Source: Rikenellaceae bacterium
GTDB lineage: Bacteria > Bacteroidota > Bacteroidia > Bacteroidales > Rikenellaceae
Reading direction: 5' to 3'
Assembly (NCBI GenBank): GCA_047174275.1
Contig: JBCQUC010000004.1
Location: 337-64,336 of the forward strand
Length of the DNA stretch: 64,000 nucleotides
A program made the translations under genes and the position numbers. Shown one piece after another: positions 1 to 64,000 of the stretch. Below the pieces are notes generated by a model that was not told the origin of the DNA, did not search any database, and saw only the letters and a program-made list of their open reading frames with translations. The number at the start of each line of letters is the position of its first letter. Positions within the stretch are counted from its first letter, which is position 1.

Positions 1-18
1 AATTAAAATTATGTTTAT

Positions 19-819
19 ATGGTCGATAAATTTATAATGGCGGGTCAGACGGCTCTCCATATTTGTGATTCTGAGCATGGTGAGAGGTGCGTGGTGCTAC
101 TGCATGGCTATTTGGAGTCGATGTTGGTGTGGGATAGTTTTGTTCCACTTCTCTATAAAGATATGCGTGTAGTGACGCTCGATCTTCCAGGGCATGGAAT
201 CTCTGTTGTGGAGGGTGAGACCCACACTATGGAGTTCTTGGCGGATAGTGTCGCTGCTGGTCTGAAATCAATTGGGGTCAAGAGCTGCACAGTCGTTGGG
301 CACTCTATGGGCGGATATGTCGCACTCGCTTTTGCGGAGCGTCATGCTGATATGTTGGATGGTTTGGTGATGTTGAGCTCTACGCCATATGCCGATAGTG
401 AGCAGAAGCGTGAGGCTCGTGAGCGCGAAATAGCTCTGGTTCGAGCTGGACGCAAGGAGCTGTTGTCGAAGATTGCCCCTGCGGCAGGTTTCGCAGCGCA
501 GAATCGCCAGCGGATGAAGGAGCATATTGAGGATCTCTCGGAGCAGGTATATATCACAGAGGATGAGGGTGTTATAGCAATACTCAATGGAATGATGCAG
601 CGCAAGGATCAGAGCGAGATGCTTAGAGCGTTGAACCGACCTCAAACATTCATCTTTGGACTAAACGACGACTATATCTCAGTTGAAGTGGCTCAGAAGA
701 TAGCATCGGAGCAGCCTCAAGCTAGTATCGTATGGCTAGAAAATTCGGGTCATATGGGTTTTCTCGAAGAGCCCGAACCTACAGCTAAGGCTATTCGAGA
801 TATCGCATTAATGAGTTAA
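19..819 (+). CDS. Alpha/beta hydrolase
   Basis: HG oxyanion motif (LLHGY), GHSMGG nucleophile elbow, C-terminal SGHMG His. Confidence 0.85.
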
Positions 820-948
820 ATCGACATTTATCTGTTCGCAAAGGGCAAAATGGTGGTAAGAGTCTTTTTAATTCGCAATATTTTAACTATTTTTGTCGCT
901 TATAAAATAAAATCGTAGGAGCAACTTAGCTCCCTTTAAAAAGAATCA

Positions 949-3900
949 ATGAAGTCATACAACACGTCATTTAACAGATGGAATACCCTGCTTGGTTGGG
1001 TGGTATTTGCAATCGCTGCGGTGGTCTACCTCCTGACTATGGAGCCATCATCGAGTTTGTGGGATTGTGGTGAGTTTATCGCAACCTCTTATAAGTTGGA
1101 GGTTGGACACCCTCCAGGAGCACCGCTATTTATGATTTTGGCTCGTATCGCGACTATGTTTGCTCCGTCGACATACTATGTGCCTCATGCGGTGAATGCT
1201 ATGAACTGCTTTGCGAGTGCCTTTACTATTCTGTTTCTGTTCTGGACTATCACCCACCTCGCTCGAAAGATGTTTACACGCGGTGGAGAGGAGTTTACTG
1301 AAGCTAATGGCTGGGCAGCATTGTCGGCTGGTATTATTGGAGCTTTGAGCTACACATTTACCGATACATTCTGGTATTCGGCAGTTGAGGGTGAGGTATA
1401 CGCGCTCTCGTCGATGTTTACAGCTTTGGTTGTCTGGTTGATGCTCCGTTGGGAGGATGAGTCGGATGAACCTCACGCTTTGAGGTGGATTATACTGATC
1501 GCCTATTTGATGGGACTCTCGATTGGTGTGCATATTCTTAATCTGTTGACAATTCCAGCATTGGTGTTTATCTACTACTTCCGTAGATACTCAAAGGTTA
1601 CACTCAAAGGGATCATTGGGGCAACGCTTATATCGGGTGCAATACTCATATTTATCAACGCTTTTGTGTTGTCGCAATCTATCTATTTTGGAGCGATGGT
1701 TGACCTCTTCTTTGTCAATACATTAAATCTTCCAGTGAACTCTGGAATGGTTCTCTACTCGCTGTTGTTGATCGGTGCTTTGGGCTACGCTAGCTACTAT
1801 ACACATCGCCATAGAATGGTTCTCGCAAATGTTATTCTACTGTCGTTGACAATGCTATTTGTTGGATACTCTTCATATGCGTCGGTCACTATTCGAGCGA
1901 TAGCAAACCCTCCGATGAATAGTAATCAACCCGATAATCCACACGCTCTGTTGTCGCTGTTGGGGCGCGATCAGTATGGTTCGAAGCCTGTGATATATGG
2001 TGCGTCGTATGCTGCTCCCGTTGAGGATTATGAGAAACGTGCGGTCTACACTCTGGAGGAGGATGGCAAATATGTTAAAAACGAATTGCTGTCGGGTTAT
2101 GTATATCCAAGTGAGTTTATGAAGCTATTCCCTCGTATGTGGGACTCAAGACGAGGTGAAGCGGGTTATAAACCGTGGGCAGCCTATAGAACCAAGATGG
2201 GTGCAGTGCTCGATGGCGATGGCAATATGGTGCGCGATGCAAATGGTCAGGTTATGATGCAGGAGCAGATGGAGTATGGTAAGGTGGTAAATTATAGAGG
2301 TGAGCAGATCGTTGAGCCGACCTTTGGTGAGAACCTTAACTACTTCTTTAACTACCAGCTGAACTATATGTTCTGGCGATATTTCTTGTGGAATTTCGTC
2401 GGTCGTCAGAGTGATATCCAAGCATCCAAGGTGACAATCTCGGATGGAAATTGGTTGTCGGGAGTTAAATTTATAGATGAGGCTTATCTAGGGCCACAAA
2501 GCAATCTACCTCGCGAAGTTGCCGAGAATAGGGGGCGTAACACCTACTATTTCCTACCATTTTTGTTGGGATTGTTGGGGCTTTTATGGCAACTCAATAG
2601 CGATCAGAAGCGATTCTCGATTGTTATGTGGCTGTTTATTATGATGGGTGTTGCTCTTGTAGTCTACTTTAACACCTCACCTTCGGAGCCTCGCGAGCGC
2701 GATTATGTCTTTGCGGGAGCATTTTATGCCTATTCGATCTGGATTGGCTTTGGAGTGTTGGCTCTGCGAGAGTTGATTGAGGTTGCGACAGGCAAAGGGG
2801 GGCGTGTAGCAATTACGGCTGCAACGCTTGTGTCATTGAGTGTGCCGACGATCTTGGCGTGCGAGAACTGGGATGACCACGATCGTTCGGGGCGTACCAT
2901 CGCGCGAGATATCGGGTGGAACTACCTTCAGTCGACACTTCCAAACTCGATTATCTTGAACTACGGAGATAACGATACATTCCCTTTGTGGTTTAATCAG
3001 GAGGTTGATGGAGTTCGCACCGATGTTAGAATCATGAATACTAGCTATCTGGGTGGAGATTGGTATATCGACCAGATGAAGACTTGGGCAAATGATGCAG
3101 CTCCAGTCCCATTCTCACTGCCACGCAGCAAATACTCATATGTGAATGATCTGATCCCGATTGATGCAAGGGTCTCTCGATCTGTGCCGATCAAGGAGGT
3201 GATGGATTTCATCAAAAATGATGACAAGCGTACACAGATACAACTATCGGATGGTTCGTATACAGATTATGTACCTACAAATAGAATAGCTCTGCCAGTA
3301 AATAGACAAAATGTCCTCGATTCGGGTGTTGTTAAGTTGGAGGATGCCGATAAGATGGTCGATACAATCTACTTCTCGCTGCCTGGTAATACTATCGACA
3401 AGTCGGAGATGATGATCCTCGATATGTTGGCTAACTTCAATTGGGAGCGTCCGATCTACTTCACGCAGGTCTATATCTTGCAGAATTTGGGACTTCTTGA
3501 TTATCTTCAATTCGATGGTTACGCATACCGTTTTGTGCCGATCCCAACGCCATTCAAATCGGTATGGGATATCGGACGTGTCGATCCAGATTACGCTGGT
3601 CCACTCTTGATGGATACATTCAGATTTGGAAATATGAACGATCCGAAGGTCTATGCCGACTATACAGTGCAGTATAATATCGGAGCATCGAAGGCTCGCG
3701 AAGGGTTTGCAAGGGTTGCGATGGCATATATCCAGAGAGGCGACACAGAGAAGGCGATCGAACTTCTGGATAAAGCACTCTATGAGTTGCCAACATGGCA
3801 GTTGAGATTTACAGATGCAAACACAGTGCCTCTAATAGAGGCGTACTACGCAGCTGGAGCACTAGATAAAGGTGACGCACTGCTCACAGAGTATGTCAAC

Positions 3901-4137
3901 AATCTTGTGGAGTATATCGAGTATTACATCACATTTGAGGGTGTGCAGGCAGATATAACAACGCCACTGCTTGACCAGAAACTCGATGAGTTGGAGCAGG
4001 TGTACTATACGGCAGCCTATGCTAAACGCCCAGAGGTATTGAAGTGGTTCAATGATTATTATCGCTCGTTGGGGGCATCCGAAGAGGAGCTTTTGCCAAT
4101 TGGTACAGATACACAGAACTCAGATTTAGGAATTTAA
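949..4137 (+). CDS. DUF2723/TMEM260-like polytopic membrane glycosyltransferase
   Basis: 1062 aa with many TM helices; WDCGEF, VGHPPGAPLF, AVEGEVY, PRERDY and GDNDTFPLW motifs typical of Bacteroidota DUF2723 proteins. Confidence 0.8.
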   Translation: MKSYNTSFNRWNTLLGWVVFAIAAVVYLLTMEPSSSLWDCGEFIATSYKLEVGHPPGAPLFMILARIATMFAPSTYYVPHAVNAMNCFASAFTILFLFWTITHLARKMFTRGGEEFTEANGWAALSAGIIGALSYTFTDTFWYSAVEGEVYALSSMFTALVVWLMLRWEDESDEPHALRWIILIAYLMGLSIGVHILNLLTIPALVFIYYFRRYSKVTLKGIIGATLISGAILIFINAFVLSQSIYFGAMVDLFFVNTLNLPVNSGMVLYSLLLIGALGYASYYTHRHRMVLANVILLSLTMLFVGYSSYASVTIRAIANPPMNSNQPDNPHALLSLLGRDQYGSKPVIYGASYAAPVEDYEKRAVYTLEEDGKYVKNELLSGYVYPSEFMKLFPRMWDSRRGEAGYKPWAAYRTKMGAVLDGDGNMVRDANGQVMMQEQMEYGKVVNYRGEQIVEPTFGENLNYFFNYQLNYMFWRYFLWNFVGRQSDIQASKVTISDGNWLSGVKFIDEAYLGPQSNLPREVAENRGRNTYYFLPFLLGLLGLLWQLNSDQKRFSIVMWLFIMMGVALVVYFNTSPSEPRERDYVFAGAFYAYSIWIGFGVLALRELIEVATGKGGRVAITAATLVSLSVPTILACENWDDHDRSGRTIARDIGWNYLQSTLPNSIILNYGDNDTFPLWFNQEVDGVRTDVRIMNTSYLGGDWYIDQMKTWANDAAPVPFSLPRSKYSYVNDLIPIDARVSRSVPIKEVMDFIKNDDKRTQIQLSDGSYTDYVPTNRIALPVNRQNVLDSGVVKLEDADKMVDTIYFSLPGNTIDKSEMMILDMLANFNWERPIYFTQVYILQNLGLLDYLQFDGYAYRFVPIPTPFKSVWDIGRVDPDYAGPLLMDTFRFGNMNDPKVYADYTVQYNIGASKAREGFARVAMAYIQRGDTEKAIELLDKALYELPTWQLRFTDANTVPLIEAYYAAGALDKGDALLTEYVNNLVEYIEYYITFEGVQADITTPLLDQKLDELEQVYYTAAYAKRPEVLKWFNDYYRSLGASEEELLPIGTDTQNSDLGI

Positions 4138-4302
4138 GGAGACTTCTAATAATTCCCCAAAATACTTTTCCGCTACTATTCACCCCTTTTGCTTTTAGTC
4201 AAAATCGGTGGTAGGGGTCACTACAACCCACTTTGCCTAAAAACAAAATGGATAAATATTAACGAAAAATTATAATCGGGGAATTATTAGAAGTCCCCTT
4301 AA
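4134..4302. mobile_element. Family 3 MITE, copy 1
   Basis: 21-bp TIRs GG(A/G)GACTTCTAATAATTCCCC at 4138-4158 and 4278-4298, TTAA on both flanks; interior is the reverse complement homologue of 10069-10228. Confidence 0.8.
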
Positions 4303-4316
4303 GAGACAATAAATAG

Positions 4317-5798
4317 ATGGATTCAAAACTTTTTTTATATAATACACTAACTCGCTCAAAGCAGGAGTTTGTACCTATCAATCCGCAACATGTAGGTCTA
4401 TATGTCTGTGGCCCAACAGTATATGGTGATCCACATTTGGGGCATGCTCGTCCAGCTGTCACATTCGATCTAATGTTTAGATACCTAAAGGCGATAGGAT
4501 ATAAAGTGCGTTATGTTCGAAACATTACAGATGTCGGACACTTGGAGCATGATGCAGATGAGGGAGAGGACAAAATAGCAAAGAAGGCTCGCCTTGAGAG
4601 GTTAGAGCCAATGGAGGTTGCTCAATACTACACCAATCGATATCGTTCGGCTATGGAGCAGTTGGGAGTGTTGCCTCCATCGATCGAGCCACAGGCATCG
4701 GGACACATCATCGAGCAGATCGAGTTTGTCAAGATGATCTTCGATAAGGGGTTTGCCTATGAGTCGAATGGTTCGATCTACTTCGATGTTATGAAGTATA
4801 ATGAGGTCTATAATTATGGTAAATTGTCGGGTCGTAACCTCGATGATATCCAGACTAATACCCGTTCGTTGGATGGTCAGAGTGACAAAAGATCATCAGT
4901 AGATTTTGCGCTCTGGAAAAAGGCATCACCAGAGCATATCATGCGTTGGCCTTCACCTTGGGGCGATGGTTTCCCGGGGTGGCATATGGAGTGTTCGGCT
5001 ATGAGCACAAAGTATCTTGGAGAGCAGTTTGATATCCATGGTGGTGGTATGGATCTTATGTTCCCACACCATGAGTGTGAGATTGCGCAATCTACAGCGG
5101 CTCTAGGACACGATTCGGCTCACTATTGGGTGCACAATAATATGATAACTATCAATGGTCAGAAGATGGGTAAATCGTTGGGTAACTTTATCACGCTAGA
5201 AGAATTATTTGGAGGCACACACGAACTTTTGGAGCAGGCATACTCTCCGATGACTATCCGTTTCTTTGTGCTTCAGGCTCAATATCGTTCGACGCTTGAC
5301 TTCTCGAATGAGGCGTTGCAGGCGGCAGAGAAGGGGCTTGATCGTTTGATGAAGGGTGTTGATGCACTCTCGAAGATCAAGACATCGGCAGAGTCTACAG
5401 TGAACCCAGAGGAGTTGGCTCAGCGTTGCGAGGCGGCAATGAACGACGATTTGAACTCTCCAATGGTGATCTCGGCACTCTTTGATTGGGTGCGTATCAT
5501 CAACCAATTGGTGGATGGTGCTCAGAAGATCACGGAGGCGGATTTGGATCGTTTGAAGCAGATCGTAAATATGTATGTCGTTGATGTCTTGGGGCTTCGC
5601 GATGAGAAGGCGGCTGGTAGCTCGGTCGGTGGTGCACGTGACTATACAACGCCATTAGTCGAGATGTTACTTGAGATGCGAGCTTCGGCTAAGGCGAATA
5701 AGGAGTGGGCGATGTCGGACAAGATCCGTGATGGTCTCACTGCGGCTGGTATTCGAGTGAAGGATCGCAAGGATGGCGTAGATTGGGAGTTGGAGTAG
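4317..5798 (+). CDS. cysS: Cysteinyl-tRNA synthetase
   Basis: CGPTVY, HLGH (HIGH), PGWHMEC, DIHGGG, HHECE and KMGKS motifs. Confidence 0.97.
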
Positions 5799-6908
5799 AT
5801 GGTTACATCGGAGCAGATAAAGGGTGTTGAGGAGCGCAGGGAGACTCTCTGTCGCTGCCTCGATATTGAGGGTAAGCGAATAGAGCTCCAAAATGAGGAG
5901 GAGCGTACTCAAGAGCCAAATTTTTGGGATGATGCTGAGCTAGCACGCAAACAGCTTCAAAAGGTCGCGGCGATTAAATCGTGGATCGAGGATTATGATA
6001 ATGTGGCTAAAGGCGTTGAGGATCTGAGTCTTATGCCCGAATTTGTCGCAGCAGAACTCTCCAGCGAGGAGGAGTTTGATGCTCTTTATGGGGCTGTTTT
6101 GGAGATGGTCGAGGCTCTGGAGCTGAGAAATATGTTGCGTCGAGAGGAGGATCGATTGGGCGCGATCATAGATATCAATGCAGGAGCAGGAGGCACGGAG
6201 GCACTCGATTGGGCTTCGATGTTGGTGAGAATGTATACACGTTGGGGCGAAGCGCATGGTTTTAAGGTTAAGGTTCTAGACTATCAAGCTGGTGATGAGG
6301 TGGGTGTCAAATCTGCAACGTTGGAGTTTGAGGGTGAGTACGCCTATGGCTATATGAAGTCTGAGAGTGGGGTGCATCGAATGGTGAGACTCTCACCCTT
6401 TAATGCAAATAATAAACGTCAGACAACCTTTGCCTCGATGTTTGTATCTCCATCGGTTGATGATAATATCGAAGTGGTTGTAAATCCATCTGATATCGAG
6501 TGGGATACCTATCGTGCGAGTGGAGCCGGTGGGCAGAATGTCAATAAAGTTGAGACCGCCGTTAGACTTCGTTACCATGCGAAAGATCCAGATACAGGGG
6601 AGTCGATCGACTTTTTGATCGAGAATATGGAGACTCGTTCGCAGTTGATGAACCGCGAAAATGCGATGCGCATCCTAAAATCGAAGCTCTACCAAAGGGA
6701 GCTAGACAAGAGAATGGCAACTCAACAGGCACTCGAAGCGACGAAGAAACGTATTGAGTGGGGCTCTCAAATTCGAAGTTACGTCTTTGATGATAGACGC
6801 GTCAAAGATCATAGAACAGGTTGGCAAACATCAGATGTTGAGCGAGTTATGGATGGAGATCTCGATCCATTTATTAAGGCATATCTTATGGAGTTTGGGG
6901 CTCAGTAG
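5799..6908 (+). CDS. prfB: Peptide chain release factor 2 (continuous ORF, no programmed frameshift)
   Basis: SPF stop-recognition motif (RLSPF), GAGGQ, IEWGSQIRSY. Confidence 0.95.
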   Translation: MVTSEQIKGVEERRETLCRCLDIEGKRIELQNEEERTQEPNFWDDAELARKQLQKVAAIKSWIEDYDNVAKGVEDLSLMPEFVAAELSSEEEFDALYGAVLEMVEALELRNMLRREEDRLGAIIDINAGAGGTEALDWASMLVRMYTRWGEAHGFKVKVLDYQAGDEVGVKSATLEFEGEYAYGYMKSESGVHRMVRLSPFNANNKRQTTFASMFVSPSVDDNIEVVVNPSDIEWDTYRASGAGGQNVNKVETAVRLRYHAKDPDTGESIDFLIENMETRSQLMNRENAMRILKSKLYQRELDKRMATQQALEATKKRIEWGSQIRSYVFDDRRVKDHRTGWQTSDVERVMDGDLDPFIKAYLMEFGAQ

Positions 6909-6974
6909 AGTCGCTGAGTCTACGTAGTAGGTAAAATATCATCCATTATTGTTTTATTTCATAAAATAAATCCG

Positions 6975-6982
6975 TAACTTTG
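6975..6982 (+). promoter_or_regulatory. Bacteroidota housekeeping -7 promoter element for nifA
   Basis: TAACTTTG matches the TAnnTTTG consensus, about 95 bp upstream of nifA. Confidence 0.55.
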
Positions 6983-7074
6983 CAATAGCGTAATGTTGTT
7001 ATTGTGAGGGCTCTATTCGCTTGTTCGTCTTTGACAACTATTACTATTATGTGTTGGCTTGTAAATGTGAATGA

Positions 7075-8640
7075 ATGATGGAGAGATTTTGTAGTAATGG
7101 AGAGGGAGGTTGTGTTAAAGTTCGAGAGTTGGATATACTCCTCGAAATAACCTCCATGTTGAGCAGCAAGGATATTGATCTAAATGCTGTGATTAATCTA
7201 TTAGCCGAACATTTGGACGTATATCGGCTTTTTCTAACTATCCTCAATCGAGAGAGTCAAAATATTCTAATTGAGGGTGCTTATGGACTATCCGATGCAG
7301 AGAAACGTGATGGAGTCTACCATATTGGGGAGGGTATCATCGGAAAGGTAATTGCAACTGGAGAGCCATATATGATCCCTAACGTTGCGGAGTCTGCGGA
7401 GTTTCTGAACCGCACGAAAGCACCTCTTAACAGTAAAGGTAATTACACCTCATTTATATGTATTCCCGTTAAATATAAGGGCGAAGTGGTTGGTACACTG
7501 AGCTTTCATAAATTGGTTGAGCAGACAAATGTCATGTTTGACGATGAGATGCGATTGCTGCATATTGTCGCAGGTATGGTTGGTCGAACAGTTCGTCGTC
7601 GACAGGAGTACTTCGAGGAGATGGAGAAGCTCAAACGAGAGAATAGTCGTCTACGTAACAATATAATCAGTTATACAACTCAACCAGACAACATTAAAGG
7701 AAAGTCAGGCAAGATGAGTGAGGTCTTCTCGCTTATTGAGAGTGTTGCGGCGACCGATGCAACGGTGATTATTCGCGGTGAGAGTGGTGTGGGAAAGGAG
7801 TTGGTTGCGGATGCAATCCATAGCGGTAGTGTGCGTCGAGACAAACCGTTTATTAAGGTCAATTGTGCGGCACTTCCCGATAGCCTCATTGAGAGTGAGA
7901 TCTTTGGACACGAGAAGGGTGCATTTACAGGTGCTACTCAGCGACATATTGGTCGTTTTGAGGCGGCAAATGGTGGTACAATATTTCTCGATGAGTTGGG
8001 CGATGTTCCAGCATCGACTCAGATCAAACTTCTTCGAGTGCTTCAAGAGCGTGAAATTCAGAGGTTGGGAAGCTCAGAGACTATAAAGGTCGATGTTCGA
8101 GTGATCTGCGCAACCAATAGAAATCTGGAGAAGATGATCGCCGATGGTGAGTTTCGAGAGGATCTATACTATCGACTCAATGTGTTTCCTATCTATATTC
8201 CACCCCTTCGAGAGAGAATCAACGATATCCCTGTTCTTGTTGACCACTTTATCGAGAAGTTCAACAATAGATACAATCGAAAAGTTAAGCGCATAACATC
8301 AATGGCGATTGATACCTTGATTATGTATAATTGGCCTGGAAATATCCGAGAGTTGGAGAACTGTATGGAGCGAGCCTATATTCTTAGTCAAGAGGGTGTT
8401 ATCAGAGTCCACAATCTTCCGCCAACACTTCAAACGGCAGCTTCGTCTCAGACCGCAGCAAAGGGTAGCCTAGGTATAATAATGGGTAATCTGGAGAAGC
8501 AGGTGATCGTCGATGCCCTTATATCGACCAAAGGAAATATCGCAAAGGCGGCAGAGTCGCTATCTATAACAGAGAGAATTATGGGTCTTAGGATCTCGAA
8601 ATATGAGATCGATCCGAAACGCTATAAACCACAAAAATAG
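7075..8640 (+). CDS. nifA: NifA-type sigma54 enhancer-binding protein (GAF-AAA+-HTH)
   Basis: N-terminal [11 protein letters not shown] Walker A, GAFTGA loop, [21 protein letters not shown]-terminal HTH; nif context. The start may be 7078. Confidence 0.9.
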
Positions 8641-8645
8641 AGATA

Positions 8646-9116
8646 ATGGAACTTACATTTGAGATATGTGACTACTCAAATCCAGCACATTTGACCGCTG
8701 TAGCGGATCTTTTGCAGGGATATATGGCCGACCCGATGGGGGAGCATCGACCACACAATAAATTGGAGCAACTTCGGTTGGTTGATGGTTTGGCTAACCA
8801 TCCAGCTTCATTCGTACTTCTTGCTTGTGTCGAGGATCAAGCTATAGGATTTGCAACCTGTTTCGAACTATTCTCGACATTTGAGATTAAGCCATTCATA
8901 AATATCCACGATTTTTTCGTCTTGCCTTCCTATAGGGGGCATGGTATCGGACGTGCAATGTTGGAACATATCTCGGAGATTGCAGTCGAGAAAAAGTGTT
9001 GCAAGGTCTCTTTGGAGGTGCGTACAGACAATGCGGTGGCGCAGGGACTATACCGAAGTGTAGGGTTTGGCGAGGCAAATCCCGATATGTTGTTTTGGGT
9101 GAAAACCTTTTATTAG
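8646..9116 (+). CDS. GNAT-family N-acetyltransferase
   Basis: Acetyl-CoA motif A (V-LPSYRGHGIGRAML) and NAVAQGLYRSVGF; 5 bp after the nifA stop. Confidence 0.88.
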   Translation: MELTFEICDYSNPAHLTAVADLLQGYMADPMGEHRPHNKLEQLRLVDGLANHPASFVLLACVEDQAIGFATCFELFSTFEIKPFINIHDFFVLPSYRGHGIGRAMLEHISEIAVEKKCCKVSLEVRTDNAVAQGLYRSVGFGEANPDMLFWVKTFY

Positions 9117-9413
9117 TGTTCGATAAAAATCCAACAAACCTTTGTAATGCACTGTAATATAACAGATTGTATGCGTTTGTAAAATCAGGGACTTGCTTTT
9201 GCGAATAGTCCCATTTGAGATACGAAATTGAAAATTTCGTCATCCTGAACTTGTTTCAGGATCTCAGCAAATGACAATGTAGTCACAGTAGTGTGTTAAT
9301 AAACAATAGTTTAGTAAATGGTGTAGGGATCCTGAAACAAGTTCAGGATGACGAAATTTTCAATTTCGTATCTCACGTATGACTTGCTAGAAACGTTTTA
9401 TCAGACACTAATA
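9111..9413. mobile_element. Family 1 nested REP-doublet element, copy A
   Basis: Outer TIR TTAGTGT(C/T)(C/T)GATAAAA with TA flanks; inverted REPs GTCATCCTGAACTTGTTTCAGGATC(T/C)C around a 60-nt spacer (9266-9325). Confidence 0.85.
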
Positions 9414-9430
9414 AAAAAACTTTAGAGGAT

Positions 9431-9670
9431 ATGAGTATTCAGAATGCAATAAATTTCTTGGCACGAGTTCAATCAGATGATGATTATAGACAATCGTGCT
9501 ACAAATTTCGAACGAAACAAGACCTCATGGAATATATACAGCAGGAGGGCTATAGCTTTTCGGATGGGGAGTTTGAAAATGCTATAAACCATCTCCTGCT
9601 GCGATGCTCAGATGCGTCACAGGGGTACGAAGTGCACCACCTGCAAAGCTGGTTTAGTCTGTTTCAGTAG
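9431..9670 (+). CDS. Nif11-like small protein
   Basis: MSIQNAINFLARVQSDDDYRQ...QEGYSFS-E resembles the Nif11 pattern (MS...FL..V..D..LR...GY.FT.EE); AGAGGA ribosome-binding site. Confidence 0.7.
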   Translation: MSIQNAINFLARVQSDDDYRQSCYKFRTKQDLMEYIQQEGYSFSDGEFENAINHLLLRCSDASQGYEVHHLQSWFSLFQ

Positions 9671-10061
9671 CCGATTTTAGTCGTTCGGTTACCAAATCTT
9701 TTAGTTCATTTAGACCCTCGATCATCCTATCAATTTGTGGATTGTCGGGGGTTCTGTATCCAAAGTCATCAATCGAGCAGATACCTTCGAACGAGCCTAC
9801 CAAGACAGCTGTCTTTCTAAGGCTGAGGCTCAAATCTGGCTCGAAATCGTTCACTTCGCGATAGAGCATAAGCGGAAGATGACTCGTTGCAATTGAGTCG
9901 TGGTGCGCCAACCATGCTATCATAAACTTCTCGAAACATATTGCTATCATATTGTATAGCAGATCGTTGTCGAATTTGCGATTCGGATTGCTAAATGATG
10001 ATGTTATTGTGTTGAGGTAACTATTAGCAAAGTCATAGTTATCTTTGGCTAACTCTTTCAT
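9654..10061 (-). CDS. Hypothetical protein with possible HEPN-like fold
   Basis: 135 aa, helical; ICFEKFMIAWL and TSHLPLML resemble the HEPN 'EK.LKA.L' and 'THDL..L' motifs. Confidence 0.6.
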   Translation of the reverse strand: MKELAKDNYDFANSYLNTITSSFSNPNRKFDNDLLYNMIAICFEKFMIAWLAHHDSIATSHLPLMLYREVNDFEPDLSLSLRKTAVLVGSFEGICSIDDFGYRTPDNPQIDRMIEGLNELKDLVTERLKSATETD

Positions 10062-10064
10062 AGT

Positions 10065-10232
10065 TATAGGGGAGTTCTAATAATTCCCTAATTTTAATTT
10101 TTAGTTAATAATTGCCCATTTTTGATTTTGCAAAAGTGGGTTGTAGTGGCTCTACCACCGATTTTTGAAAAATCGAAAAGGGGTGGTTAGTAACTGAAGG
10201 GTATTTTAGGGAATTATTAGAACTCCCCTATA
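10065..10232. mobile_element. Family 3 MITE, copy 2
   Basis: TIRs GGGGAGTTCTAATAATTCCC at both ends (element 10069-10228), TATA on both flanks. Confidence 0.8.
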
Positions 10233-11349
10233 TTGTTTTGTATATTGACAATAGTTCCGTAGGCTCTAAATCTCGTTTGTTGAGTGTGCACCAACGGCGT
10301 ACCTCCTCCAGAAGTCGAGGCAGGATCTCATCTCGGCAGACAACTCCCAACTCCTCTAGTGCAGATTTGAGGGTCGCCATACACGTATGTTTTCCTATCT
10401 TAAATCGACGCTCTGTGAGCCCAATCTCTTCGGCTTTGATAAGTTGATATGTTGATCGATCGCGTTTTAGATACTTCGTGTGGATCCCACTCTCGTGTGT
10501 TAAAACGAGCTCTCCGACAATAGGCTTCGATACGCTGTTTTTGCGTCCCGATATTCTCTCAACATAGCTGCAAATCGAAGGGAATAGAGTCTTGTTGAGC
10601 CCAGTTGTGATACCTGTACTCTTCTCTATAGCCATCACAACCTCCTCCATCGCTGCGTTTCCAGCCCTCTCGCCCAATCCATTAACTGTTGTGCTGAGAG
10701 CATCTGCCCCTGCCATCCATGCCGCTATCGTATTCGCACACGCCATTCCCAAGTCGTTGTGGGCGTGAAACTCAATCGAAATATCAGGGCTGAGATCCCT
10801 TATCGGGCGAATTAGATCTTGTGTCGAGAATGGGTTGAGCAGACCAACTGTATCTGCTAGGCGTATCCTCTTAGCTCCACTCTTAATTGTCTCAAATGCA
10901 AACTCCTCAAGGAAATGGCTGTTAGCACGAGAGGCATCTTGAGCCCCGACACTTACATAATCGAATGTCTCGTAACTCCTCGTAACAATCTCTTGAATCT
11001 CCTTGAGCACCCATTTACGACTCTTACCCATCACTCCAAGCAGTTTGTCTGAGACAGGGAACGATAGATGTATTCCATCCACGCCACTCTTACGTGCAAG
11101 TTCGATCTCCGAAGGCATAGCTCTGCACCATGCCAACATCCTAGCATCGAAATTTGCATCGGTTATCGCCTTGATCTCTTCGATCGCAGCACACCCCATT
11201 GCTGGGGTTCCAACCTCAAACTCACTGACTCCCGCTTCACACAACATCGAGACTAGAGCGAACTTTTCATCGAGGGTAAATGCTACCCCCGACGCTTGTT
11301 CACCGTCACGAAGTGTAGTGTCTACAAATATAGGGTGCTTATAACTCAT
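10228..11349 (-). CDS. nifV: Homocitrate synthase
   Basis: DTTLRDGEQ, LADTVG, HAHNDLGMA, NGLGERAGNA, HESGIH; nif context. Confidence 0.92.
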   Translation of the reverse strand: MSYKHPIFVDTTLRDGEQASGVAFTLDEKFALVSMLCEAGVSEFEVGTPAMGCAAIEEIKAITDANFDARMLAWCRAMPSEIELARKSGVDGIHLSFPVSDKLLGVMGKSRKWVLKEIQEIVTRSYETFDYVSVGAQDASRANSHFLEEFAFETIKSGAKRIRLADTVGLLNPFSTQDLIRPIRDLSPDISIEFHAHNDLGMACANTIAAWMAGADALSTTVNGLGERAGNAAMEEVVMAIEKSTGITTGLNKTLFPSICSYVERISGRKNSVSKPIVGELVLTHESGIHTKYLKRDRSTYQLIKAEEIGLTERRFKIGKHTCMATLKSALEELGVVCRDEILPRLLEEVRRWCTLNKRDLEPTELLSIYKTI

Positions 11350-11358
11350 ATATGCTCT

Positions 11359-11667
11359 TTAGTCACTAATCAAATACTTCTCGCATGCCTCTCCATCTTC
11401 GAGCGCATCAAGGATCTCGTCGATCGCATCCTCGCTATCCACGCCGCCATACCAGAAATTTAGAGGTTGGATAACCATTGCTGGTCCTTGTGAACATACA
11501 TTTAGACAGGCTGTAGTGCTTACCACGACATCTAGTCCGCGGTCGCTTGTCTCCTCGACAATATATTGTAAAAGTTGTGGTGCTCCCTTTTTGTTGCAAA
11601 CACCCAATGCCTCGCCGCTAACTCTGTACGAGTTGCATAGCAGAATGTGATACTGTGGCTTTTTCAT
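11359..11667 (-). CDS. Thioredoxin-like [2Fe-2S] ferredoxin
   Basis: LLCNSYR..C..KG and TACLNVCSQGP..WYG pattern. Confidence 0.88.
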   Translation of the reverse strand: MKKPQYHILLCNSYRVSGEALGVCNKKGAPQLLQYIVEETSDRGLDVVVSTTACLNVCSQGPAMVIQPLNFWYGGVDSEDAIDEILDALEDGEACEKYLISD

Positions 11668-11752
11668 ACCCTGATAATTTTAATGTTAGTTGGTTATTCT
11701 GTTTTGTATTTACTACTTGTTGAAATATAAGTTTTGCTCCGCATTGGAGATT

Positions 11753-11867
11753 GTTGATAGGTGGATGAAATTTTGAAGATGGCGTAGAGGGCTCTGGAAG
11801 GAGCATACTTTAAGTATGTGACTGAAGAGAACTCTATGGTATCTTTAAAATTTCGCCGCCTTGCAAC
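11753..11867 (-). repeat. Family 2 stem-loop/REP element, copy a (after nifB)
   Basis: Imperfect terminal IRs GTTGATAGGTGG...CCGCCTTGCAAC around a central palindrome GCATACTT-T-AAGTATG-TGAC; the shared flank extends to about 11730. Confidence 0.8.
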
Positions 11868-11887
11868 AATCTCTGTTGTGAAGTGGA

Positions 11888-13141
11888 TCAACCGCATCCC
11901 ATTGCGTTCCCCTTGCAGTTTGATCCGCACTTGAAAGCGTCGCGTTTGGCTATAGACTTAATTACGCGGTTGCTATAGATTCCATCCAATCCCTCATCTA
12001 TAAGTCCTGTCATCTCAACAACATTGAGCCCAGAGCTCTTTAGAACCTTAAGTGGTTTGTCACCTACGCCACTTACAAGTAGTGCGCGACAATCTGAAAG
12101 CATCTTTGAGAGCATCTCCCAGCGGATATCACCCAATCCACGATCTGGAGTTTTGCGACTCTCGACCCACTTAAATCCATTTGGCGTTTGGCGATAAATA
12201 TTGAGTGAAGCAGCCTCTCCAAGATGCATATTTACAAGCATACCCTCATTTGTAGCTACGGCAACATATGGACGACTATCTGTGTCAACATCCGAACGCT
12301 GAGCATACTCGCTCATCAGAGCATGCGCTTCGCTCATATCCTGTCCCAAAAGACCAGCGGCATCCGCACGACACCTTGCGCAGTGGCTCATAAGTTTAAG
12401 GTGGTCTGACGCTAATGTGCGAACACGGAAGACCATCTTTGGATCAGGTTGCTCTAGATTCTCGAAAGCGGTGTCGGCAACAGGGATAAGCGGAATGCAG
12501 TTTATAACATCAGCACCCAATTCAGAGCATACTCTAGCAACCTCCTTGATCCCATCCTCGTTGATCGTTGGGATTATAATACTGTTGATCTTTACAGTTA
12601 TACCCTTCGCCTTTAGCTTTGGGATACATGCTAACTGCTTGTCGAGGAGTCTCTTTGCTCCATCTTCGCCTCGATAGATATGCTTTCCATCGCGAACCCA
12701 TTTGTAGATCTTCGCAAGAACCTTTGTGTCGATACTATTTATTGTGATGGTTACGTGGCTAACATTTAGCTCAGCAATCTCATCAATATATGGCTCTAGA
12801 CCAAGTCCATTTGTTGATAGGCAGAAGATCTTATCAGGGAATCTCTCGTGTGCAAGACGCATAGTCTCAAGAGTCTCCTCAGGGTTTGCAAATGGGTCTC
12901 CAGGGCCTGCAATACCAATTACCGACAGGTTTGGCATACGCTTATCGAGCTCCTCAAGATAACCTACAGATTGTTTTGGTGTGAGAATTGTCGATGTCAC
13001 TCCTGGGCGACTCTCGCTTACGCAATCATATTTGCGATTGCAATAGTTGCACTGAATATTGCACTTTGGCGCAACGGGTAGGTGTACTCGTGCGTGGGTA
13101 TGTTTTGCTTCAGCGTCGAAGCATGGGTGCTTGTGTTCCAT
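11888..13141 (-). CDS. nifB: FeMo-cofactor radical SAM protein NifB with C-terminal NifX-like domain
   Basis: HPCF, PKCNIQCNYC (CxxxCxxC), ESRPGV, IAGPGDP, HCARCRADA. Confidence 0.97.
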   Translation of the reverse strand: MEHKHPCFDAEAKHTHARVHLPVAPKCNIQCNYCNRKYDCVSESRPGVTSTILTPKQSVGYLEELDKRMPNLSVIGIAGPGDPFANPEETLETMRLAHERFPDKIFCLSTNGLGLEPYIDEIAELNVSHVTITINSIDTKVLAKIYKWVRDGKHIYRGEDGAKRLLDKQLACIPKLKAKGITVKINSIIIPTINEDGIKEVARVCSELGADVINCIPLIPVADTAFENLEQPDPKMVFRVRTLASDHLKLMSHCARCRADAAGLLGQDMSEAHALMSEYAQRSDVDTDSRPYVAVATNEGMLVNMHLGEAASLNIYRQTPNGFKWVESRKTPDRGLGDIRWEMLSKMLSDCRALLVSGVGDKPLKVLKSSGLNVVEMTGLIDEGLDGIYSNRVIKSIAKRDAFKCGSNCKGNAMGCG

Positions 13142-13145
13142 GATC

Positions 13146-14450
13146 TTAAATGTATTTATACCCTACGGGTGAGTTCTCTTGTTTATACTCTATTAATGCG
13201 TTTACAACTCTATCAAATAGCTCTTGTGTGCCTCGATATCCGATCTTTAACTGACGAGCAGCTCCAAAACGGTCGTGGATCGGGAATCCAACACGTATGA
13301 TTGGGATCTTTAGTTCGCGAGCTATATAGTAACCTTTGCTGCTTCCCATCATAATGTCGGGTTTGATCTGGTTGAGTTTGGCGTGTATCGACTCAAAATC
13401 TGTATCGGTGAACGAATAGACCTCAAGTCCAATCTCCTTGCACCATGCTGATAGTGCCGAGACCAAATCTGCCTCTCCGTAGATTGCGATCTTTTTGCCG
13501 AATAGATATTTGTGAGCATCTACATACGCATCTATCAATCGTCCACGCTCCATCTGATACTTCTTTGGGATCTCAACTCCATACTCAGCACTGAGACACT
13601 CCATAAATCTATCCGAAGCCTCTATGCCAATTGGAATCGGCATCTGGGTGTTTTTTACTCCGCAATCACTCTCCAGCCACTCTCCACCTGTTGGGATACG
13701 CCCGCTCTCGGATGTACGTTTGTAGAACTGGTTGAATCTCTCTCCAAACTCAATGACAGCCTTTGCATCTCCACACTCCTCAATCTCTTTGAGTGGTGTT
13801 CCTCCACTTGGAATAAGTTGATACTCCGCTGTATATACATTGTCGAGTGACTCGCTGTAGTCGGGAAATACCGTCCCCGTAACACCAAAGTCAGCGATGA
13901 TCTCCTTGATATATCTGATATCGGCAGGTGTCACCATTCCTGGTAGAACAACTAGCTTCTCGGTTCGCTTAGTTGACTTTGCGAGTGTCTTTAATGCTGA
14001 GAGAACCGTATTGTGAAACCCTTCGGCATGCGATCCACAGTAGCTAGGTGTCGAACTATGGATAAATGCTGGAAGATTATCCGACATCTTTGCATCGCGG
14101 TAGTTTCTGATGTGACCTGGGATATCCTCACCAATTGTCTCCGAGAGACATGTAGAGGCGATTCCGATCACCTTTGGGTGGTACTGTTTTATTATATTGT
14201 CTATTCCTGTTATGAAGTTTTTACTTCCTCCATATACCGTCGACTCCTCCGAAAAGTTGCTCGATGCAATATCTACGGGCTCTTTGTAGTGGCTAATCAT
14301 ATATCGGCGGATATATGTTGCACACCCTTGTGATCCGTGAATAAGCGGAACACAACCCTCAATCCCCTTGAATACCAACGATGCTCCAAGTGGGGCGCAA
14401 AGTTTGCAAGCGTTGCGCGACGATACGTATGTTTTATCCTCTGTTTTCAT
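13146..14450 (-). CDS. nifN: Nitrogenase cofactor scaffold NifN
   Basis: CAPLGA, HGSQGCATY, TCLSETIGED, GFPIHDR. Confidence 0.92.
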   Translation of the reverse strand: MKTEDKTYVSSRNACKLCAPLGASLVFKGIEGCVPLIHGSQGCATYIRRYMISHYKEPVDIASSNFSEESTVYGGSKNFITGIDNIIKQYHPKVIGIASTCLSETIGEDIPGHIRNYRDAKMSDNLPAFIHSSTPSYCGSHAEGFHNTVLSALKTLAKSTKRTEKLVVLPGMVTPADIRYIKEIIADFGVTGTVFPDYSESLDNVYTAEYQLIPSGGTPLKEIEECGDAKAVIEFGERFNQFYKRTSESGRIPTGGEWLESDCGVKNTQMPIPIGIEASDRFMECLSAEYGVEIPKKYQMERGRLIDAYVDAHKYLFGKKIAIYGEADLVSALSAWCKEIGLEVYSFTDTDFESIHAKLNQIKPDIMMGSSKGYYIARELKIPIIRVGFPIHDRFGAARQLKIGYRGTQELFDRVVNALIEYKQENSPVGYKYI

Positions 14451-15792
14451 CGCTCTCCCTCCTATTTGTTTTTGTAAATTTCCATACTGGAGTCATCGCT
14501 GTGGCGTAGATCTCCTTTGCAAAGTTCAACATCCCCTCGTATCCTGCAAGAGCCTCTTTGCGTTCGTGGTTGTGGTCACAAAAACCGAGTCCAATCTTGT
14601 AGGCTATCGGGCGTTCCTTCACACCTCCGATGAATATATCAGCCTCTTTCTCCTTTACGAAGTGGGAGAGCTCAATAGGGTTCGAGTCATCGACGATCAC
14701 AGTCCCCTCGTCACAAAGATTCTTTATGAGCTCATAATCTTCGGTAGAGCCAGTTTGAGATCCGATGATAACAGTCTTTACTCCGATGAGTCGAAGAGCC
14801 TTCACCAAAGAGATCGCTTTGAATGCTCCGCCGACATATATCGCAGCTCGCTTACCCTCCAAAGCCTCTTTGTATGGTTTTAGTGCAGGGAGCAGTCGAG
14901 TCATCTCGTCGCGGACAATTTCGCGAGCCCTCTCCATCATCTCGTCATCTTTGAAGAATCGAGCAACTTCGTATAGCGCATCGCTCATATCCTCAATTCC
15001 GAAGTATGATACATGCATAAATGGTGTGCCATACTCCTCTTTCATCATCTTGGCAAGGTGGATCATCGAGCCAGAACACTGCACAACATTGAGCCCCGCT
15101 TTGTGGGCGTTGCGAATATCATCGACACGTCCATCGCCAGTGATTGTTGCATTTACGTGGACTCCCATTCGCTTGTAGTATTCGAGCAGAATCCAGAGTT
15201 CACCCGCAAGGTTGAAATCTCCCAAAATATTTATACTCTTCTTGGGAATGTCGCCATCTCCTGTGCCGACCAACTTAAAGAGTGATTCACAAGCTACTTT
15301 GTAGCCATCTTTTTTCGAGCCCTGAAAACCTGGAGCTTGAACAGGTATTGTTGTGACACCAGTCTCCTCGGTCACCTGTTTACAGATCTGCTCAACATCA
15401 TCGCCAATCACACCTACGATACATGTCGTATAGACAAATGCCGCCTTTGGCTGGTGTGCTGCGATAAGCTCTATGAGCGAAGCGTATAACTTCTTTTCGC
15501 CGCCGAAGATTACATCTTTCTCTTGAAGGTCGGTCGAAAAACTTGTTCTGTGAAGTTCGGGCCCCGATGAAAGTGACCCTCGAATGTCCCAAGTGTATGC
15601 AGCGCAACCTATTGGGCCATGAATTATGTGTAAAGCATCCGCAATGGGGTATAGCACAACTCGTGATCCGCAAAAGACACACGCTCGTTGACTCATACTT
15701 CCTGCAAGACTCACTTTGCCAGCCTGAACAGTTGGTGCATCTGCGCCACTTGTCGAGACTTGCCTCTCCCTCTCCTTTAAAATGTGAGCCAT
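14434..15792 (-). CDS. nifE: Nitrogenase cofactor scaffold NifE
   Basis: RACVFCGSR, HGPIGCAAY, TCIVGVIGDD, VQCSGS. Confidence 0.93.
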   Translation of the reverse strand: MAHILKERERQVSTSGADAPTVQAGKVSLAGSMSQRACVFCGSRVVLYPIADALHIIHGPIGCAAYTWDIRGSLSSGPELHRTSFSTDLQEKDVIFGGEKKLYASLIELIAAHQPKAAFVYTTCIVGVIGDDVEQICKQVTEETGVTTIPVQAPGFQGSKKDGYKVACESLFKLVGTGDGDIPKKSINILGDFNLAGELWILLEYYKRMGVHVNATITGDGRVDDIRNAHKAGLNVVQCSGSMIHLAKMMKEEYGTPFMHVSYFGIEDMSDALYEVARFFKDDEMMERAREIVRDEMTRLLPALKPYKEALEGKRAAIYVGGAFKAISLVKALRLIGVKTVIIGSQTGSTEDYELIKNLCDEGTVIVDDSNPIELSHFVKEKEADIFIGGVKERPIAYKIGLGFCDHNHERKEALAGYEGMLNFAKEIYATAMTPVWKFTKTNRRESDENRG

Positions 15793-15808
15793 AACATTGA
15801 TTTTTTTG

Positions 15809-16086
15809 TATTAGTGTCCGATAAAACTTTCCTAGCAGTCCCATGTGAGATACGAAATTGAAAATTTCGTCATCCTGAACTTGTTTCAGGATCCCTGCAT
15901 TATTGATTAAGTTGTTGTGTGCTAATGTATTACAGGGGTTGTGTTGTCGTTTGCTGAGATCCTGAAACAAGTTCAGGATGACGAAATTTTCAATTTCGTA
16001 TCTCAAGTGAGACTATTAAGCCCCTAATTCCACAAACATATACAATCTGTTACAAAGGTTTGTCGGGTTTTTGTCGGACAGTAATA
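15809..16086. mobile_element. Family 1 nested REP-doublet element, copy B (nifK-nifE gap)
   Basis: Same layered IRs as copy A in the opposite orientation; 60-nt spacer; TA flanks. Confidence 0.85.
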
Positions 16087-16105
16087 ATTTTTTTTGTTTT
16101 GTTAA

Positions 16106-16148
16106 TTCGAAGATCTCAACCCTCTAATTTGAGGTTGAAATCTTCGAA
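16106..16148 (-). promoter_or_regulatory. Stem-loop immediately 3' of nifK
   Basis: TTCGAAGATCTCAACCCTC-TAATTT-GAGGTTGAAATCTTCGAA, 9 bp after the nifK stop; no U-tract on the minus strand. Confidence 0.6.
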
Positions 16149-16157
16149 AATATTGTA

Positions 16158-17537
16158 TTACATTTGGAACTCAATAGTCTCCTCTGTGCACTCTCTATCA
16201 CGGTGAGATAGAAGCTCATGGATGATTGAAGTTACCATGTTCGCAGCTCCCTTATAACCAGTCTTAGCGAAGTAGTTGTGACCAGCACGATCGGCGATTG
16301 GGAATCCCATACGATAGAATGGTGTGTTCTCGTCGCGAGCGATATACTTACCATAAGTATTTCCGATCAACAAATCAACACCCTCTTGTTTGATCCACTG
16401 GTGAAGTTGGAACATATCGGCATTTGCACCGCTCTTCCACTTAGCCTCTGGGATATCCTTTAGTAGCTCAGCCATACGCTCCTCGAACTCCTTACCTGGA
16501 GTACCCGTTACGATGTATACTGGACGCATATCCATAGATACAAGGAACTCAACCATTGGGATAAGTGTGTCTGGATCGCCCCACAATGCTACACGCTTGC
16601 CATACAAGTGAACCGAAGCATCTGAGATCAAATCGAGCAACTGACCGCGCTCGTAAGTCAACTCATCCGATACTGGAACGTTTGCGTGGCGGCTGATAGA
16701 TGTCAAGAAACGATCTGTAGCCAAGAATCCGATTGGAATATCAAGAACCTCGAATGGAACTTTACACTGATTCTCCATCTTGATACAAGCGTCGGTTGTA
16801 GTGTATGAACCCAAACCTACAGATACCTTGCTGTCACCGCTTAGGCGGATATCTGCAATTTTAGCACCTCCATCTGGGTACATCTTGTATGTTCCAGTCA
16901 TTGGCCCATCCAATACTCCTGTCATATCTGGGAACATGAATGTGCGACTCTCCATAACCTTGCAAAGTCTCTTGATCTCAGCTTGATCCGATGGCTCCAT
17001 CCAACCCGAAATAAGGTTGATTACGTTGCGTCTCTTGCCTGTTTTTGTGGCAAACGACTTCACCATCGAAGTTACCTGATTTGCATATCCAGTGACGTGT
17101 GTTCCAACATAACTTGGTGTGTTACAGTAGATAACCTCCTTGCCAGCTGGGATAAATCCATCTTCTGCAGCCTTCGATACAATCTGAGTCATATCATCAC
17201 CAATTGTCTCCGAAAGACAAGTTGTGTGAACTGCGATAACCTCTGGGTCGTAAGTTGTGAAGATCGTATTGATCGCCTGAACCAAGTTGGCAGAACCTCC
17301 AAATACTGAAGAACCCTCAGAGAATGAACTTGTAGCTGCCATGATTGGCTCTTTGAAGTGACGTGTAAGTGCACTTCGGTGGTATGAGCAACATCCTTGT
17401 GAACCGTGGCTATGTGGCAAACACCCGTGGATACCGAGTGCCGCGTACATTGCACCAACTGGTTGACAAGTCTTTGCTGGGTTGACCGTCAGAGCTTTTC
17501 TTTCGATCTCCTTATCTGTTGTGTGTCTTAATAACAT
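16158..17537 (-). CDS. nifK: Nitrogenase MoFe protein beta chain
   Basis: NPAKTCQPVGA, HGSQGCCSY, TTCLSETIGDD P-cluster ligands. Confidence 0.97.
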   Translation of the reverse strand: MLLRHTTDKEIERKALTVNPAKTCQPVGAMYAALGIHGCLPHSHGSQGCCSYHRSALTRHFKEPIMAATSSFSEGSSVFGGSANLVQAINTIFTTYDPEVIAVHTTCLSETIGDDMTQIVSKAAEDGFIPAGKEVIYCNTPSYVGTHVTGYANQVTSMVKSFATKTGKRRNVINLISGWMEPSDQAEIKRLCKVMESRTFMFPDMTGVLDGPMTGTYKMYPDGGAKIADIRLSGDSKVSVGLGSYTTTDACIKMENQCKVPFEVLDIPIGFLATDRFLTSISRHANVPVSDELTYERGQLLDLISDASVHLYGKRVALWGDPDTLIPMVEFLVSMDMRPVYIVTGTPGKEFEERMAELLKDIPEAKWKSGANADMFQLHQWIKQEGVDLLIGNTYGKYIARDENTPFYRMGFPIADRAGHNYFAKTGYKGAANMVTSIIHELLSHRDRECTEETIEFQM

Positions 17538-17550
17538 AATCTTTCCCTCT

Positions 17551-19179
17551 TTAATTTAGTACATAGCTTGCCTCAACATATGCCTCACGCTCCCATGGTG
17601 CCTTCAAATATTTGTGAAGTGTAGCGCATGAGATCATCTCGATATCTTTGTAGAAGTTGATAGCACCTGCAAATCCTGCATATGGGCCACCAGAATCGTA
17701 GTTGTGAAGCATCTTCAATGGAATACCCATCTTCTGAGCAACATACTTCTCCTTGATACCTGCACAGAATACATCTGGGTGGTATAGCTCGATCAACTTC
17801 TCCATCTCGTAGTGGCTCAAATCGTCGATAACGAGTGTGCCCTTCTGCATATCTGCCATAAGTCCCTCGTAGTCGTTGAACTCGCCGCCATTCGAGATCT
17901 TTGTCAAGTGCTCATCTGGTTTACGCTTGTTGTAACGCTCCTCATCTTTGTAGACTGTGATCTCCTCGATGTTACGGCTATCGGCATCAACTTGGATTGT
18001 TGGAATCACGCGGCGACCCTCGTAGTCATCACGGTGACCGAACTCATATCCAGCTGCAAGAGTTGTCATACCCAACTCGTTGAATAGCTCTTGGTAGTGG
18101 TGAGCGCGAGATCCACCGACAAACAACATCGCTGTCTTGCCAACTGTCTTTTTGCGAGCCTGCTCAGCTGCAGCCTCAACACGTACCATCTCCTCAGCGA
18201 TAACCTTCTCGATCTGGTCGATAAGCTCCTGATCCTCGAAGTACTCTCCGATTTTGCGAAGTGATTTAGCTGTTGCCTCAGCACCGATGAAGTTACACTT
18301 AGTCCAAGGAATACCGAACGATGTATTCAACATCTCAGCTACGTAGTTGATTGAACGGTGACACATAACAAGACTCAAATCTGCTGTGTGAGCACGCTCA
18401 AACTTAGTCATTGTAGCATTTCCCGACATTGTAGCGATTAGCTCAATTCCGCAACGATCCATCAAATCCTCAATTACGAAAGCGTCACCTCCGATGTTGT
18501 ACTCTCCAAGCAGATTGACACGATACTTGTGCTTGCCCTCGATTGTGTCATCCTTACCGATACAGTTCTTGTAGAGCTGATTGTTCGCGATGTGGTGACC
18601 AGCCGACTGAGATACTCCACGATATCCCTCGCAAGAGAAACCGATGATGTTAACCCCAGGGAACTCCTCCTCCATCTGGCGAGCTACACGGTGAACATCA
18701 TCACCGATAAGACCTACAGGACAAGTTGAGAATACTCCGATCGCCTTTGGGTGGAATAGCTCCATCGCCTCGCGGATCGCCTGCTTTAGCTTCTCCTCAC
18801 CACCGAATACGATGTTTGAGTCCTGCATATCAGTTGAGAAACAGTATGGGATGTAGTTCTCATCCATGTCAGACTCTGGGCGAGTCTGGTTACGACGTGT
18901 AAGCCATGAGTAGAATCCGCAACCGATCGGGCCGTGTGTGATATTTACGATATCACGAGTTGGTCCCATGATTACTCCCTTACAACCTGCGTAAGTACAA
19001 CCACGCTGTGTGATGATACCTGGCACTGTACGTACATTGGCTTGGATCTTTGGGATCAGATCTGGGTCGTTTACGGCAACCGCCTTAGAACGTTTTTTTG
19101 CTACCTTCTTCGGGTACTTCTCAGCTACCGCCTCGACGAACTCCGAAAAATCTGGTAATTTCTTTATATCTTCTTTCAT
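17551..19179 (-). CDS. nifD: Nitrogenase MoFe protein alpha chain (long, group II type)
   Basis: RGCTYAGC, HGPIGCG, TCPVGLIGDD, SAGHHIAN, MCHRSINY, GGSRAHHY, LHNYDSGGPY; about 50-aa insertion (RVIPTIQVDADSRNIEE...). Confidence 0.97.
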   Translation of the reverse strand: MKEDIKKLPDFSEFVEAVAEKYPKKVAKKRSKAVAVNDPDLIPKIQANVRTVPGIITQRGCTYAGCKGVIMGPTRDIVNITHGPIGCGFYSWLTRRNQTRPESDMDENYIPYCFSTDMQDSNIVFGGEEKLKQAIREAMELFHPKAIGVFSTCPVGLIGDDVHRVARQMEEEFPGVNIIGFSCEGYRGVSQSAGHHIANNQLYKNCIGKDDTIEGKHKYRVNLLGEYNIGGDAFVIEDLMDRCGIELIATMSGNATMTKFERAHTADLSLVMCHRSINYVAEMLNTSFGIPWTKCNFIGAEATAKSLRKIGEYFEDQELIDQIEKVIAEEMVRVEAAAEQARKKTVGKTAMLFVGGSRAHHYQELFNELGMTTLAAGYEFGHRDDYEGRRVIPTIQVDADSRNIEEITVYKDEERYNKRKPDEHLTKISNGGEFNDYEGLMADMQKGTLVIDDLSHYEMEKLIELYHPDVFCAGIKEKYVAQKMGIPLKMLHNYDSGGPYAGFAGAINFYKDIEMISCATLHKYLKAPWEREAYVEASYVLN

Positions 19180-19190
19180 AGGAATCTTAT

Positions 19191-19556
19191 TTAATCGAGT
19201 GTGATATCTCCAGTCTCACCTGTGCGGACACGAACTGATTCGAATGTGTTGACCACGAAGATCTTACCATCTCCACTCTTGCCCGTTTGGTTAACCTTAA
19301 TAATTGTCTCTACAGCCAAATCCTTCTTGTCGTCAGTTACAACAAGCGTAATCATACGCTTAGATTTTAGACGTGGATTCTGCTGAATATGCTCGTGGTG
19401 CTCAGGGTCGATACCCTCAGCCTTCTCCAAATCGCCGTGACCCTTACCACGTCCCACAACTGGAAGAGCTGTGAACGATGGTAGATCGACTGCAGAGAGA
19501 GCCTCCTTAGTCTCGGTCATCTTCGCGATACGGATGATTGCCATTATTAACTTCAT
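19191..19556 (-). CDS. nifI2: NifI2, PII-like nitrogenase switch-off protein
   Basis: GRGKG, PKR-like SKRMI, TGKSGDGKIFV, RVRTGE; located between nifH and nifD. Confidence 0.88.
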   Translation of the reverse strand: MKLIMAIIRIAKMTETKEALSAVDLPSFTALPVVGRGKGHGDLEKAEGIDPEHHEHIQQNPRLKSKRMITLVVTDDKKDLAVETIIKVNQTGKSGDGKIFVVNTFESVRVRTGETGDITLD

Positions 19557-19588
19557 AGTAATCTAATTTATTAGTCGTTTTTTGTAAA

Positions 19589-19630
19589 GTTGATAGGTGG
19601 ATGAAATTTGAAATTTCGTCGCATTGCAAC
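19589..19630 (-). repeat. Family 2 element, internally deleted copy b (after nifI1)
   Basis: GTTGATAGGTGGATGAAATTT-GAAATTTCGTCGCATTGCAAC: only the terminal arms remain. Confidence 0.7.
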
Positions 19631-19631
19631 T

Positions 19632-19958
19632 TTACACCTCCATGAATCCTGAAGAGATAGTATAGCACTCCTCAACTGGTGTAACGAAGATCTTACCATC
19701 TCCGAACTGTCCTGTTGCGCTAGAGCGAGCTGAGTTTATGATTGTCTCAATCACAAAATCTTTGTCCTTCTTTTTGATAGTAATCATCAACATCTCCTTT
19801 GGAAGCTCATCATACGTTACGTTTCCAGCCTTGATACCACGCTGCTTACCACGTCCATATACTGCGATCTTTGTAACGGCTGGGAATCCAGCGTCCATCA
19901 ACGACTTCATTACTACTGCCGATTTTTCTGGTCTTACGATTGCTCTAATTAAATACAT
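19632..19958 (-). CDS. nifI1: NifI1, PII-like nitrogenase switch-off protein
   Basis: AIVRPEK, GRGKQRG, YDELPKEML, GQFGDGKIFV. Confidence 0.88.
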   Translation of the reverse strand: MYLIRAIVRPEKSAVVMKSLMDAGFPAVTKIAVYGRGKQRGIKAGNVTYDELPKEMLMITIKKKDKDFVIETIINSARSSATGQFGDGKIFVTPVEECYTISSGFMEV

Positions 19959-19996
19959 TGTCTTGATTTTTTATTTGGTTTGTGTTTTGCTCAAAA

Positions 19997-20111
19997 GTTG
20001 ATAAGTGGATGAGATCTTGTGCATCGTAAGCTGGCGGAGGAGGGAGCATACTTTGGGTATGTGACCGATTGCCGACAGCTTGGGATGTGCAAGATCTCAC
20101 CACCTTGCAAC
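19997..20111 (-). repeat. Family 2 element, copy c (after nifH)
   Basis: GTTGATAAGTGG...GAGCATACTTTGGGTATGTGAC...CCACCTTGCAAC with divergent inner arms. Confidence 0.75.
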
Positions 20112-20117
20112 TTTTGT

Positions 20118-20975
<858 letters not shown>

Positions 20976-21008
20976 TTAAGTTATCTATTTTCTTATGCTG
21001 TTTAATCT

Positions 21009-21024
21009 TGCATTAAGTGTGCCA
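21009..21024 (-). promoter_or_regulatory. Sigma54 (-24/-12) promoter of nifH
   Basis: Minus strand TGGCAC-ACTTA-ATGCA with correct GG-N10-GC spacing, about 65 bp upstream of the ATG. Confidence 0.85.
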
Positions 21025-21155
21025 AAAAGTCTACTTGGATGAAATAAATTCAAAATTATTTTGTAATACTCTGTTTTATAGCGAGTTGTAGTCGTGGTAT
21101 TTTTTGACTGATTTTTGGTTTAAATAATCTGAGTTATTAAGTATATTTAAAATAT

Positions 21156-21197
21156 TACATTTCTGTAGCTTTTCTTATGTGGATGTAGCAAAATGTA
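21156..21197. promoter_or_regulatory. Candidate activator-binding region of the nifH promoter
   Basis: TACA-TTTC-TGTA at 21156-21167 plus TGTA half-sites at 21184 and 21194. Confidence 0.5.
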
Positions 21198-21298
21198 GGA
21201 AATTGGTTTTGAATGTTATTTTTGTCTGCTAATTTTTATTTAGCACTTTCGTTGCATCACGTTTAGACTCTGAGAGGGTCGCTATTTTGAATCACCTT

Positions 21299-21539
21299 TA
21301 TTAGTGTTCGATAAAACTTTTCTAGCAGTCCTACTTGAGATACGAAATTGAAAATTTCGTCATCCTGAACTTGTTTCAGGATCTCTACATCATTGAGTAA
21401 GCTATTGCTTATTAGTATATTACAGAGGCGATATTGTCATTTGCTGAGATCCTGAAACAAGTTCAGGATGACGAATCCGTTGGATTCGATAACATGGTGC
21501 CAATAAAGTTGTTACAAGTGTTGTTATCGGACACTGATA
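21299..21539. mobile_element. Family 1 nested REP-doublet element, copy C
   Basis: Outer TIRs with TA flanks, REP doublet, 60-nt spacer; an extra REP remnant follows at 21545-21557. Confidence 0.85.
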
Positions 21540-21570
21540 AACTCGTTTCAGGATCTCCGCAGAGCTAATT

Positions 21571-22320
21571 TTAATATGTTACAGTCGAAAGCCTACACTC
21601 TATAATAGAGTTGCATTTTTTGTGTCGTTTAAAGAAGAAGGATCTTCCGCCACAACTCTCCGTATGTGTCGATATAACTCGATCCTCCCCCTTTGAAAAT
21701 CCAAAGTGTAGGATTGAGGTCGCCATAGCTGTAATATCTGCTGGGTCGTGACACACCATTAGTGTGATGCTTCCAAGCATTTTGTGTGCCTGCTTGATAC
21801 TCTCTCTGAGTGACTCCTTTAACTCCCAATCTAGGGCGGAGAATGGTTCATCGAGTAGCAACATTGATGGCTCTGAAGCTATCGCACGAGCCAAAGCGAC
21901 ACGTTGCTTCTGCCCACCTGAGAGCTGTTGAGGGTATCGAGAGTGGAGTGCGCCGATATTGAAACACTCAAGCAACTCCATTATCTTCTGTTCATCTTTG
22001 TTTGGTTGAGCGTACAGAATCTGCTCAAATACCGTCATATTTGGAAATAGCGCAAAATCCTGAAACATCAACCCTGTTCTACGCTTCGATGCTGGCACAA
22101 ATATTCTCTTGTCGGTGTCGCACCACACCTCTCCATCAAATACTACACGACCTCTGTGAGGCTTCACAAGCCCCGATATAATCCTTAGTAGGGTAGTCTT
22201 GCCAATTCCCGATGCACCCTGCAAACAGACAATATCCCCCAAATTTAGATCTGCACGTACCTCCAAAAGAGATCTACCTTCGACTGTGTAGAGTGGCTGT
22301 TTGATATCAATTTCCAACAT
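21571..22320 (-). CDS. modC: Molybdate ABC transporter ATPase
   Basis: GASGIGKT, LSGGQKQRVALARA, LLLDEPF; mod context. Confidence 0.9.
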   Translation of the reverse strand: MLEIDIKQPLYTVEGRSLLEVRADLNLGDIVCLQGASGIGKTTLLRIISGLVKPHRGRVVFDGEVWCDTDKRIFVPASKRRTGLMFQDFALFPNMTVFEQILYAQPNKDEQKIMELLECFNIGALHSRYPQQLSGGQKQRVALARAIASEPSMLLLDEPFSALDWELKESLRESIKQAHKMLGSITLMVCHDPADITAMATSILHFGFSKGEDRVISTHTESCGGRSFFFKRHKKCNSIIECRLSTVTY

Positions 22321-23002
22321 AATCGTTTTGGTTTTTGTGTGACCTATTATTGAAACTGTAGATTATTGTGAGTAGTACCACTGCGATTACAAATAGCACA
22401 ATCGAGTATCTATTTGCATTATCATATTGGAGTGCCTGCACCTGATCGTATATTGCAATTGATGCTACGCGAGTCTCGCCTGGGATATTTCCACCAACCA
22501 TAATTATAACACCAAACTCACCGATGCAGTGTGCAAACGATAGGGCTAGCGATGTTATAATAGATGGCATCATATTGGGAAGTAGGACTCGAAAGAATAT
22601 GCTTAACTTTGATTTGCCCAATGTCTCGGCGGCATCGCTCAAATTTCGAGGTATAGAGATAAACCCCGATTGAAGGGGTTGAATCATGATCGGGAGTCCA
22701 AAGAGGACGCTACCAATCAATATCCCCTCGAAGCTAAATGCGAGTCGACTATCGAATGTCTCGTACCACCAAGTGCCAAACCATGAGTTTGGGCTATATA
22801 ACATAAGTAGGTAGAATCCCAAAACTATTGGTGGCAACACCATCGGAATGCTAATCAGTGCCTCGATAAGAGAGCGCGCAAAGAAGCGTTTGTATGCCAA
22901 AAAATAGGCTATCGGCAACCCTATTATAAATAGTATTGCCGTAGTGCTAAATGCGAGTTTGCCAGTGAGGAGTAGTGTCTCCCAAAAATCTGCGTCATTC
23001 AT
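22307..23002 (-). CDS. modB: Molybdate ABC transporter permease
   Basis: PMVLPPIVLGFYLL, EAA-like AAETLG, GEFG, GNIPGETR. Confidence 0.93.
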   Translation of the reverse strand: MNDADFWETLLLTGKLAFSTTAILFIIGLPIAYFLAYKRFFARSLIEALISIPMVLPPIVLGFYLLMLYSPNSWFGTWWYETFDSRLAFSFEGILIGSVLFGLPIMIQPLQSGFISIPRNLSDAAETLGKSKLSIFFRVLLPNMMPSIITSLALSFAHCIGEFGVIIMVGGNIPGETRVASIAIYDQVQALQYDNANRYSIVLFVIAVVLLTIIYSFNNRSHKNQNDYVGN

Positions 23003-23071
23003 GAAATTTCCCCCAAAATTTATAAATTAGAGATTATTGCAAAACGGTAGTTTTGCTCCGCTATGGAGAGT

Positions 23072-23185
23072 GTTGATAGGTGGATGAAAATTTAAAGATG
23101 GCGTAGAGGGCCCTGAAAGGAGCATACTGAAGTATGTGACTGAAGAGAACTCTGCGTTATCTTTGAATTTTCGCCGCCTTGCAAC
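23072..23185 (-). repeat. Family 2 element, copy d (after modA)
   Basis: Near-identical to copy a, including the left flank AGTTTTGCTCCGC. Confidence 0.8.
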
Positions 23186-23193
23186 GCTCTCAA

Positions 23194-23946
23194 TTATTTT
23201 ACTATATCGTATCCGTACTTCAACCATATGGGCTTCGACTCTGCGGATAGTACAAAGTCCCGAAACTTTATAGCCTCAAGATTCTCTATTTTTTGCTTAA
23301 CCACAACACAGCTCTGAATTATTGGGCTGTATAGGTTGTCTGGAATAATATACGTATATCCATTGTTTTGAGCCGTTGGTGATCTGTGTTGGGATAGGGC
23401 AATCACTCCAAGATCTGCATTGCCCGAGAATACATACTGTGCAGTAGCTCCGATATTCTCTCCATATATAATCTTTGATTTTACATCGTTATATATTCCT
23501 ATGTTGTTCAACATCTCAATGGCGTGTACTCCATATGGTGCGGCGTTTGGATTTGCGATGGCTATTCTGTGTGATTTGTTGAGCGTCAATGCGTCGAGCC
23601 CGATCTGTGAGATATCTATTGAGCGGCTATATAGGAGTAGTTTTCCGCATGCATAGGGTCTCACTTCGCCTGTTGTGTAGCCTCCGCTCTTTAGTTTGAG
23701 TGCATAATCTTCATCTGCGGAGAAGAATAGGTCGTAGCCTGCGCCATTCACGATCTGTTGCACCAACATTCCAGATCCTCCGTAGTTGATATTGATTGCA
23801 ACTTTTGGGTTGCTCTCTATATATATAGACTTGATCTCATCCATTGCATCGCGAACGTTTGCGGCAGCGGCAATGCTTACAACACTCTGGGCATAGGTAT
23901 TGGCTGAAAAGACAATACAGATAATAAATAATAGGGCTCTCTTCAT
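23194..23946 (-). CDS. modA: Molybdate-binding periplasmic protein
   Basis: Signal peptide, AAAAN, GGSGML.QQI.NGA.YDLFFSA, ANP.AAPYG. Confidence 0.93.
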   Translation of the reverse strand: MKRALLFIICIVFSANTYAQSVVSIAAAANVRDAMDEIKSIYIESNPKVAININYGGSGMLVQQIVNGAGYDLFFSADEDYALKLKSGGYTTGEVRPYACGKLLLYSRSIDISQIGLDALTLNKSHRIAIANPNAAPYGVHAIEMLNNIGIYNDVKSKIIYGENIGATAQYVFSGNADLGVIALSQHRSPTAQNNGYTYIIPDNLYSPIIQSCVVVKQKIENLEAIKFRDFVLSAESKPIWLKYGYDIVK

Positions 23947-23976
23947 ATCATAAAATAATTTATTATATATGATAGA

Positions 23977-23991
23977 GCATTATCTGTGCCA
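23977..23991 (-). promoter_or_regulatory. Sigma54 (-24/-12) promoter of modA
   Basis: Minus strand TGGCAC-AGATA-ATGC; flank TTTATT-N2-ATCCA-N6-CTTTT shared with the nifH promoter. Confidence 0.8.
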
Positions 23992-24113
23992 AAAAGGTGT
24001 GGTGGATATAATAAAAAGATTTTTTAAGGGGTTGTTGTTTGATAATCAGTGTGTTATCAATAGGGGTGTATTGAAGATGAAAACACCTTTAAAGAGCTAG
24101 ATTTGAAAAATAT

Positions 24114-24146
24114 TACATAAATGTAGGCTCTCGTTACAGATATGTA
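24114..24146. promoter_or_regulatory. Candidate activator-binding region of the modA promoter
   Basis: Two TACA-N4-TGTA palindromes at 24114-24125 and 24135-24146. Confidence 0.55.
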
Positions 24147-24222
24147 AGAAAAAACTCGCAAAAGATCTGTGTCGAAATTGTTCAATACTCATCTTTTGCG
24201 AGTTATATTTAGGGGGGGAGAC

Positions 24223-24786
24223 CTAGAACTTATACGAGAATCCCATATTAACAATCGAGATACCGTAACCGATCTCACTGTTGATTGCAAAGTTCCTGAA
24301 TATATAGTATCGAGCACCAACATGGACATTATAGACTATCCCTTTGTCGGCTCCGCTGACTTTGTCACCGATGATAAGCTCAACATCGTCATCGTCCCAA
24401 TTAACATAGGTGAGTCGAAAGTCGTATCCTATGCGGAATCCTCCATAAAGATCCAACCTCTTCACATTTGTCTTGCGGTGATAATTTGCACCTACAGCGA
24501 CAAATATATCATCATAATCGAATGTTCCATATGTATCATCTTTGTCTGCTCCATACTGTATATCGTCTTTGCTCCATGCGTAGCCCAGATATCCATTGAG
24601 TCCAATTGATGATTTCTCATTGATGTTGTAGACTCCGACCTCGTAGGATAGTGATAGTGGGCAGTCATAAATATTGCTGTAGCCAGCACTTACAGATAGT
24701 ACTTTCGAACCCTTTTTGAAGTTCTGAGCCGATGCTACCGATACAAAGCAGAGCATTGAAGCGACTAAAAATAGAATTTTTCTCAT
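24223..24786 (-). CDS. Outer-membrane beta-barrel protein
   Basis: Signal peptide (ASA-Q), alternating aromatic beta-strands, C-terminal GFSYKF. Confidence 0.8.
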   Translation of the reverse strand: MRKILFLVASMLCFVSVASAQNFKKGSKVLSVSAGYSNIYDCPLSLSYEVGVYNINEKSSIGLNGYLGYAWSKDDIQYGADKDDTYGTFDYDDIFVAVGANYHRKTNVKRLDLYGGFRIGYDFRLTYVNWDDDDVELIIGDKVSGADKGIVYNVHVGARYYIFRNFAINSEIGYGISIVNMGFSYKF

Positions 24787-24962
24787 GTTAAGTTTTTTTA
24801 ATTTCGCTGGATTTATGTTTTATATAACGTTATTCCACCCGACAAAGATATGTATAAGTTTGCGAATAGTGAAATTTTTTCTCTAAAACGTAATATCAAC
24901 ATATTTTGTATTGCTCTATTTGATAAATATAACTAAAAAATAGTATATTTGCGTAAAATTGT

Positions 24963-25727
24963 GTGGTTATGATATATAATTATCGTGGTCAAGATATATT
25001 CGTCGAGGTGAGCGGTGAGGGTGATGCACTATTGTTACTTCATGGATGGGGGTGTGACCACTCTGTATATAGGCGTTGTGTGGAGTATCTTGCAACTTCA
25101 TATCGAGTCTACAACTTTGATCTGCCTGGTTTTGGTAGCTCTCAAGAGCCTACGGAGGTGTGGGGGACGCAAGATTATGCGGATATGATTCGCCAATTCA
25201 TATTGGATCAAAATATTATATCGCCATCATTTATGGGACACTCCTTTGGTGGACGAGTCTCTATTTTGTATGCTTCGCAGCATGAGGCGAACCGAATTGT
25301 ATTGATCGACTCCGCAGGAATAGTTCCGAAACGTAGCTTGGAGTACTACGCTAAGGTCTACTCTTATAAACTCTTCAAGCGAATATGTTATAAGATTTTG
25401 TCAAAGGAGAGAGCCGAAGCTCTGATTGAGAGCCGCAGAAAAGGCTCTGGGTCAGCAGATTACAACAACGCCTCGCCAATGATGCGCCAAGTGATGTCGA
25501 AGGTTGTAAACGAGGATCTAAAGAGCGTTATGCCTCAAATAAAGGCATCGACACTTCTGTTTTGGGGCGATCTGGACACCGCAACTCCACTCTCAGATGC
25601 CAAGACAATGGAGCAATTGATTCCCGATTCTGGTCTTGTGGTGGCAGAGGGGTGTGGACACTTCTCGTTTGCGGAGATGCCAGTGCTCTTCGATTCAGTG
25701 ATTAAGAGTTTCTTTCAAATTAACTAA
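24963..25727 (+). CDS. Alpha/beta hydrolase
   Basis: LLHGWG, DLPGFG, GHSFGG, WGDLDTATP, GHFSF. Confidence 0.88.
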   Translation: MVMIYNYRGQDIFVEVSGEGDALLLLHGWGCDHSVYRRCVEYLATSYRVYNFDLPGFGSSQEPTEVWGTQDYADMIRQFILDQNIISPSFMGHSFGGRVSILYASQHEANRIVLIDSAGIVPKRSLEYYAKVYSYKLFKRICYKILSKERAEALIESRRKGSGSADYNNASPMMRQVMSKVVNEDLKSVMPQIKASTLLFWGDLDTATPLSDAKTMEQLIPDSGLVVAEGCGHFSFAEMPVLFDSVIKSFFQIN

Positions 25728-25730
25728 TTT

Positions 25731-27284
25731 ATGATTTTTATTCTATATATTATAACTTTCTGTCTCTGTTTTGCAGCTGTTGCTAAACATGATATCCATA
25801 TGTTTCAACACAACTCATATCGCATTGAGCGTTATCATCGTTGGTGGATCAGGGGAAATATAATCTCTTATAGACGTTGGTGGTTTATACTTGTTCTGTT
25901 GTTCTCGTTTAGCGTGTGGACTCAGCCAATTGCAATTGTTGTGATGGCGTTCTATATCTACAGAAGATTCCAGATCAAACATAAAATTCCGTTGGTTGTT
26001 ACGAGTCGTGTGAAGCGTCTCTTTGCAACCACTATGTTGTTGACTATGGGGGTTGTAGCTGTTGAGTATTTGAAGCTCGACCATAAATTGTTGCCTCCGA
26101 TTTTGAGTGTGATATTGTTCCTATCGAATGGCTTTATGCTGTTGGCAGATATAATCAACACTCCCGTAGAGATGATTATCAAAAGGTGGTACTATAACGA
26201 TGCAAAAAAGATTCTAAAATCCCATAACCGACTGATAATTATCGGTGTGACAGGTAGTTACGGTAAGACAAGTGTTAAAAACTACCTCTATCGAATGTTG
26301 AGTGAGAGGTATAATGTCTTGGTTACTCCAGGGAATTACAATACAACAATGGGCGTTGTAAGGAGTGTTCGTGAACATCTTCGTCCTCAACATCAGATCT
26401 TTATTGTCGAGATGGGGGCAAAGCAGCGAGGTGATATTCGCGAAATTTGTAATTTGGTAAATCCAACTATCGGTATTGTAAGCTCTGTTGGTGAGGCTCA
26501 CCTTGAGACCTTCAAAAGTGTTGAGAATATTCAAAAGACGAAGTTCGAACTTATTGAGGCGTTGCCTGAAAATGGAGTTGGTGTGGTTAATTTCGACTCT
26601 AAGAGCATTCGAAACTATAAGGATTTTAACGCTAAATGTAAGGTGTTAAGCTACTCGGTAGAGGATAGTTCGGCAGATTTCCAAGCAAAGAGTGTGCGTT
26701 ATAGTGCTTCTGGCTTATCTTTTGATCTAGCTGTTGGAGGTGAGTTGTGCAGCTTCAATTCGCACCTTTTGGGCGAAGGCAATGTCTTGAATCTAGTTGC
26801 AGGAGTCGTTGTTGCTAACCACTTGAAAGTTCCAACAAAGGGGATCAAAATTGCGATATCGCAGTTGAAGCCTGTGGAGCATCGCCTCTCAATGAAGAGA
26901 ACAGGAGGGTTGACAATCCTCGATGATGCCTACAACTCAAATCCAGATGGAGCGCGAATGGCACTCAATGTCTTGCGCGATTTTGAGCGTGGCGCAGAGA
27001 GTCGACGAATCGTCGTAACTCCAGGGTTCGTCGAGATGGGGGCGAGTCAATATGATGCAAATTATAACCTCGGTAGAGCGATGGCAGATAGTTGCGACTA
27101 TGCAATTGTTGTCAACAAGCTCAATCGAGAGGCGATATGCAAGGGGTTGAAGGATGCTGGATTTAGCGATGACAAGCTCTTTGTTGCAAACTCCCTAAAT
27201 ATGGCGCGTCGACACCTCTCTGGAGTCCTTAAAGTGGGCGATGTGGTATTGTATGAAAATGATTTACCAGATTCTTTTAAATAA
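25731..27284 (+). CDS. murF: MurF-like Mur ligase with N-terminal membrane segments
   Basis: IGVTGSYGKTSVK, VEMGA, DDAYNSNP; about 140-aa hydrophobic N-terminus. Confidence 0.85.
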   Translation: MIFILYIITFCLCFAAVAKHDIHMFQHNSYRIERYHRWWIRGNIISYRRWWFILVLLFSFSVWTQPIAIVVMAFYIYRRFQIKHKIPLVVTSRVKRLFATTMLLTMGVVAVEYLKLDHKLLPPILSVILFLSNGFMLLADIINTPVEMIIKRWYYNDAKKILKSHNRLIIIGVTGSYGKTSVKNYLYRMLSERYNVLVTPGNYNTTMGVVRSVREHLRPQHQIFIVEMGAKQRGDIREICNLVNPTIGIVSSVGEAHLETFKSVENIQKTKFELIEALPENGVGVVNFDSKSIRNYKDFNAKCKVLSYSVEDSSADFQAKSVRYSASGLSFDLAVGGELCSFNSHLLGEGNVLNLVAGVVVANHLKVPTKGIKIAISQLKPVEHRLSMKRTGGLTILDDAYNSNPDGARMALNVLRDFERGAESRRIVVTPGFVEMGASQYDANYNLGRAMADSCDYAIVVNKLNREAICKGLKDAGFSDDKLFVANSLNMARRHLSGVLKVGDVVLYENDLPDSFK

Positions 27285-27293
27285 AAGTAGAGT

Positions 27294-28490
27294 ATGAAAG
27301 TTAATGTAGGAGTGGTCTTTGGTGGTCGCTCGGTAGAGAATGAGATCTCGGTTGTCACAGCAAATCAGGTGATTAATGCTATGGATAGCGAGAGATATAA
27401 TATAATTCCGATCTTTATAAGCAAATCGGGAAAGTGGTATAGCGGAGAGCAACTTCTGGATCTTAAGCGATACAAAGATATGACAAGCCTGCTCGCTGAG
27501 TGCGAAGAGGTCTATATTCGTCCGATCTATGGAGACTCTAATCTATATAGGTGTAAAAAGTCGATGTTTGGAACAGATGTCGTTGCAAGTTTGGATGTTG
27601 TTGTGCCGACGCTCCATGGAACAAACTGCGAGGATGGCACTTTCCAAGGTGTGATAGAGTTCGCAGGTATTCCATATGCAGGGTGTAATACACTAGCATC
27701 GGCAAATGGAATGGATAAGATCACCATGAAGATGATACTTACGGAGTGTGGCATTCCAGTGGTTGATTATGCGTGGTTCTGCGACAAGGAGTGGATGGAT
27801 GATAGCGAGAGTGTTATTGAGAGTGTTGAGGATAAGTTAGGCTATCCAGTTATTGTGAAGCCTGCTAACTCTGGATCGAGCATTGGAATCAAGGCAGCTC
27901 ACAATAGAGAGGAGCTAGAGGATGCAATCGAGAATGCAATATCTTTCACAACACGTATTATTGTGGAGCGATTTGTAGCTAACCTAAAGGAGGTAAACTG
28001 TTCGATATTAGGTGATTACTACGATTGTGAGGCATCGGTATGCGAAGTGCCACTCCGAAATGGTGAGATACTCTCTTACGAAGATAAATATATGGGAGGC
28101 GGAGCGAAACAGGGCTCTAAGGGTATGCAGTCGACTGTTCGAGAGATCCCTGCTAATCTGCCTGATGATGTGACAGATTTTATACAGTGTACAGGTTGTC
28201 AGACCTTCAAGGCGTTGTCTTGTGATGGTGTGGCGCGTATCGACTTTATTATAGATCAAGATACGGATCAAATATATGTTAATGAGATCAATACTATTCC
28301 TGGTTCATTGTCGTTCTATTTGTGGGAGGCATCGGGAGTTAGCTTCACTAAATTGATGGATCGTGTCATCGACCTTGCATTTAAGCGTCAGAGAGAGTAT
28401 AGCCACAAAGTTGTAGATTTCGGAGGTAACATCTTCGCAGCCCAAAGTAGTGGCGGAGCTAAGATGGGCGGAGCAAAATACAAGAAATAG
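27294..28490 (+). CDS. ddl: D-alanine--D-alanine ligase
   Basis: FGGRSVE, LHGTNCEDG, VKPANSGSSIG, SYEDKY, ARIDF, NEINTIPG. Confidence 0.93.
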   Translation: MKVNVGVVFGGRSVENEISVVTANQVINAMDSERYNIIPIFISKSGKWYSGEQLLDLKRYKDMTSLLAECEEVYIRPIYGDSNLYRCKKSMFGTDVVASLDVVVPTLHGTNCEDGTFQGVIEFAGIPYAGCNTLASANGMDKITMKMILTECGIPVVDYAWFCDKEWMDDSESVIESVEDKLGYPVIVKPANSGSSIGIKAAHNREELEDAIENAISFTTRIIVERFVANLKEVNCSILGDYYDCEASVCEVPLRNGEILSYEDKYMGGGAKQGSKGMQSTVREIPANLPDDVTDFIQCTGCQTFKALSCDGVARIDFIIDQDTDQIYVNEINTIPGSLSFYLWEASGVSFTKLMDRVIDLAFKRQREYSHKVVDFGGNIFAAQSSGGAKMGGAKYKK

Positions 28491-28505
28491 ATGCAATATA
28501 TTGAT

Positions 28506-28710
28506 TGTTAGTGTCCGAAAAAACTTTTCTAGCACTCCCATGTGAGATGCGAAATTGAAAATTTCGTCATCCTGAACTTGTTTCAGGATCTCTGCATCAT
28601 TGAGTAAGTTGTATTGTCGTTTGCTGAGATCCTGAAACAAGTTCAGGATGACGACTCTTTCAGAGTCGAGACGAGTCGAGACGTGCTGCAAAGGTTTTGT
28701 CGGACAAATA
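28506..28710. mobile_element. Family 1 element, copy D (shortened spacer, collapsed right arm)
   Basis: REP doublet around a 33-nt spacer; degenerate outer TIRs. Confidence 0.8.
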
Positions 28711-28757
28711 AATCCAAGAATAAGAGGTTACCCTCCCCCATACATAATATATAACAG

Positions 28758-28792
28758 AAATCGGCTGCTCTCATCAAAGAGGCAGCCGATTT
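28758..28792 (-). terminator. Intrinsic terminator after fba
   Basis: AAATCGGCTGC-TCTCATCAAAGAG-GCAGCCGATTT hairpin. Confidence 0.65.
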
Positions 28793-28824
28793 TATTACCT
28801 GAAGGTGATTACCTATTGTAAGGA

Positions 28825-29817
28825 TTAAGCCTTTCCAGCTGATCCCAATACGTTCTCACACTTGTGCTTGTACAACTTCTTCAACTCGTCACGAGCTGGG
28901 CCTAGGTACTTGCGTGGGTCGAACTCAGCAGGGTTGCTGTTGAAGATACGACGTACAGCAGCAGTCATAGCCAAACGACCATCTGAGTCGATGTTGATCT
29001 TACATACTGCACTTGCAGCAGCCTCACGAAGCTGTGACTCTGGAATACCAATTGCATCCTTCAAAGCACCACCATTAGCGTTGATCTCAGCAACATACTC
29101 CTGTGGTACAGAAGATGCTCCGTGAAGAACGATAGGGAATCCTGGGATACGAAGCTCGATCTCCTTCAAGATGTCGAAACGAAGTGCTGGTGGAACAAGG
29201 ATACCCTCCTCGTTGCGTGTGCACTGCTCTGGCTTGAACTTGTTAGCTCCGTGTGAAGTTCCAATTGAGATAGCAAGTGAATCTACACCTGTCTTCTTTA
29301 CGAAATCCTCAACCTGATCTGGCTCAGTGTATGTGTGGTGCTCAGCGCATACATCATCCTCAACACCAGCCAATACTCCTAGCTCACCCTCAACTGTTAC
29401 GTCGTGTGCGTGTGCGTACTCGACAACCTTCTTTGTAAGAGCAACGTTCTCATCATATGAAAGGTGTGATCCGTCGATCATTACAGAAGAGAATCCCATA
29501 TCAACACAGCTCTTGCACAACTCGAAAGAGTTACCGTGGTCAAGGTGCAATACGATTGGAATATTCTTTCCCAACTCCTTAGCATACTCAACAGCTCCCT
29601 GAGCCATGTAGCGAAGAAGTGTCTGGTTAGCGTAGTTACGCGCACCTGAAGATACCTGAAGGATAACTGGTGAAGATGCCTCAACACAACCCTGAACGAT
29701 TGCCTGCATCTGCTCCATGTTGTTGAAGTTGAATGCTGGGATAGCGTAGCCACCCTCAAATGCCTTCTTGAAGATCTCCTTAGAGTTAACAAGACCTAGC
29801 TCTTTGTATGATACCAT
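28825..29817 (-). CDS. fba: Class II fructose-1,6-bisphosphate aldolase
   Basis: AFNFNN, LHLDHG, VMIDGS, EGELG, GTSHG, VLHGAS, KINIDSD. Confidence 0.96.
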   Translation of the reverse strand: MVSYKELGLVNSKEIFKKAFEGGYAIPAFNFNNMEQMQAIVQGCVEASSPVILQVSSGARNYANQTLLRYMAQGAVEYAKELGKNIPIVLHLDHGNSFELCKSCVDMGFSSVMIDGSHLSYDENVALTKKVVEYAHAHDVTVEGELGVLAGVEDDVCAEHHTYTEPDQVEDFVKKTGVDSLAISIGTSHGANKFKPEQCTRNEEGILVPPALRFDILKEIELRIPGFPIVLHGASSVPQEYVAEINANGGALKDAIGIPESQLREAAASAVCKINIDSDGRLAMTAAVRRIFNSNPAEFDPRKYLGPARDELKKLYKHKCENVLGSAGKA

Positions 29818-29971
29818 AATCTTTTTAATTAAAATTTATTTTGTGTGAAATATTACCTTTTATTCTTTGATCTTGGCAAATTTAATAAAATTTCTCAACA
29901 TCTCATAAATTATCGGGGGAAAAAGAGAAATAATACTACATTTGTCACCTTTTTAGCCACAATGCCCCTCT

Positions 29972-31408
29972 TTACTCCTTTAACACTTTGTCTCTAGCAG
30001 CCTCGGGAATTGTGCTTTTGTAGAACTCCTTTAGCTTCTCGTGGTACTGTAGATATCCCATCATGCTACATGGAATATTACTCTCATTCCACTTGTCCCA
30101 TAGCGTTTTTAGCTCCTCAGCTCTCTTGATATCTTTTTTGCTGCGGTTGATAATATCGTTCTCCTCGCCCAAATCATCTGGTAGATAGTATTGCTCTGGT
30201 TTGCCATTGCCTTTTCCTAAAACCTGCTTTGTGCCATCAGAGCCAAGTACCGCCCAAACCGAACCACTGCGCCAGAATATCGCTTCGTGTGGAGCTCCCT
30301 TCTCTTCGCCTGTGACAAATGGGATCAGATTAACACCCTCCATTGCTGGAGCACTCTCTGCATCTGCCCCTGCAAGAGCAACCGCCGTGCGCGAGATATC
30401 GAGTGCATTGACTGGATAGTTATACTCGATGCCACCCTTTACTTTCGCTGGCCAACATAGAATATATGGTACATGGTGACCACCTTCGTATGTGCTACCC
30501 TTACCTGCTCTGTATGGAGTGTTGTCGGTGAAGCTCGATAGTTTACTATTGGCTTTCTCTTGAGGCCCACCGTTGTCGCTTGTGAAGAATATAATTGTAT
30601 TTTCGTATAGTCCGTTTCTCTTTAGTGCATCGACAACCGTTCCAATGCCGCGATCCATAACATCTACCATCGCTGCATATGTCCTCTTTCTTTTATCTTC
30701 GATATGCGAATATCTCTCAATATCCTCTTTCGGAGCTTGAAGAGGTGTGTGTGGTGCATTGTATGCTAGATACAGAAAGAATGGATTATCTTTGTTGTCC
30801 TCGACAAATCGAACGGCATCTTCGCTAAATGCTGTTGTGATATATCCATCGAATGTGGCAGGCTTCGTATTTCGGATTAACTCCTGCTCATACGCCTCCC
30901 ACACCCTTTTCGACTTATTAATGCTGAAGTAGTCGTGTCCACCTCCCAAAAATCCATAGAAATAATCAAATCCTCTATTCATCGGGTTGTGTAGCTCCGT
31001 AGCTCCCAAATGCCACTTTCCAATGATACCAGTGGTGTAGCCAACCTCTTGGAGTCGTGCAGGGAATAATTTTTCATCTGTGCTGATTCCCATATATGGA
31101 TTGTCAGGGTCGTATGCAGGGTTGGTCTCAAATCCAAATCGCTGTTGGTAGCGTCCCGACATAAGCGCAGCGCGGCTAGGGCCAGAGAATGGGTGGTTGC
31201 AGTGTCCATTTGTGAATATAACTCCCGACTCAGCGAGTTTGTTGAGGTTTGGTGTCTGGATCGGAGTCTCTCCCGTAAAACCAACATCGTTATAGCCTAA
31301 GTCATCAGCTAGGATTACGATGATGTTTGGGCGTGTTTGATCTGCCGCTTGAGTGGCTTGTGTTGTTACGGCACACAGCGACCCCAATAGTAGTAGTCTT
31401 TTGTCCAT
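29972..31408 (-). CDS. Secreted Ser-type formylglycine sulfatase (S1 family)
   Basis: LADDLG, SGPSRAALMSGRY, GKWHLG, APHTP, SDNGG. Likely start MDKRLL at 31408; the track start at 31516 runs through a terminator. Confidence 0.9.
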   Translation of the reverse strand: MDKRLLLLGSLCAVTTQATQAADQTRPNIIVILADDLGYNDVGFTGETPIQTPNLNKLAESGVIFTNGHCNHPFSGPSRAALMSGRYQQRFGFETNPAYDPDNPYMGISTDEKLFPARLQEVGYTTGIIGKWHLGATELHNPMNRGFDYFYGFLGGGHDYFSINKSKRVWEAYEQELIRNTKPATFDGYITTAFSEDAVRFVEDNKDNPFFLYLAYNAPHTPLQAPKEDIERYSHIEDKRKRTYAAMVDVMDRGIGTVVDALKRNGLYENTIIFFTSDNGGPQEKANSKLSSFTDNTPYRAGKGSTYEGGHHVPYILCWPAKVKGGIEYNYPVNALDISRTAVALAGADAESAPAMEGVNLIPFVTGEEKGAPHEAIFWRSGSVWAVLGSDGTKQVLGKGNGKPEQYYLPDDLGEENDIINRSKKDIKRAEELKTLWDKWNESNIPCSMMGYLQYHEKLKEFYKSTIPEAARDKVLKE

Positions 31409-31472
31409 GGTATATTTGTTTAGGTTTTTAGCAAAAATAGTATAATATTCTCTTTTGTACAACTTATAGAGG

Positions 31473-31511
31473 CAAAAAAAAAGAGTGCCTCCAGAAAAAC
31501 TGGGGACACTC
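31473..31511 (-). terminator. Intrinsic terminator after rpsA
   Basis: GAGTGCCTCCAG-AAAAA-CTGGGGACACTC with an A-run on the + strand (U-tract on the mRNA). Confidence 0.75.
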
Positions 31512-31541
31512 CTCAAATATTTAGTTTCGAAAAAGTAGAGA

Positions 31542-33323
31542 CTACTTCTCGTTTCTCTCCATTGCAGCCTTCAACTCAGCAAGACCTGCGATATCACCAA
31601 GTGTAGTCTTCTCTACAGATGCGTTTAGCTTCTTAACAGCTGACTTAGCAACATCTGCTGCTGCACGCTTCTCAGCCATCTCAGCCTTAGCCTCACCACG
31701 CTTGATATCCTCAGCGATACGTGTGTGTGACAATGTGATACGCTTAGTAGCCTTAGAGAACTCGATCACCTTGAACCGCATCTTCTCACCTACAACTGGA
31801 GTTGTGTTATCCTCTTTAACAAGTTGGCGTGAAGGAGCAAATCCCTCTACATTCTCGCTCAAAGATACTACAGCACCCTTATCGTTGATCTCTGTGATTG
31901 TACCCTCTTGGATAGAGTTTACACCGAATTGGCTCTCGAACTCATTCCATGGGTTCTCCTCCAACTGCTTGTGACCCAAGCTCAAACGACGGTTGTCTTT
32001 GTCGATCTCAAGCACAACAACATCGATTGGAGCACCAACTGTTGTGAACTCACCTGGGTGCTTCACCTTCTTAGTCCAGCTCAAATCTGAGATGTGGATA
32101 AGACCGTCGATACCCTCCTCGATCTCAACGAATACACCGAAGTTTGTGAAGTTACGAACCTTTGAGTTGCACTTTGTACCAACTGGGTACTTAGCCTCGA
32201 TTCCGTCCCATGGATCTGGAGTCAACTGCTTGATACCAAGTGACATCTTGCGCTCCTCGCGATCAAGAGTCAAGATCACAGCCTCGATAGTGTCACCAAC
32301 CTTCATGAAGTCCTGAGCAGAACGTAGGTGTTGGCTCCAAGACATCTCAGATACGTGGATAAGACCCTCAACACCTGTTGCGATCTCAACGAATGCACCA
32401 TAGTCAGCCATTACAACCACGCGACCCTCAACCTTATCACCTACAGAAAGCTCTGCACTCAAAGCCTCCCATGGGTGTGGAGTAAGCTGCTTCAATCCAA
32501 GAGCGATACGCTTCTTAGCGTCATCGAAGTCAAGGATAACAACGTTGATCTTCTGATCCAAAGTAACGATCTCATCTGGATGGCTTACGCGACCCCATGA
32601 AAGATCTGTGATGTGGATAAGACCATCTACGCCACCAAGGTCGATAAATACACCATATGATGTGATGTTCTTAACTGTACCCTCAAGGATCTGTCCCTTC
32701 TCAAGCTTAGACATGATAATCTGCTTCTGGATCTCAAGCTCAGCCTCGATAAGAGCCTTGTGAGAAACAACAACATTGCGGAACTCCTGGTTGATCTTAA
32801 CAACCTTGAACTCCATAGTCTTATCTACATAGATATCGTAGTCGCGGATTGGCTTCACATCGATCTGAGAACCTGGCAAGAAAGCCTCTATTCCGAATAC
32901 ATCAACGATCATACCACCCTTAGTGCGGCACTTGATGTAACCCTTGATGATCTCGTCCTTCTCCAAAGCCTCGTTAACACGATCCCAAGATTTAAGCTGA
33001 CGAGCCTTCTTGTGAGATAGAGCAAGCTGACCGTTACGATCCTCTGCTGACTCCACATAAACCTCAACAACATCGCCTGCTGCGATCTCTGGGTTATAGC
33101 GGAACTCCGAGATTGAGATTACACCCTCACTCTTATAACCGATGTTGATAACAACCTCGCGCTTTGTTACTGTTGTTACTGTACCATCTACAACCTCGCC
33201 TACAGCGACATTAGAGAGGGTTTTGTCATACGCCTCAGCGATAGACTCTTTGCTCTGATCGTAAACTGCTGATTCGTTCTCGAATGCTGACCAGTCAAAA
33301 TTTTCGTTCTGTGTGTTTTCCAT
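31542..33323 (-). CDS. rpsA: 30S ribosomal protein S1
   Basis: Repeated S1 domains (YGVFIDLGGVDGLIHI..LSW). Confidence 0.97.
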   Translation of the reverse strand: MENTQNENFDWSAFENESAVYDQSKESIAEAYDKTLSNVAVGEVVDGTVTTVTKREVVINIGYKSEGVISISEFRYNPEIAAGDVVEVYVESAEDRNGQLALSHKKARQLKSWDRVNEALEKDEIIKGYIKCRTKGGMIVDVFGIEAFLPGSQIDVKPIRDYDIYVDKTMEFKVVKINQEFRNVVVSHKALIEAELEIQKQIIMSKLEKGQILEGTVKNITSYGVFIDLGGVDGLIHITDLSWGRVSHPDEIVTLDQKINVVILDFDDAKKRIALGLKQLTPHPWEALSAELSVGDKVEGRVVVMADYGAFVEIATGVEGLIHVSEMSWSQHLRSAQDFMKVGDTIEAVILTLDREERKMSLGIKQLTPDPWDGIEAKYPVGTKCNSKVRNFTNFGVFVEIEEGIDGLIHISDLSWTKKVKHPGEFTTVGAPIDVVVLEIDKDNRRLSLGHKQLEENPWNEFESQFGVNSIQEGTITEINDKGAVVSLSENVEGFAPSRQLVKEDNTTPVVGEKMRFKVIEFSKATKRITLSHTRIAEDIKRGEAKAEMAEKRAAADVAKSAVKKLNASVEKTTLGDIAGLAELKAAMERNEK

Positions 33324-33463
33324 TTGTGGAAATTTTTGCGATACAATCGCCCGTTAAATTTAGTTTTGTGACCCACCAAAAGATAAGTCGGGCGCAAATA
33401 TAGTGAATCTTTTGTTGATTCACAATACTTTGCGCCCTTTTTATATGGAATTTAGAAAGATTT

Positions 33464-33913
33464 TTAGATCAAAACCTTAACAATAGCCTTTTTTACAACT
33501 CCCTCGCCGATCATCGGTGCGTGACCATCCTCTGGCATCAATATCGTGAACTGACCAGGGACAATAGAGTATGTGCATTGGTGTGCATCGTTAAAGAACT
33601 GAACATCCTTCGCATCGTCGAACTCTCCAACAGGATCTGTAAGCACTGCGCGCTCTGTCCATCCGAACCTCTCCTCCTTACCAACAAGTAGGATCTGGAT
33701 ATCAGCATACTTATTGTGGATCTCCAACTTTGCATCCTCTGGCTTTTTGAGCTCTCGCTCCATGATGTTTACAAAGATCTCATCTCCATCGAGTGGATTT
33801 TTACCTACTGGCAAAGCCATAAGGTCAGTCTGAGCAAGTAGCTCAAATGCACGTTTCATACGTGGGCAGACTCCATAGTAGAGCTCTGCATTCTTCATTG
33901 AATCTAGTATCAT
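33464..33913 (-). CDS. YhcH/YjgK/YiaL-family protein
   Basis: MILD.., EIHNKYADIQ, F..D, PEDGHAP. Confidence 0.88.
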   Translation of the reverse strand: MILDSMKNAELYYGVCPRMKRAFELLAQTDLMALPVGKNPLDGDEIFVNIMERELKKPEDAKLEIHNKYADIQILLVGKEERFGWTERAVLTDPVGEFDDAKDVQFFNDAHQCTYSIVPGQFTILMPEDGHAPMIGEGVVKKAIVKVLI

Positions 33914-33938
33914 AACAGTTATTTTTAAGTGTGTTAGC

Positions 33939-35051
33939 CTATTTTTCTATCTTTATCTGTGTCATTATCGGTAGGTGATCCGAGAATAGGGTCTCTTTGT
34001 CGACCATATAGTTGTATGGTGTAATCCCCTCTCCAACCAATATATAATCTATTCGGAGTGTATTGTAGAACCCTCTAAAGGTGTATGAATATCCATTTCC
34101 ACTCTCTTGGAAGGCATCCTTTAACCCTCTTGACATAACATTGTATGTGTGAGACATCGGCGTATCGTTGAAATCTCCGCACACCACAACAGGGTATGGC
34201 GACTTAGATATCACCATCGTAATAGTATCAATCTGTTTGCTTCGCTCCTTTGAGCTATTGTTGAAACGAGATATCATATTGCGAAGTTTGTTGTTTCGAA
34301 GTGTATCCTTCACCAACTGCTTCGATGTTAGATAGTCATTATCTTCGGCACTGATAGTTGTAGAGTGGAGATGGCAGTTGAATACTCGTATTGTATCCTT
34401 TTGAATCACAATGTCAGCCCACATTGCACGCTTCATCTCCTCTTTTTTAGCGTCTTTAAATATATTTTCTTTTCTGATTATTGGATAGCGGCTATATATC
34501 GCAAGGGGTTTAAATTCAGCTTTATTGAGCTTGTTAAGGCTCTTTTTCATCTCTTTCGAGAACCTCTTAACAACATCGGTATACTCTTGAAAGCAGATTA
34601 TATCGGGCTTCTGCTCCTCTAGATATGGCGACATCTCATCTGCCCACTGTTTGTCATCATTGTAAAAGTTTCGAACATTATAGCTCATCACCGTTGGTAG
34701 CTTTTTATGGCTATCCAATCCATAATTTGTGGTGAAGTTCATATTGACAAATAGCGATATGCGATTCACTCCACACATAAGAATTATAACCATCGGTATT
34801 GCATATAGCCACTTCCACTTTATGATCCAAAATAGAGCTAGAATTAGATTGGCGATATATACCGCAGGGGCTATCAGTCCCAAAATGGGGAATATCCAAC
34901 TGACCGAAGGGTCAACTGTCGGTGCTATTAGAGTGAGTATAAGGGCGATAGATGCAATAATAGATACAATCAGCATTATGCTACTCGCTAAATATCTAAA
35001 AACTACCTTAATGAGTGAACGACCCTCTCCACTCTGTTTTGAACTTTTCAT
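33939..35051 (-). CDS. Endonuclease/exonuclease/phosphatase-family membrane protein
   Basis: N-terminal TMs; SYNV, DIICFQE, CGDFND, RIDYI, SDHLP. Confidence 0.88.
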   Translation of the reverse strand: MKSSKQSGEGRSLIKVVFRYLASSIMLIVSIIASIALILTLIAPTVDPSVSWIFPILGLIAPAVYIANLILALFWIIKWKWLYAIPMVIILMCGVNRISLFVNMNFTTNYGLDSHKKLPTVMSYNVRNFYNDDKQWADEMSPYLEEQKPDIICFQEYTDVVKRFSKEMKKSLNKLNKAEFKPLAIYSRYPIIRKENIFKDAKKEEMKRAMWADIVIQKDTIRVFNCHLHSTTISAEDNDYLTSKQLVKDTLRNNKLRNMISRFNNSSKERSKQIDTITMVISKSPYPVVVCGDFNDTPMSHTYNVMSRGLKDAFQESGNGYSYTFRGFYNTLRIDYILVGEGITPYNYMVDKETLFSDHLPIMTQIKIEK

Positions 35052-35063
35052 TACTCTCGTTTT

Positions 35064-35666
35064 TTAGTAGCGTATTTTGCCTTTGTATCTCCAATATGTA
35101 AGCAGGATAAAGCCCCATAACATTCCACCCAAGTGTGCGAAATGAGCCACATTATCCCCGATACTATTTCTCCAACCAAGATACAACTCCAATGCACCAT
35201 ACAACATCACAAAGTATTTGGCTTTAATCGGAATAGGTGGTATCAGCAGCATAATAACAGCATTTGGATGCAAAACGCCAAATGCAAGAAGAAGTCCAAA
35301 GACCGCTCCCGAAGCACCAACGGTGATAGAGAATGGATACAACATACCAAGAGCAACCTGCAACAGTCCAGCCCCAATACCACACACCATATAATAGGTG
35401 AGGAATCTACGAGATCCCAACTCATACTCTAGGGTGCGACCAAACATCCAGAGCGCAAACATATTAAAGAATAGATGAGAGAGGTCACCATGTAGAAACA
35501 TATAGGTGATTAACTGATATGGCATAAAATCCGAAGATTGAATGGTGTGTAGCCCTAAAAAGTATTTTAAAATAGGAAATAGAGTTCCAGCCATCAATCC
35601 CAAACAGTTTATAATTAGCAGATTGAGCACTGTCGGTGGTGCCATATTTCTAAATGAATTCATCAT
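35064..35666 (-). CDS. Rhomboid intramembrane serine protease
   Basis: FLHG..HL.FNM, GASGA, AHFAHLGG. Confidence 0.92.
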   Translation of the reverse strand: MMNSFRNMAPPTVLNLLIINCLGLMAGTLFPILKYFLGLHTIQSSDFMPYQLITYMFLHGDLSHLFFNMFALWMFGRTLEYELGSRRFLTYYMVCGIGAGLLQVALGMLYPFSITVGASGAVFGLLLAFGVLHPNAVIMLLIPPIPIKAKYFVMLYGALELYLGWRNSIGDNVAHFAHLGGMLWGFILLTYWRYKGKIRY

Positions 35667-35685
35667 AATTTTCTCTATGTTTTAT

Positions 35686-35895
35686 TATTAGTGTCCGATA
35701 AAACTTTTCTAGCAGTCCCGTTTGAGATACGAAATTGAAAATTTCGTCATCCTGAACTTGATTCAGGATCTCTGCGTTATCAACAAGTGTTTATTAATTA
35801 GTGCATTAATCTATAATATTATTATTTGCTGAGATCCTGAAACAAGTTCAGGATGACGTTCCTTGCGGAACGTATCTCAAGTGGGACTATTGGTA
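35686..35895. mobile_element. Family 1 element, copy E (right outer TIR absent)
   Basis: Left TIR, inner arms on both sides, REP doublet, 58-nt spacer. Confidence 0.8.
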
Positions 35896-35916
35896 AAAAC
35901 ATTCACTACTCTTTGA

Positions 35917-37905
35917 TTATCCTAAATGTTTTTTAATATCCTCTTTCGTTATTTGCCACATAATAGCCTTTCCACTTGGCGAAAGCCCTACATCTCCATC
36001 TGAAAGGAGCTGCAAAATCAACTCTTTTGCCTGTTGTGGTGATATATTGTGGTTTGCAGTCCCATGTGTGCTACTCTTCGCCATAATCTTGGCTACTCTG
36101 TCACGTCGTTGCTCCGCCAAATCCTCTGGAGTCGCCATTAGCTGCAACAGATCGTAGATCAAACGATCAACATTATCACTTGTTACATCTGCTGGTAACC
36201 CCTTTACACTGATAACCCCTTTTTTGATATAGTCTATATCGAGACCCAACATCGAAAACTCGATTGCATGCTCCTCCATAAGCGAGTACTCCTCGTTCGA
36301 GAGCCGAAGCTCAATTGGGAATAGTATCTGTTGACTTACACTCTCTCCATCCTTTAGTATTGTGATATAGTGGTTGTAGAGTAGTCGCTCCTTGGCGCGT
36401 CGTAGATCTATCACCGACATATTAGCACCAATCTTGCACCAAGCATAGCACCCTCCAACAACCGTTACATCCTGAATATCTGGAATCTCAACTACTGGTG
36501 GAGTCGTAGACTCTATCTCATCGTAGTTTGCAGTGTCAAATGGTAGTGGCTCGTATTCGGGCTCTTGTGTAACGCTCTCAACATTGCTTCCACTCTCAAT
36601 ATCGTAGAAGTTCTCCCAACTCGCATCGACGCTGTTTTTCAGAGCAGAGTATTTACCACCTCCGCCACCGCTCTTTCTCTTGGGCTCACTCCTTTGTGGA
36701 GTTGTGATAGGCTCATACTCTATAGCTCCCCTCTCGTCGTAGTTATCGATACGTTCTGCAAAGGTGCTTCGAGCAGCCTCACCCACCTCAAACTCAACCT
36801 CGAAAGGGTTGTAGCTGCTATTCGATACAGCTGTAGGTTCTGCATAGCTCACCCCTTTTTGAGCCACTGGGATCTCAATATCGCTACTGTTATCAAACTC
36901 CATAAGTGGCATCGCTCCAGTCTTTGCAAGTGACTCTCGAACCGCAGCGTTGAGGATCTGCCAAATAGCACTCTCATCCTCGAACTTCACCTCGGTCTTT
37001 TGAGGGTGAACATTTACATCCACCTTGTCGGGAGCGACCTCAAAGAATAGAAAGTAGGCAGGGTTAAGCCCCGGCACAATCAACTTCTCGTAGCCTCGCA
37101 TGATCGCTTTGTTGAGATACGACGATCGAAAGATACGCCCATTAACAAACATATATTGGTCACTCGAACTCTTTTTGGCAGCTGCTGGGCGACCGATATA
37201 TCCGCTGATCTTCACAATAACGGTCTCAGCGTGGATCTCCAACAGATTTTTTTTGATATTTCGACCTACAACATCTACAATTCGCCCAGCTGTCGAGCTA
37301 GGAGGAAGTTTATAGATCGGACTATCATCTGCATATAGCTCGAAACTTTTGTCGGGGTTGCTGATCGCAATACACCGAAACTCCTCCTTTATATGGTTTG
37401 AGCTCGTTGTCTCCTTCTCCAAGAATCTTTTGCGAGCAGGCAAGAAGTGAAATAGATTGCGCACACAAAACTGCGAACCCTTTTCACAAAGTATCGGTGT
37501 TTGATCCGAAAATCGTCCATTGTCGATAATAGTCAAAGTGCCCATTTCAGCATCCGAAGTACGCGATTTGAGCTCTACACGAGCCACCGCCGCAATCGAG
37601 GCAAGTGCCTCACCTCTAAATCCAAAGGTGTGCAGAGCATATAGATCCTCTGCCCTTTTGATCTTACTCGTTGCATGTCGATCAAACGACATTCGAGCAT
37701 CATTTGGTGACATTCCAACTCCGTTATCTACAATCTGGATAAGTTCGTGCCCCCCCTTGCGATAGTTAACTATCACCTCTGTAGATCCAGCGTCGATAGA
37801 GTTCTCCATCATCTCCTTAACTACAGACGCAGGGCGATTCACCACCTCTCCGGCGGCGATCTGATTTGCAATATTTTCGGGCAGTAGCCTTATCCTATCC
37901 TCCAT
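35917..37905 (-). CDS. mutL: DNA mismatch repair protein MutL
   Basis: NQIAAGEV, KEMMENSIDAG, DNGVG, HATSKI, GFRGEALAS, DVNVHP.K.EV. Confidence 0.96.
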   Translation of the reverse strand: MEDRIRLLPENIANQIAAGEVVNRPASVVKEMMENSIDAGSTEVIVNYRKGGHELIQIVDNGVGMSPNDARMSFDRHATSKIKRAEDLYALHTFGFRGEALASIAAVARVELKSRTSDAEMGTLTIIDNGRFSDQTPILCEKGSQFCVRNLFHFLPARKRFLEKETTSSNHIKEEFRCIAISNPDKSFELYADDSPIYKLPPSSTAGRIVDVVGRNIKKNLLEIHAETVIVKISGYIGRPAAAKKSSSDQYMFVNGRIFRSSYLNKAIMRGYEKLIVPGLNPAYFLFFEVAPDKVDVNVHPQKTEVKFEDESAIWQILNAAVRESLAKTGAMPLMEFDNSSDIEIPVAQKGVSYAEPTAVSNSSYNPFEVEFEVGEAARSTFAERIDNYDERGAIEYEPITTPQRSEPKRKSGGGGGKYSALKNSVDASWENFYDIESGSNVESVTQEPEYEPLPFDTANYDEIESTTPPVVEIPDIQDVTVVGGCYAWCKIGANMSVIDLRRAKERLLYNHYITILKDGESVSQQILFPIELRLSNEEYSLMEEHAIEFSMLGLDIDYIKKGVISVKGLPADVTSDNVDRLIYDLLQLMATPEDLAEQRRDRVAKIMAKSSTHGTANHNISPQQAKELILQLLSDGDVGLSPSGKAIMWQITKEDIKKHLG

Positions 37906-38325
37906 TTACTCCTCTTTTGTTGGGTCGTAGTCGTTTGGAACTATCGTGATCGGTGTGGTTGGGTTGAACTCCTCATACTCGTAGAGTGGTTGCTCCACCC
38001 TTGTCGATGACTCTTCGGAGAGTCCAAACATCTCGATTAATTTGTCGTACAGAAGAGTTCCCATATATGTAATGATTACAATCACTGCAATTGAGACCCA
38101 CATCTTTGCCGAATTATTTTTGCTCCTGCTAGCATTTCGAATGCTTCGAGCATCTCGTTGCCTGCGTATATATTGCCCTGGTTGATACTCCTCATTTTTG
38201 CTGTCGCGACGCTTACCAAACATCTCCTCGCGACGCTGTTCACGAGCCTCTTTCGAAGGGTCGTAGTAACGAGGTGTATATTTGAATGAATTAGCTCTGC
38301 GCTTAAAAGGTGTGAAGGCTCCCAT
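37906..38325 (-). CDS. Hypothetical single-TM protein
   Basis: Fills the dnaJ-mutL gap exactly; F.Y.PRYYDP basic N-terminus, one TM. Confidence 0.7.
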   Translation of the reverse strand: MGAFTPFKRRANSFKYTPRYYDPSKEAREQRREEMFGKRRDSKNEEYQPGQYIRRQRDARSIRNASRSKNNSAKMWVSIAVIVIITYMGTLLYDKLIEMFGLSEESSTRVEQPLYEYEEFNPTTPITIVPNDYDPTKEE

Positions 38326-38355
38326 GGCTTTTAATGTTTTATGAAGTTTAATACT

Positions 38356-39528
38356 CTACCGAAAGAAGTTCTTCATTCTCTCGAATATGTTTTGGTTCTT
38401 CACCGACTCAGCTCTCTCGAACGATGGTAGTTTATCGAGCTTCTCGACCAACTTACGCTCCTCCGAAGAGAGGCTATTTGGAATGGTGATATCAACCACA
38501 ACCAAGATATCTCCGCGTCCATAACCATTCACATCTGGAAGTCCCTTGCCACTCAGACGAAGCACCTTGCCTGCGTGTGTACCTGGAGCGATCTTGATCT
38601 TCGCACGTCCATCAATCGTTGGGATCTCGACCGTGCCACCTAGTATCGCCATTGTAACGGTGATGTTGAGGTTGTGGATCAGATCATTTCCATCGCGAAT
38701 CAACTCTGGATTTGTCTCCTCCTCGATAACTACCTGCAAATCACCATTAATACCACCATGAACAGCGGCATTTCCCTTGCCCGAAACTTTGAGAGCCATA
38801 CCCTCACCAACTCCAGCTGGGATCCTCACCTCTATAATCTCTTCGCCCTTGATTGCTCCATTCCCCGAACACTTATCACACTTCTCGGTAATAATCTTAC
38901 CTGTACCATTACAAGTTGGGCAGACACCTTGAGTCTGAATACGTCCGAAGAATGAGTTCTCGACACGCATCACATATCCCGAACCGTTACATGTGTGGCA
39001 AGTTGCATATGATGATGAATCCTTAGCACCTGTACCGCCACACTTATCGCAGGCGATCATCTTCGAGATCTTGAGCTTCTTGGTAACACCCTCCGAGATC
39101 TCTTGAAGGGTAAGTTTCACCTTTACGCGAATATCACTTCCGCGGTTGACTCTCTGCCCACCGCGTGTATATCCACCTCGACTGCCACCGCCTCCAGCAA
39201 AGTGACCTCCGAAGATATCACCAAACTGTGAGAAGATATCATCCATCGAGAAGCCGCCACCACTGTAGCCGCCATATCCGCCACCGCCACTAGCAGCACC
39301 GCCCATTCCAGCGTGTCCGAATTGGTCGTAACGAGCGCGCTTCTGGTCGTCCGATAGTACATCATACGCCTCAGCAGCCTCTTTAAATTTCTCCTCAGCC
39401 GTCTTGTCGTCTGGGTTTTTGTCTGGGTGGAACTTAATCGCAGCCTTGCGATATGCCTTTTTGATCTCGTCGGCGTTTGCACTCTTCGCAACGCCTAAGA
39501 CCTCATAGTAATCTCTCTTTTCAGCCAT
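38356..39528 (-). CDS. dnaJ: Chaperone DnaJ
   Basis: J-domain HPD, G/F region, four CxxCxGxG repeats. Confidence 0.97.
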
Positions 39529-39532
39529 CTTC

Positions 39533-40114
39533 TTACTCTCCTACAACAACTTTCGCAAAGCGAAGAACCTTCTCGCCCATTTTGTAACCGCTCTGCACCA
39601 CATCAATAATAGTATCTTTTTTCTCCTCGCCAGCTGCAAAACGTGCCACAGCCTCATGAAGATCTGTGTCGAGAGGTAGTCCAATAGCCTCGATCTCAAC
39701 CACTCCGCGAGCCTTCAATGTGTCGGTTAGCTTCTGAGAGATCAACTCAACACCCTCGCGTAGAGTTACAATATCGTCGCTTTTTTGCATTGCACCGACA
39801 GCACGCTGCATATCATCAACCACAGGGAGGAATGCCTTAACAACATCTGATCCACCGCTCTGCACCAAATCCATCTTCTCTTTGAGTGTGCGTTTGCGGT
39901 AGTTGTCGAACTCAGCTTGTAGGCGAATATAACGATCTTTCCAGTCGATATTCTCCTCCTTTGGAGCTGCACTCTCCTCTGCCATTGTGTCACCCTCCGC
40001 GCTCTCCTCTGCCATTGTGTCAGCCGTTGTCTCGTCTGATGTTGGATTCTCTGGAGTCTCGTTGTTGATTTGCTCTTCGTTAAGTTCTTGATCTTGAATC
40101 TTTTGCGTTGTCAT
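39533..40114 (-). CDS. grpE: Nucleotide exchange factor GrpE
   Basis: [29 protein letters not shown]. Confidence 0.95.
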
Positions 40115-40180
40115 ATATATCTGTTTTGTATTTTTTTCTTATTATATTTGCAAATTATGCGCCAAATTTACCTCTGTCAT

Positions 40181-40891
40181 CTATCCAATGATAAAAATCG
40201 TCGGTTTTTTATTCATATCTGGCTTTTGAGTAGCTCTCCACTCCTTCACACTCTTGGTTGCGATACTCTCCGCTGGGTCGGTAATATCTATAGCGATGGT
40301 CAGTTTTGTCAATGGAGCAAGCACCGTAAGTAGCTGATCGAAGAGCTTGATATTTCGATATGGAGCCTCGATAAATAGCTGCGATTGTCGCTCCATTTGA
40401 GCTCTCTTCTCGAAGCCTCTAATTGCACGACTCCGCTCAGGCTCTTTGATCGGAAGATACCCATTGAAGGCAAACGACTGCCCATTGAGCCCCGAAGCCA
40501 TCATAGCCATTATGATCGAAGAGGGCCCAACCAAAGGGACAACTTTAACCCCTTTTCGGTGGCAAGCCTCGACAACAAGAGCTCCAGGGTCGGCAACAGC
40601 AGGCACTCCAGCCTCGGAGATCACACCAGCCGAACGCCCCTTAACAATGATATCGACCATCGCCTCAATCTCCTGTGCAGAGGTGGTATGTTCACTTAGC
40701 TCGCGAAACTCCAGAGAGTCTATCGGACGCTCAATCTTCGCCTTTGACAGAAAACGACGAGCCGAACGAAGATTCTCGACGATGAAGTAGTCCAACGAGT
40801 CGATCACCGCTTTATTCGCCGCTGGAGTCACATCGTAGACCGCTGTCTGCTCACTTATTGGGCAGGGTATTAAATATAATGTTCCTTTCAT
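40181..40891 (-). CDS. RsmI-like SAM-dependent methyltransferase
   Basis: ISEAGVPAVADPG, VVPLVGPSS, F.F.GYLP, IEAPYRN. Confidence 0.85.
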   Translation of the reverse strand: MKGTLYLIPCPISEQTAVYDVTPAANKAVIDSLDYFIVENLRSARRFLSKAKIERPIDSLEFRELSEHTTSAQEIEAMVDIIVKGRSAGVISEAGVPAVADPGALVVEACHRKGVKVVPLVGPSSIIMAMMASGLNGQSFAFNGYLPIKEPERSRAIRGFEKRAQMERQSQLFIEAPYRNIKLFDQLLTVLAPLTKLTIAIDITDPAESIATKSVKEWRATQKPDMNKKPTIFIIG

Positions 40892-40892
40892 T

Positions 40893-43244
40893 CTACTCTT
40901 TTAGGTATATTCTCTTTACTCGTTTTGATATTGATGTGAGCACTTCGTAGCTTATTGTGTCGAGTCTCTTTGCAATATCCTCTGCTGTGTTGCCTTTTTC
41001 GGGAGAGAATATTATAACCTCATCACCCTCCTGAACACCCTCTATATCAGTTATATCTATCATGCAGCTATCCATACATATTCGACCGATAGTTGGTGCT
41101 TTCTCACCATTAATGATTACGCTCCAGCCTCTACACCCTAAATGTCGATTCATTCCATCGGCGTATCCTATCGGGATCGTAGCAATCCTGCTTTTGCGTT
41201 TTGTTACACTAGCTCCGCCATAGCCAATTAATTGTTTAGCTGCTAGCTCTCGAATCTGAACTATCCGACTCTTTAATGTCGATATTGGGGTCAATCCATC
41301 GCACCCAAATCCATAGAGCCCGATCCCTAAACGACACATATCGAATTGAATTTCGGGGTAGTTTATTATCCCTGCCGAGTTTGCAATATGTCGAATAATA
41401 GGGTAGGGTAGTGCCGTTTGCAACCTGCCACTCATCGCCTCAAATTTGGCAACTTGATCTTGGGTATTATACGTCCCCTCCTCTCCCATATCGGCCGATG
41501 AGAGGTGCGAAAATATCGAGGCAACACTTACTACCTCTTTGAGTGCGAGGAGTTGTGTCGTAAGCTCCTCTATGTCATTCTCTTCAAATCCAAGTCGATG
41601 CATTCCAGAGTCGATCTTGATATGTATCGGATACCCCCTCTCTCCATGAGCCGACACCGCAGCAGCAAATGCACGAAGCGACTTAAATGAATATATCTCA
41701 GGCTCTAGCTTCGAATCAACCATCTGTGAGAAGCTACCATCGTCGGCATTAAGCACAATGATCGGCATCGTTATACCGCGCTCTCGAAGCCTACTCCCCT
41801 CGTCGGCAAATGCAACTGCAAGGTAATCAACCCCCTCATGTTGAAGAGTCTGTGCGATCTCAACCTCTCCAGCTCCATAGCTGCTCGCCTTGACCATAGC
41901 TGTCAGCTTTGTCTTTGGTTTTAGGTGCGAGCGGTAGAGGTTTAAGTTCTGTATCATGGCGTTAAGGTCAACCTCCAACGTTGTGGTGTGACTCTGACGC
42001 GCAAGCGTATGGCTAATCTTCTCGAAACGGCTCTCTCGACTCCCCTTTATTAGGATCGTGCGATTTGTGTAGTCATCTGCCGTGATCTTTGAGATCAACT
42101 CCTCGGTGGTGGCGTAAAACTTCGCCTCGCAGTGAAATAACTCTGCCCACTCCGCGATTTTAGCTCCAACGCCAATCAACCGACCAACATGTGCACGTTT
42201 TAGAGCCGAAGCAACTTTTTGGTATAGGATTTTATCCTCGATACCACTCTGTAGAATATCCGACAGAATGATTGTTGTCTCGCCTCCCGAAGCTATCGAT
42301 TGTAGGGTGTCGAGTGCAATAACGAGTGAATTTATGTCGGAGGTATAGCTATCATTTATAATTGTCGAGCCGTTGAGCCCCTCAATTAACTCCAACCTCA
42401 TTGCGATAGGGGTGATAGACTCCTCCTTAACCCTTTGAATCCCCAATGTGTGACATAAAGCCTCTACGATCTGCCAATTCTTTTGCGATGCTATATCCTG
42501 AAAACTCCCTTTCGGGAACTCTGAGGCATCTATATACCTTTTGTTCGAGTAGATCATATGCGATATTAGCTCTCTATATTCGCTGTTATAGATCACCATT
42601 TCGGCTCTCTTCGCAAGTATCATCTTCTCCTCTATCTTCTGCTCCATCGAGCTAAAACCCTCTTGGTGGGCATCTCCGATTGAGGTTATAATGGTGATAT
42701 TTGGTCGGATCATCTCCTCCAATCGCGCCATCTCGTTGGGTCTGGATATTCCAGCCTCGATAAGTGCAATATCCTCATCGCCACCTATCATAAGCAGCGA
42801 CAGCGCAACACCTAGTTGGGAGTTGTAGCTGCGAGGTGACCTAAATATTTTGAGTGACTCTGTTGCCACTTGTGCAATCCACTCCTTAACAACGGTCTTT
42901 CCATTCGAGCCAGTGATTCCAACAACAACCCCTTTGAACTTCGAACGGTGGTCGGCTGCAAGTCTCTGTAGAGCCTCGATTGCGGAGTCAACAACTACAT
43001 ATGAGCAGCCGTTTAGGATCTCCACCTCTTCTCGCTCCACCAAAAACGAGACCACTCCGCGATTAACCATCTGCGGGATAAAATCATGAGAGTCATGATT
43101 AACCCCTCGCATAGCGACAAAGAGCGTCTCCGAGCCAGCGGCAGATCCTCTGGAGTCTACCACCACCTCATTAACCACCTGGTCAGCCCCTCGAAGAGTG
43201 CCACCAGTGATCCTTGCTATATCGCTTAATCTATAATTCATCAA
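40893..43244 (-). CDS. alr: Bifunctional MurF-domain/alanine racemase
   Basis: N-terminal GITGSNGKT..KE Mur domain; C-terminal MVKASSYG (PLP Lys), KIDSGMHRLG, IGYADG, GRICMD. Confidence 0.93.
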   Translation of the reverse strand: MMNYRLSDIARITGGTLRGADQVVNEVVVDSRGSAAGSETLFVAMRGVNHDSHDFIPQMVNRGVVSFLVEREEVEILNGCSYVVVDSAIEALQRLAADHRSKFKGVVVGITGSNGKTVVKEWIAQVATESLKIFRSPRSYNSQLGVALSLLMIGGDEDIALIEAGISRPNEMARLEEMIRPNITIITSIGDAHQEGFSSMEQKIEEKMILAKRAEMVIYNSEYRELISHMIYSNKRYIDASEFPKGSFQDIASQKNWQIVEALCHTLGIQRVKEESITPIAMRLELIEGLNGSTIINDSYTSDINSLVIALDTLQSIASGGETTIILSDILQSGIEDKILYQKVASALKRAHVGRLIGVGAKIAEWAELFHCEAKFYATTEELISKITADDYTNRTILIKGSRESRFEKISHTLARQSHTTTLEVDLNAMIQNLNLYRSHLKPKTKLTAMVKASSYGAGEVEIAQTLQHEGVDYLAVAFADEGSRLRERGITMPIIVLNADDGSFSQMVDSKLEPEIYSFKSLRAFAAAVSAHGERGYPIHIKIDSGMHRLGFEENDIEELTTQLLALKEVVSVASIFSHLSSADMGEEGTYNTQDQVAKFEAMSGRLQTALPYPIIRHIANSAGIINYPEIQFDMCRLGIGLYGFGCDGLTPISTLKSRIVQIRELAAKQLIGYGGASVTKRKSRIATIPIGYADGMNRHLGCRGWSVIINGEKAPTIGRICMDSCMIDITDIEGVQEGDEVIIFSPEKGNTAEDIAKRLDTISYEVLTSISKRVKRIYLKE

Positions 43245-43276
43245 TTAATTCATTTTTGCCAAATTAGGGGCTTGCC

Positions 43277-43536
43277 TTTGTACCATGTTTCGACTCTGAA
43301 AGAGTCGTCATCCTGAACTTGATTCAGGATCTCCCGAATTTCGCCAAAGGCGGAATCTCGGGAACATTATCAAATTTTTGTAATACTCTCTTTTTCTACG
43401 TATTCTCTTCGTGCCCGAGATTTAGTTTCACTAAATTCGGGAGATCCTGAATCAAGTTCAGGATGACGAATCCGTTGGATTCGATAACATGCTACCAATA
43501 GAGTTACTCCTGTCATCCTTTTATCGGACACGAATA
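43277..43536. mobile_element. Family 1 element, copy F (different spacer with extra nested IRs)
   Basis: REP doublet (TGATTC variant) enclosing CCCGAATTT/AAATTCGGG inverted arms; right outer TIR present. Confidence 0.8.
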
Positions 43537-43539
43537 AAA

Positions 43540-46044
43540 TTAATTAAATTCAACTACCGTGATTCCAGAGCCACCTCTGTCCGCGTGTGCATCGACAGCC
43601 CGACCAACATCTGGAACGCTCATTAAGTATCGTCGTATCTCCTCCTTTAGAGCTCCAGTCCCCTTTCCATGAAGAATAGCAACGGAGCTTACACCCATCA
43701 TCAAAGCGTCATCAATAAAGTTCTGAACCATATCCAGAGCCTCCGATGCCCGTTTCCCTCGAACATCGATGTTATCCTTGAAGTTTAACTTTCTGCTCGA
43801 TATATCGACCGAGATACGAGTTCGAGGTATTACAGGTTTTGTTGCACGCTTATACTCTGAGTTCGATACCACACTCAAAGAGTCTAGATTGACCGTGGTA
43901 AAAATCTGACCAAAGGCAACTTGCGCCTTTTTGCCCTTAATCGAATGAACCTCCCCCAATGTCTCTTGACCCTCTATTCTCACCTTCGAACCAACCGTAA
44001 CCTCTGCTGGCTTCTCTGGTTCGGGGGTGATCTCTTCGATCTGCTCTGCGCCCTGCCTCTCTCTTCTCTCTTTGCGTTTTTGTTTTCGTCTTTCGAGCCT
44101 CTCCATCTCGCGAAGCACCGCAGCCTCTTTGTCTGCCTCCTCTTGTTTGCGACTCTCCACACTCTCTTTGAATGTGTCGAACTCTTTGCGCGCTAAACGG
44201 GTTAACTCCTTTTCGGCTTGTGACTCGCGTATTGTCTTGATCGTGCTCTCGATCTGCTTATTTGCCTCTGCAATTAGAGCCTTCGCCTCAGCTTTAGCCT
44301 TCGCTATAATTGCATTACGCTCCTCTCGGATCTTTGAGAGTTGATCGGAGTAGTTTTGCTCCAACATCTCCACTTTGCGATCTGTATGTCTAATTCTCTC
44401 TCGCTTCTGCTCCCAATAACGTTTGTCACGTGCAATTTCGCGAAGCTGCTTTTCGAGGTTTATATGTTCGCTACCCGCTTTGTCGCTTGCTGCTCGAATA
44501 ATATCCTCTGGAAGTCCGATCTTGCGTGCAATCTCAATTGCAAACGAGCTACCTGGTTTTCCCATCTCCAGTTTGAAGAGTGGGCGTATATTCTGCACAT
44601 CGAAGCTCATAGCTCCATTTGCGATGCCAGCGGTCGATGATGCGTAATACTTAATATTGGAGTAGTGGGTAGTTATCACACCATAAGCCCCTTTGGATAG
44701 CAACCTATCAAGTATCGCCTCGGCAATAGCACCTCCAATTACAGGCTCTGTTCCCGATCCGAACTCATCGATCAATACCAACGATCTATCACAAGCACCA
44801 GCGATCATACTCTTCATATTGTAGAGGTGCGACGAGTATGTCGATAGATCATTGTCGATCGACTGCTCATCTCCAATATCAATATATAGAGACTCAAAGA
44901 TCGGAAGCTCAGAGTTTTCAGAGGCAGGGACTAAAAATCCACACTGAAACATATACTGCACAATCCCCGTGGTCTTGAGGCATACCGATTTACCTCCTGC
45001 ATTTGGGCCCGAGATAACCAATATATGCTTTTCGCGGTCAATCTCCAGATCCAACGGTACAATCTCTCTGTTGTTTGCCTTTAGAGTCTGAGCCAAAAGT
45101 GGATGCCTTGCAGAACGAAGCTCCAGATGCCCCTCGTCGGAGATTATAGGCATAACACACTCATTCTCAATTGCCCACATTGCCTTGGCACACAACATAT
45201 CTATATCGCTCAGATAGTCGCTAGCGGTCGCTATATCATCGATGCTTGGACGTATAGACTCCGTGAATGCTGTCAATATCCTAACTATCTCGCGACGCTC
45301 TGCATATTGTAGTTCGCGTAGCTCATTGTTGATCTCAACAACCTCTACAGGCTCGATATAAACGGTCTTTCCTGTTGCCGATTCATCGTGTATAAATCCA
45401 TCCAACTTGCGTTTATTTCCAGCAGCAACGGGGATCACCGCTCGACCATCGCGTATCGAGATCATCGCCTCTGTGTCGACTAGTCCAGCACCCTTTGCCT
45501 GAGCTAAGATCTGTTGCAGACGCTTCGAGGCTCTCGCTTCACGTTCGCGGATCTGTCGACGGATCTGTTGTAGCTCCGACGATGCACTATCCTTTATTAG
45601 ATTGAATTTGTCGACTATCGTATCAATCTGTGCAACAATAGCGGCAAACGAGACTAAATTTTCGCCACGTCTAAGGAGCGAAAGGTAGCTATCTGCACTA
45701 TCCTCCGCTCGCTTGCGAATAAAGCGTGTGATCTCATCTACAGCGACCAACGAACGTCTTAGAGCCACAATCTCCTCCACATCAAGGAAGCTACCGATGA
45801 TCGAGATCTTATTTACAATCCCCTCAATATCGCTATAGCCACCGCGAGGAAATCCGCTCTCCATCATCAACATCGAACGCATCTCGTTGGTCAGCATCAA
45901 GCGCAGAAGTATCTCCTTTTTCTGGTTCGAAAAACCTTGTGATAGAACTTTCTCCGCAGCTGAGGTTATTGTACACTTTGCCGCCACCTGTTCGCGGAGG
46001 CGGTCAAAACTCAATTTTTGCTCAAAATTTTGAGGGTATATCAT
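43540..46044 (-). CDS. mutS2: MutS2 (ATPase plus Smr domain)
   Basis: SGPNAGGKSV, DIGDEQS, DEFGSGTEP, TTHY; Smr domain IDVRG..ILHGKGTG. Confidence 0.95.
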   Translation of the reverse strand: MIYPQNFEQKLSFDRLREQVAAKCTITSAAEKVLSQGFSNQKKEILLRLMLTNEMRSMLMMESGFPRGGYSDIEGIVNKISIIGSFLDVEEIVALRRSLVAVDEITRFIRKRAEDSADSYLSLLRRGENLVSFAAIVAQIDTIVDKFNLIKDSASSELQQIRRQIREREARASKRLQQILAQAKGAGLVDTEAMISIRDGRAVIPVAAGNKRKLDGFIHDESATGKTVYIEPVEVVEINNELRELQYAERREIVRILTAFTESIRPSIDDIATASDYLSDIDMLCAKAMWAIENECVMPIISDEGHLELRSARHPLLAQTLKANNREIVPLDLEIDREKHILVISGPNAGGKSVCLKTTGIVQYMFQCGFLVPASENSELPIFESLYIDIGDEQSIDNDLSTYSSHLYNMKSMIAGACDRSLVLIDEFGSGTEPVIGGAIAEAILDRLLSKGAYGVITTHYSNIKYYASSTAGIANGAMSFDVQNIRPLFKLEMGKPGSSFAIEIARKIGLPEDIIRAASDKAGSEHINLEKQLREIARDKRYWEQKRERIRHTDRKVEMLEQNYSDQLSKIREERNAIIAKAKAEAKALIAEANKQIESTIKTIRESQAEKELTRLARKEFDTFKESVESRKQEEADKEAAVLREMERLERRKQKRKERRERQGAEQIEEITPEPEKPAEVTVGSKVRIEGQETLGEVHSIKGKKAQVAFGQIFTTVNLDSLSVVSNSEYKRATKPVIPRTRISVDISSRKLNFKDNIDVRGKRASEALDMVQNFIDDALMMGVSSVAILHGKGTGALKEEIRRYLMSVPDVGRAVDAHADRGGSGITVVEFN

Positions 46045-46067
46045 CTAAAACTCTCTCTTCTTACTTT

Positions 46068-47081
46068 TTATTTGCTCGCTTTGCGTGCATCGTTTACAGC
46101 ATCTTTCTCCCTCTCAACAGCATCTTTTATCATGCGCTTCTCCGCTTTGATCTCCTGTTTAAGGGCACTGCGACCAAATACCGATACATTGATATACCTT
46201 GCTGGATTATCCTTGAAATCATAGAGCAGCGAGTCTAGATTTGCAGTTGCTGATGTCAAATTCAGATACAACTCTTCGTCGTTGAGGATTCTACCCATTG
46301 TGCCCTCTGGATTGTTGAGCTGAGCCATCAGGGTGTTGATCTGATCGAGTGATTTCGAGAGTGATGTTCCCACCTGCGCTTCACTAAGATCTGTCGATAG
46401 AGTGTTGATATTTCTGATTATACTGTCGATCTGTGGAGCTCTCTCGCCCATCGTCTCCGACAACTTCGAGAAGCCACCAACCATTGTTGTTAGACTCTGT
46501 TGATTCTGCTCGACGAGTATATTTAGATTTGCCGATAGGGCATCCATATTACTCAACATATTTGTTATATTTTGAGTGTTTCCTTCGAGTAGGATGTTCA
46601 AATTTTCGAGTGTCGTTGATAGCTCCGAAGTGACATTATTGATACGCTCTTTGAGGAACTCCAATTCAGAACTAGCTGTATCTAAGATCCCCTTGTCGCG
46701 ACTCGACGGAACCTCGTCGCCTGCCGAAAGGAACTCATCGCTATCTCCTAGTATCAACTCAATTGCTGTAGGCCCCATAATGCTGCTGTTGTAGATTCGA
46801 GCCACAGAGTTTTTTGGAATCCTGATGTTGTTTTTGACCATAAGTCGAAGAACAACATCTGCGTTATAAGTTGGATTGAGTATTATCTCGCTAACACTTC
46901 CCACCTTGACACCTTTGATAAGGACTGGCGAAGAGTTCTGTACGCCATCTATCTGGTCATAGCTAGCATAGTATTCAATGTCGCTACTAAATAGGTCTGT
47001 GCCACTAAGAAAGCGTATACCACCCCACGCTGCTAGGATCATTAGAATTGTGAAAATACCAATCTTAACCTCTTTTTTCAT
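46068..47081 (-). CDS. MlaD/MCE-family protein
   Basis: N-terminal TM KE.KIG, V.IKGVKVG.V..I, C-terminal coiled coil. Confidence 0.85.
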   Translation of the reverse strand: MKKEVKIGIFTILMILAAWGGIRFLSGTDLFSSDIEYYASYDQIDGVQNSSPVLIKGVKVGSVSEIILNPTYNADVVLRLMVKNNIRIPKNSVARIYNSSIMGPTAIELILGDSDEFLSAGDEVPSSRDKGILDTASSELEFLKERINNVTSELSTTLENLNILLEGNTQNITNMLSNMDALSANLNILVEQNQQSLTTMVGGFSKLSETMGERAPQIDSIIRNINTLSTDLSEAQVGTSLSKSLDQINTLMAQLNNPEGTMGRILNDEELYLNLTSATANLDSLLYDFKDNPARYINVSVFGRSALKQEIKAEKRMIKDAVEREKDAVNDARKASK

Positions 47082-47104
47082 TATTATCTAACTTTAAATT
47101 TTAA

Positions 47105-48172
47105 TTACTTACCAAACGTTGTGATGTATGCATCTTTGAATGACAGCTTTACGCTCTTTAGATCAGCATCAGCCTCCGCCTTGGTCGCATATTTACCTAT
47201 GCAATATCTATACTTATATTTGCCTGTTGAGGTAATAAACCACTGTTGTCCTACATATGACTTAAATTGACGGTCGTTGTCTGCTAGGACTTTAGTCGAA
47301 GAGAGTATCTGGATCGTATACCCTTTTTTGAGTTCGCTTTTGCCTCTGTTTGGAGATGTTGTAGGTGTGGTGGTAGATGCAGATGATCCAGATGTTCTAT
47401 TAATCATCTCGATATATGCATCAATTCCATCGAAGATCGATCGAGCAATCTCCTGCTGTCCCTTCGTGGATGTCATATATGCCAACTCTTTGGCGTTGCT
47501 CATAAATCCGATCTCGGTCAGAACACATGGCATATCTGTTCCATATAGCACCATGATTGGTTGGCGACGAAGATCTCGAACTTTTCTGTTGTGTTTTCCG
47601 TAGCTGGTCTGTATCAAACGAGCCAGAGCTTCGCTATATTGCCCATATGTGAATTGCAGATTCTGGATATATGCCCTAACTATAGCAGCTGTCTTTTGAT
47701 CCGACATATCGATCAGATACTCCGCATTTGCGGTGTATAGAGCGGTATCGTTGCGTTGTTTTTCGAGCGATGACTCTCCCATAATAATCGTCTCAGCTCC
47801 ATATGCCGATGTGTTGGATGCAGCGTTGGCGTGTATCGAGATAAATATATCGCCGTTTGCATCATTGGCAATTTTGGAGCGAGCTCCTAGATCCTCACGT
47901 AGGACTGTTGAGAGATGTTTGTCTGTTGTTCGAGTGAATATAACCTTTATATTGGGGTGCTCTTTTTTGATGATATCTCCTAGCTTCAGAGCTACCGCTA
48001 AGTTGATCTCTTTTTCGGTTACACCTTTGTATTGTGCGCCAGGAAAATTACCACCATGACCAGGGTCTATAATTATGGTTTTAACCCCCTGAGCACAAGT
48101 GTGTTGAGGGGCGAAAACTGATGTAAGCAGAAGGATGGCTATTGCAGCTTTGAAAAAAAAATGGGTTTTCAC
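47105..48172 (-). CDS. N-acetylmuramoyl-L-alanine amidase (Amidase_3)
   Basis: IDPGHGG, EKEINL, ISIHAN, VLTEIGF. Confidence 0.92.
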   Translation of the reverse strand: MKTHFFFKAAIAILLLTSVFAPQHTCAQGVKTIIIDPGHGGNFPGAQYKGVTEKEINLAVALKLGDIIKKEHPNIKVIFTRTTDKHLSTVLREDLGARSKIANDANGDIFISIHANAASNTSAYGAETIIMGESSLEKQRNDTALYTANAEYLIDMSDQKTAAIVRAYIQNLQFTYGQYSEALARLIQTSYGKHNRKVRDLRRQPIMVLYGTDMPCVLTEIGFMSNAKELAYMTSTKGQQEIARSIFDGIDAYIEMINRTSGSSASTTTPTTSPNRGKSELKKGYTIQILSSTKVLADNDRQFKSYVGQQWFITSTGKYKYRYCIGKYATKAEADADLKSVKLSFKDAYITTFGK

Positions 48173-48246
48173 GTCTTTAAATAAGGGCTATATATATAAT
48201 TTTAACTATATTTGTCGTTTGTAAATCAAGCCTTCTGGCCACTCTG

Positions 48247-50949
48247 ATGGGTATTTTCTATCCGTCATGTGGTCTTGTAAAGGTATGTAAATTTTGTTTT
48301 GCCGACTCTGTCGGCAAAGTTACATTTTTTTTTGAGATTTTGTATAAATTTAAGATAAAATATCTCCTTTCGCTACTTATCATGCTATTTTCTGTAGAGT
48401 TGGTAATTGGTGAGGATACTCTTCCTACGCTTGTTGAGGAGGAGTCGCTAGCTGTTGATCGTGACACTACTGTGGTGAACAGACCGAAACCTCGAAATCT
48501 GCTTGATGATGTAATGAAGGGGCAGAATGAGGACTCTCTCTACTATGATGTGAAGGGGCAGACGGTCTACATCTACAATCAGGGAGATATAACATACCAA
48601 AACAAGGGGTTAAAGGCGGATCTTATGAGAATAGATATGGCTCGAAATGAGATCTTCGCCTATGGTAAGCAGATCGATTCACTCGGAACGACAATCACTA
48701 CGCAGCCAGTCTTTGTGGATGGCGGAACATCATACACAATGGATACAATCACCTACAACCTTAAGAGCGAAAAGGCAAAGATCAAGGGTGTGGCGACGCA
48801 AGAGAGCGATGGATGGTTGGTAGGATATGATGTGAAGAAGATGAAGGATAACACGATCAATATCAAGGGTGGTAAGTATACCACTTGCGACCATACGGAT
48901 CATCCTCACTTCTATTTGGCGATGACCAAGGCGAAGGTGATGCCAGGGCAAAAGGTTATCTCAGGGCCTGCTTATTTTGTTATGGAGGATGTGCCGATCT
49001 ACTTTTTGGGTATCCCAGAGGGTTTCTTCCCGATCAATTCAGGGCCTCGTTCGGGTCTTTTGATGCCTTCGTATGGAGAGGATGGGTCGAAGGGATTCTT
49101 CTTGCGTGATCTGGGCTACTACTTTACAATCAACGACTATATGGATCTGGCAGTTACAGCTGGTATCTACTCTTATGGATCGTGGGAACTTAATACATCA
49201 TCAAAGTATATTAAGAAGTATAAATATTCGGGAAACTTTACCCTCAATTATGCTAGCACCGTGCTTGGTGAGTTTGGAGATGACGACTACACAAAACAGA
49301 ACGCATTTAAGATCCAGTGGTCGCACTCCCAAGATGCAAAGGCGAGTTTGAGTTCGACATTCTCTGCCTCGGTAAACTTCTCGACGAGTGGATATAGCAA
49401 ATATTCGGCAACTACGCTCTCTGATATGTTGACAAGCCAAACTAACTCCTCGATCTCCTACTCCAAGAGTTGGGACAATGTATCGTTGTCGACAAGTATG
49501 TCCATATCTCAATACTCCGAGACAGCATCTATTTCGATGACACTTCCAACGGCGGTTTTAAGTGTTTCGCGATTCTACCCATTCAAATTTGGTGACACTA
49601 TCGGCGATGACAAGTGGTATGAGAAGATCTCGATGACCTATACGGGAAAGATGACAAATAGCCTCTCAACTACCGAGAGTGAGATCTTTACCAAATCCTC
49701 GTTAGACAACATGAAGCATGGTATCGAACACAGCATCCCAGTCTCAGCATCGTTTAGTTTATTCGACTATATCAACATCACACCAAGTGTGAGTTATACG
49801 GAGAAGTGGTACTTCAAACGCGAGATGCAGGAGTGGAATCCAGTAACTAACGAGATCGACACAATGGATCCAGAGTATGGATTCTATCGTCTCTACAACT
49901 ATAGCACTTCAGCTTCGGCTTCAACCACAATCTATGGAATGTATCAAGCTCGCAAAAAGGAGAATCCAGTGCAGGCGATTCGACATACCTTAACTCCAAC
50001 TGTGGGAATCTCATATGCTCCAGACTTCTCAAGTCAGAAATATGGCTATCAGGCGACTGTGCAGAGTGACTCTTTAGGAACAACGAAAACCTACTCACCA
50101 TACACCAATAACGCATATGGAGTTCCATCATCGGGTCGTAATATGTCGGCTACATTCTCTCTGTCACAGAATTTGGAGATGAAGGTTCTCTCGAAGCGCG
50201 ACACATCGGGTGTGAAGAAGGTGACTCTTATAGATCAGTTGAGCTTGAGTGGATCGTATAACTTCTTGGCAGATTCGATGAAGCTCTCGACAATTCCAGT
50301 CTCTTTTAGAACGACGCTGTTCGGAAACTTCGGATTGAACCTCTCATTTACACTCGATCCTTATAGAGTGAGTCCAGAGGGTAAACGTTACGATAAACTA
50401 TTCTTCCCAGGGCGTATCACCTCTACCTCTTGGTCGTATGGTTACACCTTTAAATCGCGAGAGGATAAGTCGAAGACGGCTATAAATGATATTAATAGTA
50501 TTCCAGCGGAGTATTTTAACCCATTCTCAGATCCGTATGGTACGATGGATCCGATTTTGAGGCGACAATATATGGCAGCCTCCTATTATGACTTCTCGAT
50601 ACCTTGGAATCTGGGATTTAACTATGTTATTAGTTATGGAGTCACCTATACTGATAATGGTACGACAGGATACGAACCCAATATAACCCAATCGGTTAGT
50701 TTTAATGGCTCGGTGAATCTGACAGATAAGATGGGACTCACCTTTACGGGAGGTTACGATATAAAGAATATGGAGTTGACAACATCGTCGGTCTCGATAT
50801 CGCGTGATCTGCACTGTTGGCAGATGTCTTTTTCGTGGATTCCATTCGGATATTATCGAAGCTGGAGCTTCAATATTGGGGTGAAGTCGTCGGCACTGGC
50901 AGATATCAAGTATGATAAGAGCCAGAGTATGTATGATAATCTATACTAA
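48247..50949 (+). CDS. LptD-like outer-membrane LPS assembly protein
   Basis: YTTCD..PHFY, large beta-barrel, DLHCWQM.F.W.PFG; the true start may be the TTG at 48340. Confidence 0.8.
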   Translation: MGIFYPSCGLVKVCKFCFADSVGKVTFFFEILYKFKIKYLLSLLIMLFSVELVIGEDTLPTLVEEESLAVDRDTTVVNRPKPRNLLDDVMKGQNEDSLYYDVKGQTVYIYNQGDITYQNKGLKADLMRIDMARNEIFAYGKQIDSLGTTITTQPVFVDGGTSYTMDTITYNLKSEKAKIKGVATQESDGWLVGYDVKKMKDNTINIKGGKYTTCDHTDHPHFYLAMTKAKVMPGQKVISGPAYFVMEDVPIYFLGIPEGFFPINSGPRSGLLMPSYGEDGSKGFFLRDLGYYFTINDYMDLAVTAGIYSYGSWELNTSSKYIKKYKYSGNFTLNYASTVLGEFGDDDYTKQNAFKIQWSHSQDAKASLSSTFSASVNFSTSGYSKYSATTLSDMLTSQTNSSISYSKSWDNVSLSTSMSISQYSETASISMTLPTAVLSVSRFYPFKFGDTIGDDKWYEKISMTYTGKMTNSLSTTESEIFTKSSLDNMKHGIEHSIPVSASFSLFDYINITPSVSYTEKWYFKREMQEWNPVTNEIDTMDPEYGFYRLYNYSTSASASTTIYGMYQARKKENPVQAIRHTLTPTVGISYAPDFSSQKYGYQATVQSDSLGTTKTYSPYTNNAYGVPSSGRNMSATFSLSQNLEMKVLSKRDTSGVKKVTLIDQLSLSGSYNFLADSMKLSTIPVSFRTTLFGNFGLNLSFTLDPYRVSPEGKRYDKLFFPGRITSTSWSYGYTFKSREDKSKTAINDINSIPAEYFNPFSDPYGTMDPILRRQYMAASYYDFSIPWNLGFNYVISYGVTYTDNGTTGYEPNITQSVSFNGSVNLTDKMGLTFTGGYDIKNMELTTSSVSISRDLHCWQMSFSWIPFGYYRSWSFNIGVKSSALADIKYDKSQSMYDNLY

Positions 50950-50954
50950 ACTTT

Positions 50955-52526
50955 TTGTATATGGAGAATATAAGTGACTATTTGGTTATTGGCTCTGGTG
51001 TGGCTGGTTTGAGCTTTGCTCTGAAGGCAGCCGAGATCGGAGATGTTGTGATTGTTACCAAGGGGGGGATAAGCGATTGCAACACTAATTATGCGCAGGG
51101 TGGAATCTGCTCTGTGACATATGCTCCCGATACATTCGAGAAGCATATCGAAGATACCTTAGTATGTGGAGCTGGAAAGTGCGATCAGGAGGCTGTTGAG
51201 CTTGTTGTTCGACGCGCTCCAGAGTTGATTCAGGATCTGATTAAGTGGGGTACTCGTTTCAATAAGACCGAAGATGGACGCTTTGAGTTGCACCGCGAGG
51301 GTGGACACTCTGAGCATAGAATCCTCCACTATGAGGATCTAACAGGTGCGGAGATCGAGAGAGCGTTGGTGGAGAGCGTCCGCCAACATCCGCGTATCAA
51401 GATCTTAGAGAACCACTATGCAATTGACCTTCTGACACAACACCATTTGGGTGAGTTTGTGACTCGCCACACTCGTGGTTTGGCCTGCTTTGGTGCTTAT
51501 GTATTGGATCTTAAGAGCGAGAAGATCTCTACGATGTTGGCTAAATTTACAGTTGTGGCATCGGGCGGTTGTGGTCATATCTACCACACAACAACTAATC
51601 CAGAGGTTGCAACGGGCGATGGTATTGCGATGTGCCATCGAGCAAAGGCGACGATCCAGAATATGGAGTTTATACAGTTTCATCCAACATCACTCTACAA
51701 CCCTGGTGAGAGACCATCGTTCCTAATTACGGAGGCGATGCGTGGATATGGAGCTATTCTAAGACTTCAAAATGGTAAGGAGTTTATGGATCGTTATCAT
51801 TCGATGTTGTCCCTCGCACCGCGTGATGTTGTGGCTCGTTCGATCGACCACGAGATGAAGATTAGCGGAGAGGAGTTTGTATATCTGGATGTTCGACACA
51901 AGGATGCAGAGCAGACAAAGACTCACTTCCCAAATATCTACGAGAAGTGTAGATCAATAGGAATAGACATCACGAAGGATATGATCCCTGTAGCCCCTGC
52001 GGCACACTATTGCTGTGGAGGAGTCAAAGTTGACACCGATGGAAAAACCACAATCAAGAGGTTGTATGCCCTTGGGGAGAGCTCTTGCACGGGGCTTCAT
52101 GGAGCAAATCGTTTGGCTTCGAACTCATTGATCGAGGCGTTGGTATATGCAGATCAAGCGGTAAAACATACAGCATCGAGATTCGATAAGGTTCAGATCC
52201 AGAGTGGAATCCCAGATTGGGATTTTGATGGTACGAGCTCTGCTGAGGAGATGATCTTGGTGACTCAAAACAAAAAAGAGCTACAGCAGATAATGTCAAA
52301 TTATGTTGGTATTGTCCGTTCGAATCTGCGTCTGCAACGTGCGATGGTTCGACTCTCGACAATTTGGCACGAGACAGAAGAGCTCTACAACAAAACAACC
52401 CCAAATAAGGAGTTGTGTGAACTTAGAAATATGATTGCTGTGGCATACCTCACAATCAAGCAGGGCGAAGCTCGACACGAGTCAGTCGGCTTGCACTACA
52501 CAATAGACTATCCACCCAAAAAATAG
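50955..52526 (+). CDS. nadB: L-aspartate oxidase
   Basis: IGSGVAGL, AQGGI, REGGHS..RI.H, QFHPT, PAAHY.CGG, HGANRLASNSL. Confidence 0.96.
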   Translation: MYMENISDYLVIGSGVAGLSFALKAAEIGDVVIVTKGGISDCNTNYAQGGICSVTYAPDTFEKHIEDTLVCGAGKCDQEAVELVVRRAPELIQDLIKWGTRFNKTEDGRFELHREGGHSEHRILHYEDLTGAEIERALVESVRQHPRIKILENHYAIDLLTQHHLGEFVTRHTRGLACFGAYVLDLKSEKISTMLAKFTVVASGGCGHIYHTTTNPEVATGDGIAMCHRAKATIQNMEFIQFHPTSLYNPGERPSFLITEAMRGYGAILRLQNGKEFMDRYHSMLSLAPRDVVARSIDHEMKISGEEFVYLDVRHKDAEQTKTHFPNIYEKCRSIGIDITKDMIPVAPAAHYCCGGVKVDTDGKTTIKRLYALGESSCTGLHGANRLASNSLIEALVYADQAVKHTASRFDKVQIQSGIPDWDFDGTSSAEEMILVTQNKKELQQIMSNYVGIVRSNLRLQRAMVRLSTIWHETEELYNKTTPNKELCELRNMIAVAYLTIKQGEARHESVGLHYTIDYPPKK

Positions 52527-52544
52527 ATAAATTTTACAGAAATA

Positions 52545-54128
52545 ATGACACAACACGAAGAGATAATTAGACGAAGAACCTTTGCTGTAATCGCCCATCC
52601 AGATGCTGGTAAGACAACCCTAACAGAGAAACTGCTCCTCTTTGGAGGTGCGATCCATGTTGCGGGAGCTGTCAAGAGCAACAAGATCAAAAAGGGGGCT
52701 ACATCAGACTTTATGGAGATCGAGAGACAGCGTGGTATCTCGGTGGCGACATCTGTTATGGGTTTTGAGTATAAGGGTGCGAAGATCAACATCTTGGATA
52801 CTCCAGGTCATGAGGATTTTGCGGAGGATACATTTAGAACGTTGACAGCCGTAGACTCTGTGATTATTGTGATCGATGGAGCTAAGGGAGTTGAGTCGCA
52901 GACGTTGAAGTTGATGAATGTCTGCCGTATGCGCAAAACCCCAGTTATCGTCTTTGTGAATAAGATGGATAGACCCTGTAAAGAGCCATTTGACCTGTTG
53001 GACGATATCGAGAAGGAGCTTCAAATTAGGGTGCGTCCATTGTCGTTCCCGATTTCGAGTGGCCCGACATTTAAGGGTGTCTACAATCTATACAACCATA
53101 ACCTCTCGTTATTTACCTCTGATGAGCGTCAAACGGCGGCAGCTGAGACTGTTGAAATCGCAGATATTATGCAGCCAGAGTTGGATGATTATATCGAGGA
53201 GCGTTATGCAAATCAGATCCGCGAAGATATCGAGATCGTTGAGGGGGTATACGATGAGTTTGATCGTGATGCCTACCTACGAGGTGAGTTAGCACCAGTA
53301 TTTTTTGGTTCAGCGGTGAATAATTTTGGAGTGCGTGAGTTGTTGGAGTGTTTTATTGAGGTTGCGCCATCACCACGCCTTGCAACAACAGAGACCCGAA
53401 ACATCGACCCAGAGGAGGCTAAATTGTCGGGCTTTATCTTTAAGATCCATGCAAATATGGATCCGAACCACCGCAACCGTATCGCCTTTATGAAGATATG
53501 TTCGGGAACATTTGAACGAAATAAAAATTATCTGCATGTGCGTAGTGGCAAGCAGATGAAGTTCTCATCTCCAACGGCATTTATGGCGGAGAAGAAGTCA
53601 ATCATCGATGAGGCTTTCCCAGGGGATATCGTTGGTCTACACGATGCTGGTAACTTCGCGATTGGAGATACATTTACTGAGGGTGAGAAGTTGAAATTTA
53701 CGGGAATACCATCATTTGCACCTGAGCAGTTCCGATATATCGAGAATGCAGATCCTATGAAGTTCAAGCAGCTTGCAAAGGGTGTCGATCAGCTTATGGA
53801 TGAGGGTGTTGCACAGCTGTTTACATCGAGTCTGAACGGACGAAAGATCATCGGAACAGTTGGTGCACTTCAGTTTGAGGTTATCCAATATCGTCTGGAG
53901 CATGAGTATACAGCAGCGTGTAGATGGGAGCCAATCTCGATCTATAAGGCGTGTTGGATCACAAGCGACAATGCAGAGCAGTTGGCAGATTTCAAGCGTA
54001 GAAAACATACAAATATGGCGGTTGACAAACATGGTCGCGATGTCTTTTTAGCAGATACAAGCTACGGTTTGGCACTTGCTCAGGAGAACTTCAAAGATGT
54101 CAATTTCGCATTCACTTCAGAGTTTTAA
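52545..54128 (+). CDS. prfC: Peptide chain release factor 3
   Basis: [33 protein letters not shown]. Confidence 0.97.
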
Positions 54129-54131
54129 AGT

Positions 54132-56000
54132 ATGCTTAACTACCTAACAGTTGATAACTTAACAAAGAGTTATGGAGATTTAATCCTCTTCGAGAAGATC
54201 AATTTCACGATCGGAGAGGGTGAGCGAGTGGGCTTAATTGCACGCAATGGTGCAGGAAAGAGCACGTTGCTTACAACACTTATGTCGGGTGAAGATCTGG
54301 AGGGTGGTGAGGTGACATTTATGCGCGATCTTCGTGTCGCCTATCTTGTTCAAGAGCCCTCTTTCCCGGGGAATCTATCGGTCTTGGAGGCTTGTTTTAC
54401 GGGAGAGAGCCCTGCGTTGAGGGTGATCTCGGAGTATGAGCGAGCTATGAGCATCGGAGATGATAGAGCCATTCAAGAGGCGGTCTCAAAGATGGATGAG
54501 TTTGCGGCATGGGACTATGAATCGAAGATCAAAAATATACTCTCACAGCTCAAAATCAATGAGTTTGATAAGAAGATCTCGATGTTGTCGGGTGGTCAAT
54601 TGAAGCGTGTAGCATTAGCAAATGCACTCATCAACGAACCTGAACTGTTGATCCTTGATGAGCCTACGAACCACCTTGACCTCGATGTTACGATGTGGTT
54701 GGAGAGCTACTTGACAAGTAGTCGAATATCACTCTTGATGGTGACCCACGATCGTTACTTCTTGGATCGAGTCTGCAATAGAATCTTGGAGATCGACGAG
54801 CAGAAGATATTCTCATACCGCGGAAACTATAGCTACTACCTCGAAAAGCGAGAGGAGCGCAAATCGGCAGCGGCACAGCAGCAAGCGAGCGACGAAAATC
54901 TCTACCGCAAGGAGTTAGAGTGGATGCGTCGTCAACCTCAGGCGCGAGCTACAAAGGCAAGGTCTCGAATAGAGAGCTTCTATGATCTGGAGGATAGATT
55001 GCGACGTGAAAGAGAGCAGGGTAGCGTGAAGCTCGATGTCAAGGCGACATATATCGGAAAGAAGATCTTCGAGGTTGAGAATCTCAATAAAGCGTATGGC
55101 GATCGGGTGATTCTGAAAGATTTCTCATATCTATTTTCGAGATACGAGAAGATGGGGATCGTCGGTGAGAATGGAGTTGGTAAGTCTACATTCTTGAAGA
55201 TGTTGATGGGGGAGGTTGCTCCCGATAGTGGAAAGATCGACATTGGGCAGACCGTTAAATTTGGCTACTATTCGCAGGCTGGAATCACATTTGATAACGA
55301 TGCAAAGGTGATAGATGTGGTGAGTGATATCGCTGAATCGATCGATCTGGGCGATGGGCGAAAACTATCGGCATCTCAATTTCTGCAATACTTTCTCTTC
55401 GATCCAAAGGTGCAACACAACTTCGTTGGACGTTTGAGTGGGGGTGAGCGTCGTAGACTCTATCTGTGTACGGTGTTGATGCAAAATCCCAACTTCTTGA
55501 TCCTTGATGAGCCTACCAATGACCTCGATATCATGACTTTGCAGGTTCTGGAGGAGTATCTACAACACTTCTCGGGGTGTGTGATCGTAGTCTCGCATGA
55601 TCGTTACTTTATGGATAAGGTGGCGGATCATCTGTTGGTCTTTGAGGGCGAGGGCAGGGTGAAAGATTTTCCATCGTCATATACCGATTTCTTGGTCTGG
55701 CGCGACCTTAAAGCGCAGCAGGAGCAGCCATCTCGCGAGACAAAAAAGGAGTCAACGCCCCAACCCAAAAAGGAGAGCACTCAATCGAATAAGCTGAGCT
55801 TCAAGGAGAAACGAGAGTTGGAGCAGATCGAGAAAGAGCTTCCAGAGCTAGAGGCTCGAAAGGCGGAGCTAGAGCAGGAGTTAAGCAGCGGAGCTCTATC
55901 TGTGGCGGATCTAACCGCTAAATCGGAGCAGATTTCGTCAATCATAGATGAGATCGACGAGAAGAGTATGCGTTGGTTGGAACTAAGCGAGAGGTGTTAA
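54132..56000 (+). CDS. ABC-F family ATPase (Uup-like)
   Basis: Two ABC domains, no TM domain, C-terminal coiled coil LSFKEKRE. Confidence 0.92.
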   Translation: MLNYLTVDNLTKSYGDLILFEKINFTIGEGERVGLIARNGAGKSTLLTTLMSGEDLEGGEVTFMRDLRVAYLVQEPSFPGNLSVLEACFTGESPALRVISEYERAMSIGDDRAIQEAVSKMDEFAAWDYESKIKNILSQLKINEFDKKISMLSGGQLKRVALANALINEPELLILDEPTNHLDLDVTMWLESYLTSSRISLLMVTHDRYFLDRVCNRILEIDEQKIFSYRGNYSYYLEKREERKSAAAQQQASDENLYRKELEWMRRQPQARATKARSRIESFYDLEDRLRREREQGSVKLDVKATYIGKKIFEVENLNKAYGDRVILKDFSYLFSRYEKMGIVGENGVGKSTFLKMLMGEVAPDSGKIDIGQTVKFGYYSQAGITFDNDAKVIDVVSDIAESIDLGDGRKLSASQFLQYFLFDPKVQHNFVGRLSGGERRRLYLCTVLMQNPNFLILDEPTNDLDIMTLQVLEEYLQHFSGCVIVVSHDRYFMDKVADHLLVFEGEGRVKDFPSSYTDFLVWRDLKAQQEQPSRETKKESTPQPKKESTQSNKLSFKEKRELEQIEKELPELEARKAELEQELSSGALSVADLTAKSEQISSIIDEIDEKSMRWLELSERC

Positions 56001-56001
56001 T

Positions 56002-56412
56002 ATGGCTGCTAGTTGCGAAATATGTGGAGAGCCGATACCTCCGCACTCTCGTATCTGCCCTAATTGCCTCCTGAATGCCTCTTACTCAGCTGAAATCCAA
56101 GGGTTTGAATCACCTGTTAAGATGCTATCAATAATGAGATCTTCGGTCGATGAGTATCTCTCGATCAAATCTCCAAAAATATGGAGTGATAGGGTAGAGT
56201 CTCGGGAGATAATTGCAACCTTTGAGTGCGTTCGAGATGTTGTGATGATCGCCTTTGGTGATAACTCCGATGTTGTGGATGCAGTTGCAGCGATGGAGGA
56301 TCTCTTCTATGAGAGAATAGAACAACACCGACAATACCAAAAGCGTTGTCGGTGTCTGCTTATTATATCTGTTATAGCCCTGATATTCTCTTTATTTGCG
56401 CTAATTTATTGA
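56002..56412 (+). CDS. Hypothetical zinc-ribbon protein with C-terminal TM
   Basis: CEICG..CPNC at the N-terminus, hydrophobic C-terminus; starts 1 bp after the ABC-F stop. Confidence 0.6.
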   Translation: MAASCEICGEPIPPHSRICPNCLLNASYSAEIQGFESPVKMLSIMRSSVDEYLSIKSPKIWSDRVESREIIATFECVRDVVMIAFGDNSDVVDAVAAMEDLFYERIEQHRQYQKRCRCLLIISVIALIFSLFALIY

Positions 56413-59032
56413 GTGCTTCAAGAGGGGTTAATGAGTCTATATCTAACCCTTTAACTTGGTTGCGAATCTCGATAAGCACAGGGTCATCGAGCTGGAACAT
56501 AGAGAGTTGAATGCCACCTCTGTTTTTGTCGGCTGTTGCGATCTTTGGCGCAATATCTCTGTCTGTTGTATCCCCACTTCTGTGCTCTAATTCCAAGTTT
56601 TTGAGAATCTCATCGGCACGCGAGACCACCGATGTTGGCATTCCTGCCATTCTTGCAACATGGATTCCGAAGGATCTCTCGGCACTTCCTCGCTCCAATT
56701 TACGTACAAAGATAATCGTATTCTCCATCTCTTTGACACTCACATGGTAATTTTTCACGCGTGGACATAGCTCCTCCATCTCGTTGAGCTCATGGTAGTG
56801 TGTCGCAAATAGAGTCTTGGCGCGAGCAGTAGGGTGGTTGTGCAGATACTCCACCATCGCCCACGCGATCGAGATTCCATCATAAGTGCTTGTTCCACGT
56901 CCGATCTCATCGAGCAGAACAACGCTTCGATCCGATATATTATTTAGAATCGATGCCGACTCCAACATCTCCACCATAAATGTCGACTCTCCTTGCGATA
57001 TATTATCCGAAGCACCAACACGTGTAAATATCTTATCAACAACCCCAATCTCAGCCGATGCCGCAGGGACAAAAGAGCCCATCTGAGCCATCAATATAAT
57101 AAGTGCAGTTTGGCGAAGAAGAGCCGATTTACCCGACATATTCGGGCCAGTTATCATGATTATCTGCTGCTCTTCATCATCCAAAATAACATCGTTTGGC
57201 ACATATTTCTCGCCAATTGGCATCAAGGTCTCGATCACTGGGTGTCGCCCCTGTTTGATCTCGATTCGTTTTCCGTCGGTGAGTTGAGGGCGCGTATATC
57301 GACCCTCGCACGCCATTCTCGCGAAGGATTGGAGGATGTCGACTCTCGCTATAGATTGTGCATTTCGTTGAAGCGATGCTAGAGATCGGGTTATAAACTC
57401 AATTATTTGTGCAAATAATCTCTGTTCGATCTCTATTATTCGACCCTCTGCACCGAGGATCTTCTCTTCGTACTCCTTTAATTCAGCTGTGATATATCGC
57501 TCCGCAGATGTAAGGGTCTGTTTTCTGACCCACTCTTCGGGAACACAATCTTTGTGTGTATTTCGAACCTCTATATAGTAACCAAATACATTGTTGAAGC
57601 TGATCTTAAGCGATGGAATGCCAGTGCGTTGACTCTCTCGCTCAACGATCTTCTGTAACACATCTTTTCCGTGGAGTGCCACTCGACGCAGATCATCGAG
57701 CTCTGGATCGACACCGTCAGCTATCACACCACCCTTTAAGATATTATTTTGTGGATCGGGATATATCTCCTCAGCAAGGCGTTTGTGGATCTCGGGAAGT
57801 GGATCTATCGACGATGATAGGTCGCTAATAACTTGAACTTCGGAGCTCTCCAATACATCTTTTAATTGGAGGATAGCCTCCAATGAACACTTTAGCTGAA
57901 CCAACTCGCGCGGTGTAACTCTTTGAGCTGCAATACGCGCCGCAATCCTCTCAATGTCGCCAATGAGAGCAATCTGATCCTCGATACTCATCGCTAAGTC
58001 TCGATCCATAACCATCGCTGAAACTATGTCTAAGCGACGATTTATCCTCTCAACATTGCGAATAGGCATCGCAACCCAACGACGCAACATTCTACCCCCC
58101 ATCGGTGTGCGAGTCCTATCAATTACATTTGCAAAGCCTACACGTCCCTCTGAGCCATCCGTAGATCCACCCTGAGCAAAGAGCTCCAAATTTCGTATCG
58201 TGAATCTATCAATCCAGACATGTTCGCTCTCGTCAATTCTCGATATCGAGTTGATATGCGCAATCTGTTTATGCTCCGTAAATTCGAGATATGCAAGTGT
58301 CGCTCCAGCGGCAGAGATTGCATTTCCCATACGCTCGACACCAAATCCTTTGAGCGATTTTGTTCCAAATTGAGCAGATAGTTTCTCGCGGCTCACATCC
58401 TCCGAGAAGAGCCACTCATCGAGTTTATAGGTGTATAATTTGTGCCCAAAGGCGTTCGCAAAACGTAGATCGTGCCCTCTTTGGTATAGAACCTCTTTTG
58501 GCGCGAAGTTCGAGATTAATTTATCAACATATGCATCACTTCCCTCCGAACAGTAGAACTCTCCAGTCGATATATCGAGAAAAGCAACTCCTGTGCTCTT
58601 ATCCCCGAAATATACCGATGCCAGATATCTATTCTCCTTGGTTGTGAGTGAGTTTTCGCCCATTACAACACCAGGGGTTACAAGCTCCACAACACCGCGT
58701 TTGACTAACCCTTTGACCATCTTTGGATCTTCCAATTGCTCACAAATAGCAACTCGCGCACCTGCACGAACCAACTTCGGAAGGTAGGTCTCAACAGAGT
58801 GGTATGGGAATCCTGCTAACTCCACAAAGCTAGCTGCTCCATTGGCACGTCGTGTTAGGGTGATACCAAGAATTTGGCTGGCGCGTATAGCATCCTCGCC
58901 AAATGTCTCGTAGAAATCTCCCACGCGAAAGAGTAGTATAGCATCGGGGTGTACCGCCTTGATGTTGTAGTATTGCTTCATCAAAGGTGTCTCGACATAT
59001 TTTTTCTCAGCTTTTTTTTGCTCTTTGCTCAC
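56372..59032 (-). CDS. mutS: DNA mismatch repair protein MutS
   Basis: TPLMKQY, FRVGDFYE, TGPNMSGKS, DEIGRGTST, FATHYHEL. Confidence 0.97.
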   Translation of the reverse strand: MSKEQKKAEKKYVETPLMKQYYNIKAVHPDAILLFRVGDFYETFGEDAIRASQILGITLTRRANGAASFVELAGFPYHSVETYLPKLVRAGARVAICEQLEDPKMVKGLVKRGVVELVTPGVVMGENSLTTKENRYLASVYFGDKSTGVAFLDISTGEFYCSEGSDAYVDKLISNFAPKEVLYQRGHDLRFANAFGHKLYTYKLDEWLFSEDVSREKLSAQFGTKSLKGFGVERMGNAISAAGATLAYLEFTEHKQIAHINSISRIDESEHVWIDRFTIRNLELFAQGGSTDGSEGRVGFANVIDRTRTPMGGRMLRRWVAMPIRNVERINRRLDIVSAMVMDRDLAMSIEDQIALIGDIERIAARIAAQRVTPRELVQLKCSLEAILQLKDVLESSEVQVISDLSSSIDPLPEIHKRLAEEIYPDPQNNILKGGVIADGVDPELDDLRRVALHGKDVLQKIVERESQRTGIPSLKISFNNVFGYYIEVRNTHKDCVPEEWVRKQTLTSAERYITAELKEYEEKILGAEGRIIEIEQRLFAQIIEFITRSLASLQRNAQSIARVDILQSFARMACEGRYTRPQLTDGKRIEIKQGRHPVIETLMPIGEKYVPNDVILDDEEQQIIMITGPNMSGKSALLRQTALIILMAQMGSFVPAASAEIGVVDKIFTRVGASDNISQGESTFMVEMLESASILNNISDRSVVLLDEIGRGTSTYDGISIAWAMVEYLHNHPTARAKTLFATHYHELNEMEELCPRVKNYHVSVKEMENTIIFVRKLERGSAERSFGIHVARMAGMPTSVVSRADEILKNLELEHRSGDTTDRDIAPKIATADKNRGGIQLSMFQLDDPVLIEIRNQVKGLDIDSLTPLEALNKLAQIKRISGL

Positions 59033-59054
59033 GGTGTTGAATTTTTGTTGTTTT

Positions 59055-59333
59055 TATTAGATGAAATTTTCTAGCAGTCCCACTTGAGATACGTTCCGCA
59101 AGGAACGTCATCCGAACTTGTTTTATTAGTGTCCGATAAAAGTTTGCGATTTATGTTGGTACCTCGTTTCGACTCACCAGAGTCGTCATCCTGAACTTGT
59201 TTCAGGATCCCTAACTATCAGTGTTTCAGATTCTTTGTAGAGATCCTGAAACAAGTTCAGGATGACGAATCCGTTGGATTCGATAACGTGGTGCCAATAA
59301 ATTTGCCGTTACTCTTTTTTTTAGATGCCAATA
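59055..59333. mobile_element. Family 1 element copy G (59124-59333) adjoining or inserted into a truncated copy (59055-59123)
   Basis: Left arm plus a broken REP, then a fresh TA-TTAGTGTCCGATAAAA terminus and a full REP doublet. Confidence 0.75.
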
Positions 59334-59376
59334 AATTTCTCTAAAATGTTTAAATAACCCACAAAGGTATGAAAAA

Positions 59377-60792
59377 TTATTCGAAAAATCGCTCATCAAA
59401 TCCCACAAGATATAACTTATCGGTTGCACGCGAAAAAGCCGTGTATAGCCATCGAAGCATATCGAGTGACATCTGCTCATCGCCAAATATACATCGATCT
59501 ACAAATACAGCGCGCCACTGACCACCCTGCGCCTTGTGACAGGTCACTGCATATGAAAACTTAATCTGCAAGGCGTTGAAATACTCATTCGCTCGTATCT
59601 GTTTTAGCCTCTCAATTCGACTCTTTATCTCGGTGTAATCCTGCTCAACTTGGTAGAATAGCTCTCGACTACGCTCTTGGCTGAGTGATGGAGAGTCGCT
59701 ATGGATTGTTTCGAGCAGTATCTTGCATGTCATCTCCATATCATCATAATCTCCAAATGAGAGTGTAGCTTCGGCAAACTGGAATCCATATAGCTCCTCG
59801 AATCGACGAATGCGCTCAATTCGAGCCACATCTCCGTTGGCAATAAATCCCATCTTGCAATCTGCATTTCGCTCTGTGTAGAAATAATTATTCTTGACAA
59901 TCATCAACATATCTCCACTCTCGATCGCCTCCTCCGCACATAAGGTATAACGTCGAACCCCCTCGTTATACCGATTTGCGCGTTTATTAGATCTGGTGAT
60001 TATAATAGTCTCGTCTCGCCCATATTTGTCGTAACAATCCTGCATCTTTTCGGTAAACTCTCCCGCTTCAATGCACTCAATCTCTGGGTACTCCATCGCG
60101 AGTTTTGGAATCTCGTAGATCCCACGCTCCATCATGCAGCGTATGAGTGTTGCGTTGAAGAGTATCCCCGATGTAGCCTCTTGGCGAACCACCTCATCCA
60201 TAGTGTGATAGCTAATATCTCCATATCTGCGCATGAAGTTTTCGTCCAATGCTGGGCTATAATCCGAACCAACAGGAGGCAGCTGTGCATTATCTCCAAC
60301 GATCATCAAACGACAATCTCTGCCACTACGAACATACTGTATCAAATCGTCCAGAAGAGACCCCGATCCAAATTGAGCCCCTCCACTCTGATTATATGAG
60401 AGCATCGAAGCCTCATCAACAATATACAACATATCATGGTTCTTGTTGAAGTCGAGCGTGAACCTTGATTCATATTGCGCATTTGTATTTTCGCGATAGA
60501 TATGTTTGTGGATTGTAAATGCCGCCTTTTTTGAGTAACGAGATAGTACATTTGCAGCTCGACCAGTCGGCGCAAGTAGGGTAGTGGCTATCTTTAGATC
60601 GCTCAGAGCAGATACCAAAGCGGCAATAATTGTCGTTTTTCCAGTTCCTGCATAACCATTTAGTATAAAAATTGTTTCAGATTGACCATTAGTTAGCCAT
60701 TCTGAGACTCTTTCCACTATTATTTTTTGGTTAATAGTTGGATTAAAACAAATTTTAGTGTAAATTTGTTGTGTTATTTCGTTTTTATACAT
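59377..60792 (-). CDS. RecD-like SF1 helicase / ATP-dependent nuclease
   Basis: GYAGTGKTT, APTGRAA, DEASM, GD.AQLPPV, YAVTCHKAQG; likely start MYKNE at 60792. Confidence 0.88.
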   Translation of the reverse strand: MYKNEITQQIYTKICFNPTINQKIIVERVSEWLTNGQSETIFILNGYAGTGKTTIIAALVSALSDLKIATTLLAPTGRAANVLSRYSKKAAFTIHKHIYRENTNAQYESRFTLDFNKNHDMLYIVDEASMLSYNQSGGAQFGSGSLLDDLIQYVRSGRDCRLMIVGDNAQLPPVGSDYSPALDENFMRRYGDISYHTMDEVVRQEATSGILFNATLIRCMMERGIYEIPKLAMEYPEIECIEAGEFTEKMQDCYDKYGRDETIIITRSNKRANRYNEGVRRYTLCAEEAIESGDMLMIVKNNYFYTERNADCKMGFIANGDVARIERIRRFEELYGFQFAEATLSFGDYDDMEMTCKILLETIHSDSPSLSQERSRELFYQVEQDYTEIKSRIERLKQIRANEYFNALQIKFSYAVTCHKAQGGQWRAVFVDRCIFGDEQMSLDMLRWLYTAFSRATDKLYLVGFDERFFE

Positions 60793-60881
60793 AATCGTCG
60801 GTGGATATAGTGGGTGTTGGCTATGAAATGAGTGACAAGATACGAATAATTTAGAAAACAAATTTAAAACAAATACTTAAT

Positions 60882-61517
60882 ATGAGAAAGATTTTTCAAT
60901 TAGTTCTTGCCGTGGCAATTCTGTCATTGGTTTATGTTATCTATGTGTTGATCTCAACACCTATTCAGTTCGAGAATGATAAGGCGAAGATTGAGGCGTC
61001 TGTTGTTGAGCGTATCAAGGATATCCGCCTTGCTGAGCGTGCTTACAAGAGTAAGTATCAAACTTTTACTGGTAACTTCGATACCTTGATCCACTTCGTA
61101 CTTAACGACTCCCTAACAATGGAGCGTAAGATTGTGGATGAGGATGACTCTGTAGCAATGGCAAATCTTAAGGCTGAAGGTCGTAAGAATGTTGAGACTT
61201 TCCAGGTGGCAGTTATTGATACAGTGTTCGCGCCAAAGCGTCTTACAAAGGCTCAAATCGAGGCTTTGCGCTTTATCCCAGGTACAGGCAATAAGACTGA
61301 GTATATCCTTGATGCAGGTAAGATCACAACTGAGAGTAAGATCGTAATTCCTATTGTAGAGTGTAAAGCTCCTTATGTAAGCTATCTTGATACATTGTTG
61401 TATCGTCAGGAGATTATCAATTTGATCGATAACGACGTTAACAACTATAACAAGTATCCTGGTATTAAGTTCGGATCTATGGAGGGTGGTAACAATGAGG
61501 CAGGAAACTGGGAGTAA
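60882..61517 (+). CDS. Conserved Bacteroidota hypothetical protein with N-terminal membrane anchor
   Basis: N-terminal TM, ERIKDIR.AE.AY, C-terminal GSM..NN.AGNWE; upstream of DUF3822 and rsmD. Confidence 0.75.
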   Translation: MRKIFQLVLAVAILSLVYVIYVLISTPIQFENDKAKIEASVVERIKDIRLAERAYKSKYQTFTGNFDTLIHFVLNDSLTMERKIVDEDDSVAMANLKAEGRKNVETFQVAVIDTVFAPKRLTKAQIEALRFIPGTGNKTEYILDAGKITTESKIVIPIVECKAPYVSYLDTLLYRQEIINLIDNDVNNYNKYPGIKFGSMEGGNNEAGNWE

Positions 61518-62130
61518 CCAACCCGATAATGTCATAACGATCTCCGTTCGGCTTATGTCGAACGGAGATCCTTTTCTCATATCTAACTATATTCACAGTT
61601 CAGGCAGTGTGGAAGATGCCTTTTTGAGGGTTGAATTGCTCTCAAAAAGGGCTCTTTTAGTGCCAACTGAGCTCTTGGAGAAGAGTTCGAAGGAGCAAGA
61701 GTTGAAAGTTGTCGGGATTGCAGTTGCCGCTGATGAGGATATAGTAACTATTGTCGATCGAGACCTTACAGTTCTTGTCGTCGCTCCACGAGAGTTAACT
61801 TCGAGCCTAGAGACAGAGTTTGCAGGGCGATATGAATTTACAACTCCATTGTTGCGCCGCCCAGTGAGCGATAAAGCTCATATGATACTCGATGTGTGTG
61901 ATGAACTTGCAACTGTCAAGATCTATGATAAAGATCGGAAGTTGCGATTTGTTGATGTCTATGATGCACAGTCGACTGCCTCGATAATATTTTGGGTGCA
62001 ACGTCTCTCGTCTGTGATGAAATTGAGTGGCTATACATTATATATATATAGAGGAGATGCCACTTTGAGTCGTTTGTTAAATAAGAATTTCAAAAATACA
62101 CTGTATGCGAATAATAAGCGGTCAATATAA
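61486..62130 (+). CDS. DUF3822-like protein
   Basis: Position between the conserved hypothetical gene and rsmD; divergent sequence; start uncertain. Confidence 0.55.
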   Translation: MVTMRQETGSNQPDNVITISVRLMSNGDPFLISNYIHSSGSVEDAFLRVELLSKRALLVPTELLEKSSKEQELKVVGIAVAADEDIVTIVDRDLTVLVVAPRELTSSLETEFAGRYEFTTPLLRRPVSDKAHMILDVCDELATVKIYDKDRKLRFVDVYDAQSTASIIFWVQRLSSVMKLSGYTLYIYRGDATLSRLLNKNFKNTLYANNKRSI

Positions 62131-62641
62131 GGGTCGATTAATTACCCCACCAAAGAATCTTCGAGCACGTCCAACAACCGATTTTGCAAAGGAGAATCTA
62201 TTTAATGTGTTGCAGTGTATCGTTGATTTTGAGGAGTGTGATGTTTTGGATCTTTTTGCGGGTACAGGGTCGATTAGTTATGAGTTTGCGTCGAGGGGTG
62301 CAAAGAGTGTGACATCGGTCGAGATAAACAGTGTGCATTATAATTTTATTCGACGAACGGCGGCAGATCTGGGAATTGATAATCTGTATGCAGTAAAGGC
62401 GAATGTGTTTTTGTATTTGAAGAGTTGTGCAAAGCGATTTGATATAATTTTTTCAGATGCACCGTATGATCTGGAGGGTAGTGAATCGGTGATAGATTTA
62501 GTTTTTGAGAATGATTTGCTTTCGGATGATGGATTGTTTGTTTTTGAGCACTCAAAAGGTATTGAATTTAGCAGACATCCACAGTTCTGGCAATCAAGGA
62601 GTTATGGGAGTGTCCAGTTCTCGTTTTTCAAAAAGAGCTAA
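62105..62641 (+). CDS. rsmD: 16S rRNA m2G966 methyltransferase
   Basis: MRIISG..KG, RPTTD.AKE.LFN, LDLFAGTGS. Confidence 0.93.
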   Translation: MRIISGQYKGRLITPPKNLRARPTTDFAKENLFNVLQCIVDFEECDVLDLFAGTGSISYEFASRGAKSVTSVEINSVHYNFIRRTAADLGIDNLYAVKANVFLYLKSCAKRFDIIFSDAPYDLEGSESVIDLVFENDLLSDDGLFVFEHSKGIEFSRHPQFWQSRSYGSVQFSFFKKS

Positions 62642-62719
62642 AAAAGTTTAAACTTTCACTAGAAAAAATTTGCATAAAAGAAAAATAAGTTCTATCTTTG
62701 CAACGCAATCAACAAGAAC

Positions 62720-62793
62720 GGTGCGTTAGTTCAGTTGGTTAGAATACGTGCCTGTCACGCACGGGGTCAGGGGTTCGAGTCCCCTACGCACCG
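62720..62793 (+). tRNA. tRNA-Asp(GTC)
   Basis: Acceptor stem GGTGCGT/ACGCACC, anticodon arm CGTGC-CTGTCAC-GCACG, GGTTCGAGTCC T-arm; CCA not encoded; TATCTTTG promoter element upstream. Confidence 0.96.
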
Positions 62794-62818
62794 CTAAGGT
62801 TTCCGAACCTTACACGCT

Positions 62819-62855
62819 AAAGTCTTCAGTATTAAGTTACTGAGGACTTTTTTTT
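62819..62855 (+). terminator. Intrinsic terminator after tRNA-Asp
   Basis: AAAGTCTTCAGTA-TTAAGT-TACTGAGGACTTT followed by a T-run. Confidence 0.8.
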
Positions 62856-62873
62856 GTGCCTTTGCCACAGATC

Positions 62874-63074
62874 TTACGACAAGTTTACGACACGATATGA
62901 CACTTTCTCGTAACTAAAACGTAACCTATTCCAAAAAAACGACAATAGGTTACGATTTAGACAGAAAATAGGTTACGATTTAATGCACATCATCTTGATT
63001 TGTAATGACATAACTACTTTGAACTTATGCCGAAAAAGCAAGCGACAGCGACAACTTTACGACATACTATGACA
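62874..63074. repeat. Direct-repeat cluster, candidate integrase arm-type sites
   Basis: AATAGGTTACGATTTA at 62944 and 62967; TTTACGACA-N3-TATGACA at 62884 and 63056. Confidence 0.6.
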
Positions 63075-63151
63075 ACGTAGCCAAGTTACAAAATCTATAC
63101 ATCTCGCTAAAATATTTCAATATACATTTGTACTATTAAAACGAGAAGAGT

Positions 63152-64000
63152 ATGACAAGAACTACATTCAAGGTCGCTTTCTTTTTGAAAAGAACGGCTC
63201 GAAAGAAAAATGGATTGATGCCTATTATGGCTCGCATCACGATCAACAATAAGATGGCGCACTTCAGCACCAAGCTCGAAGTGGACGAAAAGATGTGGGA
63301 CATCTCGGCTACTAAAGCTAAAGGTCAAAGCGAAGAGAGCAAACGCATCAACAATGTCTTAGAGACGATAAAGTTTCAGATCACCAACATATATAATAGT
63401 GAGAACGCCAGAGGTGCATCTCCTACCGCTACTATCGTCAAGAATCTATTCTTTGGTATAGATAATAGTCAAGATACCCTACTGCGCTTATTTGAGAAGA
63501 ATAACGAGGATATGAGACGTCTTGTAGGTGTCAGCACTACACTTGCTAACTACAAGAAGTATGAACTCGCTAAAAGACGCTTGACTGAGTTTTTAAAGTA
63601 TAGGTATCAAATTGATGACATTCGTCCAAAAGATCTAAAGCCTGACTTCACTCGTGAATACGAGATCTTCCTACGAACAGAACGCAACCTAAGTCATAAT
63701 GTTGCTGCAAAGATGATTCAGTACCTAAAGAAGATCGTCTCGATAGCATTCAATAGCGGAGTGATCCCAACCAATCCATTTGCCGCATATAAGATCAAGA
63801 TGCAGAAGGTTGATCGAGGCTATCTAACGAAAGAGGAGTTAGAGATTATAATGACAAAGGAGATAGATGTAGAACGTCTCGACCATTTGCGAGATGTATT
63901 CTTATTCTGTTGCTGGACTGGATTGTCGTATATTGATGTTCACGGTCTTAAACGATCAAATTTGCGTGCGACGATGAATGGTGAAGTGTGGATTACTACC
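63152..64000 (+). CDS. Tyrosine integrase, Bacteroidota arm-binding/SAM-like type (partial, runs off the window)
   Basis: Absent from the ORF track; my translation reads MTRTTFKVAFFLKR...KNGLMPIMARITI...NPFAAYK...RGYLTKEEL...RDVFLFCCWTGLSYIDV, open to the window end. Confidence 0.9.
   Translation, partial: MTRTTFKVAFFLKRTARKKNGLMPIMARITINNKMAHFSTKLEVDEKMWDISATKAKGQSEESKRINNVLETIKFQITNIYNSENARGASPTATIVKNLFFGIDNSQDTLLRLFEKNNEDMRRLVGVSTTLANYKKYELAKRRLTEFLKYRYQIDDIRPKDLKPDFTREYEIFLRTERNLSHNVAAKMIQYLKKIVSIAFNSGVIPTNPFAAYKIKMQKVDRGYLTKEELEIIMTKEIDVERLDHLRDVFLFCCWTGLSYIDVHGLKRSNLRATMNGEVWITT

Follow-up and report, generated by a model that had tools for sequence, protein, structure and literature searches.

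Among described proteins, the classical HEPN domains (PF05168), with TT1696 (1ufb), ST0689 (1wol), TM0613 (1o3u) and AF_0298 (2hsb) as structural representatives, share both their size and their four-helix bundle with ORFX, the 135-residue HEPN-fold protein of a nif cluster that is the subject of this analysis (TM-scores 0.55-0.71). ORFX is encoded at positions 9654-10061, minus strand, of a 64,000-nucleotide stretch of contig JBCQUC010000004.1 from a Rikenellaceae bacterium (GenBank assembly GCA_047174275.1), which as a whole is referred to as the window in the following. The Glu-Lys pair in helix 2 and the His preceding helix 3 of the classical domains align with their counterparts in ORFX. 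However, where the classical domains carry the Arg of an R-Y-P or Rx4-6H loop, ORFX has an I-C-S sequence with an invariant Cys, and in contrast to these domains it has no MNT neighbour and is almost confined to nif clusters or to the genomes of diazotrophs.

A similar picture emerges for the HepT/DUF86 toxins of the type VII HEPN-MNT systems (Shewanella SO_3166, 5yep; 6m6u and 7ae6). These toxins have the HEPN fold, with TM-scores of 0.5-0.6 to ORFX, but they also have an RX4HXY motif and an adjacent MntA with its AMPylating activity directed at Tyr, both of which are missing in the case of ORFX. The HEPN domain of sacsin (3o10) is one of the five best fold matches of ORFX (TM-score 0.71) and is an example of this fold being used for binding instead of RNA cleavage. 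Together with the C-terminal domain of kanamycin nucleotidyltransferase it belongs to those HEPN domains that act as nucleotide binders or complement the site of a nucleotidyltransferase, a ligand or partner of this kind being at most putative for ORFX.

With respect to its genomic company, ORFX resembles the small proteins encoded in nif operons, i.e., NifW, NifZ, NifX/NafY/NifY, NifQ, NifO and NifT, in being strictly linked to nif, but their folds differ from that of ORFX, which has no Pfam or NCBIfam match to any of them or to Nif11. In Klebsiella-type clusters NifW likewise comes after nifV, and in NafY a His serves to bind FeMo-co. In the examined ORFX loci, which are NifI-containing clusters of anaerobes, no stand-alone accessory genes of the NifW/Z/X/Q type were seen.

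A search of the literature on HEPN domains together with nif yielded no description of the ORFX gene, and a survey of Bacteroidetes nif clusters lists nifHDKENB, glnB-like genes, ferredoxin, nifA and modABC without mentioning ORFX (Inoue et al. 2015, PMC4356463). ORFX belongs to an established fold family, and its specific biological association, with nitrogenase, is new.

Gene and operon context

In the window, ORFX starts with an ATG at 10061-10059 and ends with a TAA at 9656-9654, and it is the final gene of a minus-strand series nifH-nifI1-nifI2-nifD-nifK-nifE-nifN-nifB-fdx-nifV, so that its initial annotation as the last gene of the nif operon is borne out. The structural and cofactor genes of this operon, nifH, nifI1, nifI2, nifD, nifK, nifE, nifN and nifB, occupy positions 11888-20942, with nifH at 20118-20942, nifB at 11888-13141 and, as nifI1 and nifI2, two PII-like genes. 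They are followed by the gene for a thioredoxin-like 2Fe-2S ferredoxin (11359-11667, minus strand) and by nifV, coding for homocitrate synthase (10228-11349, minus strand), immediately upstream of ORFX. A sigma-54-type -24/-12 promoter (TGGCAC-N5-ATGCA, 21009-21024, minus strand) is located 67 nt before the ATG of nifH.

On the opposite strand, a group of genes at 7075-9670 converges on ORFX. It comprises the genes for a NifA-like sigma-54 activator with GAF, AAA+ and HTH_8 domains (7075-8640), for a GNAT acetyltransferase that recurs next to ORFX in different phyla (8646-9116), and for a Nif11-domain protein of 79 aa (9431-9670) which overlaps the 3' end of ORFX by 17 nt (9654-9670). No intrinsic terminator was found between the convergent ORFX and Nif11 genes, the sole terminator-like call being an arm of the MITE described below. 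With nifV and the Nif11 gene as its flanks, ORFX has no adjacent nucleotidyltransferase antitoxin in the window, in agreement with what had been noted at the outset.

The genome contains a single copy of ORFX. A search of 5.8 billion proteins returned 69 close homologues with 46-79% identity, all of them without a named function or annotated as 'hypothetical' and, where a source is named, stemming from Rikenellaceae MAGs. The distant homologues number more than 160 in total, 124 of them from an exhaustive profile search, so that the designation as an orphan has to be given up. In comparisons with its nearest relatives dN amounts to 0.11-0.15 while dS is saturated, resulting in an omega of about 0.04-0.10, and an alignment of 35 homologues contains 21 invariant residues. 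ORFX is therefore a genuine gene under purifying selection and more than a chance open reading frame.

Predicted structure and relationship to HEPN domains

Taken alone, the ORFX protein matches no Pfam or NCBIfam family at E <= 1 and has no useful match among the sequences of the PDB. An AlphaFold model computed with the 35-sequence alignment (pLDDT 90.2, pTM 0.85) predicts the compact all-alpha four-helix bundle of about 110-140 residues by which the HEPN superfamily is defined, with long helices at residues 2-24, 32-53 and 107-133 and a short pair at 63-71 and 79-89; only the loop at C95 is poorly defined (residues 95-99, pLDDT < 50). When this model was compared with the PDB by Foldseek, seven of the top eight matches were HEPN domains, with TM-scores of up to 0.71 and a best E-value of 4.7e-3, which is modest. 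The top matches comprise 1wol, 1ufb, 1o3u and 2hsb as well as the sacsin HEPN domain and HEPN toxins.

Profile comparisons agree with the structural matches. PF05168 is matched by 28 of 60 aligned distant relatives of ORFX, at best with E = 7.4e-7 and mostly near the 22-bit cut-off, and some of the distant relatives are annotated as 'HEPN domain-containing' by NCBI or JGI. Using hhalign, a broad profile of the ORFX family (A3) was aligned over 122 columns with 17 canonical Bacteroidales members of PF05168 with a probability of 95.1 and E = 3e-8, and a profile of the close family (A1) with a probability of 82.4 and E = 1e-5. The HEPN fold, called tentatively in the initial annotation on account of the motifs EKFMIAWL, TSHLPLML and GYRTP (located in the 135-aa protein at residues 44-51, 59-66 and 101-105, respectively), thus gains support from both approaches. 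Searched against the PDB, the A3 profile matched TT1696 (1ufb) in the same register as in hhalign, placing E44 and H61 on its Glu and His. A further A3 match, to the neck repeat of a C-type lectin (3jqh), was discarded as a chance similarity of a low-complexity coiled coil, and the only PDB match of the A1 profile, over 20 residues, was likewise due to chance. The genome of the window itself has no PF05168 match at E <= 1e-8.

In the hhalign register, E44-K45 falls on the Glu-Lys of the canonical helix 2 and H61 on the canonical His, while C95-S96 comes to lie opposite the Arg in the R-Y-P loop of the canonical proteins. C95 is invariant in 60 members of the family with 18-39% identity, in which it is embedded in an F/Q-x-I-C-S consensus, and for each of F30, E44 and H61 conservation exceeds 90%. 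The ORFX sequence has no Arg followed by a His 5-7 residues further on, and the R-X4-6-H RNase motif is thus indeed missing. In sum, the alignments suggest that ORFX descends from a classical HEPN domain of the PF05168 type in which the loop with the RNase Arg was probably rebuilt around the invariant C95. Judged from the HEPN alignment, E44 (codon 9930-9932), H61 (9879-9881) and C95 (9777-9779; all on the minus strand) would cluster in a predicted pocket. The supposition that the protein is catalytically inactive accordingly holds for RNase chemistry, the motif for which is gone, but not beyond it, as there is an invariant Cys at the position of the RNase Arg; its location beside the retained Glu and His points to a putative new binding or reactive site and not to a dead one.

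Genomic linkage and distribution

Scanning a single genome for each GTDB species recovered 75 ORFX loci from Rikenellaceae, Paludibacter, Dysgonomonas, Bacteroides luti, Alkaliflexus, Breznakibacter, Geofilum, Natronoflexus, Alkalitalea and Microbacter as well as from a MAG labelled as Prevotella. Mapping the nif proteins of the window on these loci showed about 66 of the 75 to be linked to nif, and the genes flanking ORFX are nifV, nifH, or those for GNAT, Nif11 or NifA. Four arrangements can be distinguished. In the majority of loci (arrangement A), nifH...nifB-fdx-nifV-ORFX is convergent with Nif11-GNAT-NifA as it is in the window; in Marinilabiliaceae (arrangement B) ORFX is divergent from nifH and again convergent with Nif11-GNAT-NifA; in Dysgonomonas (arrangement C) nifV-NifA-GNAT-ORFX lie on one strand; and in locus L001 (arrangement D) ORFX is found beside NifA and modABC. 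The unlinked loci adjoin PfkB/EamA/MFS genes or have a DEAD-box helicase gene on one side and GMP synthase on the other, and all five of the genomes with unlinked ORFX that were tested contain nifH with 92-95% identity.

This linkage extends to relatives with only 20-27% identity, five of six of which were nif-linked when checked and one unlinked, on metagenome contigs that in part carry Desulfobulbaceae names. Two types of distant operon were observed: in three loci (L084-L086, the L084 protein having Desulfobulbaceae names in NCBI) the order is nifH-I1-I2-D-K-nifB'-fdx-GNAT-ORFX, whereas loci of the L087/L088 type read nifE-N-B-fdx-nifV-DUF2292-ORFX, followed by the gene for a 99-aa protein and, further on, modABC. 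Homologues unlinked to nif, which would have spoken against a role in nitrogen fixation, are therefore few, and the family, which is co-located with nif in at least two phyla, is nearly confined to diazotrophs.

Stand-alone copies of ORFX in five loci (L001, L071, L074, L075 and L079) are preceded at a distance of 22-104 nt from the start by a TGGCAY-N5-NTGCW sequence, for which the chance expectation is about 0.014 per 900 nt per strand and which resembles the nifH promoter of the window. No sigma-54 promoter was found before ORFX in the Marinilabiliaceae-type and Dysgonomonas loci (arrangements B and C). A search for NifA upstream activating sequences (TGT-N10-ACA) gave none even before the nifH of the window and is hence uninformative.

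The phylogenetic profile against nitrogenase, for which NifD was used, gave a concordant result at two levels. In a sample of 401 Bacteroidales genomes, 37 encode NifD, and ORFX was detected with the broad profile (E <= 1e-8) in 27 genomes, i.e., in 25 of the 37 with but only 2 of the 364 without NifD, and among 81 sampled genomes of the window's genus NifD and ORFX occur in the same five (5/5 versus 0/76), all these counts being given without a P-value since related genomes are not independent samples. Of the two exceptions without NifD, one is a fragmented MAG of 620 contigs, and in the other ORFX survives as a remnant interrupted by three in-frame stops, which would be expected once nif was lost. 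In turn, 12 of the 37 NifD-positive Bacteroidales genomes have no ORFX match at E <= 1e-8, and neither have, at the same threshold, 55 further NifD-positive genomes of the phylum from outside the order, 51 of which belong to one family. ORFX is thus an optional, lineage-specific accessory and not a core component.

Insertion of a MITE-like element between nifV and ORFX

The spacer of 166 nt between nifV and ORFX in the window is filled by a MITE-like palindromic insertion (10065-10232), which consists of an element of 160 bp (10069-10228) flanked by a TATA duplication (10065-10068 and 10229-10232), and the stop codon of nifV now lies inside one end of the element. Its terminal inverted arms of 27 nt are perfect, and as RNA it is predicted to form a hairpin of -67 kcal/mol (z = -10.5). 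A second copy is present in the window at 4138-4298, and in the genome the element occurs at full length at least eight times, the best of these copies being 98% identical. Three relatives have preserved the empty site, in which the ATG of ORFX and the stop of nifV are separated by 2-3 nt; in the lineage of the window the distance before the insertion would have been 2 nt. The short gap in the relatives indicates that translation of ORFX was at first coupled to that of nifV, a coupling which the recent insertion of the MITE has interrupted.

Possible functions

It is very probable that ORFX is an accessory protein with a HEPN fold that is dedicated to nif and does not act as an RNase. What it does in this capacity is far less certain. 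The explanation which as a whole appears best, though its chances fall somewhat short of even, combines a HEPN-derived accessory of the nif system with a binding role in cofactor assembly. According to this proposal ORFX would not be a nuclease but a small, probably dimeric binding protein, made together with NifB, the ferredoxin and NifV under the control of sigma-54 and NifA, and the Glu-His-Cys pocket, located where HEPN domains have their active cleft, might serve to bind a metal, an Fe-S or sulfur species or some other small ligand during the branch of nitrogenase maturation in which its operon neighbours NifB, ferredoxin and NifV take part. Such a role is favoured because of this operon company and because of the single invariant and probably activated thiol. 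Yet a single conserved Cys and a His are a weak basis for predicting a metal or cluster site, and a role specifically in the handling of cofactor, metal or sulfur, taken by itself, is doubtful; a regulatory role would fit the frequent adjacency of ORFX to a GNAT gene and to the NifA operon equally well.

A more elaborate version, unlikely in its details, assumes that the HEPN scaffold was repurposed as an assembly factor of FeMo-cofactor within a module of GNAT, HEPN-like protein, Nif11 and the protein of about 99 aa. A dimer of the HEPN type would then bring together two Cys95/His61 pairs in the former RNase cleft, where an Fe-S fragment, persulfide sulfur or a Mo/Fe species could reside transiently on its way into the NifB/NifEN-dependent synthesis of FeMo-cofactor, and the module would be a previously unrecognised one carried by anaerobic diazotrophs of at least two phyla. 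The family of about 99 aa is encoded downstream of ORFX in many of the loci from Paludibacter and Marinilabiliaceae and of the distant ones, and it is absent from the genome of the window.

GNAT is the commonest neighbour of ORFX apart from the nif genes, and by analogy to the pairing of HEPN domains with nucleotidyltransferases, of which the C-terminal domain of kanamycin nucleotidyltransferase and HI0073/HI0074 are examples, ORFX might be the partner subunit of the nif-linked GNAT, supplying the half that binds the substrate or completes the site, or else it might be its modification target. The pair, possibly along with Nif11 and the protein of about 99 aa, would then acylate a nitrogenase-related protein or metabolite. 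In line with this, GNAT precedes ORFX co-directionally and nearly abuts it in the three distant operons L084-L086 (gaps of 27, 3 and 6 nt), the same order recurs in Dysgonomonas, where about 100 nt separate the genes, as well as in four Bacteroidales genomes from three families (G114, G137, G221 and G328), and in the window and most Bacteroidales loci GNAT is encoded within 0.25-2.6 kb of ORFX in the convergent operon. However, the two genes do not co-vary: GNAT occurs in 31 of 36 NifD-positive Bacteroidales genomes, among them 10 of the 12 that lack ORFX, and three genomes with ORFX have no GNAT match. The pairing is therefore recurrent but not obligatory, and the idea of an obligate partner is weakened by these occurrences. 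Moreover, operons of the L087/L088 type carry ORFX without an adjacent GNAT, and the GNATs of the two phyla are of a generic type with about 28% identity and hence only candidate orthologues. Altogether, a GNAT partnership is rather unlikely.

Quite unlikely as well is that ORFX acts as a regulatory sensor which, in response to a nucleotide, a signal of the 2-oxoglutarate type or a redox signal perceived by its Cys, modulates NifA, the PII proteins NifI1/NifI2 or nitrogenase. Some non-nuclease HEPN domains, such as those of sacsin and kanamycin nucleotidyltransferase, bind nucleotides and might by analogy serve as models for such a sensor, but no known nucleotide-binding motif was identified in ORFX. 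With regard to gene order, in Bacteroidales (arrangements A, B and C) ORFX is always located at the junction with Nif11-GNAT-NifA, whichever side the structural genes are on, in L001 it has NifA as its only nif neighbour together with a sigma-54 promoter of its own, and in L005-L007 it is followed by a gene for nucleoside diphosphate kinase. This picture is not upheld by the distant operons, which place ORFX inside operons of the nifHDK or nifENB type and far from the end at which a regulatory partner would be expected.

The conservation of precisely one Cys, one His and one Glu throughout the family could also be read as a putative catalytic triad, in which case ORFX might be a thioesterase, an amidase or an acyl-transferring enzyme acting on acyl-CoA or an intermediate related to homocitrate. 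The coupling to NifV in many loci and the frequent proximity of GNAT, both of which use acetyl-CoA, would be in keeping with such an activity; on the other hand, ORFX is not consistently found beside nifV, as arrangements B, C and D and the loci of the Desulfobulbaceae type show, and to our knowledge there is no fold precedent for a Cys-His-Glu triad in HEPN domains, which makes this possibility very unlikely.

Finally, that ORFX is the decayed remnant of a HEPN toxin, or a working RNase toxin hitch-hiking in the nif cluster, is suggested by little more than its fold and the abundance of mobile repeats around it in the genome, and any such toxin-antitoxin or defence reading can be rejected as extremely improbable given that the Rx4-6H motif and an MNT or antitoxin gene are both absent, that the PADLOC defence models match neither the ORFX protein (P0001) nor P0224 and P0264 only spuriously (E = 0.012), that the gene is under strong purifying selection and conserved across phyla in one copy per genome, and that its occurrence tracks nif at the level of the order as well as of the genus.

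Implications for nitrogenase biology

Knowledge of nitrogenase maturation stems mainly from aerobic Proteobacteria, and the compact NifI-containing clusters of anaerobes, which serve as templates for the engineering of minimal nif systems, contain few of the helper genes described so far. Where a helper or regulator of nitrogenase is missing from these clusters, ORFX is a concrete candidate because it tracks nitrogenase across two phyla and through four gene orders, is present almost exclusively in NifD-positive genomes and has sigma-54 promoters on its unlinked copies. As several of the organisms carrying it can be cultured, this candidate is directly testable. For the HEPN fold, ORFX represents a new evolutionary outcome, in which an invariant Cys has taken the place of the nuclease Arg next to a retained Glu and His.

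Arrangement of the HEPN-like and Nif11 genes

The HEPN-like gene and the Nif11 gene are convergent and overlap by 17 nt (window 9654-9670). Since no terminator was found between them in the window, and since the spacing between the two genes in relatives is only 2-22 nt, the operons ending in these genes must, judged from their layout, be expected to transcribe into each other.

With respect to other neighbours, a nucleoside diphosphate kinase gene lies directly 3' of the HEPN-like gene inside the nif operon of locus L005 (8432-8893), which belongs to an uncultured Bacteroidales lineage, and likewise in L006 and L007. In the nif operons of L087 (2944-3114) and L088 (7705-7875), which are of another lineage, a DUF2292 gene (56 aa) is located between nifV and the HEPN-like gene. 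In distant nif operons (L085:8421-8810, L086:8139-8429, L087:3548-3844, L088:8464-8763) and also, among the 75 Bacteroidales loci, in about 25 (e.g., L005:8897-9226), the HEPN-like gene is followed by a gene for a conserved protein of about 96-129 aa that carries the motif YAYDDLVF..H.AFL and has no assigned family or Pfam match; this protein was not found in the window's genome.

Repeated sequences

The junction between nifV and the HEPN-like gene is split by a MITE-like palindromic element (window 10065-10232), which now provides the nifV stop codon. Elements of this family, with a second copy at window 4138-4298 and at least eight full copies in the genome, are roughly 160 bp long, have ends of the GGGGAGTTCTAATAATTCCC type and are flanked by 4-bp palindromes (TATA, TTAA). 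Repeats of another family, which share the core GATCCTGAAACAAGTTCAGGATGAC and have inverted arms of 57 nt, lie between the GNAT and Nif11 genes (one copy, window 9207-9384), between nifK and nifE (about 15800-16100), upstream of nifH (about 21330-21490) and at about 28300-28690, and give rise to spurious ORFs containing 'ILKQVQDDEIFNF'.

Possible decay and uneven divergence

In a Bacteroidales genome without NifD, the HEPN-like gene is present as a broken remnant with three in-frame stops (G120:C1:1387193-1387450), consistent with decay after the loss of nitrogen fixation.

Divergence inside the nif cluster (window 9654-20942) is mosaic when compared to locus L012 (genome G446): while the NifD, NifK and PII proteins are 96-98% identical, identity drops to 70% for NifV, 71% for Nif11 and 64% for the HEPN-like protein. 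This unevenness suggests that the nifHDK part may have been recombined or transferred, or that the tail genes may have evolved much faster.

Follow-up and report, generated by a model that had tools for sequence, protein, structure and literature searches.

A stop-codon-associated MITE of IS5 type behind nif, mod and other genes in Rikenellaceae

In the stretch of Rikenellaceae DNA analysed here (the window, 64,000 nucleotides long), four related repeats follow nifH, nifI1, nifB and modA. All four exist at the places that an earlier note on this DNA had claimed for them, and all lie on the minus strand in the same orientation as the upstream gene; an nhmmer search of the window's contig found no further copy. 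The GTTGCAA start of the repeat lies 6 nt past the stop codon of nifH, 1 nt past that of nifI1, 20 nt past that of nifB and 8 nt past that of modA. The repeats and their immediate surroundings are as follows:

11718-11722 and 11874-11878: direct repeats CAACA around the nifB copy
11723..11873, minus strand: 151-bp copy with a degenerate tail, downstream of nifB
11888-11890: nifB stop codon, TGA
19589..19630, minus strand: internally deleted copy of 42 nt, between nifI1 and nifI2
19632-19634: nifI1 stop codon
19985-19989 and 20112-20116: direct repeats CAAAA around the nifH copy
19990..20111, minus strand: diverged, tail-less copy of 122 bp, between nifH and nifI1
20118-20120: nifH stop codon
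20118..20942, minus strand: nifH, the gene upstream of the apparently oldest copy
23025-23029: right target-site duplication of the modA copy, TAATT
23030..23191, minus strand: full-length copy of 162 bp between modA and modB, with left end GAGAGCGTTGCAAGG and right end TTTTGCAATAATCTC
23192..23196, minus strand: left target-site duplication of the modA copy, TAATT (5 bp), which includes the modA stop codon TAA at 23194-23196

The repeat had been described as extending from GTTGCAA to TATCAAC. This is a real core, but the whole unit is larger (about 162 bp), with outer GAGAYC ends, a tail of about 40 nt and 5-bp direct repeats. Its terminal inverted repeats are 13 bp long (GAGAYCRTTGCAA); the left end reads GAGAYCRTTGCAAGG and the right end TTTTGCAAYRGTCTC. 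The terminal inverted repeats GAGAYCRTTGCAA and TTGCAAYRGTCTC were found in tail-bearing copies, and the control pattern for this end search gave 0 matches in two genomes. Between the ends, an imperfect hairpin of about 110 nt is followed by the tail, which we rejected as an independent repeat since its motif was found solely attached to the element. The many dispersed copies range from 42 to 163 bp, are non-coding and carry no transposase of their own; the smallest is the nifI1 copy, which, as had been noted, keeps the stem but has lost the palindrome enclosed by it. Perfect 5-bp direct repeats surround 21 of the 47 tail-bearing copies and four of the five positions match in 13 more, with 12 perfect repeats falling at exactly the predicted offset (offset 0) against about 0.1 expected. 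The target-site duplications are AT-rich; those of the window read TAATT (modA), CAACA (nifB) and CAAAA (nifH). The 5-bp targets share no consensus by which true stop codons would stand out, and the search for an extended target consensus in reconstructed empty sites gave AT-richness only.

Both ends of the element are also present on an IS5-family insertion sequence of 1,262 bp from a sister genome (G058:C41:4677-5938), which identifies the element as a MITE (miniature inverted-repeat transposable element) and provides it with an autonomous partner. The 358-aa open reading frame of this insertion sequence scores 261.6 bits against NF033581 (IS5 family; cut-off 140) and also matches PF01609 and PF05598. 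In G017, the same left end is followed by a transposase 94% identical to that of G058. Within the genus, the transposase is present in 2 of 151 genomes, both of which carry the MITE, and metagenome relatives (51-82% identity) have the same end sequence, one of them with an exact 5-bp duplication. The assembly to which the window belongs (G000) has no transposase or autonomous copy, which counts against this reading; neither autonomous copies nor orphan ends turned up in G000 or among the roughly 130 loci retrieved, and searches of viral contigs for an exact left-arm match and of metagenomes for the exact left end of the insertion sequence gave none. The candidate for the mobilisation of the MITE is a transposase of the G058 type. 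Very probably, the repeats are a non-autonomous derivative of an IS5-family insertion sequence. This grading extends to the explanation as a whole, i.e. an IS5-type MITE, its spread through the genome, its placement at stop codons, the histories of the window copies and their status as passengers. In molecular terms, the 13-15-bp ends of the MITE are the left and right inverted repeats of an IS5-family insertion sequence, and the element would transpose through a DDE-transposase reaction in which 5 bp of AT-rich target are duplicated.

The claim that the repeat is found only behind nif and mod genes is true within the window alone. The genome as a whole has about 25 copies, distributed over about 20 contigs, other host genes include pyrF, hisIE, dapA, ilvA and htpG, and the upstream genes share no common theme. 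The genome-wide count and test of nif enrichment that the earlier note had proposed did show enrichment, with 4 of the approximately 25 copies falling in about 12 kb, and the enrichment was also seen in several species. Copy numbers in sister species vary from 2 to at least 42. A comparison of the intergenic sites of nif and mod in seven species showed nif sites that are occupied in some of the species and empty in others, which is evidence that the element has moved. The spacer between modA and modB is empty in G063 (29 nt). The nifI1 site holds a full-length copy in G057 and is empty (21-23 nt) in five other species. Behind nifB, G058 and G076 have copies at offsets different from that seen here, and these are therefore independent insertions. 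The nifH site is also filled by the element in G057, G151, G058 and one more metagenome-assembled genome (MAG), a remnant is retained in G076, and G166 and G063 have a different hairpin element; all seven nif-bearing species have, behind nifH, a hairpin element that is 100 nt or more in length.

The alternative that had also been raised, of markers of the island's donor, receives no support for the nifB and modA copies: they are 90-95% identical to the genome's other copies, and the sister sites lack them. Only the nifH copy, common to at least five nif-bearing species, is by its distribution apparently old. MITE copies are spread genome-wide, with number and position varying between sister species. 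We propose that in the window the nifB and modA copies were inserted recently, within this lineage, that the nifH copy is ancient, and that the nifI1 copy is a decayed local copy of the nifH copy. All of them would be passengers transcribed together with the nif and mod operons, and any effect on nif mRNA would be a by-product. At the nifH site, occupied as it is in all seven nif-bearing species, the element may have a host function.

Placement of the element relative to genes is far from random. The left end lies between -5 and +8 nt from a co-oriented stop codon in 77 of 112 distinct copies (69%), where about 2% is expected by chance (null 1.8-2.4%). Eighty copies have a co-oriented stop within 25 nt; the 77 fall between -5 and +8 and the other 3 beyond +8. 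The orientation split is equally pronounced, with 71 gene-oriented and 4 mirrored copies (P = 7e-17). Away from stops, the copies are hardly biased in orientation (12 versus 7). Among the youngest copies, 19 of 22 are at stops, a bias equal to that of old copies. Replication direction receives no support as the cause of orientation: in a weak test, orientation showed no association with the inferred direction (5 versus 9). To this extent the notion of preferential insertion fits, in that a transposon-derived MITE sits largely at stops in gene orientation and is enriched at nif.

In most copies, the left (IRL-type) end lies on or beside the stop codon of a co-oriented gene, so that the gene retains its stop and the downstream spacer is left intact. 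Within the main explanation, we lean slightly towards the view that the bias arises mainly from the place and manner of insertion and not from later selection. None of the 8 related autonomous copies with adequate flanks lies at the stop of a long open reading frame, nor do the two in the genus, and a target preference intrinsic to the transposase therefore remains a proposal.

The second marked property of the element is the strand asymmetry of its hairpin. The stem-loop that had been read from the mRNA strand folds well beyond chance when compared with shuffled sequences, with z = -7 on the sense strand and z = -13 on the antisense strand. The share of standard pairs is 97.0% on the antisense strand against 85.6% on the sense strand, the mean fold energies are -72.7 and -45.6 kcal/mol, respectively, and every one of 104 cores, taken from at least 14 genomes, is more stable on the antisense strand. 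G.U pairs number 6.6 per copy on the antisense strand versus 0.39 on the sense strand, and G.U cells 260 versus 14; pairing is kept on the antisense strand. Compensatory changes are present at 28 of 47 hairpin pairs, the covariation score is 0.396 (shuffled alignments score 0.143, slid structures 0.055-0.088), and the intermediates at variable pairs are G.U on the antisense strand in 104 cases versus 13. Mutational bias was rejected as the source of this asymmetry because it runs opposite to the coding-strand skew: the sense strand of the element has 28% C and 17% G, while flanking coding sequence has a sense-strand GC3 skew of +0.12. That compensatory pairing is kept on the strand antisense to the host gene speaks against an mRNA stem-loop as the object of selection. 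Such strong compensatory evolution also counts against a purely passive DDE-type MITE, which needs none.

Several known types of element were considered for the fold. An intrinsic terminator was rejected, as the sense strand runs on as ATCTCTAAAGC... with no T-run and several copies lie inside operons. An integron attC site and a hammerhead were rejected by eye, since motif order and core are unsuited. In a search of the window with Rfam 15, the gathering threshold gave one tRNA only and no match to the element; the best matches below threshold were miRNA-like hairpins with E of about 0.1.

If stop placement did not come about at insertion, it could have come about by selective retention, an account that we regard as possible though improbable. 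The element would then insert more or less anywhere AT-rich, gene-oriented copies behind stops would be kept as 3' or intercistronic stem-loops that protect upstream mRNA, as the earlier note had suggested, and mirrored copies would be purged because the site where the ribosome terminates would then contain a near-perfect hairpin of 55 bp (about -76 kcal/mol). There are precedents in the REP elements of E. coli, some of which stabilise upstream mRNA (malE-malF), and Liang, Rudd and Deutscher reportedly found in 2015 that many REPs lie 15 nt or less from a stop codon, affecting translation. The hairpin behind nifH in all seven nif-bearing species (in two of them a different element), the nif enrichment in several species, the absence of related autonomous copies from stops, the weak orientation of copies away from stops and the folding of the sense RNA far beyond shuffles are all consistent with retention. 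The pairing, however, is kept on the strand antisense to the mRNA, the upstream genes lack a common theme and the bias is as strong in the youngest copies as in the old ones. Furthermore, placement is exact to a single nucleotide and the 5-bp duplication includes the stop, a precision for which a stabiliser has no need.

Alternatively, the hairpin could have its role in single-stranded form, on the strand antisense to the host gene, in which case this strand-specific role would dictate orientation; we consider this unlikely. As RNA, it might be a site at which transcription that runs into the gene from downstream is blocked, in this direction only, or processed; as DNA, a single-stranded form in the element's own propagation. 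The more stable antisense fold in every core, the covariation, the G.U intermediates and an asymmetry opposite in direction to the flanking coding skew all speak for such a role. Against it, a Bacteroidetes-type promoter (TAnnTTTG) sought by eye in the tail is not conserved, Rfam has no match and no U-tract follows the antisense hairpin. IS5-type DDE transposition has no known requirement for single-stranded DNA, and the weak test against replication direction gave no association. A combined view, which we put forward tentatively and hold to be doubtful, is that insertion is aimed at the first nucleotides past the translated frame, in the direction of the gene, and that the antisense hairpin is kept for a strand-specific single-stranded form (RNA or DNA) in the life cycle or for a one-way host function. 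With such aimed insertion, the choice of target may depend on where translation ends or on transcription, e.g. on nascent RNA becoming ribosome-free.

An element of REP/REPIN type that is mobilised by a tyrosine transposase (RAYT or IS200-like), or a recombination site resembling integron attC, could account for a long imperfect intergenic palindrome near stops that is co-oriented with genes and folds asymmetrically, but is very improbable: the 5-bp target duplications and the ends common with a DDE IS5-family element contradict it, the Y1 transposase profile PF01797 has 0 matches in G000 while control genomes match, and, where attC has its inverse core RYYYAAC gene-proximal and its core GTTRRRY distal in cassette arrays with an integrase, the order GTTG...CAAC is the reverse and the copies are dispersed singly inside conserved operons.

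The IS5-type MITE reading places the element beside the bacterial MITEs derived from insertion sequences, such as Correia/NEMIS, ERIC, RUP and MITEAba12 (reviewed in PMC2229807 and PMC6382973). Like these, it is small and non-coding, has terminal inverted repeats common to an autonomous insertion sequence, target-site duplications and many dispersed copies, is polymorphic among relatives, would be co-transcribed with its neighbours and folds into a long hairpin. It differs from them in its IS5-family parent, its GAGACCRTTGCAA ends and 5-bp duplication, its concentration at stops, its orientation bias and the keeping of pairing on one strand only. In 36 cases, a pneumococcal BOX element reaches into the extreme 3' end of a gene and provides its stop, with no evidence of protein truncation (Croucher et al. 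2011, PMC3049150); BOX is transcribed as a 3' adduct of operons. BOX differs in sequence, host, parent insertion sequence (ISSpn2 is proposed) and modular A/B/C make-up, and the consulted part of that paper gives no strand-asymmetry or orientation statistic like those found here. The palindromes of E. coli REP/BIME are likewise intercistronic and 3' of genes, but REPs are 20-40 bp long, do not duplicate their target and are associated with RAYT tyrosine transposases (PMC3337134), whereas the present element has a DDE IS5 partner and target duplications in a genome without RAYT.

The reading of these repeats as nif-specific regulatory RNA is removed, and in its place stands a transposon family with a parent insertion sequence and an exact insertion anatomy, the documentation of which aids the annotation of uncultured Rikenellaceae genomes. 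For specialists of mobile DNA and of RNA there are two puzzles: how a DDE-type MITE comes to lie on true stops at 30 times the chance rate, with 71 gene-oriented copies against 4, and why its hairpin is conserved on the strand that is not the mRNA. The repeated independent insertions make the nif operon a natural test bed for whether passengers of this kind alter operon stoichiometry. Either stop-aimed insertion or a strand-specific role of the hairpin, if true, would add a property new to IS5-type MITEs.

From 9.6 to 24 kb of the window every gene is on the minus strand. The four placements reported in the earlier note, each right after a stop codon, were borne out, and a search with a profile made from the full copies found no further ones on the window's contig:

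Repeat behind nifH, minus strand: diverged copy, core 6 nt downstream of the stop codon TAA at 20118-20120
Repeat behind nifI1, minus strand: 42-nt form with the middle lost, core 1 nt after the stop
Repeat behind nifB, minus strand: core 20 nt after the stop, 90% identical to the modA copy
Repeat behind modA, minus strand: window 23030-23191, core 8 nt after the stop

When copies are aligned with their flanks, GTTGCAA...TATCAAC is only the core of a unit of ~162 bp with three parts: the left end GAGAYCRTTGCAAGG, a long imperfect hairpin, and a tail of ~40 nt with two small hairpins, which terminates in TTTTGCAAYRGTCTC, the inverted repeat of the left end. The unit is flanked by 5-bp direct repeats (TAATT at both sides of the modA copy; ATAAT, TTAAA, ATTAA, GTAAT, CAAAA or ACTCG at others), which are perfect in 21 of 47 tail-bearing copies, 12 of these 21 at the exact predicted offset. 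The insertion targets are AT-rich, and no broader consensus emerges from them. In one full copy from the window's own genome (G000:C7), a sense-strand frame seems by eye to be stop-free across the whole element (~54 codons), which may just reflect its G-poor composition.

A search of two sister genomes with the 13-mer end sequence revealed one end pair 1,262 bp apart (G058:C41:4677-5938, equivalent to L146:1678-2939). The element between encodes a 358-aa ORF with Pfam domains DDE_Tnp_1 and DUF772 that scores 261.6 bits on the IS5 family model NCBIfam NF033581 (cut-off 140), and its left end (...TTGCAAGG) and right end (...TTGCAAAA) differ from each other in the same way as those of the repeat. 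A transposase fragment 94% identical to this one lies behind the same left end in a second genome, G017; among 151 genus genomes only these two, both with the repeat, carry the transposase, and the G000 assembly contains no copy of it. Metagenome contigs hold relatives at 51-82% identity with the same ends, one with an exact 5-bp duplication. The repeat is thus a MITE belonging to an IS5-family group, with an interior that does not come from the IS. The G058 IS lies immediately downstream of a truncated MITE copy, and this copy in turn borders on the stop codon of a 201-aa ORF.

The element is not the nif/mod-specific family that it had appeared to be from the window. G000 (2.21 Mb, 116 contigs) holds ~25 copies across ~20 contigs. 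Of these, 13 are full-length and near-identical, at 86-96% identity (mostly at least 90%) to the nifB or modA copy in the window; three more are full-length and diverged, about six are short forms with the interior deleted between short CTTCA direct repeats, and three are stubs. The preceding genes are ordinary and unrelated (pyrF, hisIE, dapA, ilvA, htpG, moeB/thiF and tamL, as well as genes for an ECF sigma factor, an efflux outer-membrane protein, a PfkB kinase and a phage-type ClpP). Related genomes hold at least 42 copies (G076 and G058), 8 (G057 and G017) or 2 (G151 and G166), all of these numbers being lower bounds because the genomes are draft MAGs, with IS copies probably under-assembled. 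Two G000 copies are followed by a tRNA-like sequence, TTAGCTCAGCGGAGAGCAC... (G000:C53:15180-15260 and G000:C102:4478-4520); the former element ends after its left arm, immediately before that sequence.

Enrichment in nif did emerge from the genome-wide count, with four of ~25 copies in ~12 kb of 2.2 Mb where ~0.14 would be expected (P ~1e-5). The excess is seen again in sister species, in cases that are non-independent because the nifH copy is ancestral. nifH occurs in seven of the 151 genus genomes, and a single housekeeping locus also points to these as the closest relatives. We compared their nif loci:

Behind nifH: MITE in five species, remnant in a sixth; a different hairpin element instead in G166 and G063
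Behind nifI1: short form in G000, full copy in G057; the other five empty (21-23 nt)
Behind nifD: MITE in G057 only
Behind nifN: MITE in G076; remnants in two others
Behind nifB: MITE in G000, G058 and G076, each at an offset of its own
Behind modA: MITE in G000 only; spacer of 29 nt in G063

The differing nifB offsets imply three independent insertions, and across species every copy at these sites is co-oriented with the genes. The three nif copies of G057 are mutually 92-93% identical, and the closest of the other copies in that genome reaches 71%, a pattern that indicates local spread. In the same species NifD, beside the MITE, ends ...I-G-stop (L019:7855-7870), the relatives' ending ...(L/I)-N-stop; the final nifD codon has apparently been changed by the insertion.

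Other hairpins populate the operon. The different element occupies the nifH-nifI1 spacers of G166 (L020:10343-10500) and G063 (L024:5323-5441); in G166 its central module (TCACGTAC, loop, GTACGCT) is common with the MITE and its arms are unrelated, which hints at a possible modular exchange between repeat families. The nifK-nifE spacer (window 15793-16157; loci L019-L024) carries a hairpin in all seven species, with unrelated sequences; in the window this spacer measures 368 nt and contains a further repeat family, and the motif AAATTTCGTCATCC is found both in that family's arms and in the MITE. By GC3 skew per gene strand, a noisy measure, the nif-mod cluster (window 9000-24000) is apparently transcribed against the inferred replication direction.

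How strictly the element keeps to stop codons was assessed on a pooled set of 112 distinct copies, drawn from G000 plus about 13 further genomes, a copy counting as at a stop when its left end lay -5 to +8 nt from the stop codon that closes a co-oriented frame of 80 or more codons (gene calls were open-frame based; 12 of 16 upstream genes tested on NCBIfam matched a family). The left end lies at such a stop in 77 copies, and in 10 the right end meets a stop codon belonging to a frame on the opposite strand; six, located between convergent genes, have both ends at stops, and excluding these leaves 71 gene-oriented against 4 mirrored copies (binomial P = 7e-17). The modal left-end-to-stop distance is -1 to 0, so that the stop falls within the 5-bp duplication or directly adjoins it, and split stops are often rebuilt, with TA completed by the G of GAGAYC. 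In G000, 17 of 25 copies are at stops, compared with 1.8-2.4% of permitted site-orientations by chance. The adjacent stops are TAA, TAG and rarely TGA, mirroring the genome's 58%, 36% and 5% (933, 582 and 86 of the 1,601 open frames that span 100 codons or more). Copies off stops between co-directional genes are 12 sense and 7 antisense.

Selection among insertions for those behind genes is a live explanation of this bias: the nifH site is occupied in all seven species, and related autonomous IS copies lie away from long-ORF stops (0/8 with usable flanks, 0/2 in the genus). Against it, positioning is precise and young copies (nearest relative at least 96% identical) are already at stops in 19 of 22 cases, so the rule was not slowly acquired. 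For these two reasons an insertion preference is the more likely cause.

The proposal that the repeat is an mRNA stem selected for stability does not match the direction of constraint, even though the host mRNA bears a substantial stem-loop. The modA copy folds at -40.9 kcal/mol on the sense strand (z = -7.0 vs shuffles) and at -75.7 kcal/mol on the antisense strand (z = -13.1), which is the more stable in 104 of 104 full cores (mean -72.7 vs -45.6 kcal/mol), with 6.6 vs 0.39 G.U pairs per copy. In an antisense alignment of 46 diverse copies, 28 of 47 pairs have changes on both sides, and standard pairs fill 97.0% of cells (83.8% when shuffled, 36-45% with the structure slid); taken on the mRNA strand, the identical pairs reach just 85.6%. 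The covariation score is 0.396 vs 0.143 in shuffled alignments (0/500 reach 0.396), and G.U occupies 260 cells on the antisense strand vs 14 on the sense strand, or 104 vs 13 at pairs where it is not the majority state. Mutation bias is an unlikely cause of the asymmetry, which is opposite to the base composition of the coding strands around the element. What has been preserved is pairing within the non-mRNA strand when single-stranded.

E. coli has REP elements located near stop codons. The element lacks the defining features of REP/RAYT, attC, an intrinsic terminator or any Rfam family. Its likeness to pneumococcal BOX repeats is that these too can overlap or provide stop codons (PMC3049150). 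All testable traits of a MITE were found, and the element is a new member of that known kind, distinctive in its clearly identified parent IS, its unusually strong orientation rule and the strand-specific conservation of its hairpin.

Follow-up and report, generated by a model that had tools for sequence, protein, structure and literature searches.

AnfA/VnfA-type palindromes upstream of the σ54 promoters of nifH and modABC in a Rikenellaceae bacterium, likely sites of a nif-linked activator

The nitrogenase and molybdate transporter operons of a Rikenellaceae bacterium are each preceded by a σ54 promoter with similar palindromes further upstream, which raises the question of which regulator reads these palindromes, and whether the arrangement is particular to this lineage. 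We found no description of the regulation of nitrogen fixation in Bacteroidota; the one survey found noted nifA and modABC near the clusters and did not analyse promoters (PMC4356463). The features of the window (the whole stretch of 64,000 nt that was analysed) that bear on the question are:

9654–20942, minus strand: operon nifH-nifI1-nifI2-nifD-nifK-nifE-nifN-nifB-(small ORF)-nifV-like-(ORF), predicted target of the dyads
20118–20942, minus strand: nifH (NCBIfam TIGR01287)
21010–21024, minus strand: σ54 promoter of the nifH operon, TGGCAC-N5-ATGC, with the first G of the GG at 21023
21155–21168, minus strand: nifH dyad CTACAGAAATGTAA, containing an exact TAC-N6-GTA, with its centre at -138 from the GG
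21175–21198, minus strand: degenerate distal nifH sites CTACATCCACATAA and CTACATTTTGCTAC, centred at -158 and -168
21571–23946, minus strand: operon modA-modB-modC, encoding a molybdate ABC transporter, predicted target of the dyads
23194–23946, minus strand: modA (NCBIfam TIGR01256)
23977–23991, minus strand: σ54 promoter of modABC, TGGCAC-N5-ATGC, with the first G of the GG at 23990
24113–24126, minus strand: proximal modA dyad CTACATTTATGTAA, centred at -129
24134–24147, minus strand: distal modA dyad TTACATATCTGTAA, centred at -150
24153–24204, minus strand: hairpin (inverted repeat) followed by a T-run, six T on the gene strand

Both promoters have the -24 GG and -12 GC elements at canonical spacing, and the ATG of nifH and modA lies 81 and 44 nt beyond the first G of the GG, respectively. 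They share the 39 nt pattern TTTATT-N2-ATCCA-N6-CTTTTTGGCAC-N5-ATGC, which has exactly two matches (21010–21048 and 23977–24015; none expected from 100 shuffles). A 20-mer, CTACA-N3-ATGTAATATTTT, is located ~130–140 bp upstream at both promoters (exact matches at 21149–21168 and 24107–24126, none expected), with no further copy in the whole 2.2 Mb genome. The shorter palindrome TACA-N4-TGTA is found at 21156–21167, 24114–24125 and 24135–24146, and occurs five times in the window versus 0.85 expected, a number reached by no shuffle. The initial annotation had described the common promoter pattern, a TACA-N4-TGTA whose start is 133 bp from the GG at nifH and 124 bp from it at modA, a pair of modA palindromes 21 bp apart and, at nifH, TGTA half-sites at a further 20 and 30 bp. 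All four were recovered at these positions, the 21 bp corresponding to two helical turns, and the half-sites (TGTAG at 21184 and 21194) belonging to the degenerate sites CTACATCCACATAA and CTACATTTTGCTAC, the former with 5/6 core bases. Conservation extends beyond the motif given there, to a 14–16 bp dyad, cCTACA-N4-TGTAGg, with the core TAC-N6-GTA. Of the promoters themselves, only the T-run and TGGCAC are kept in related genomes, and TTTATT-N2-ATCCA was ruled out as a functional element, as it is not kept in four Rikenellaceae relatives.

Among the 32 σ54-like sites in the genome, only those of nifH and modA have TACA-N4-TGTA within 260 bp upstream. Near-matches to the dyad alone number 104 genome-wide, so that the dyad is informative only when combined with a σ54 promoter, and definition of a regulon by the dyad alone was dropped. 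The genome-wide scan for the combination of enhancer and promoter, as proposed in the initial annotation, gave convincing matches for nifH, modA and a porin gene only, which make up the predicted regulon. The porin gene is located on another contig (C108) and its product has 60% identity to a porin encoded within the mod-nif cluster of a relative, and this molybdate-operon-associated gene is probably the third target. No further σ54-like site was found inside the nif operon. The hairpin behind the modA dyads is probably an intrinsic terminator that serves the outer-membrane-protein gene upstream (24223–24786) and insulates the modA enhancer.

The initial annotation had named conservation in orthologous promoters as a test of the motif, and of the 38 nifH/modA promoter regions compared from Bacteroidota, 37 had an exact TAC-N6-GTA (60 sites in all), the dyads being centred between -74 and -222 relative to the -24 GG. 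The density was 7.6 per kb between -300 and -100 versus 0.28 per kb elsewhere in the loci, and 38 sites were observed in this interval versus 1.6 on average and at most 9 in shuffles; the compared promoters share descent, and the counts therefore overstate independence. Four other Rikenellaceae contigs each have the core at nifH and at modA. The proximal nifH dyad has its centre at -138 to -140 in the window and in all four relatives. Further out, the relatives' site at -158 to -161 is exact in the core for L102 and L104, and deviates at one core base in L101 and L103. In 4/4 relatives modA has a σ54 promoter with dyads, which form pairs 20–21 bp apart in L101 and L102. Neighbouring dyads are separated by a gap that differs from genome to genome (~19–40 bp centre to centre, 100 bp in some), whereas the spacing within the dyad is constant. 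The orthologous promoter of G036 has a one-mismatch dyad only. The modA gene is located behind a porin gene in both Paludibacter and a 'Bacteroides sp.' MAG, and neither a σ54 promoter nor a dyad was found in its upstream region there. A different palindrome is present upstream of the Paludibacter modA.

The likely binder of the dyads is a GAF-AAA+-HTH activator encoded next to nif in the window:

7075–8640, plus strand: gene for P0001, a NifA-like enhancer-binding protein of 521 aa (Pfam GAF, Sigma54_activat, AAA_lid_14 and HTH_8)

P0001 consists of an N-terminal C-x6-C, a GAF domain, an AAA+ σ54-interaction domain (PF00158) with GAFTGA and a Fis-type HTH, in that order. Its score against TIGR01817 (nifA) was 503.2 bits, under the cut-off of 528.85, with the alignment ending at model position 447 of 534. 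The N-terminal cysteines (C6-x6-C13) are kept in 10 of 12 aligned homologues, with a spacing unlike that of the published AnfA and VnfA motifs, and the linker between AAA+ and HTH contains a single Cys. Among 40 relatives, full-length orthologues (54–58% identity, E <= 1e-177) were found in exactly the three with nifH, and the orthologue gene adjoins nifH in two of these three. The genome encodes one RpoN (a single PF04552 match) and only three σ54 activators including P0001, the other two being a receiver-AAA+ protein without HTH and an AAA+-HTH protein without sensor domain, types that are present in all non-diazotrophic relatives searched. The dyads behave like upstream sites of the nif-linked activator, which is consistent with their assignment to a NifA-like activator in the initial annotation.

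We consider it quite probable that P0001 binds the dyads, opens the σ54 complexes and switches on nif and modABC together, a model that draws on the sequences and their conservation, the rule of position, the joint occurrence of activator and nifH, and the correspondence between HTH class and motif. Dimers of P0001 would occupy cCTACA-N4-TGTAGg ~130–150 bp upstream of the two σ54 promoters, and dyads 20–21 bp apart would be on the same face of the helix, suggesting cooperative binding. DNA looping and ATP hydrolysis by the activator would then open the σ54 closed complexes, with joint induction of the nifHI1I2DKENB...V operon and the modABC molybdate transporter. The N-terminal C-x6-C and the GAF domain would probably gate activity in the manner of AnfA/VnfA, in response to a metabolite or the redox state. 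We infer dyad binding, cooperativity and the sensed signal alike from sequence.

The 'ITER-MG(L/I)R' HTH class accompanies TAC-N6-GTA in 12/13 loci, and canonical-like 'TPRQMGY' helices in Desulfobacterota accompany xACA-N4-TGTx. Upon alignment to PDB 9qq6_C, the NifA-type recognition helix GWVQAKAARLLGMTPRQIAYRIQ was not found in P0001, with five of the first seven positions differing from the solved NifA (9qq6: TPRQIAYRIQ). In Desulfosarcina, an 'LTLRQMGYR' activator adjoins a nifH preceded by the same DNA motif, and the Desulfovibrio candidate DVUA0143 has the helix 'ISHTALLDKMRRH', though the same motif precedes nifH. Judged by sequence, the HTH class tracks the DNA motif, although the presence of one motif with differing recognition helices means that the link is not one-to-one.

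The occurrence of CTACA-N4-TGTAG at nifH in phyla whose adjacent activator has another recognition helix could also indicate that the dyads are bound by a different factor, for example a repressor or a global nitrogen/redox regulator that does no more than co-occur with nif promoters in different phyla. This is distinctly unlikely, since the dyads are at fixed, enhancer-like distances from σ54 promoters with 10-bp phasing, P0001 is the only nif-linked σ54 activator with an HTH, and no other regulator gene was found conserved beside the nif/mod loci; σ54 promoters require a bound activator. A Fis-type HTH is also present in the sensor-less AAA+-HTH σ54 activator encoded on contig C110, but binding of the dyads by this protein is highly improbable, as its gene is unlinked to nif or mod and its type is present in all the non-diazotrophic relatives, in which nif and full-length P0001 orthologues are both absent.

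The initial annotation had reported that the canonical TGT-N10-ACA is missing at nifH, in agreement with which none was found within 260 bp upstream of either the nifH or the modA promoter. It had also suggested that modA could be read as TGT-N11-ACA, i.e. as canonical NifA sites spanning neighbouring palindromes, which the TGTA-N9-TACA between the modA dyads does allow. No such reading exists at nifH, the gap from dyad to dyad varies among genomes whereas the inner spacing of the dyad is invariant, and the HTH of P0001 is unlike that of canonical NifA; the TGT-N10/11-ACA reading was ruled out on the first two grounds, and its probability is negligible. Finally, the two promoters in the window are more alike than either is to its orthologues: an ATGC -12 element, the AATATTTT flank and the TTTATT-N2-ATCCA block are present in both but are not conserved in the relatives, as might result from a recent duplication or gene conversion that left a functionless likeness. 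There is hardly any chance of this accounting for the dyads, since their core and position are kept across families and phyla with unrelated flanks. Binding by P0001 is the preferred reading.

Two statements in the initial annotation, that the site is lineage-specific and that it is not recognisable from described regulons, had to be abandoned. Exact TAC-N6-GTA dyads, often paired, were also detected upstream of nifH in Chlorobiales, Fibrobacterota, Verrucomicrobiota and Spirochaetota, and in 14 of 30 Desulfobacterota loci, these five groups and Bacteroidota being those in which the CTACA-N4-TGTAG dyad was seen. Furthermore, TAC-N6-GTA is the AnfA consensus, defined experimentally in 2020 using EMSA and mutants (PMC7294313), is also VnfA-like, and matches the CTACAAAAATGTAG-type sites which Kazakov et al. 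predicted in 2015 ahead of the nif operons of five Desulfovibrionales genomes (PMC4641369, Additional file 4). The nif/mod palindromes are a new example of an AnfA/VnfA-type site and extend known biology, whereas the mechanism is not new. It is possible, if rather doubtful, that the CTACA-N4-TGTAG dyad and a GAF-type σ54 activator represent an ancestral nitrogenase switch of anaerobes in general, with AnfA and VnfA as offshoots, TGT-N10-ACA as a derived exception, and an extension to modABC and the porin in Rikenellaceae.

For gut and sediment Rikenellaceae diazotrophs, these results provide a concrete predicted regulon consisting of one activator, the dyad TAC-N6-GTA and three σ54 promoters, which serve the nif operon, modABC and the porin. 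The 'AnfA-type' site, as opposed to the textbook NifA site, is the common one before nifH in anaerobic lineages, which is of use for annotation of nif regulation in metagenomes and for the choice of parts when engineering nif expression.

Canonical NifA of Proteobacteria is likewise a nif-linked GAF-AAA+-HTH protein that activates a σ54 nifH promoter from ~100–150 bp upstream. The system described here differs by the absence of TGT-N10-ACA and by the nifI1/nifI2 genes in the operon, while P0001 is under the TIGR01817 cut-off, has another recognition helix and is missing the interdomain Cys motif of many NifA proteins. The predicted sites of DVUA0143, which has an AnfA/VnfA-like N-terminal domain and sites assigned computationally only (PMC4641369), contain the same 14-mer (e.g. 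CTACAAAAATGTAG and CTACATTTTTGTAG) at nifH-nifI1-nifI2-nifDK operons with σ54 promoters. However, its listed DNA-binding helix ISHTALLDKMRRH is unlike that of P0001, the regulator gene is not adjacent to nif, and modABC is not among its listed targets in D. vulgaris.

The VnfA sites of Azotobacter vinelandii (GTAC-N6-GTAC; GT(T/A)C-N6-GTAC by ChIP-seq, PMC9542535) have the same TAC-N6-GTA core and spacing and are usually paired, and VnfA1 likewise activates a molybdate operon, modA2B2C2, from a σ54 promoter (PMC9542535). They differ in the outer base, where G and C are inverted (GTAC in VnfA versus CTAC here), and VnfA serves the V-nitrogenase, works with paralogues and belongs to a different phylum. 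Control of an alternative (V or Fe-only) nitrogenase was not found here, the targets being nif and mod. There was no anfG or AnfG/VnfG match in the genome itself or in the 401 genomes sampled from the order, nor an AnfG/VnfG match in five Paludibacter-type genomes, and a tie of the activator to AnfA via synteny was dropped as no AnfG/VnfG match was present in the genomes examined. A C-terminal word search for named AnfA or VnfA sequences returned Rikenellaceae-type relatives only, and tblastn against plasmids gave only weak matches to σ54 regulators. The AnfA system (PMC7294313) has the same dyad core and spacing as the sites in the window, and likewise two sites upstream of a σ54 promoter just past a terminator. 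Its activator is also a GAF-AAA+-HTH protein, and the cysteines ahead of the GAF domain are at residues 21–26 in A. vinelandii AnfA versus a C-x6-C in P0001. Compared with the AnfA consensus, the flanking C/G (CTAC...GTAG) is additionally conserved here, and the targets are the Mo-nitrogenase (nif) and modABC rather than the Fe-only nitrogenase controlled by AnfA.

The nifH and modA promoters in the window share the pattern TTTATT-N2-ATCCA-N6-CTTTTTGGCAC-N5-ATGC (21010-21048 and 23977-24015, exact matches with 0 expected by chance), and CTACA-N3-ATGTAATATTTT lies upstream of both (21149-21168 and 24107-24126), with no further copy in the genome, which confirmed in full the shared promoter pattern and upstream palindromes described in the initial annotation. 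The palindrome TACA-N4-TGTA was present once before nifH and twice before modA, with the latter copies spaced 21 bp, and its count in the window was 5 vs 0.85 expected. The canonical TGT-N10-ACA site is indeed absent at nifH, as the annotation had stated, with none located within 260 bp of either promoter. No further sigma54-like site was found in the interior of the nif cluster. The features concerned are:

7075-8640, + strand: P0001, the nif-linked sigma54 activator (521 aa) with GAF, AAA+ and Fis-type HTH domains
to 9654, - strand: nif cluster after nifH, comprising nifI1, nifI2, nifD, nifK, nifE, nifN, nifB, a small ORF, a homocitrate-synthase (nifV-like) gene and a last ORF
20118-20942, - strand: nifH
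23194-23946, - strand: modA; modA, modB and modC are placed upstream of nifH
24153-24204: hairpin with T-run, immediately upstream of the distal dyad of modA
contig C108:8340-9750, outside the window (L105 1840-3250): porin gene, 383 aa, Pfam Porin_2 and DcaP

The hairpin probably terminates transcription of the outer-membrane beta-barrel gene located at 24223-24786. The stretch separating modC from the nifH enhancer contains a perfect inverted repeat of 30 nt, TTCGTCATCCTGAACTTGTTTCAGGATCTC, together with a partial third copy (21356-21475 and 21540-21561); the core of the repeat, ATCCTGAACTTGTTTCAGGAT, has 736 genome-wide matches at ≤2 mismatches with both strands counted, which correspond to roughly 370 places since the core is nearly palindromic, and the repeat is REP- or MITE-like and very abundant.

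Conservation was assessed in 80 nifH loci from species-representative genomes, three from same-order relatives, and four Rikenellaceae contigs obtained via modA homologues. The exact core TAC-N6-GTA was present 74-222 bp upstream of the -24 GG in 37/38 Bacteroidota nifH/modA promoter regions, so that the motif is conserved in orthologous promoters, and the 60 dyad sites in these regions gave the consensus cCTACAtwwaTGTAGg, although related genomes among the samples mean that the dyad counts are not independent. At -300 to -100 of the nifH ATG its density was 7.6 per kb vs 0.28 per kb elsewhere in the same loci (38 observed; mean of 1.6 and maximum of 9 in shuffles). Since sequences flanking the dyad are unrelated from one family to another, the dyad represents a true phylogenetic footprint. 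In the window and in all four Rikenellaceae relatives, the centre of the proximal nifH dyad is at -138 to -140 relative to the -24 GG. A second site, at -158 to -161, matches the core exactly in L102 and L104 and departs from it by a single mismatch in L101 and L103, while in the window it is degraded to what the annotation had read as half-sites. A sigma54 promoter with dyads upstream also precedes modA in 4/4 of these relatives, with the dyad pair spaced 20-21 bp in L101 and L102. Comparison with the relatives did not find conservation of the TTTATT-N2-ATCCA block, and the -12 element varied across Bacteroidota (TGC, TGA or TGT).

In the other Bacteroidota nifH promoters (L012-L024, L034, L059, L089) the -12 element was mostly (A/T)TGA or TGT, not TTGC (e.g. 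TGGCACGAAAGATGA), and a base other than C at the last position of this element may be tolerated or preferred by Bacteroidota sigma54. In seven Marinilabiliales-type loci (L040, L059, L068, L070, L076, L089 and L020), a conserved GTGCCAAA lies at a distance of 10-20 bp from the proximal dyad. Read as its reverse complement, this sequence gives the -24-like TTTGGCAC, for which no matching -12 element is present. In a Paludibacter MAG (L099 1-90), the porin-modA operon is preceded by a palindrome, TAGCGATATTC-N8-GAATATCGCTA, at the place taken in Rikenellaceae by the sigma54 promoter with its dyads; this palindrome may represent an operator that responds to molybdate.

The genome (2.2 Mb, 116 contigs, 44% G+C), assigned to the Rikenellaceae by the names of its closest protein homologues, encodes one rpoN and three sigma54 activators, and the palindrome was upstream of just two of its 32 sigma54-like sites, the nifH and modA promoters. 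Scanning for dyads 60-240 bp upstream of a loose sigma54 pattern gave three convincing matches: nifH, modA and the C108 porin gene. The latter is served by a separate sigma54-like promoter, TTTTGGCATACTATTTGA, and two dyads, ATACATTTTCGTAG and CTACCTAGATGTCG, spaced 21 bp, are located about 127-148 bp upstream. Its product shares 60% identity with a porin that a Rikenellaceae relative encodes in the interval from modC to nifH, which places it in the same functional unit as nif/mod, and it is probably the third regulon member.

P0001 is the candidate binder. The other two activators are a receiver-domain protein lacking an HTH and a protein lacking a sensor domain, and both types were present in all non-diazotrophic relatives searched; full-length P0001 orthologues were found in 3/40 relatives, exactly those with nifH, and directly beside nifH in two of the three. 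Both nifH and a full-length orthologue were missing from 24/24 sampled same-genus genomes, hence the nif-mod locus is patchy, having been either acquired or widely lost. P0001 scores slightly under the NifA equivalog cut-off, and its N-terminal C-x6-C is kept in 10/12 aligned homologues. The linker between its AAA+ and HTH domains contains a single Cys, and thus lacks the multi-Cys interdomain motif of many NifA proteins, while its recognition helix differs from that of the solved NifA (PDB 9qq6_C), which has MTPRQIAYRIQTL at the aligned position.

Across 26 loci with a NifA-like gene neighbouring nifH, recognition helix class tracked the DNA motif. Helices of the type (I/V/L)(T/S)(E/N)R-x-(M/L/I)-G-x-R, from Bacteroidota, a spirochaete and an unclassified MAG, had TAC-N6-GTA in 12/13 loci; TPRQ(L/M)GY(R/K) helices (Desulfobacterota) were paired with xACA-N4-TGTx (e.g. 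GACA-N4-TGTC); and RMVRYK helices (Holophaga, Planctomycetota) with neither, except in the unclassified MAG L032, which has GACA-N4-TGTC dyads. An identical DNA motif beside activators with differing recognition helices speaks for binding of the dyads by a different shared factor rather than the nif-linked activator, though such a shared factor is considered improbable. Reading the palindromes as putative activator binding sites, as first proposed, is sound. Separately, Desulfobacterota nifH upstream regions (L074, L080, L081, L086, L035) contained (C/T)GACA-N4-TGTC(G/A) dyads, some together with TGT-N10-ACA, adjoining NifA-like genes with a near-canonical NifA helix, and such NifA relatives may use the ACA-N4-TGT arrangement.

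The dyad at nifH and modA is real, but as a candidate activator site it is neither lineage-specific nor undescribed, contrary to the initial annotation. Exact dyads, in many cases as pairs, are also located before nifH in Chlorobiales, Fibrobacterota, Verrucomicrobiota and Spirochaetota, and in 14/30 Desulfobacterota loci. Kazakov et al. (2015, PMC4641369) predicted CTACAAAAATGTAG-type sites before nif operons in five Desulfovibrionales genomes, assigned to an activator with an AnfA/VnfA-like N-terminal domain, as well as a related motif for DVU1949, a regulator of nitrogen assimilation. The one survey of Bacteroidetes nif genes located did not analyse promoters (PMC4356463). What is new is that the TAC-N6-GTA site type extends to nif promoters of Bacteroidota, that modABC and a porin are linked with the predicted nif switch in Rikenellaceae, and that helix class matches DNA motif. 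VnfA sites are GTAC-N6-GTAC or GT(T/A)C-N6-GTAC, mostly in pairs, and VnfA1 activates a modABC operon (PMC9542535). TAC-N6-GTA itself is the AnfA consensus site, established with promoter mutants and EMSA in Rhodobacter capsulatus, where a terminator is followed by two sites and a sigma54 promoter (PMC7294313), the same layout as the hairpin, two dyads and promoter of modA here.
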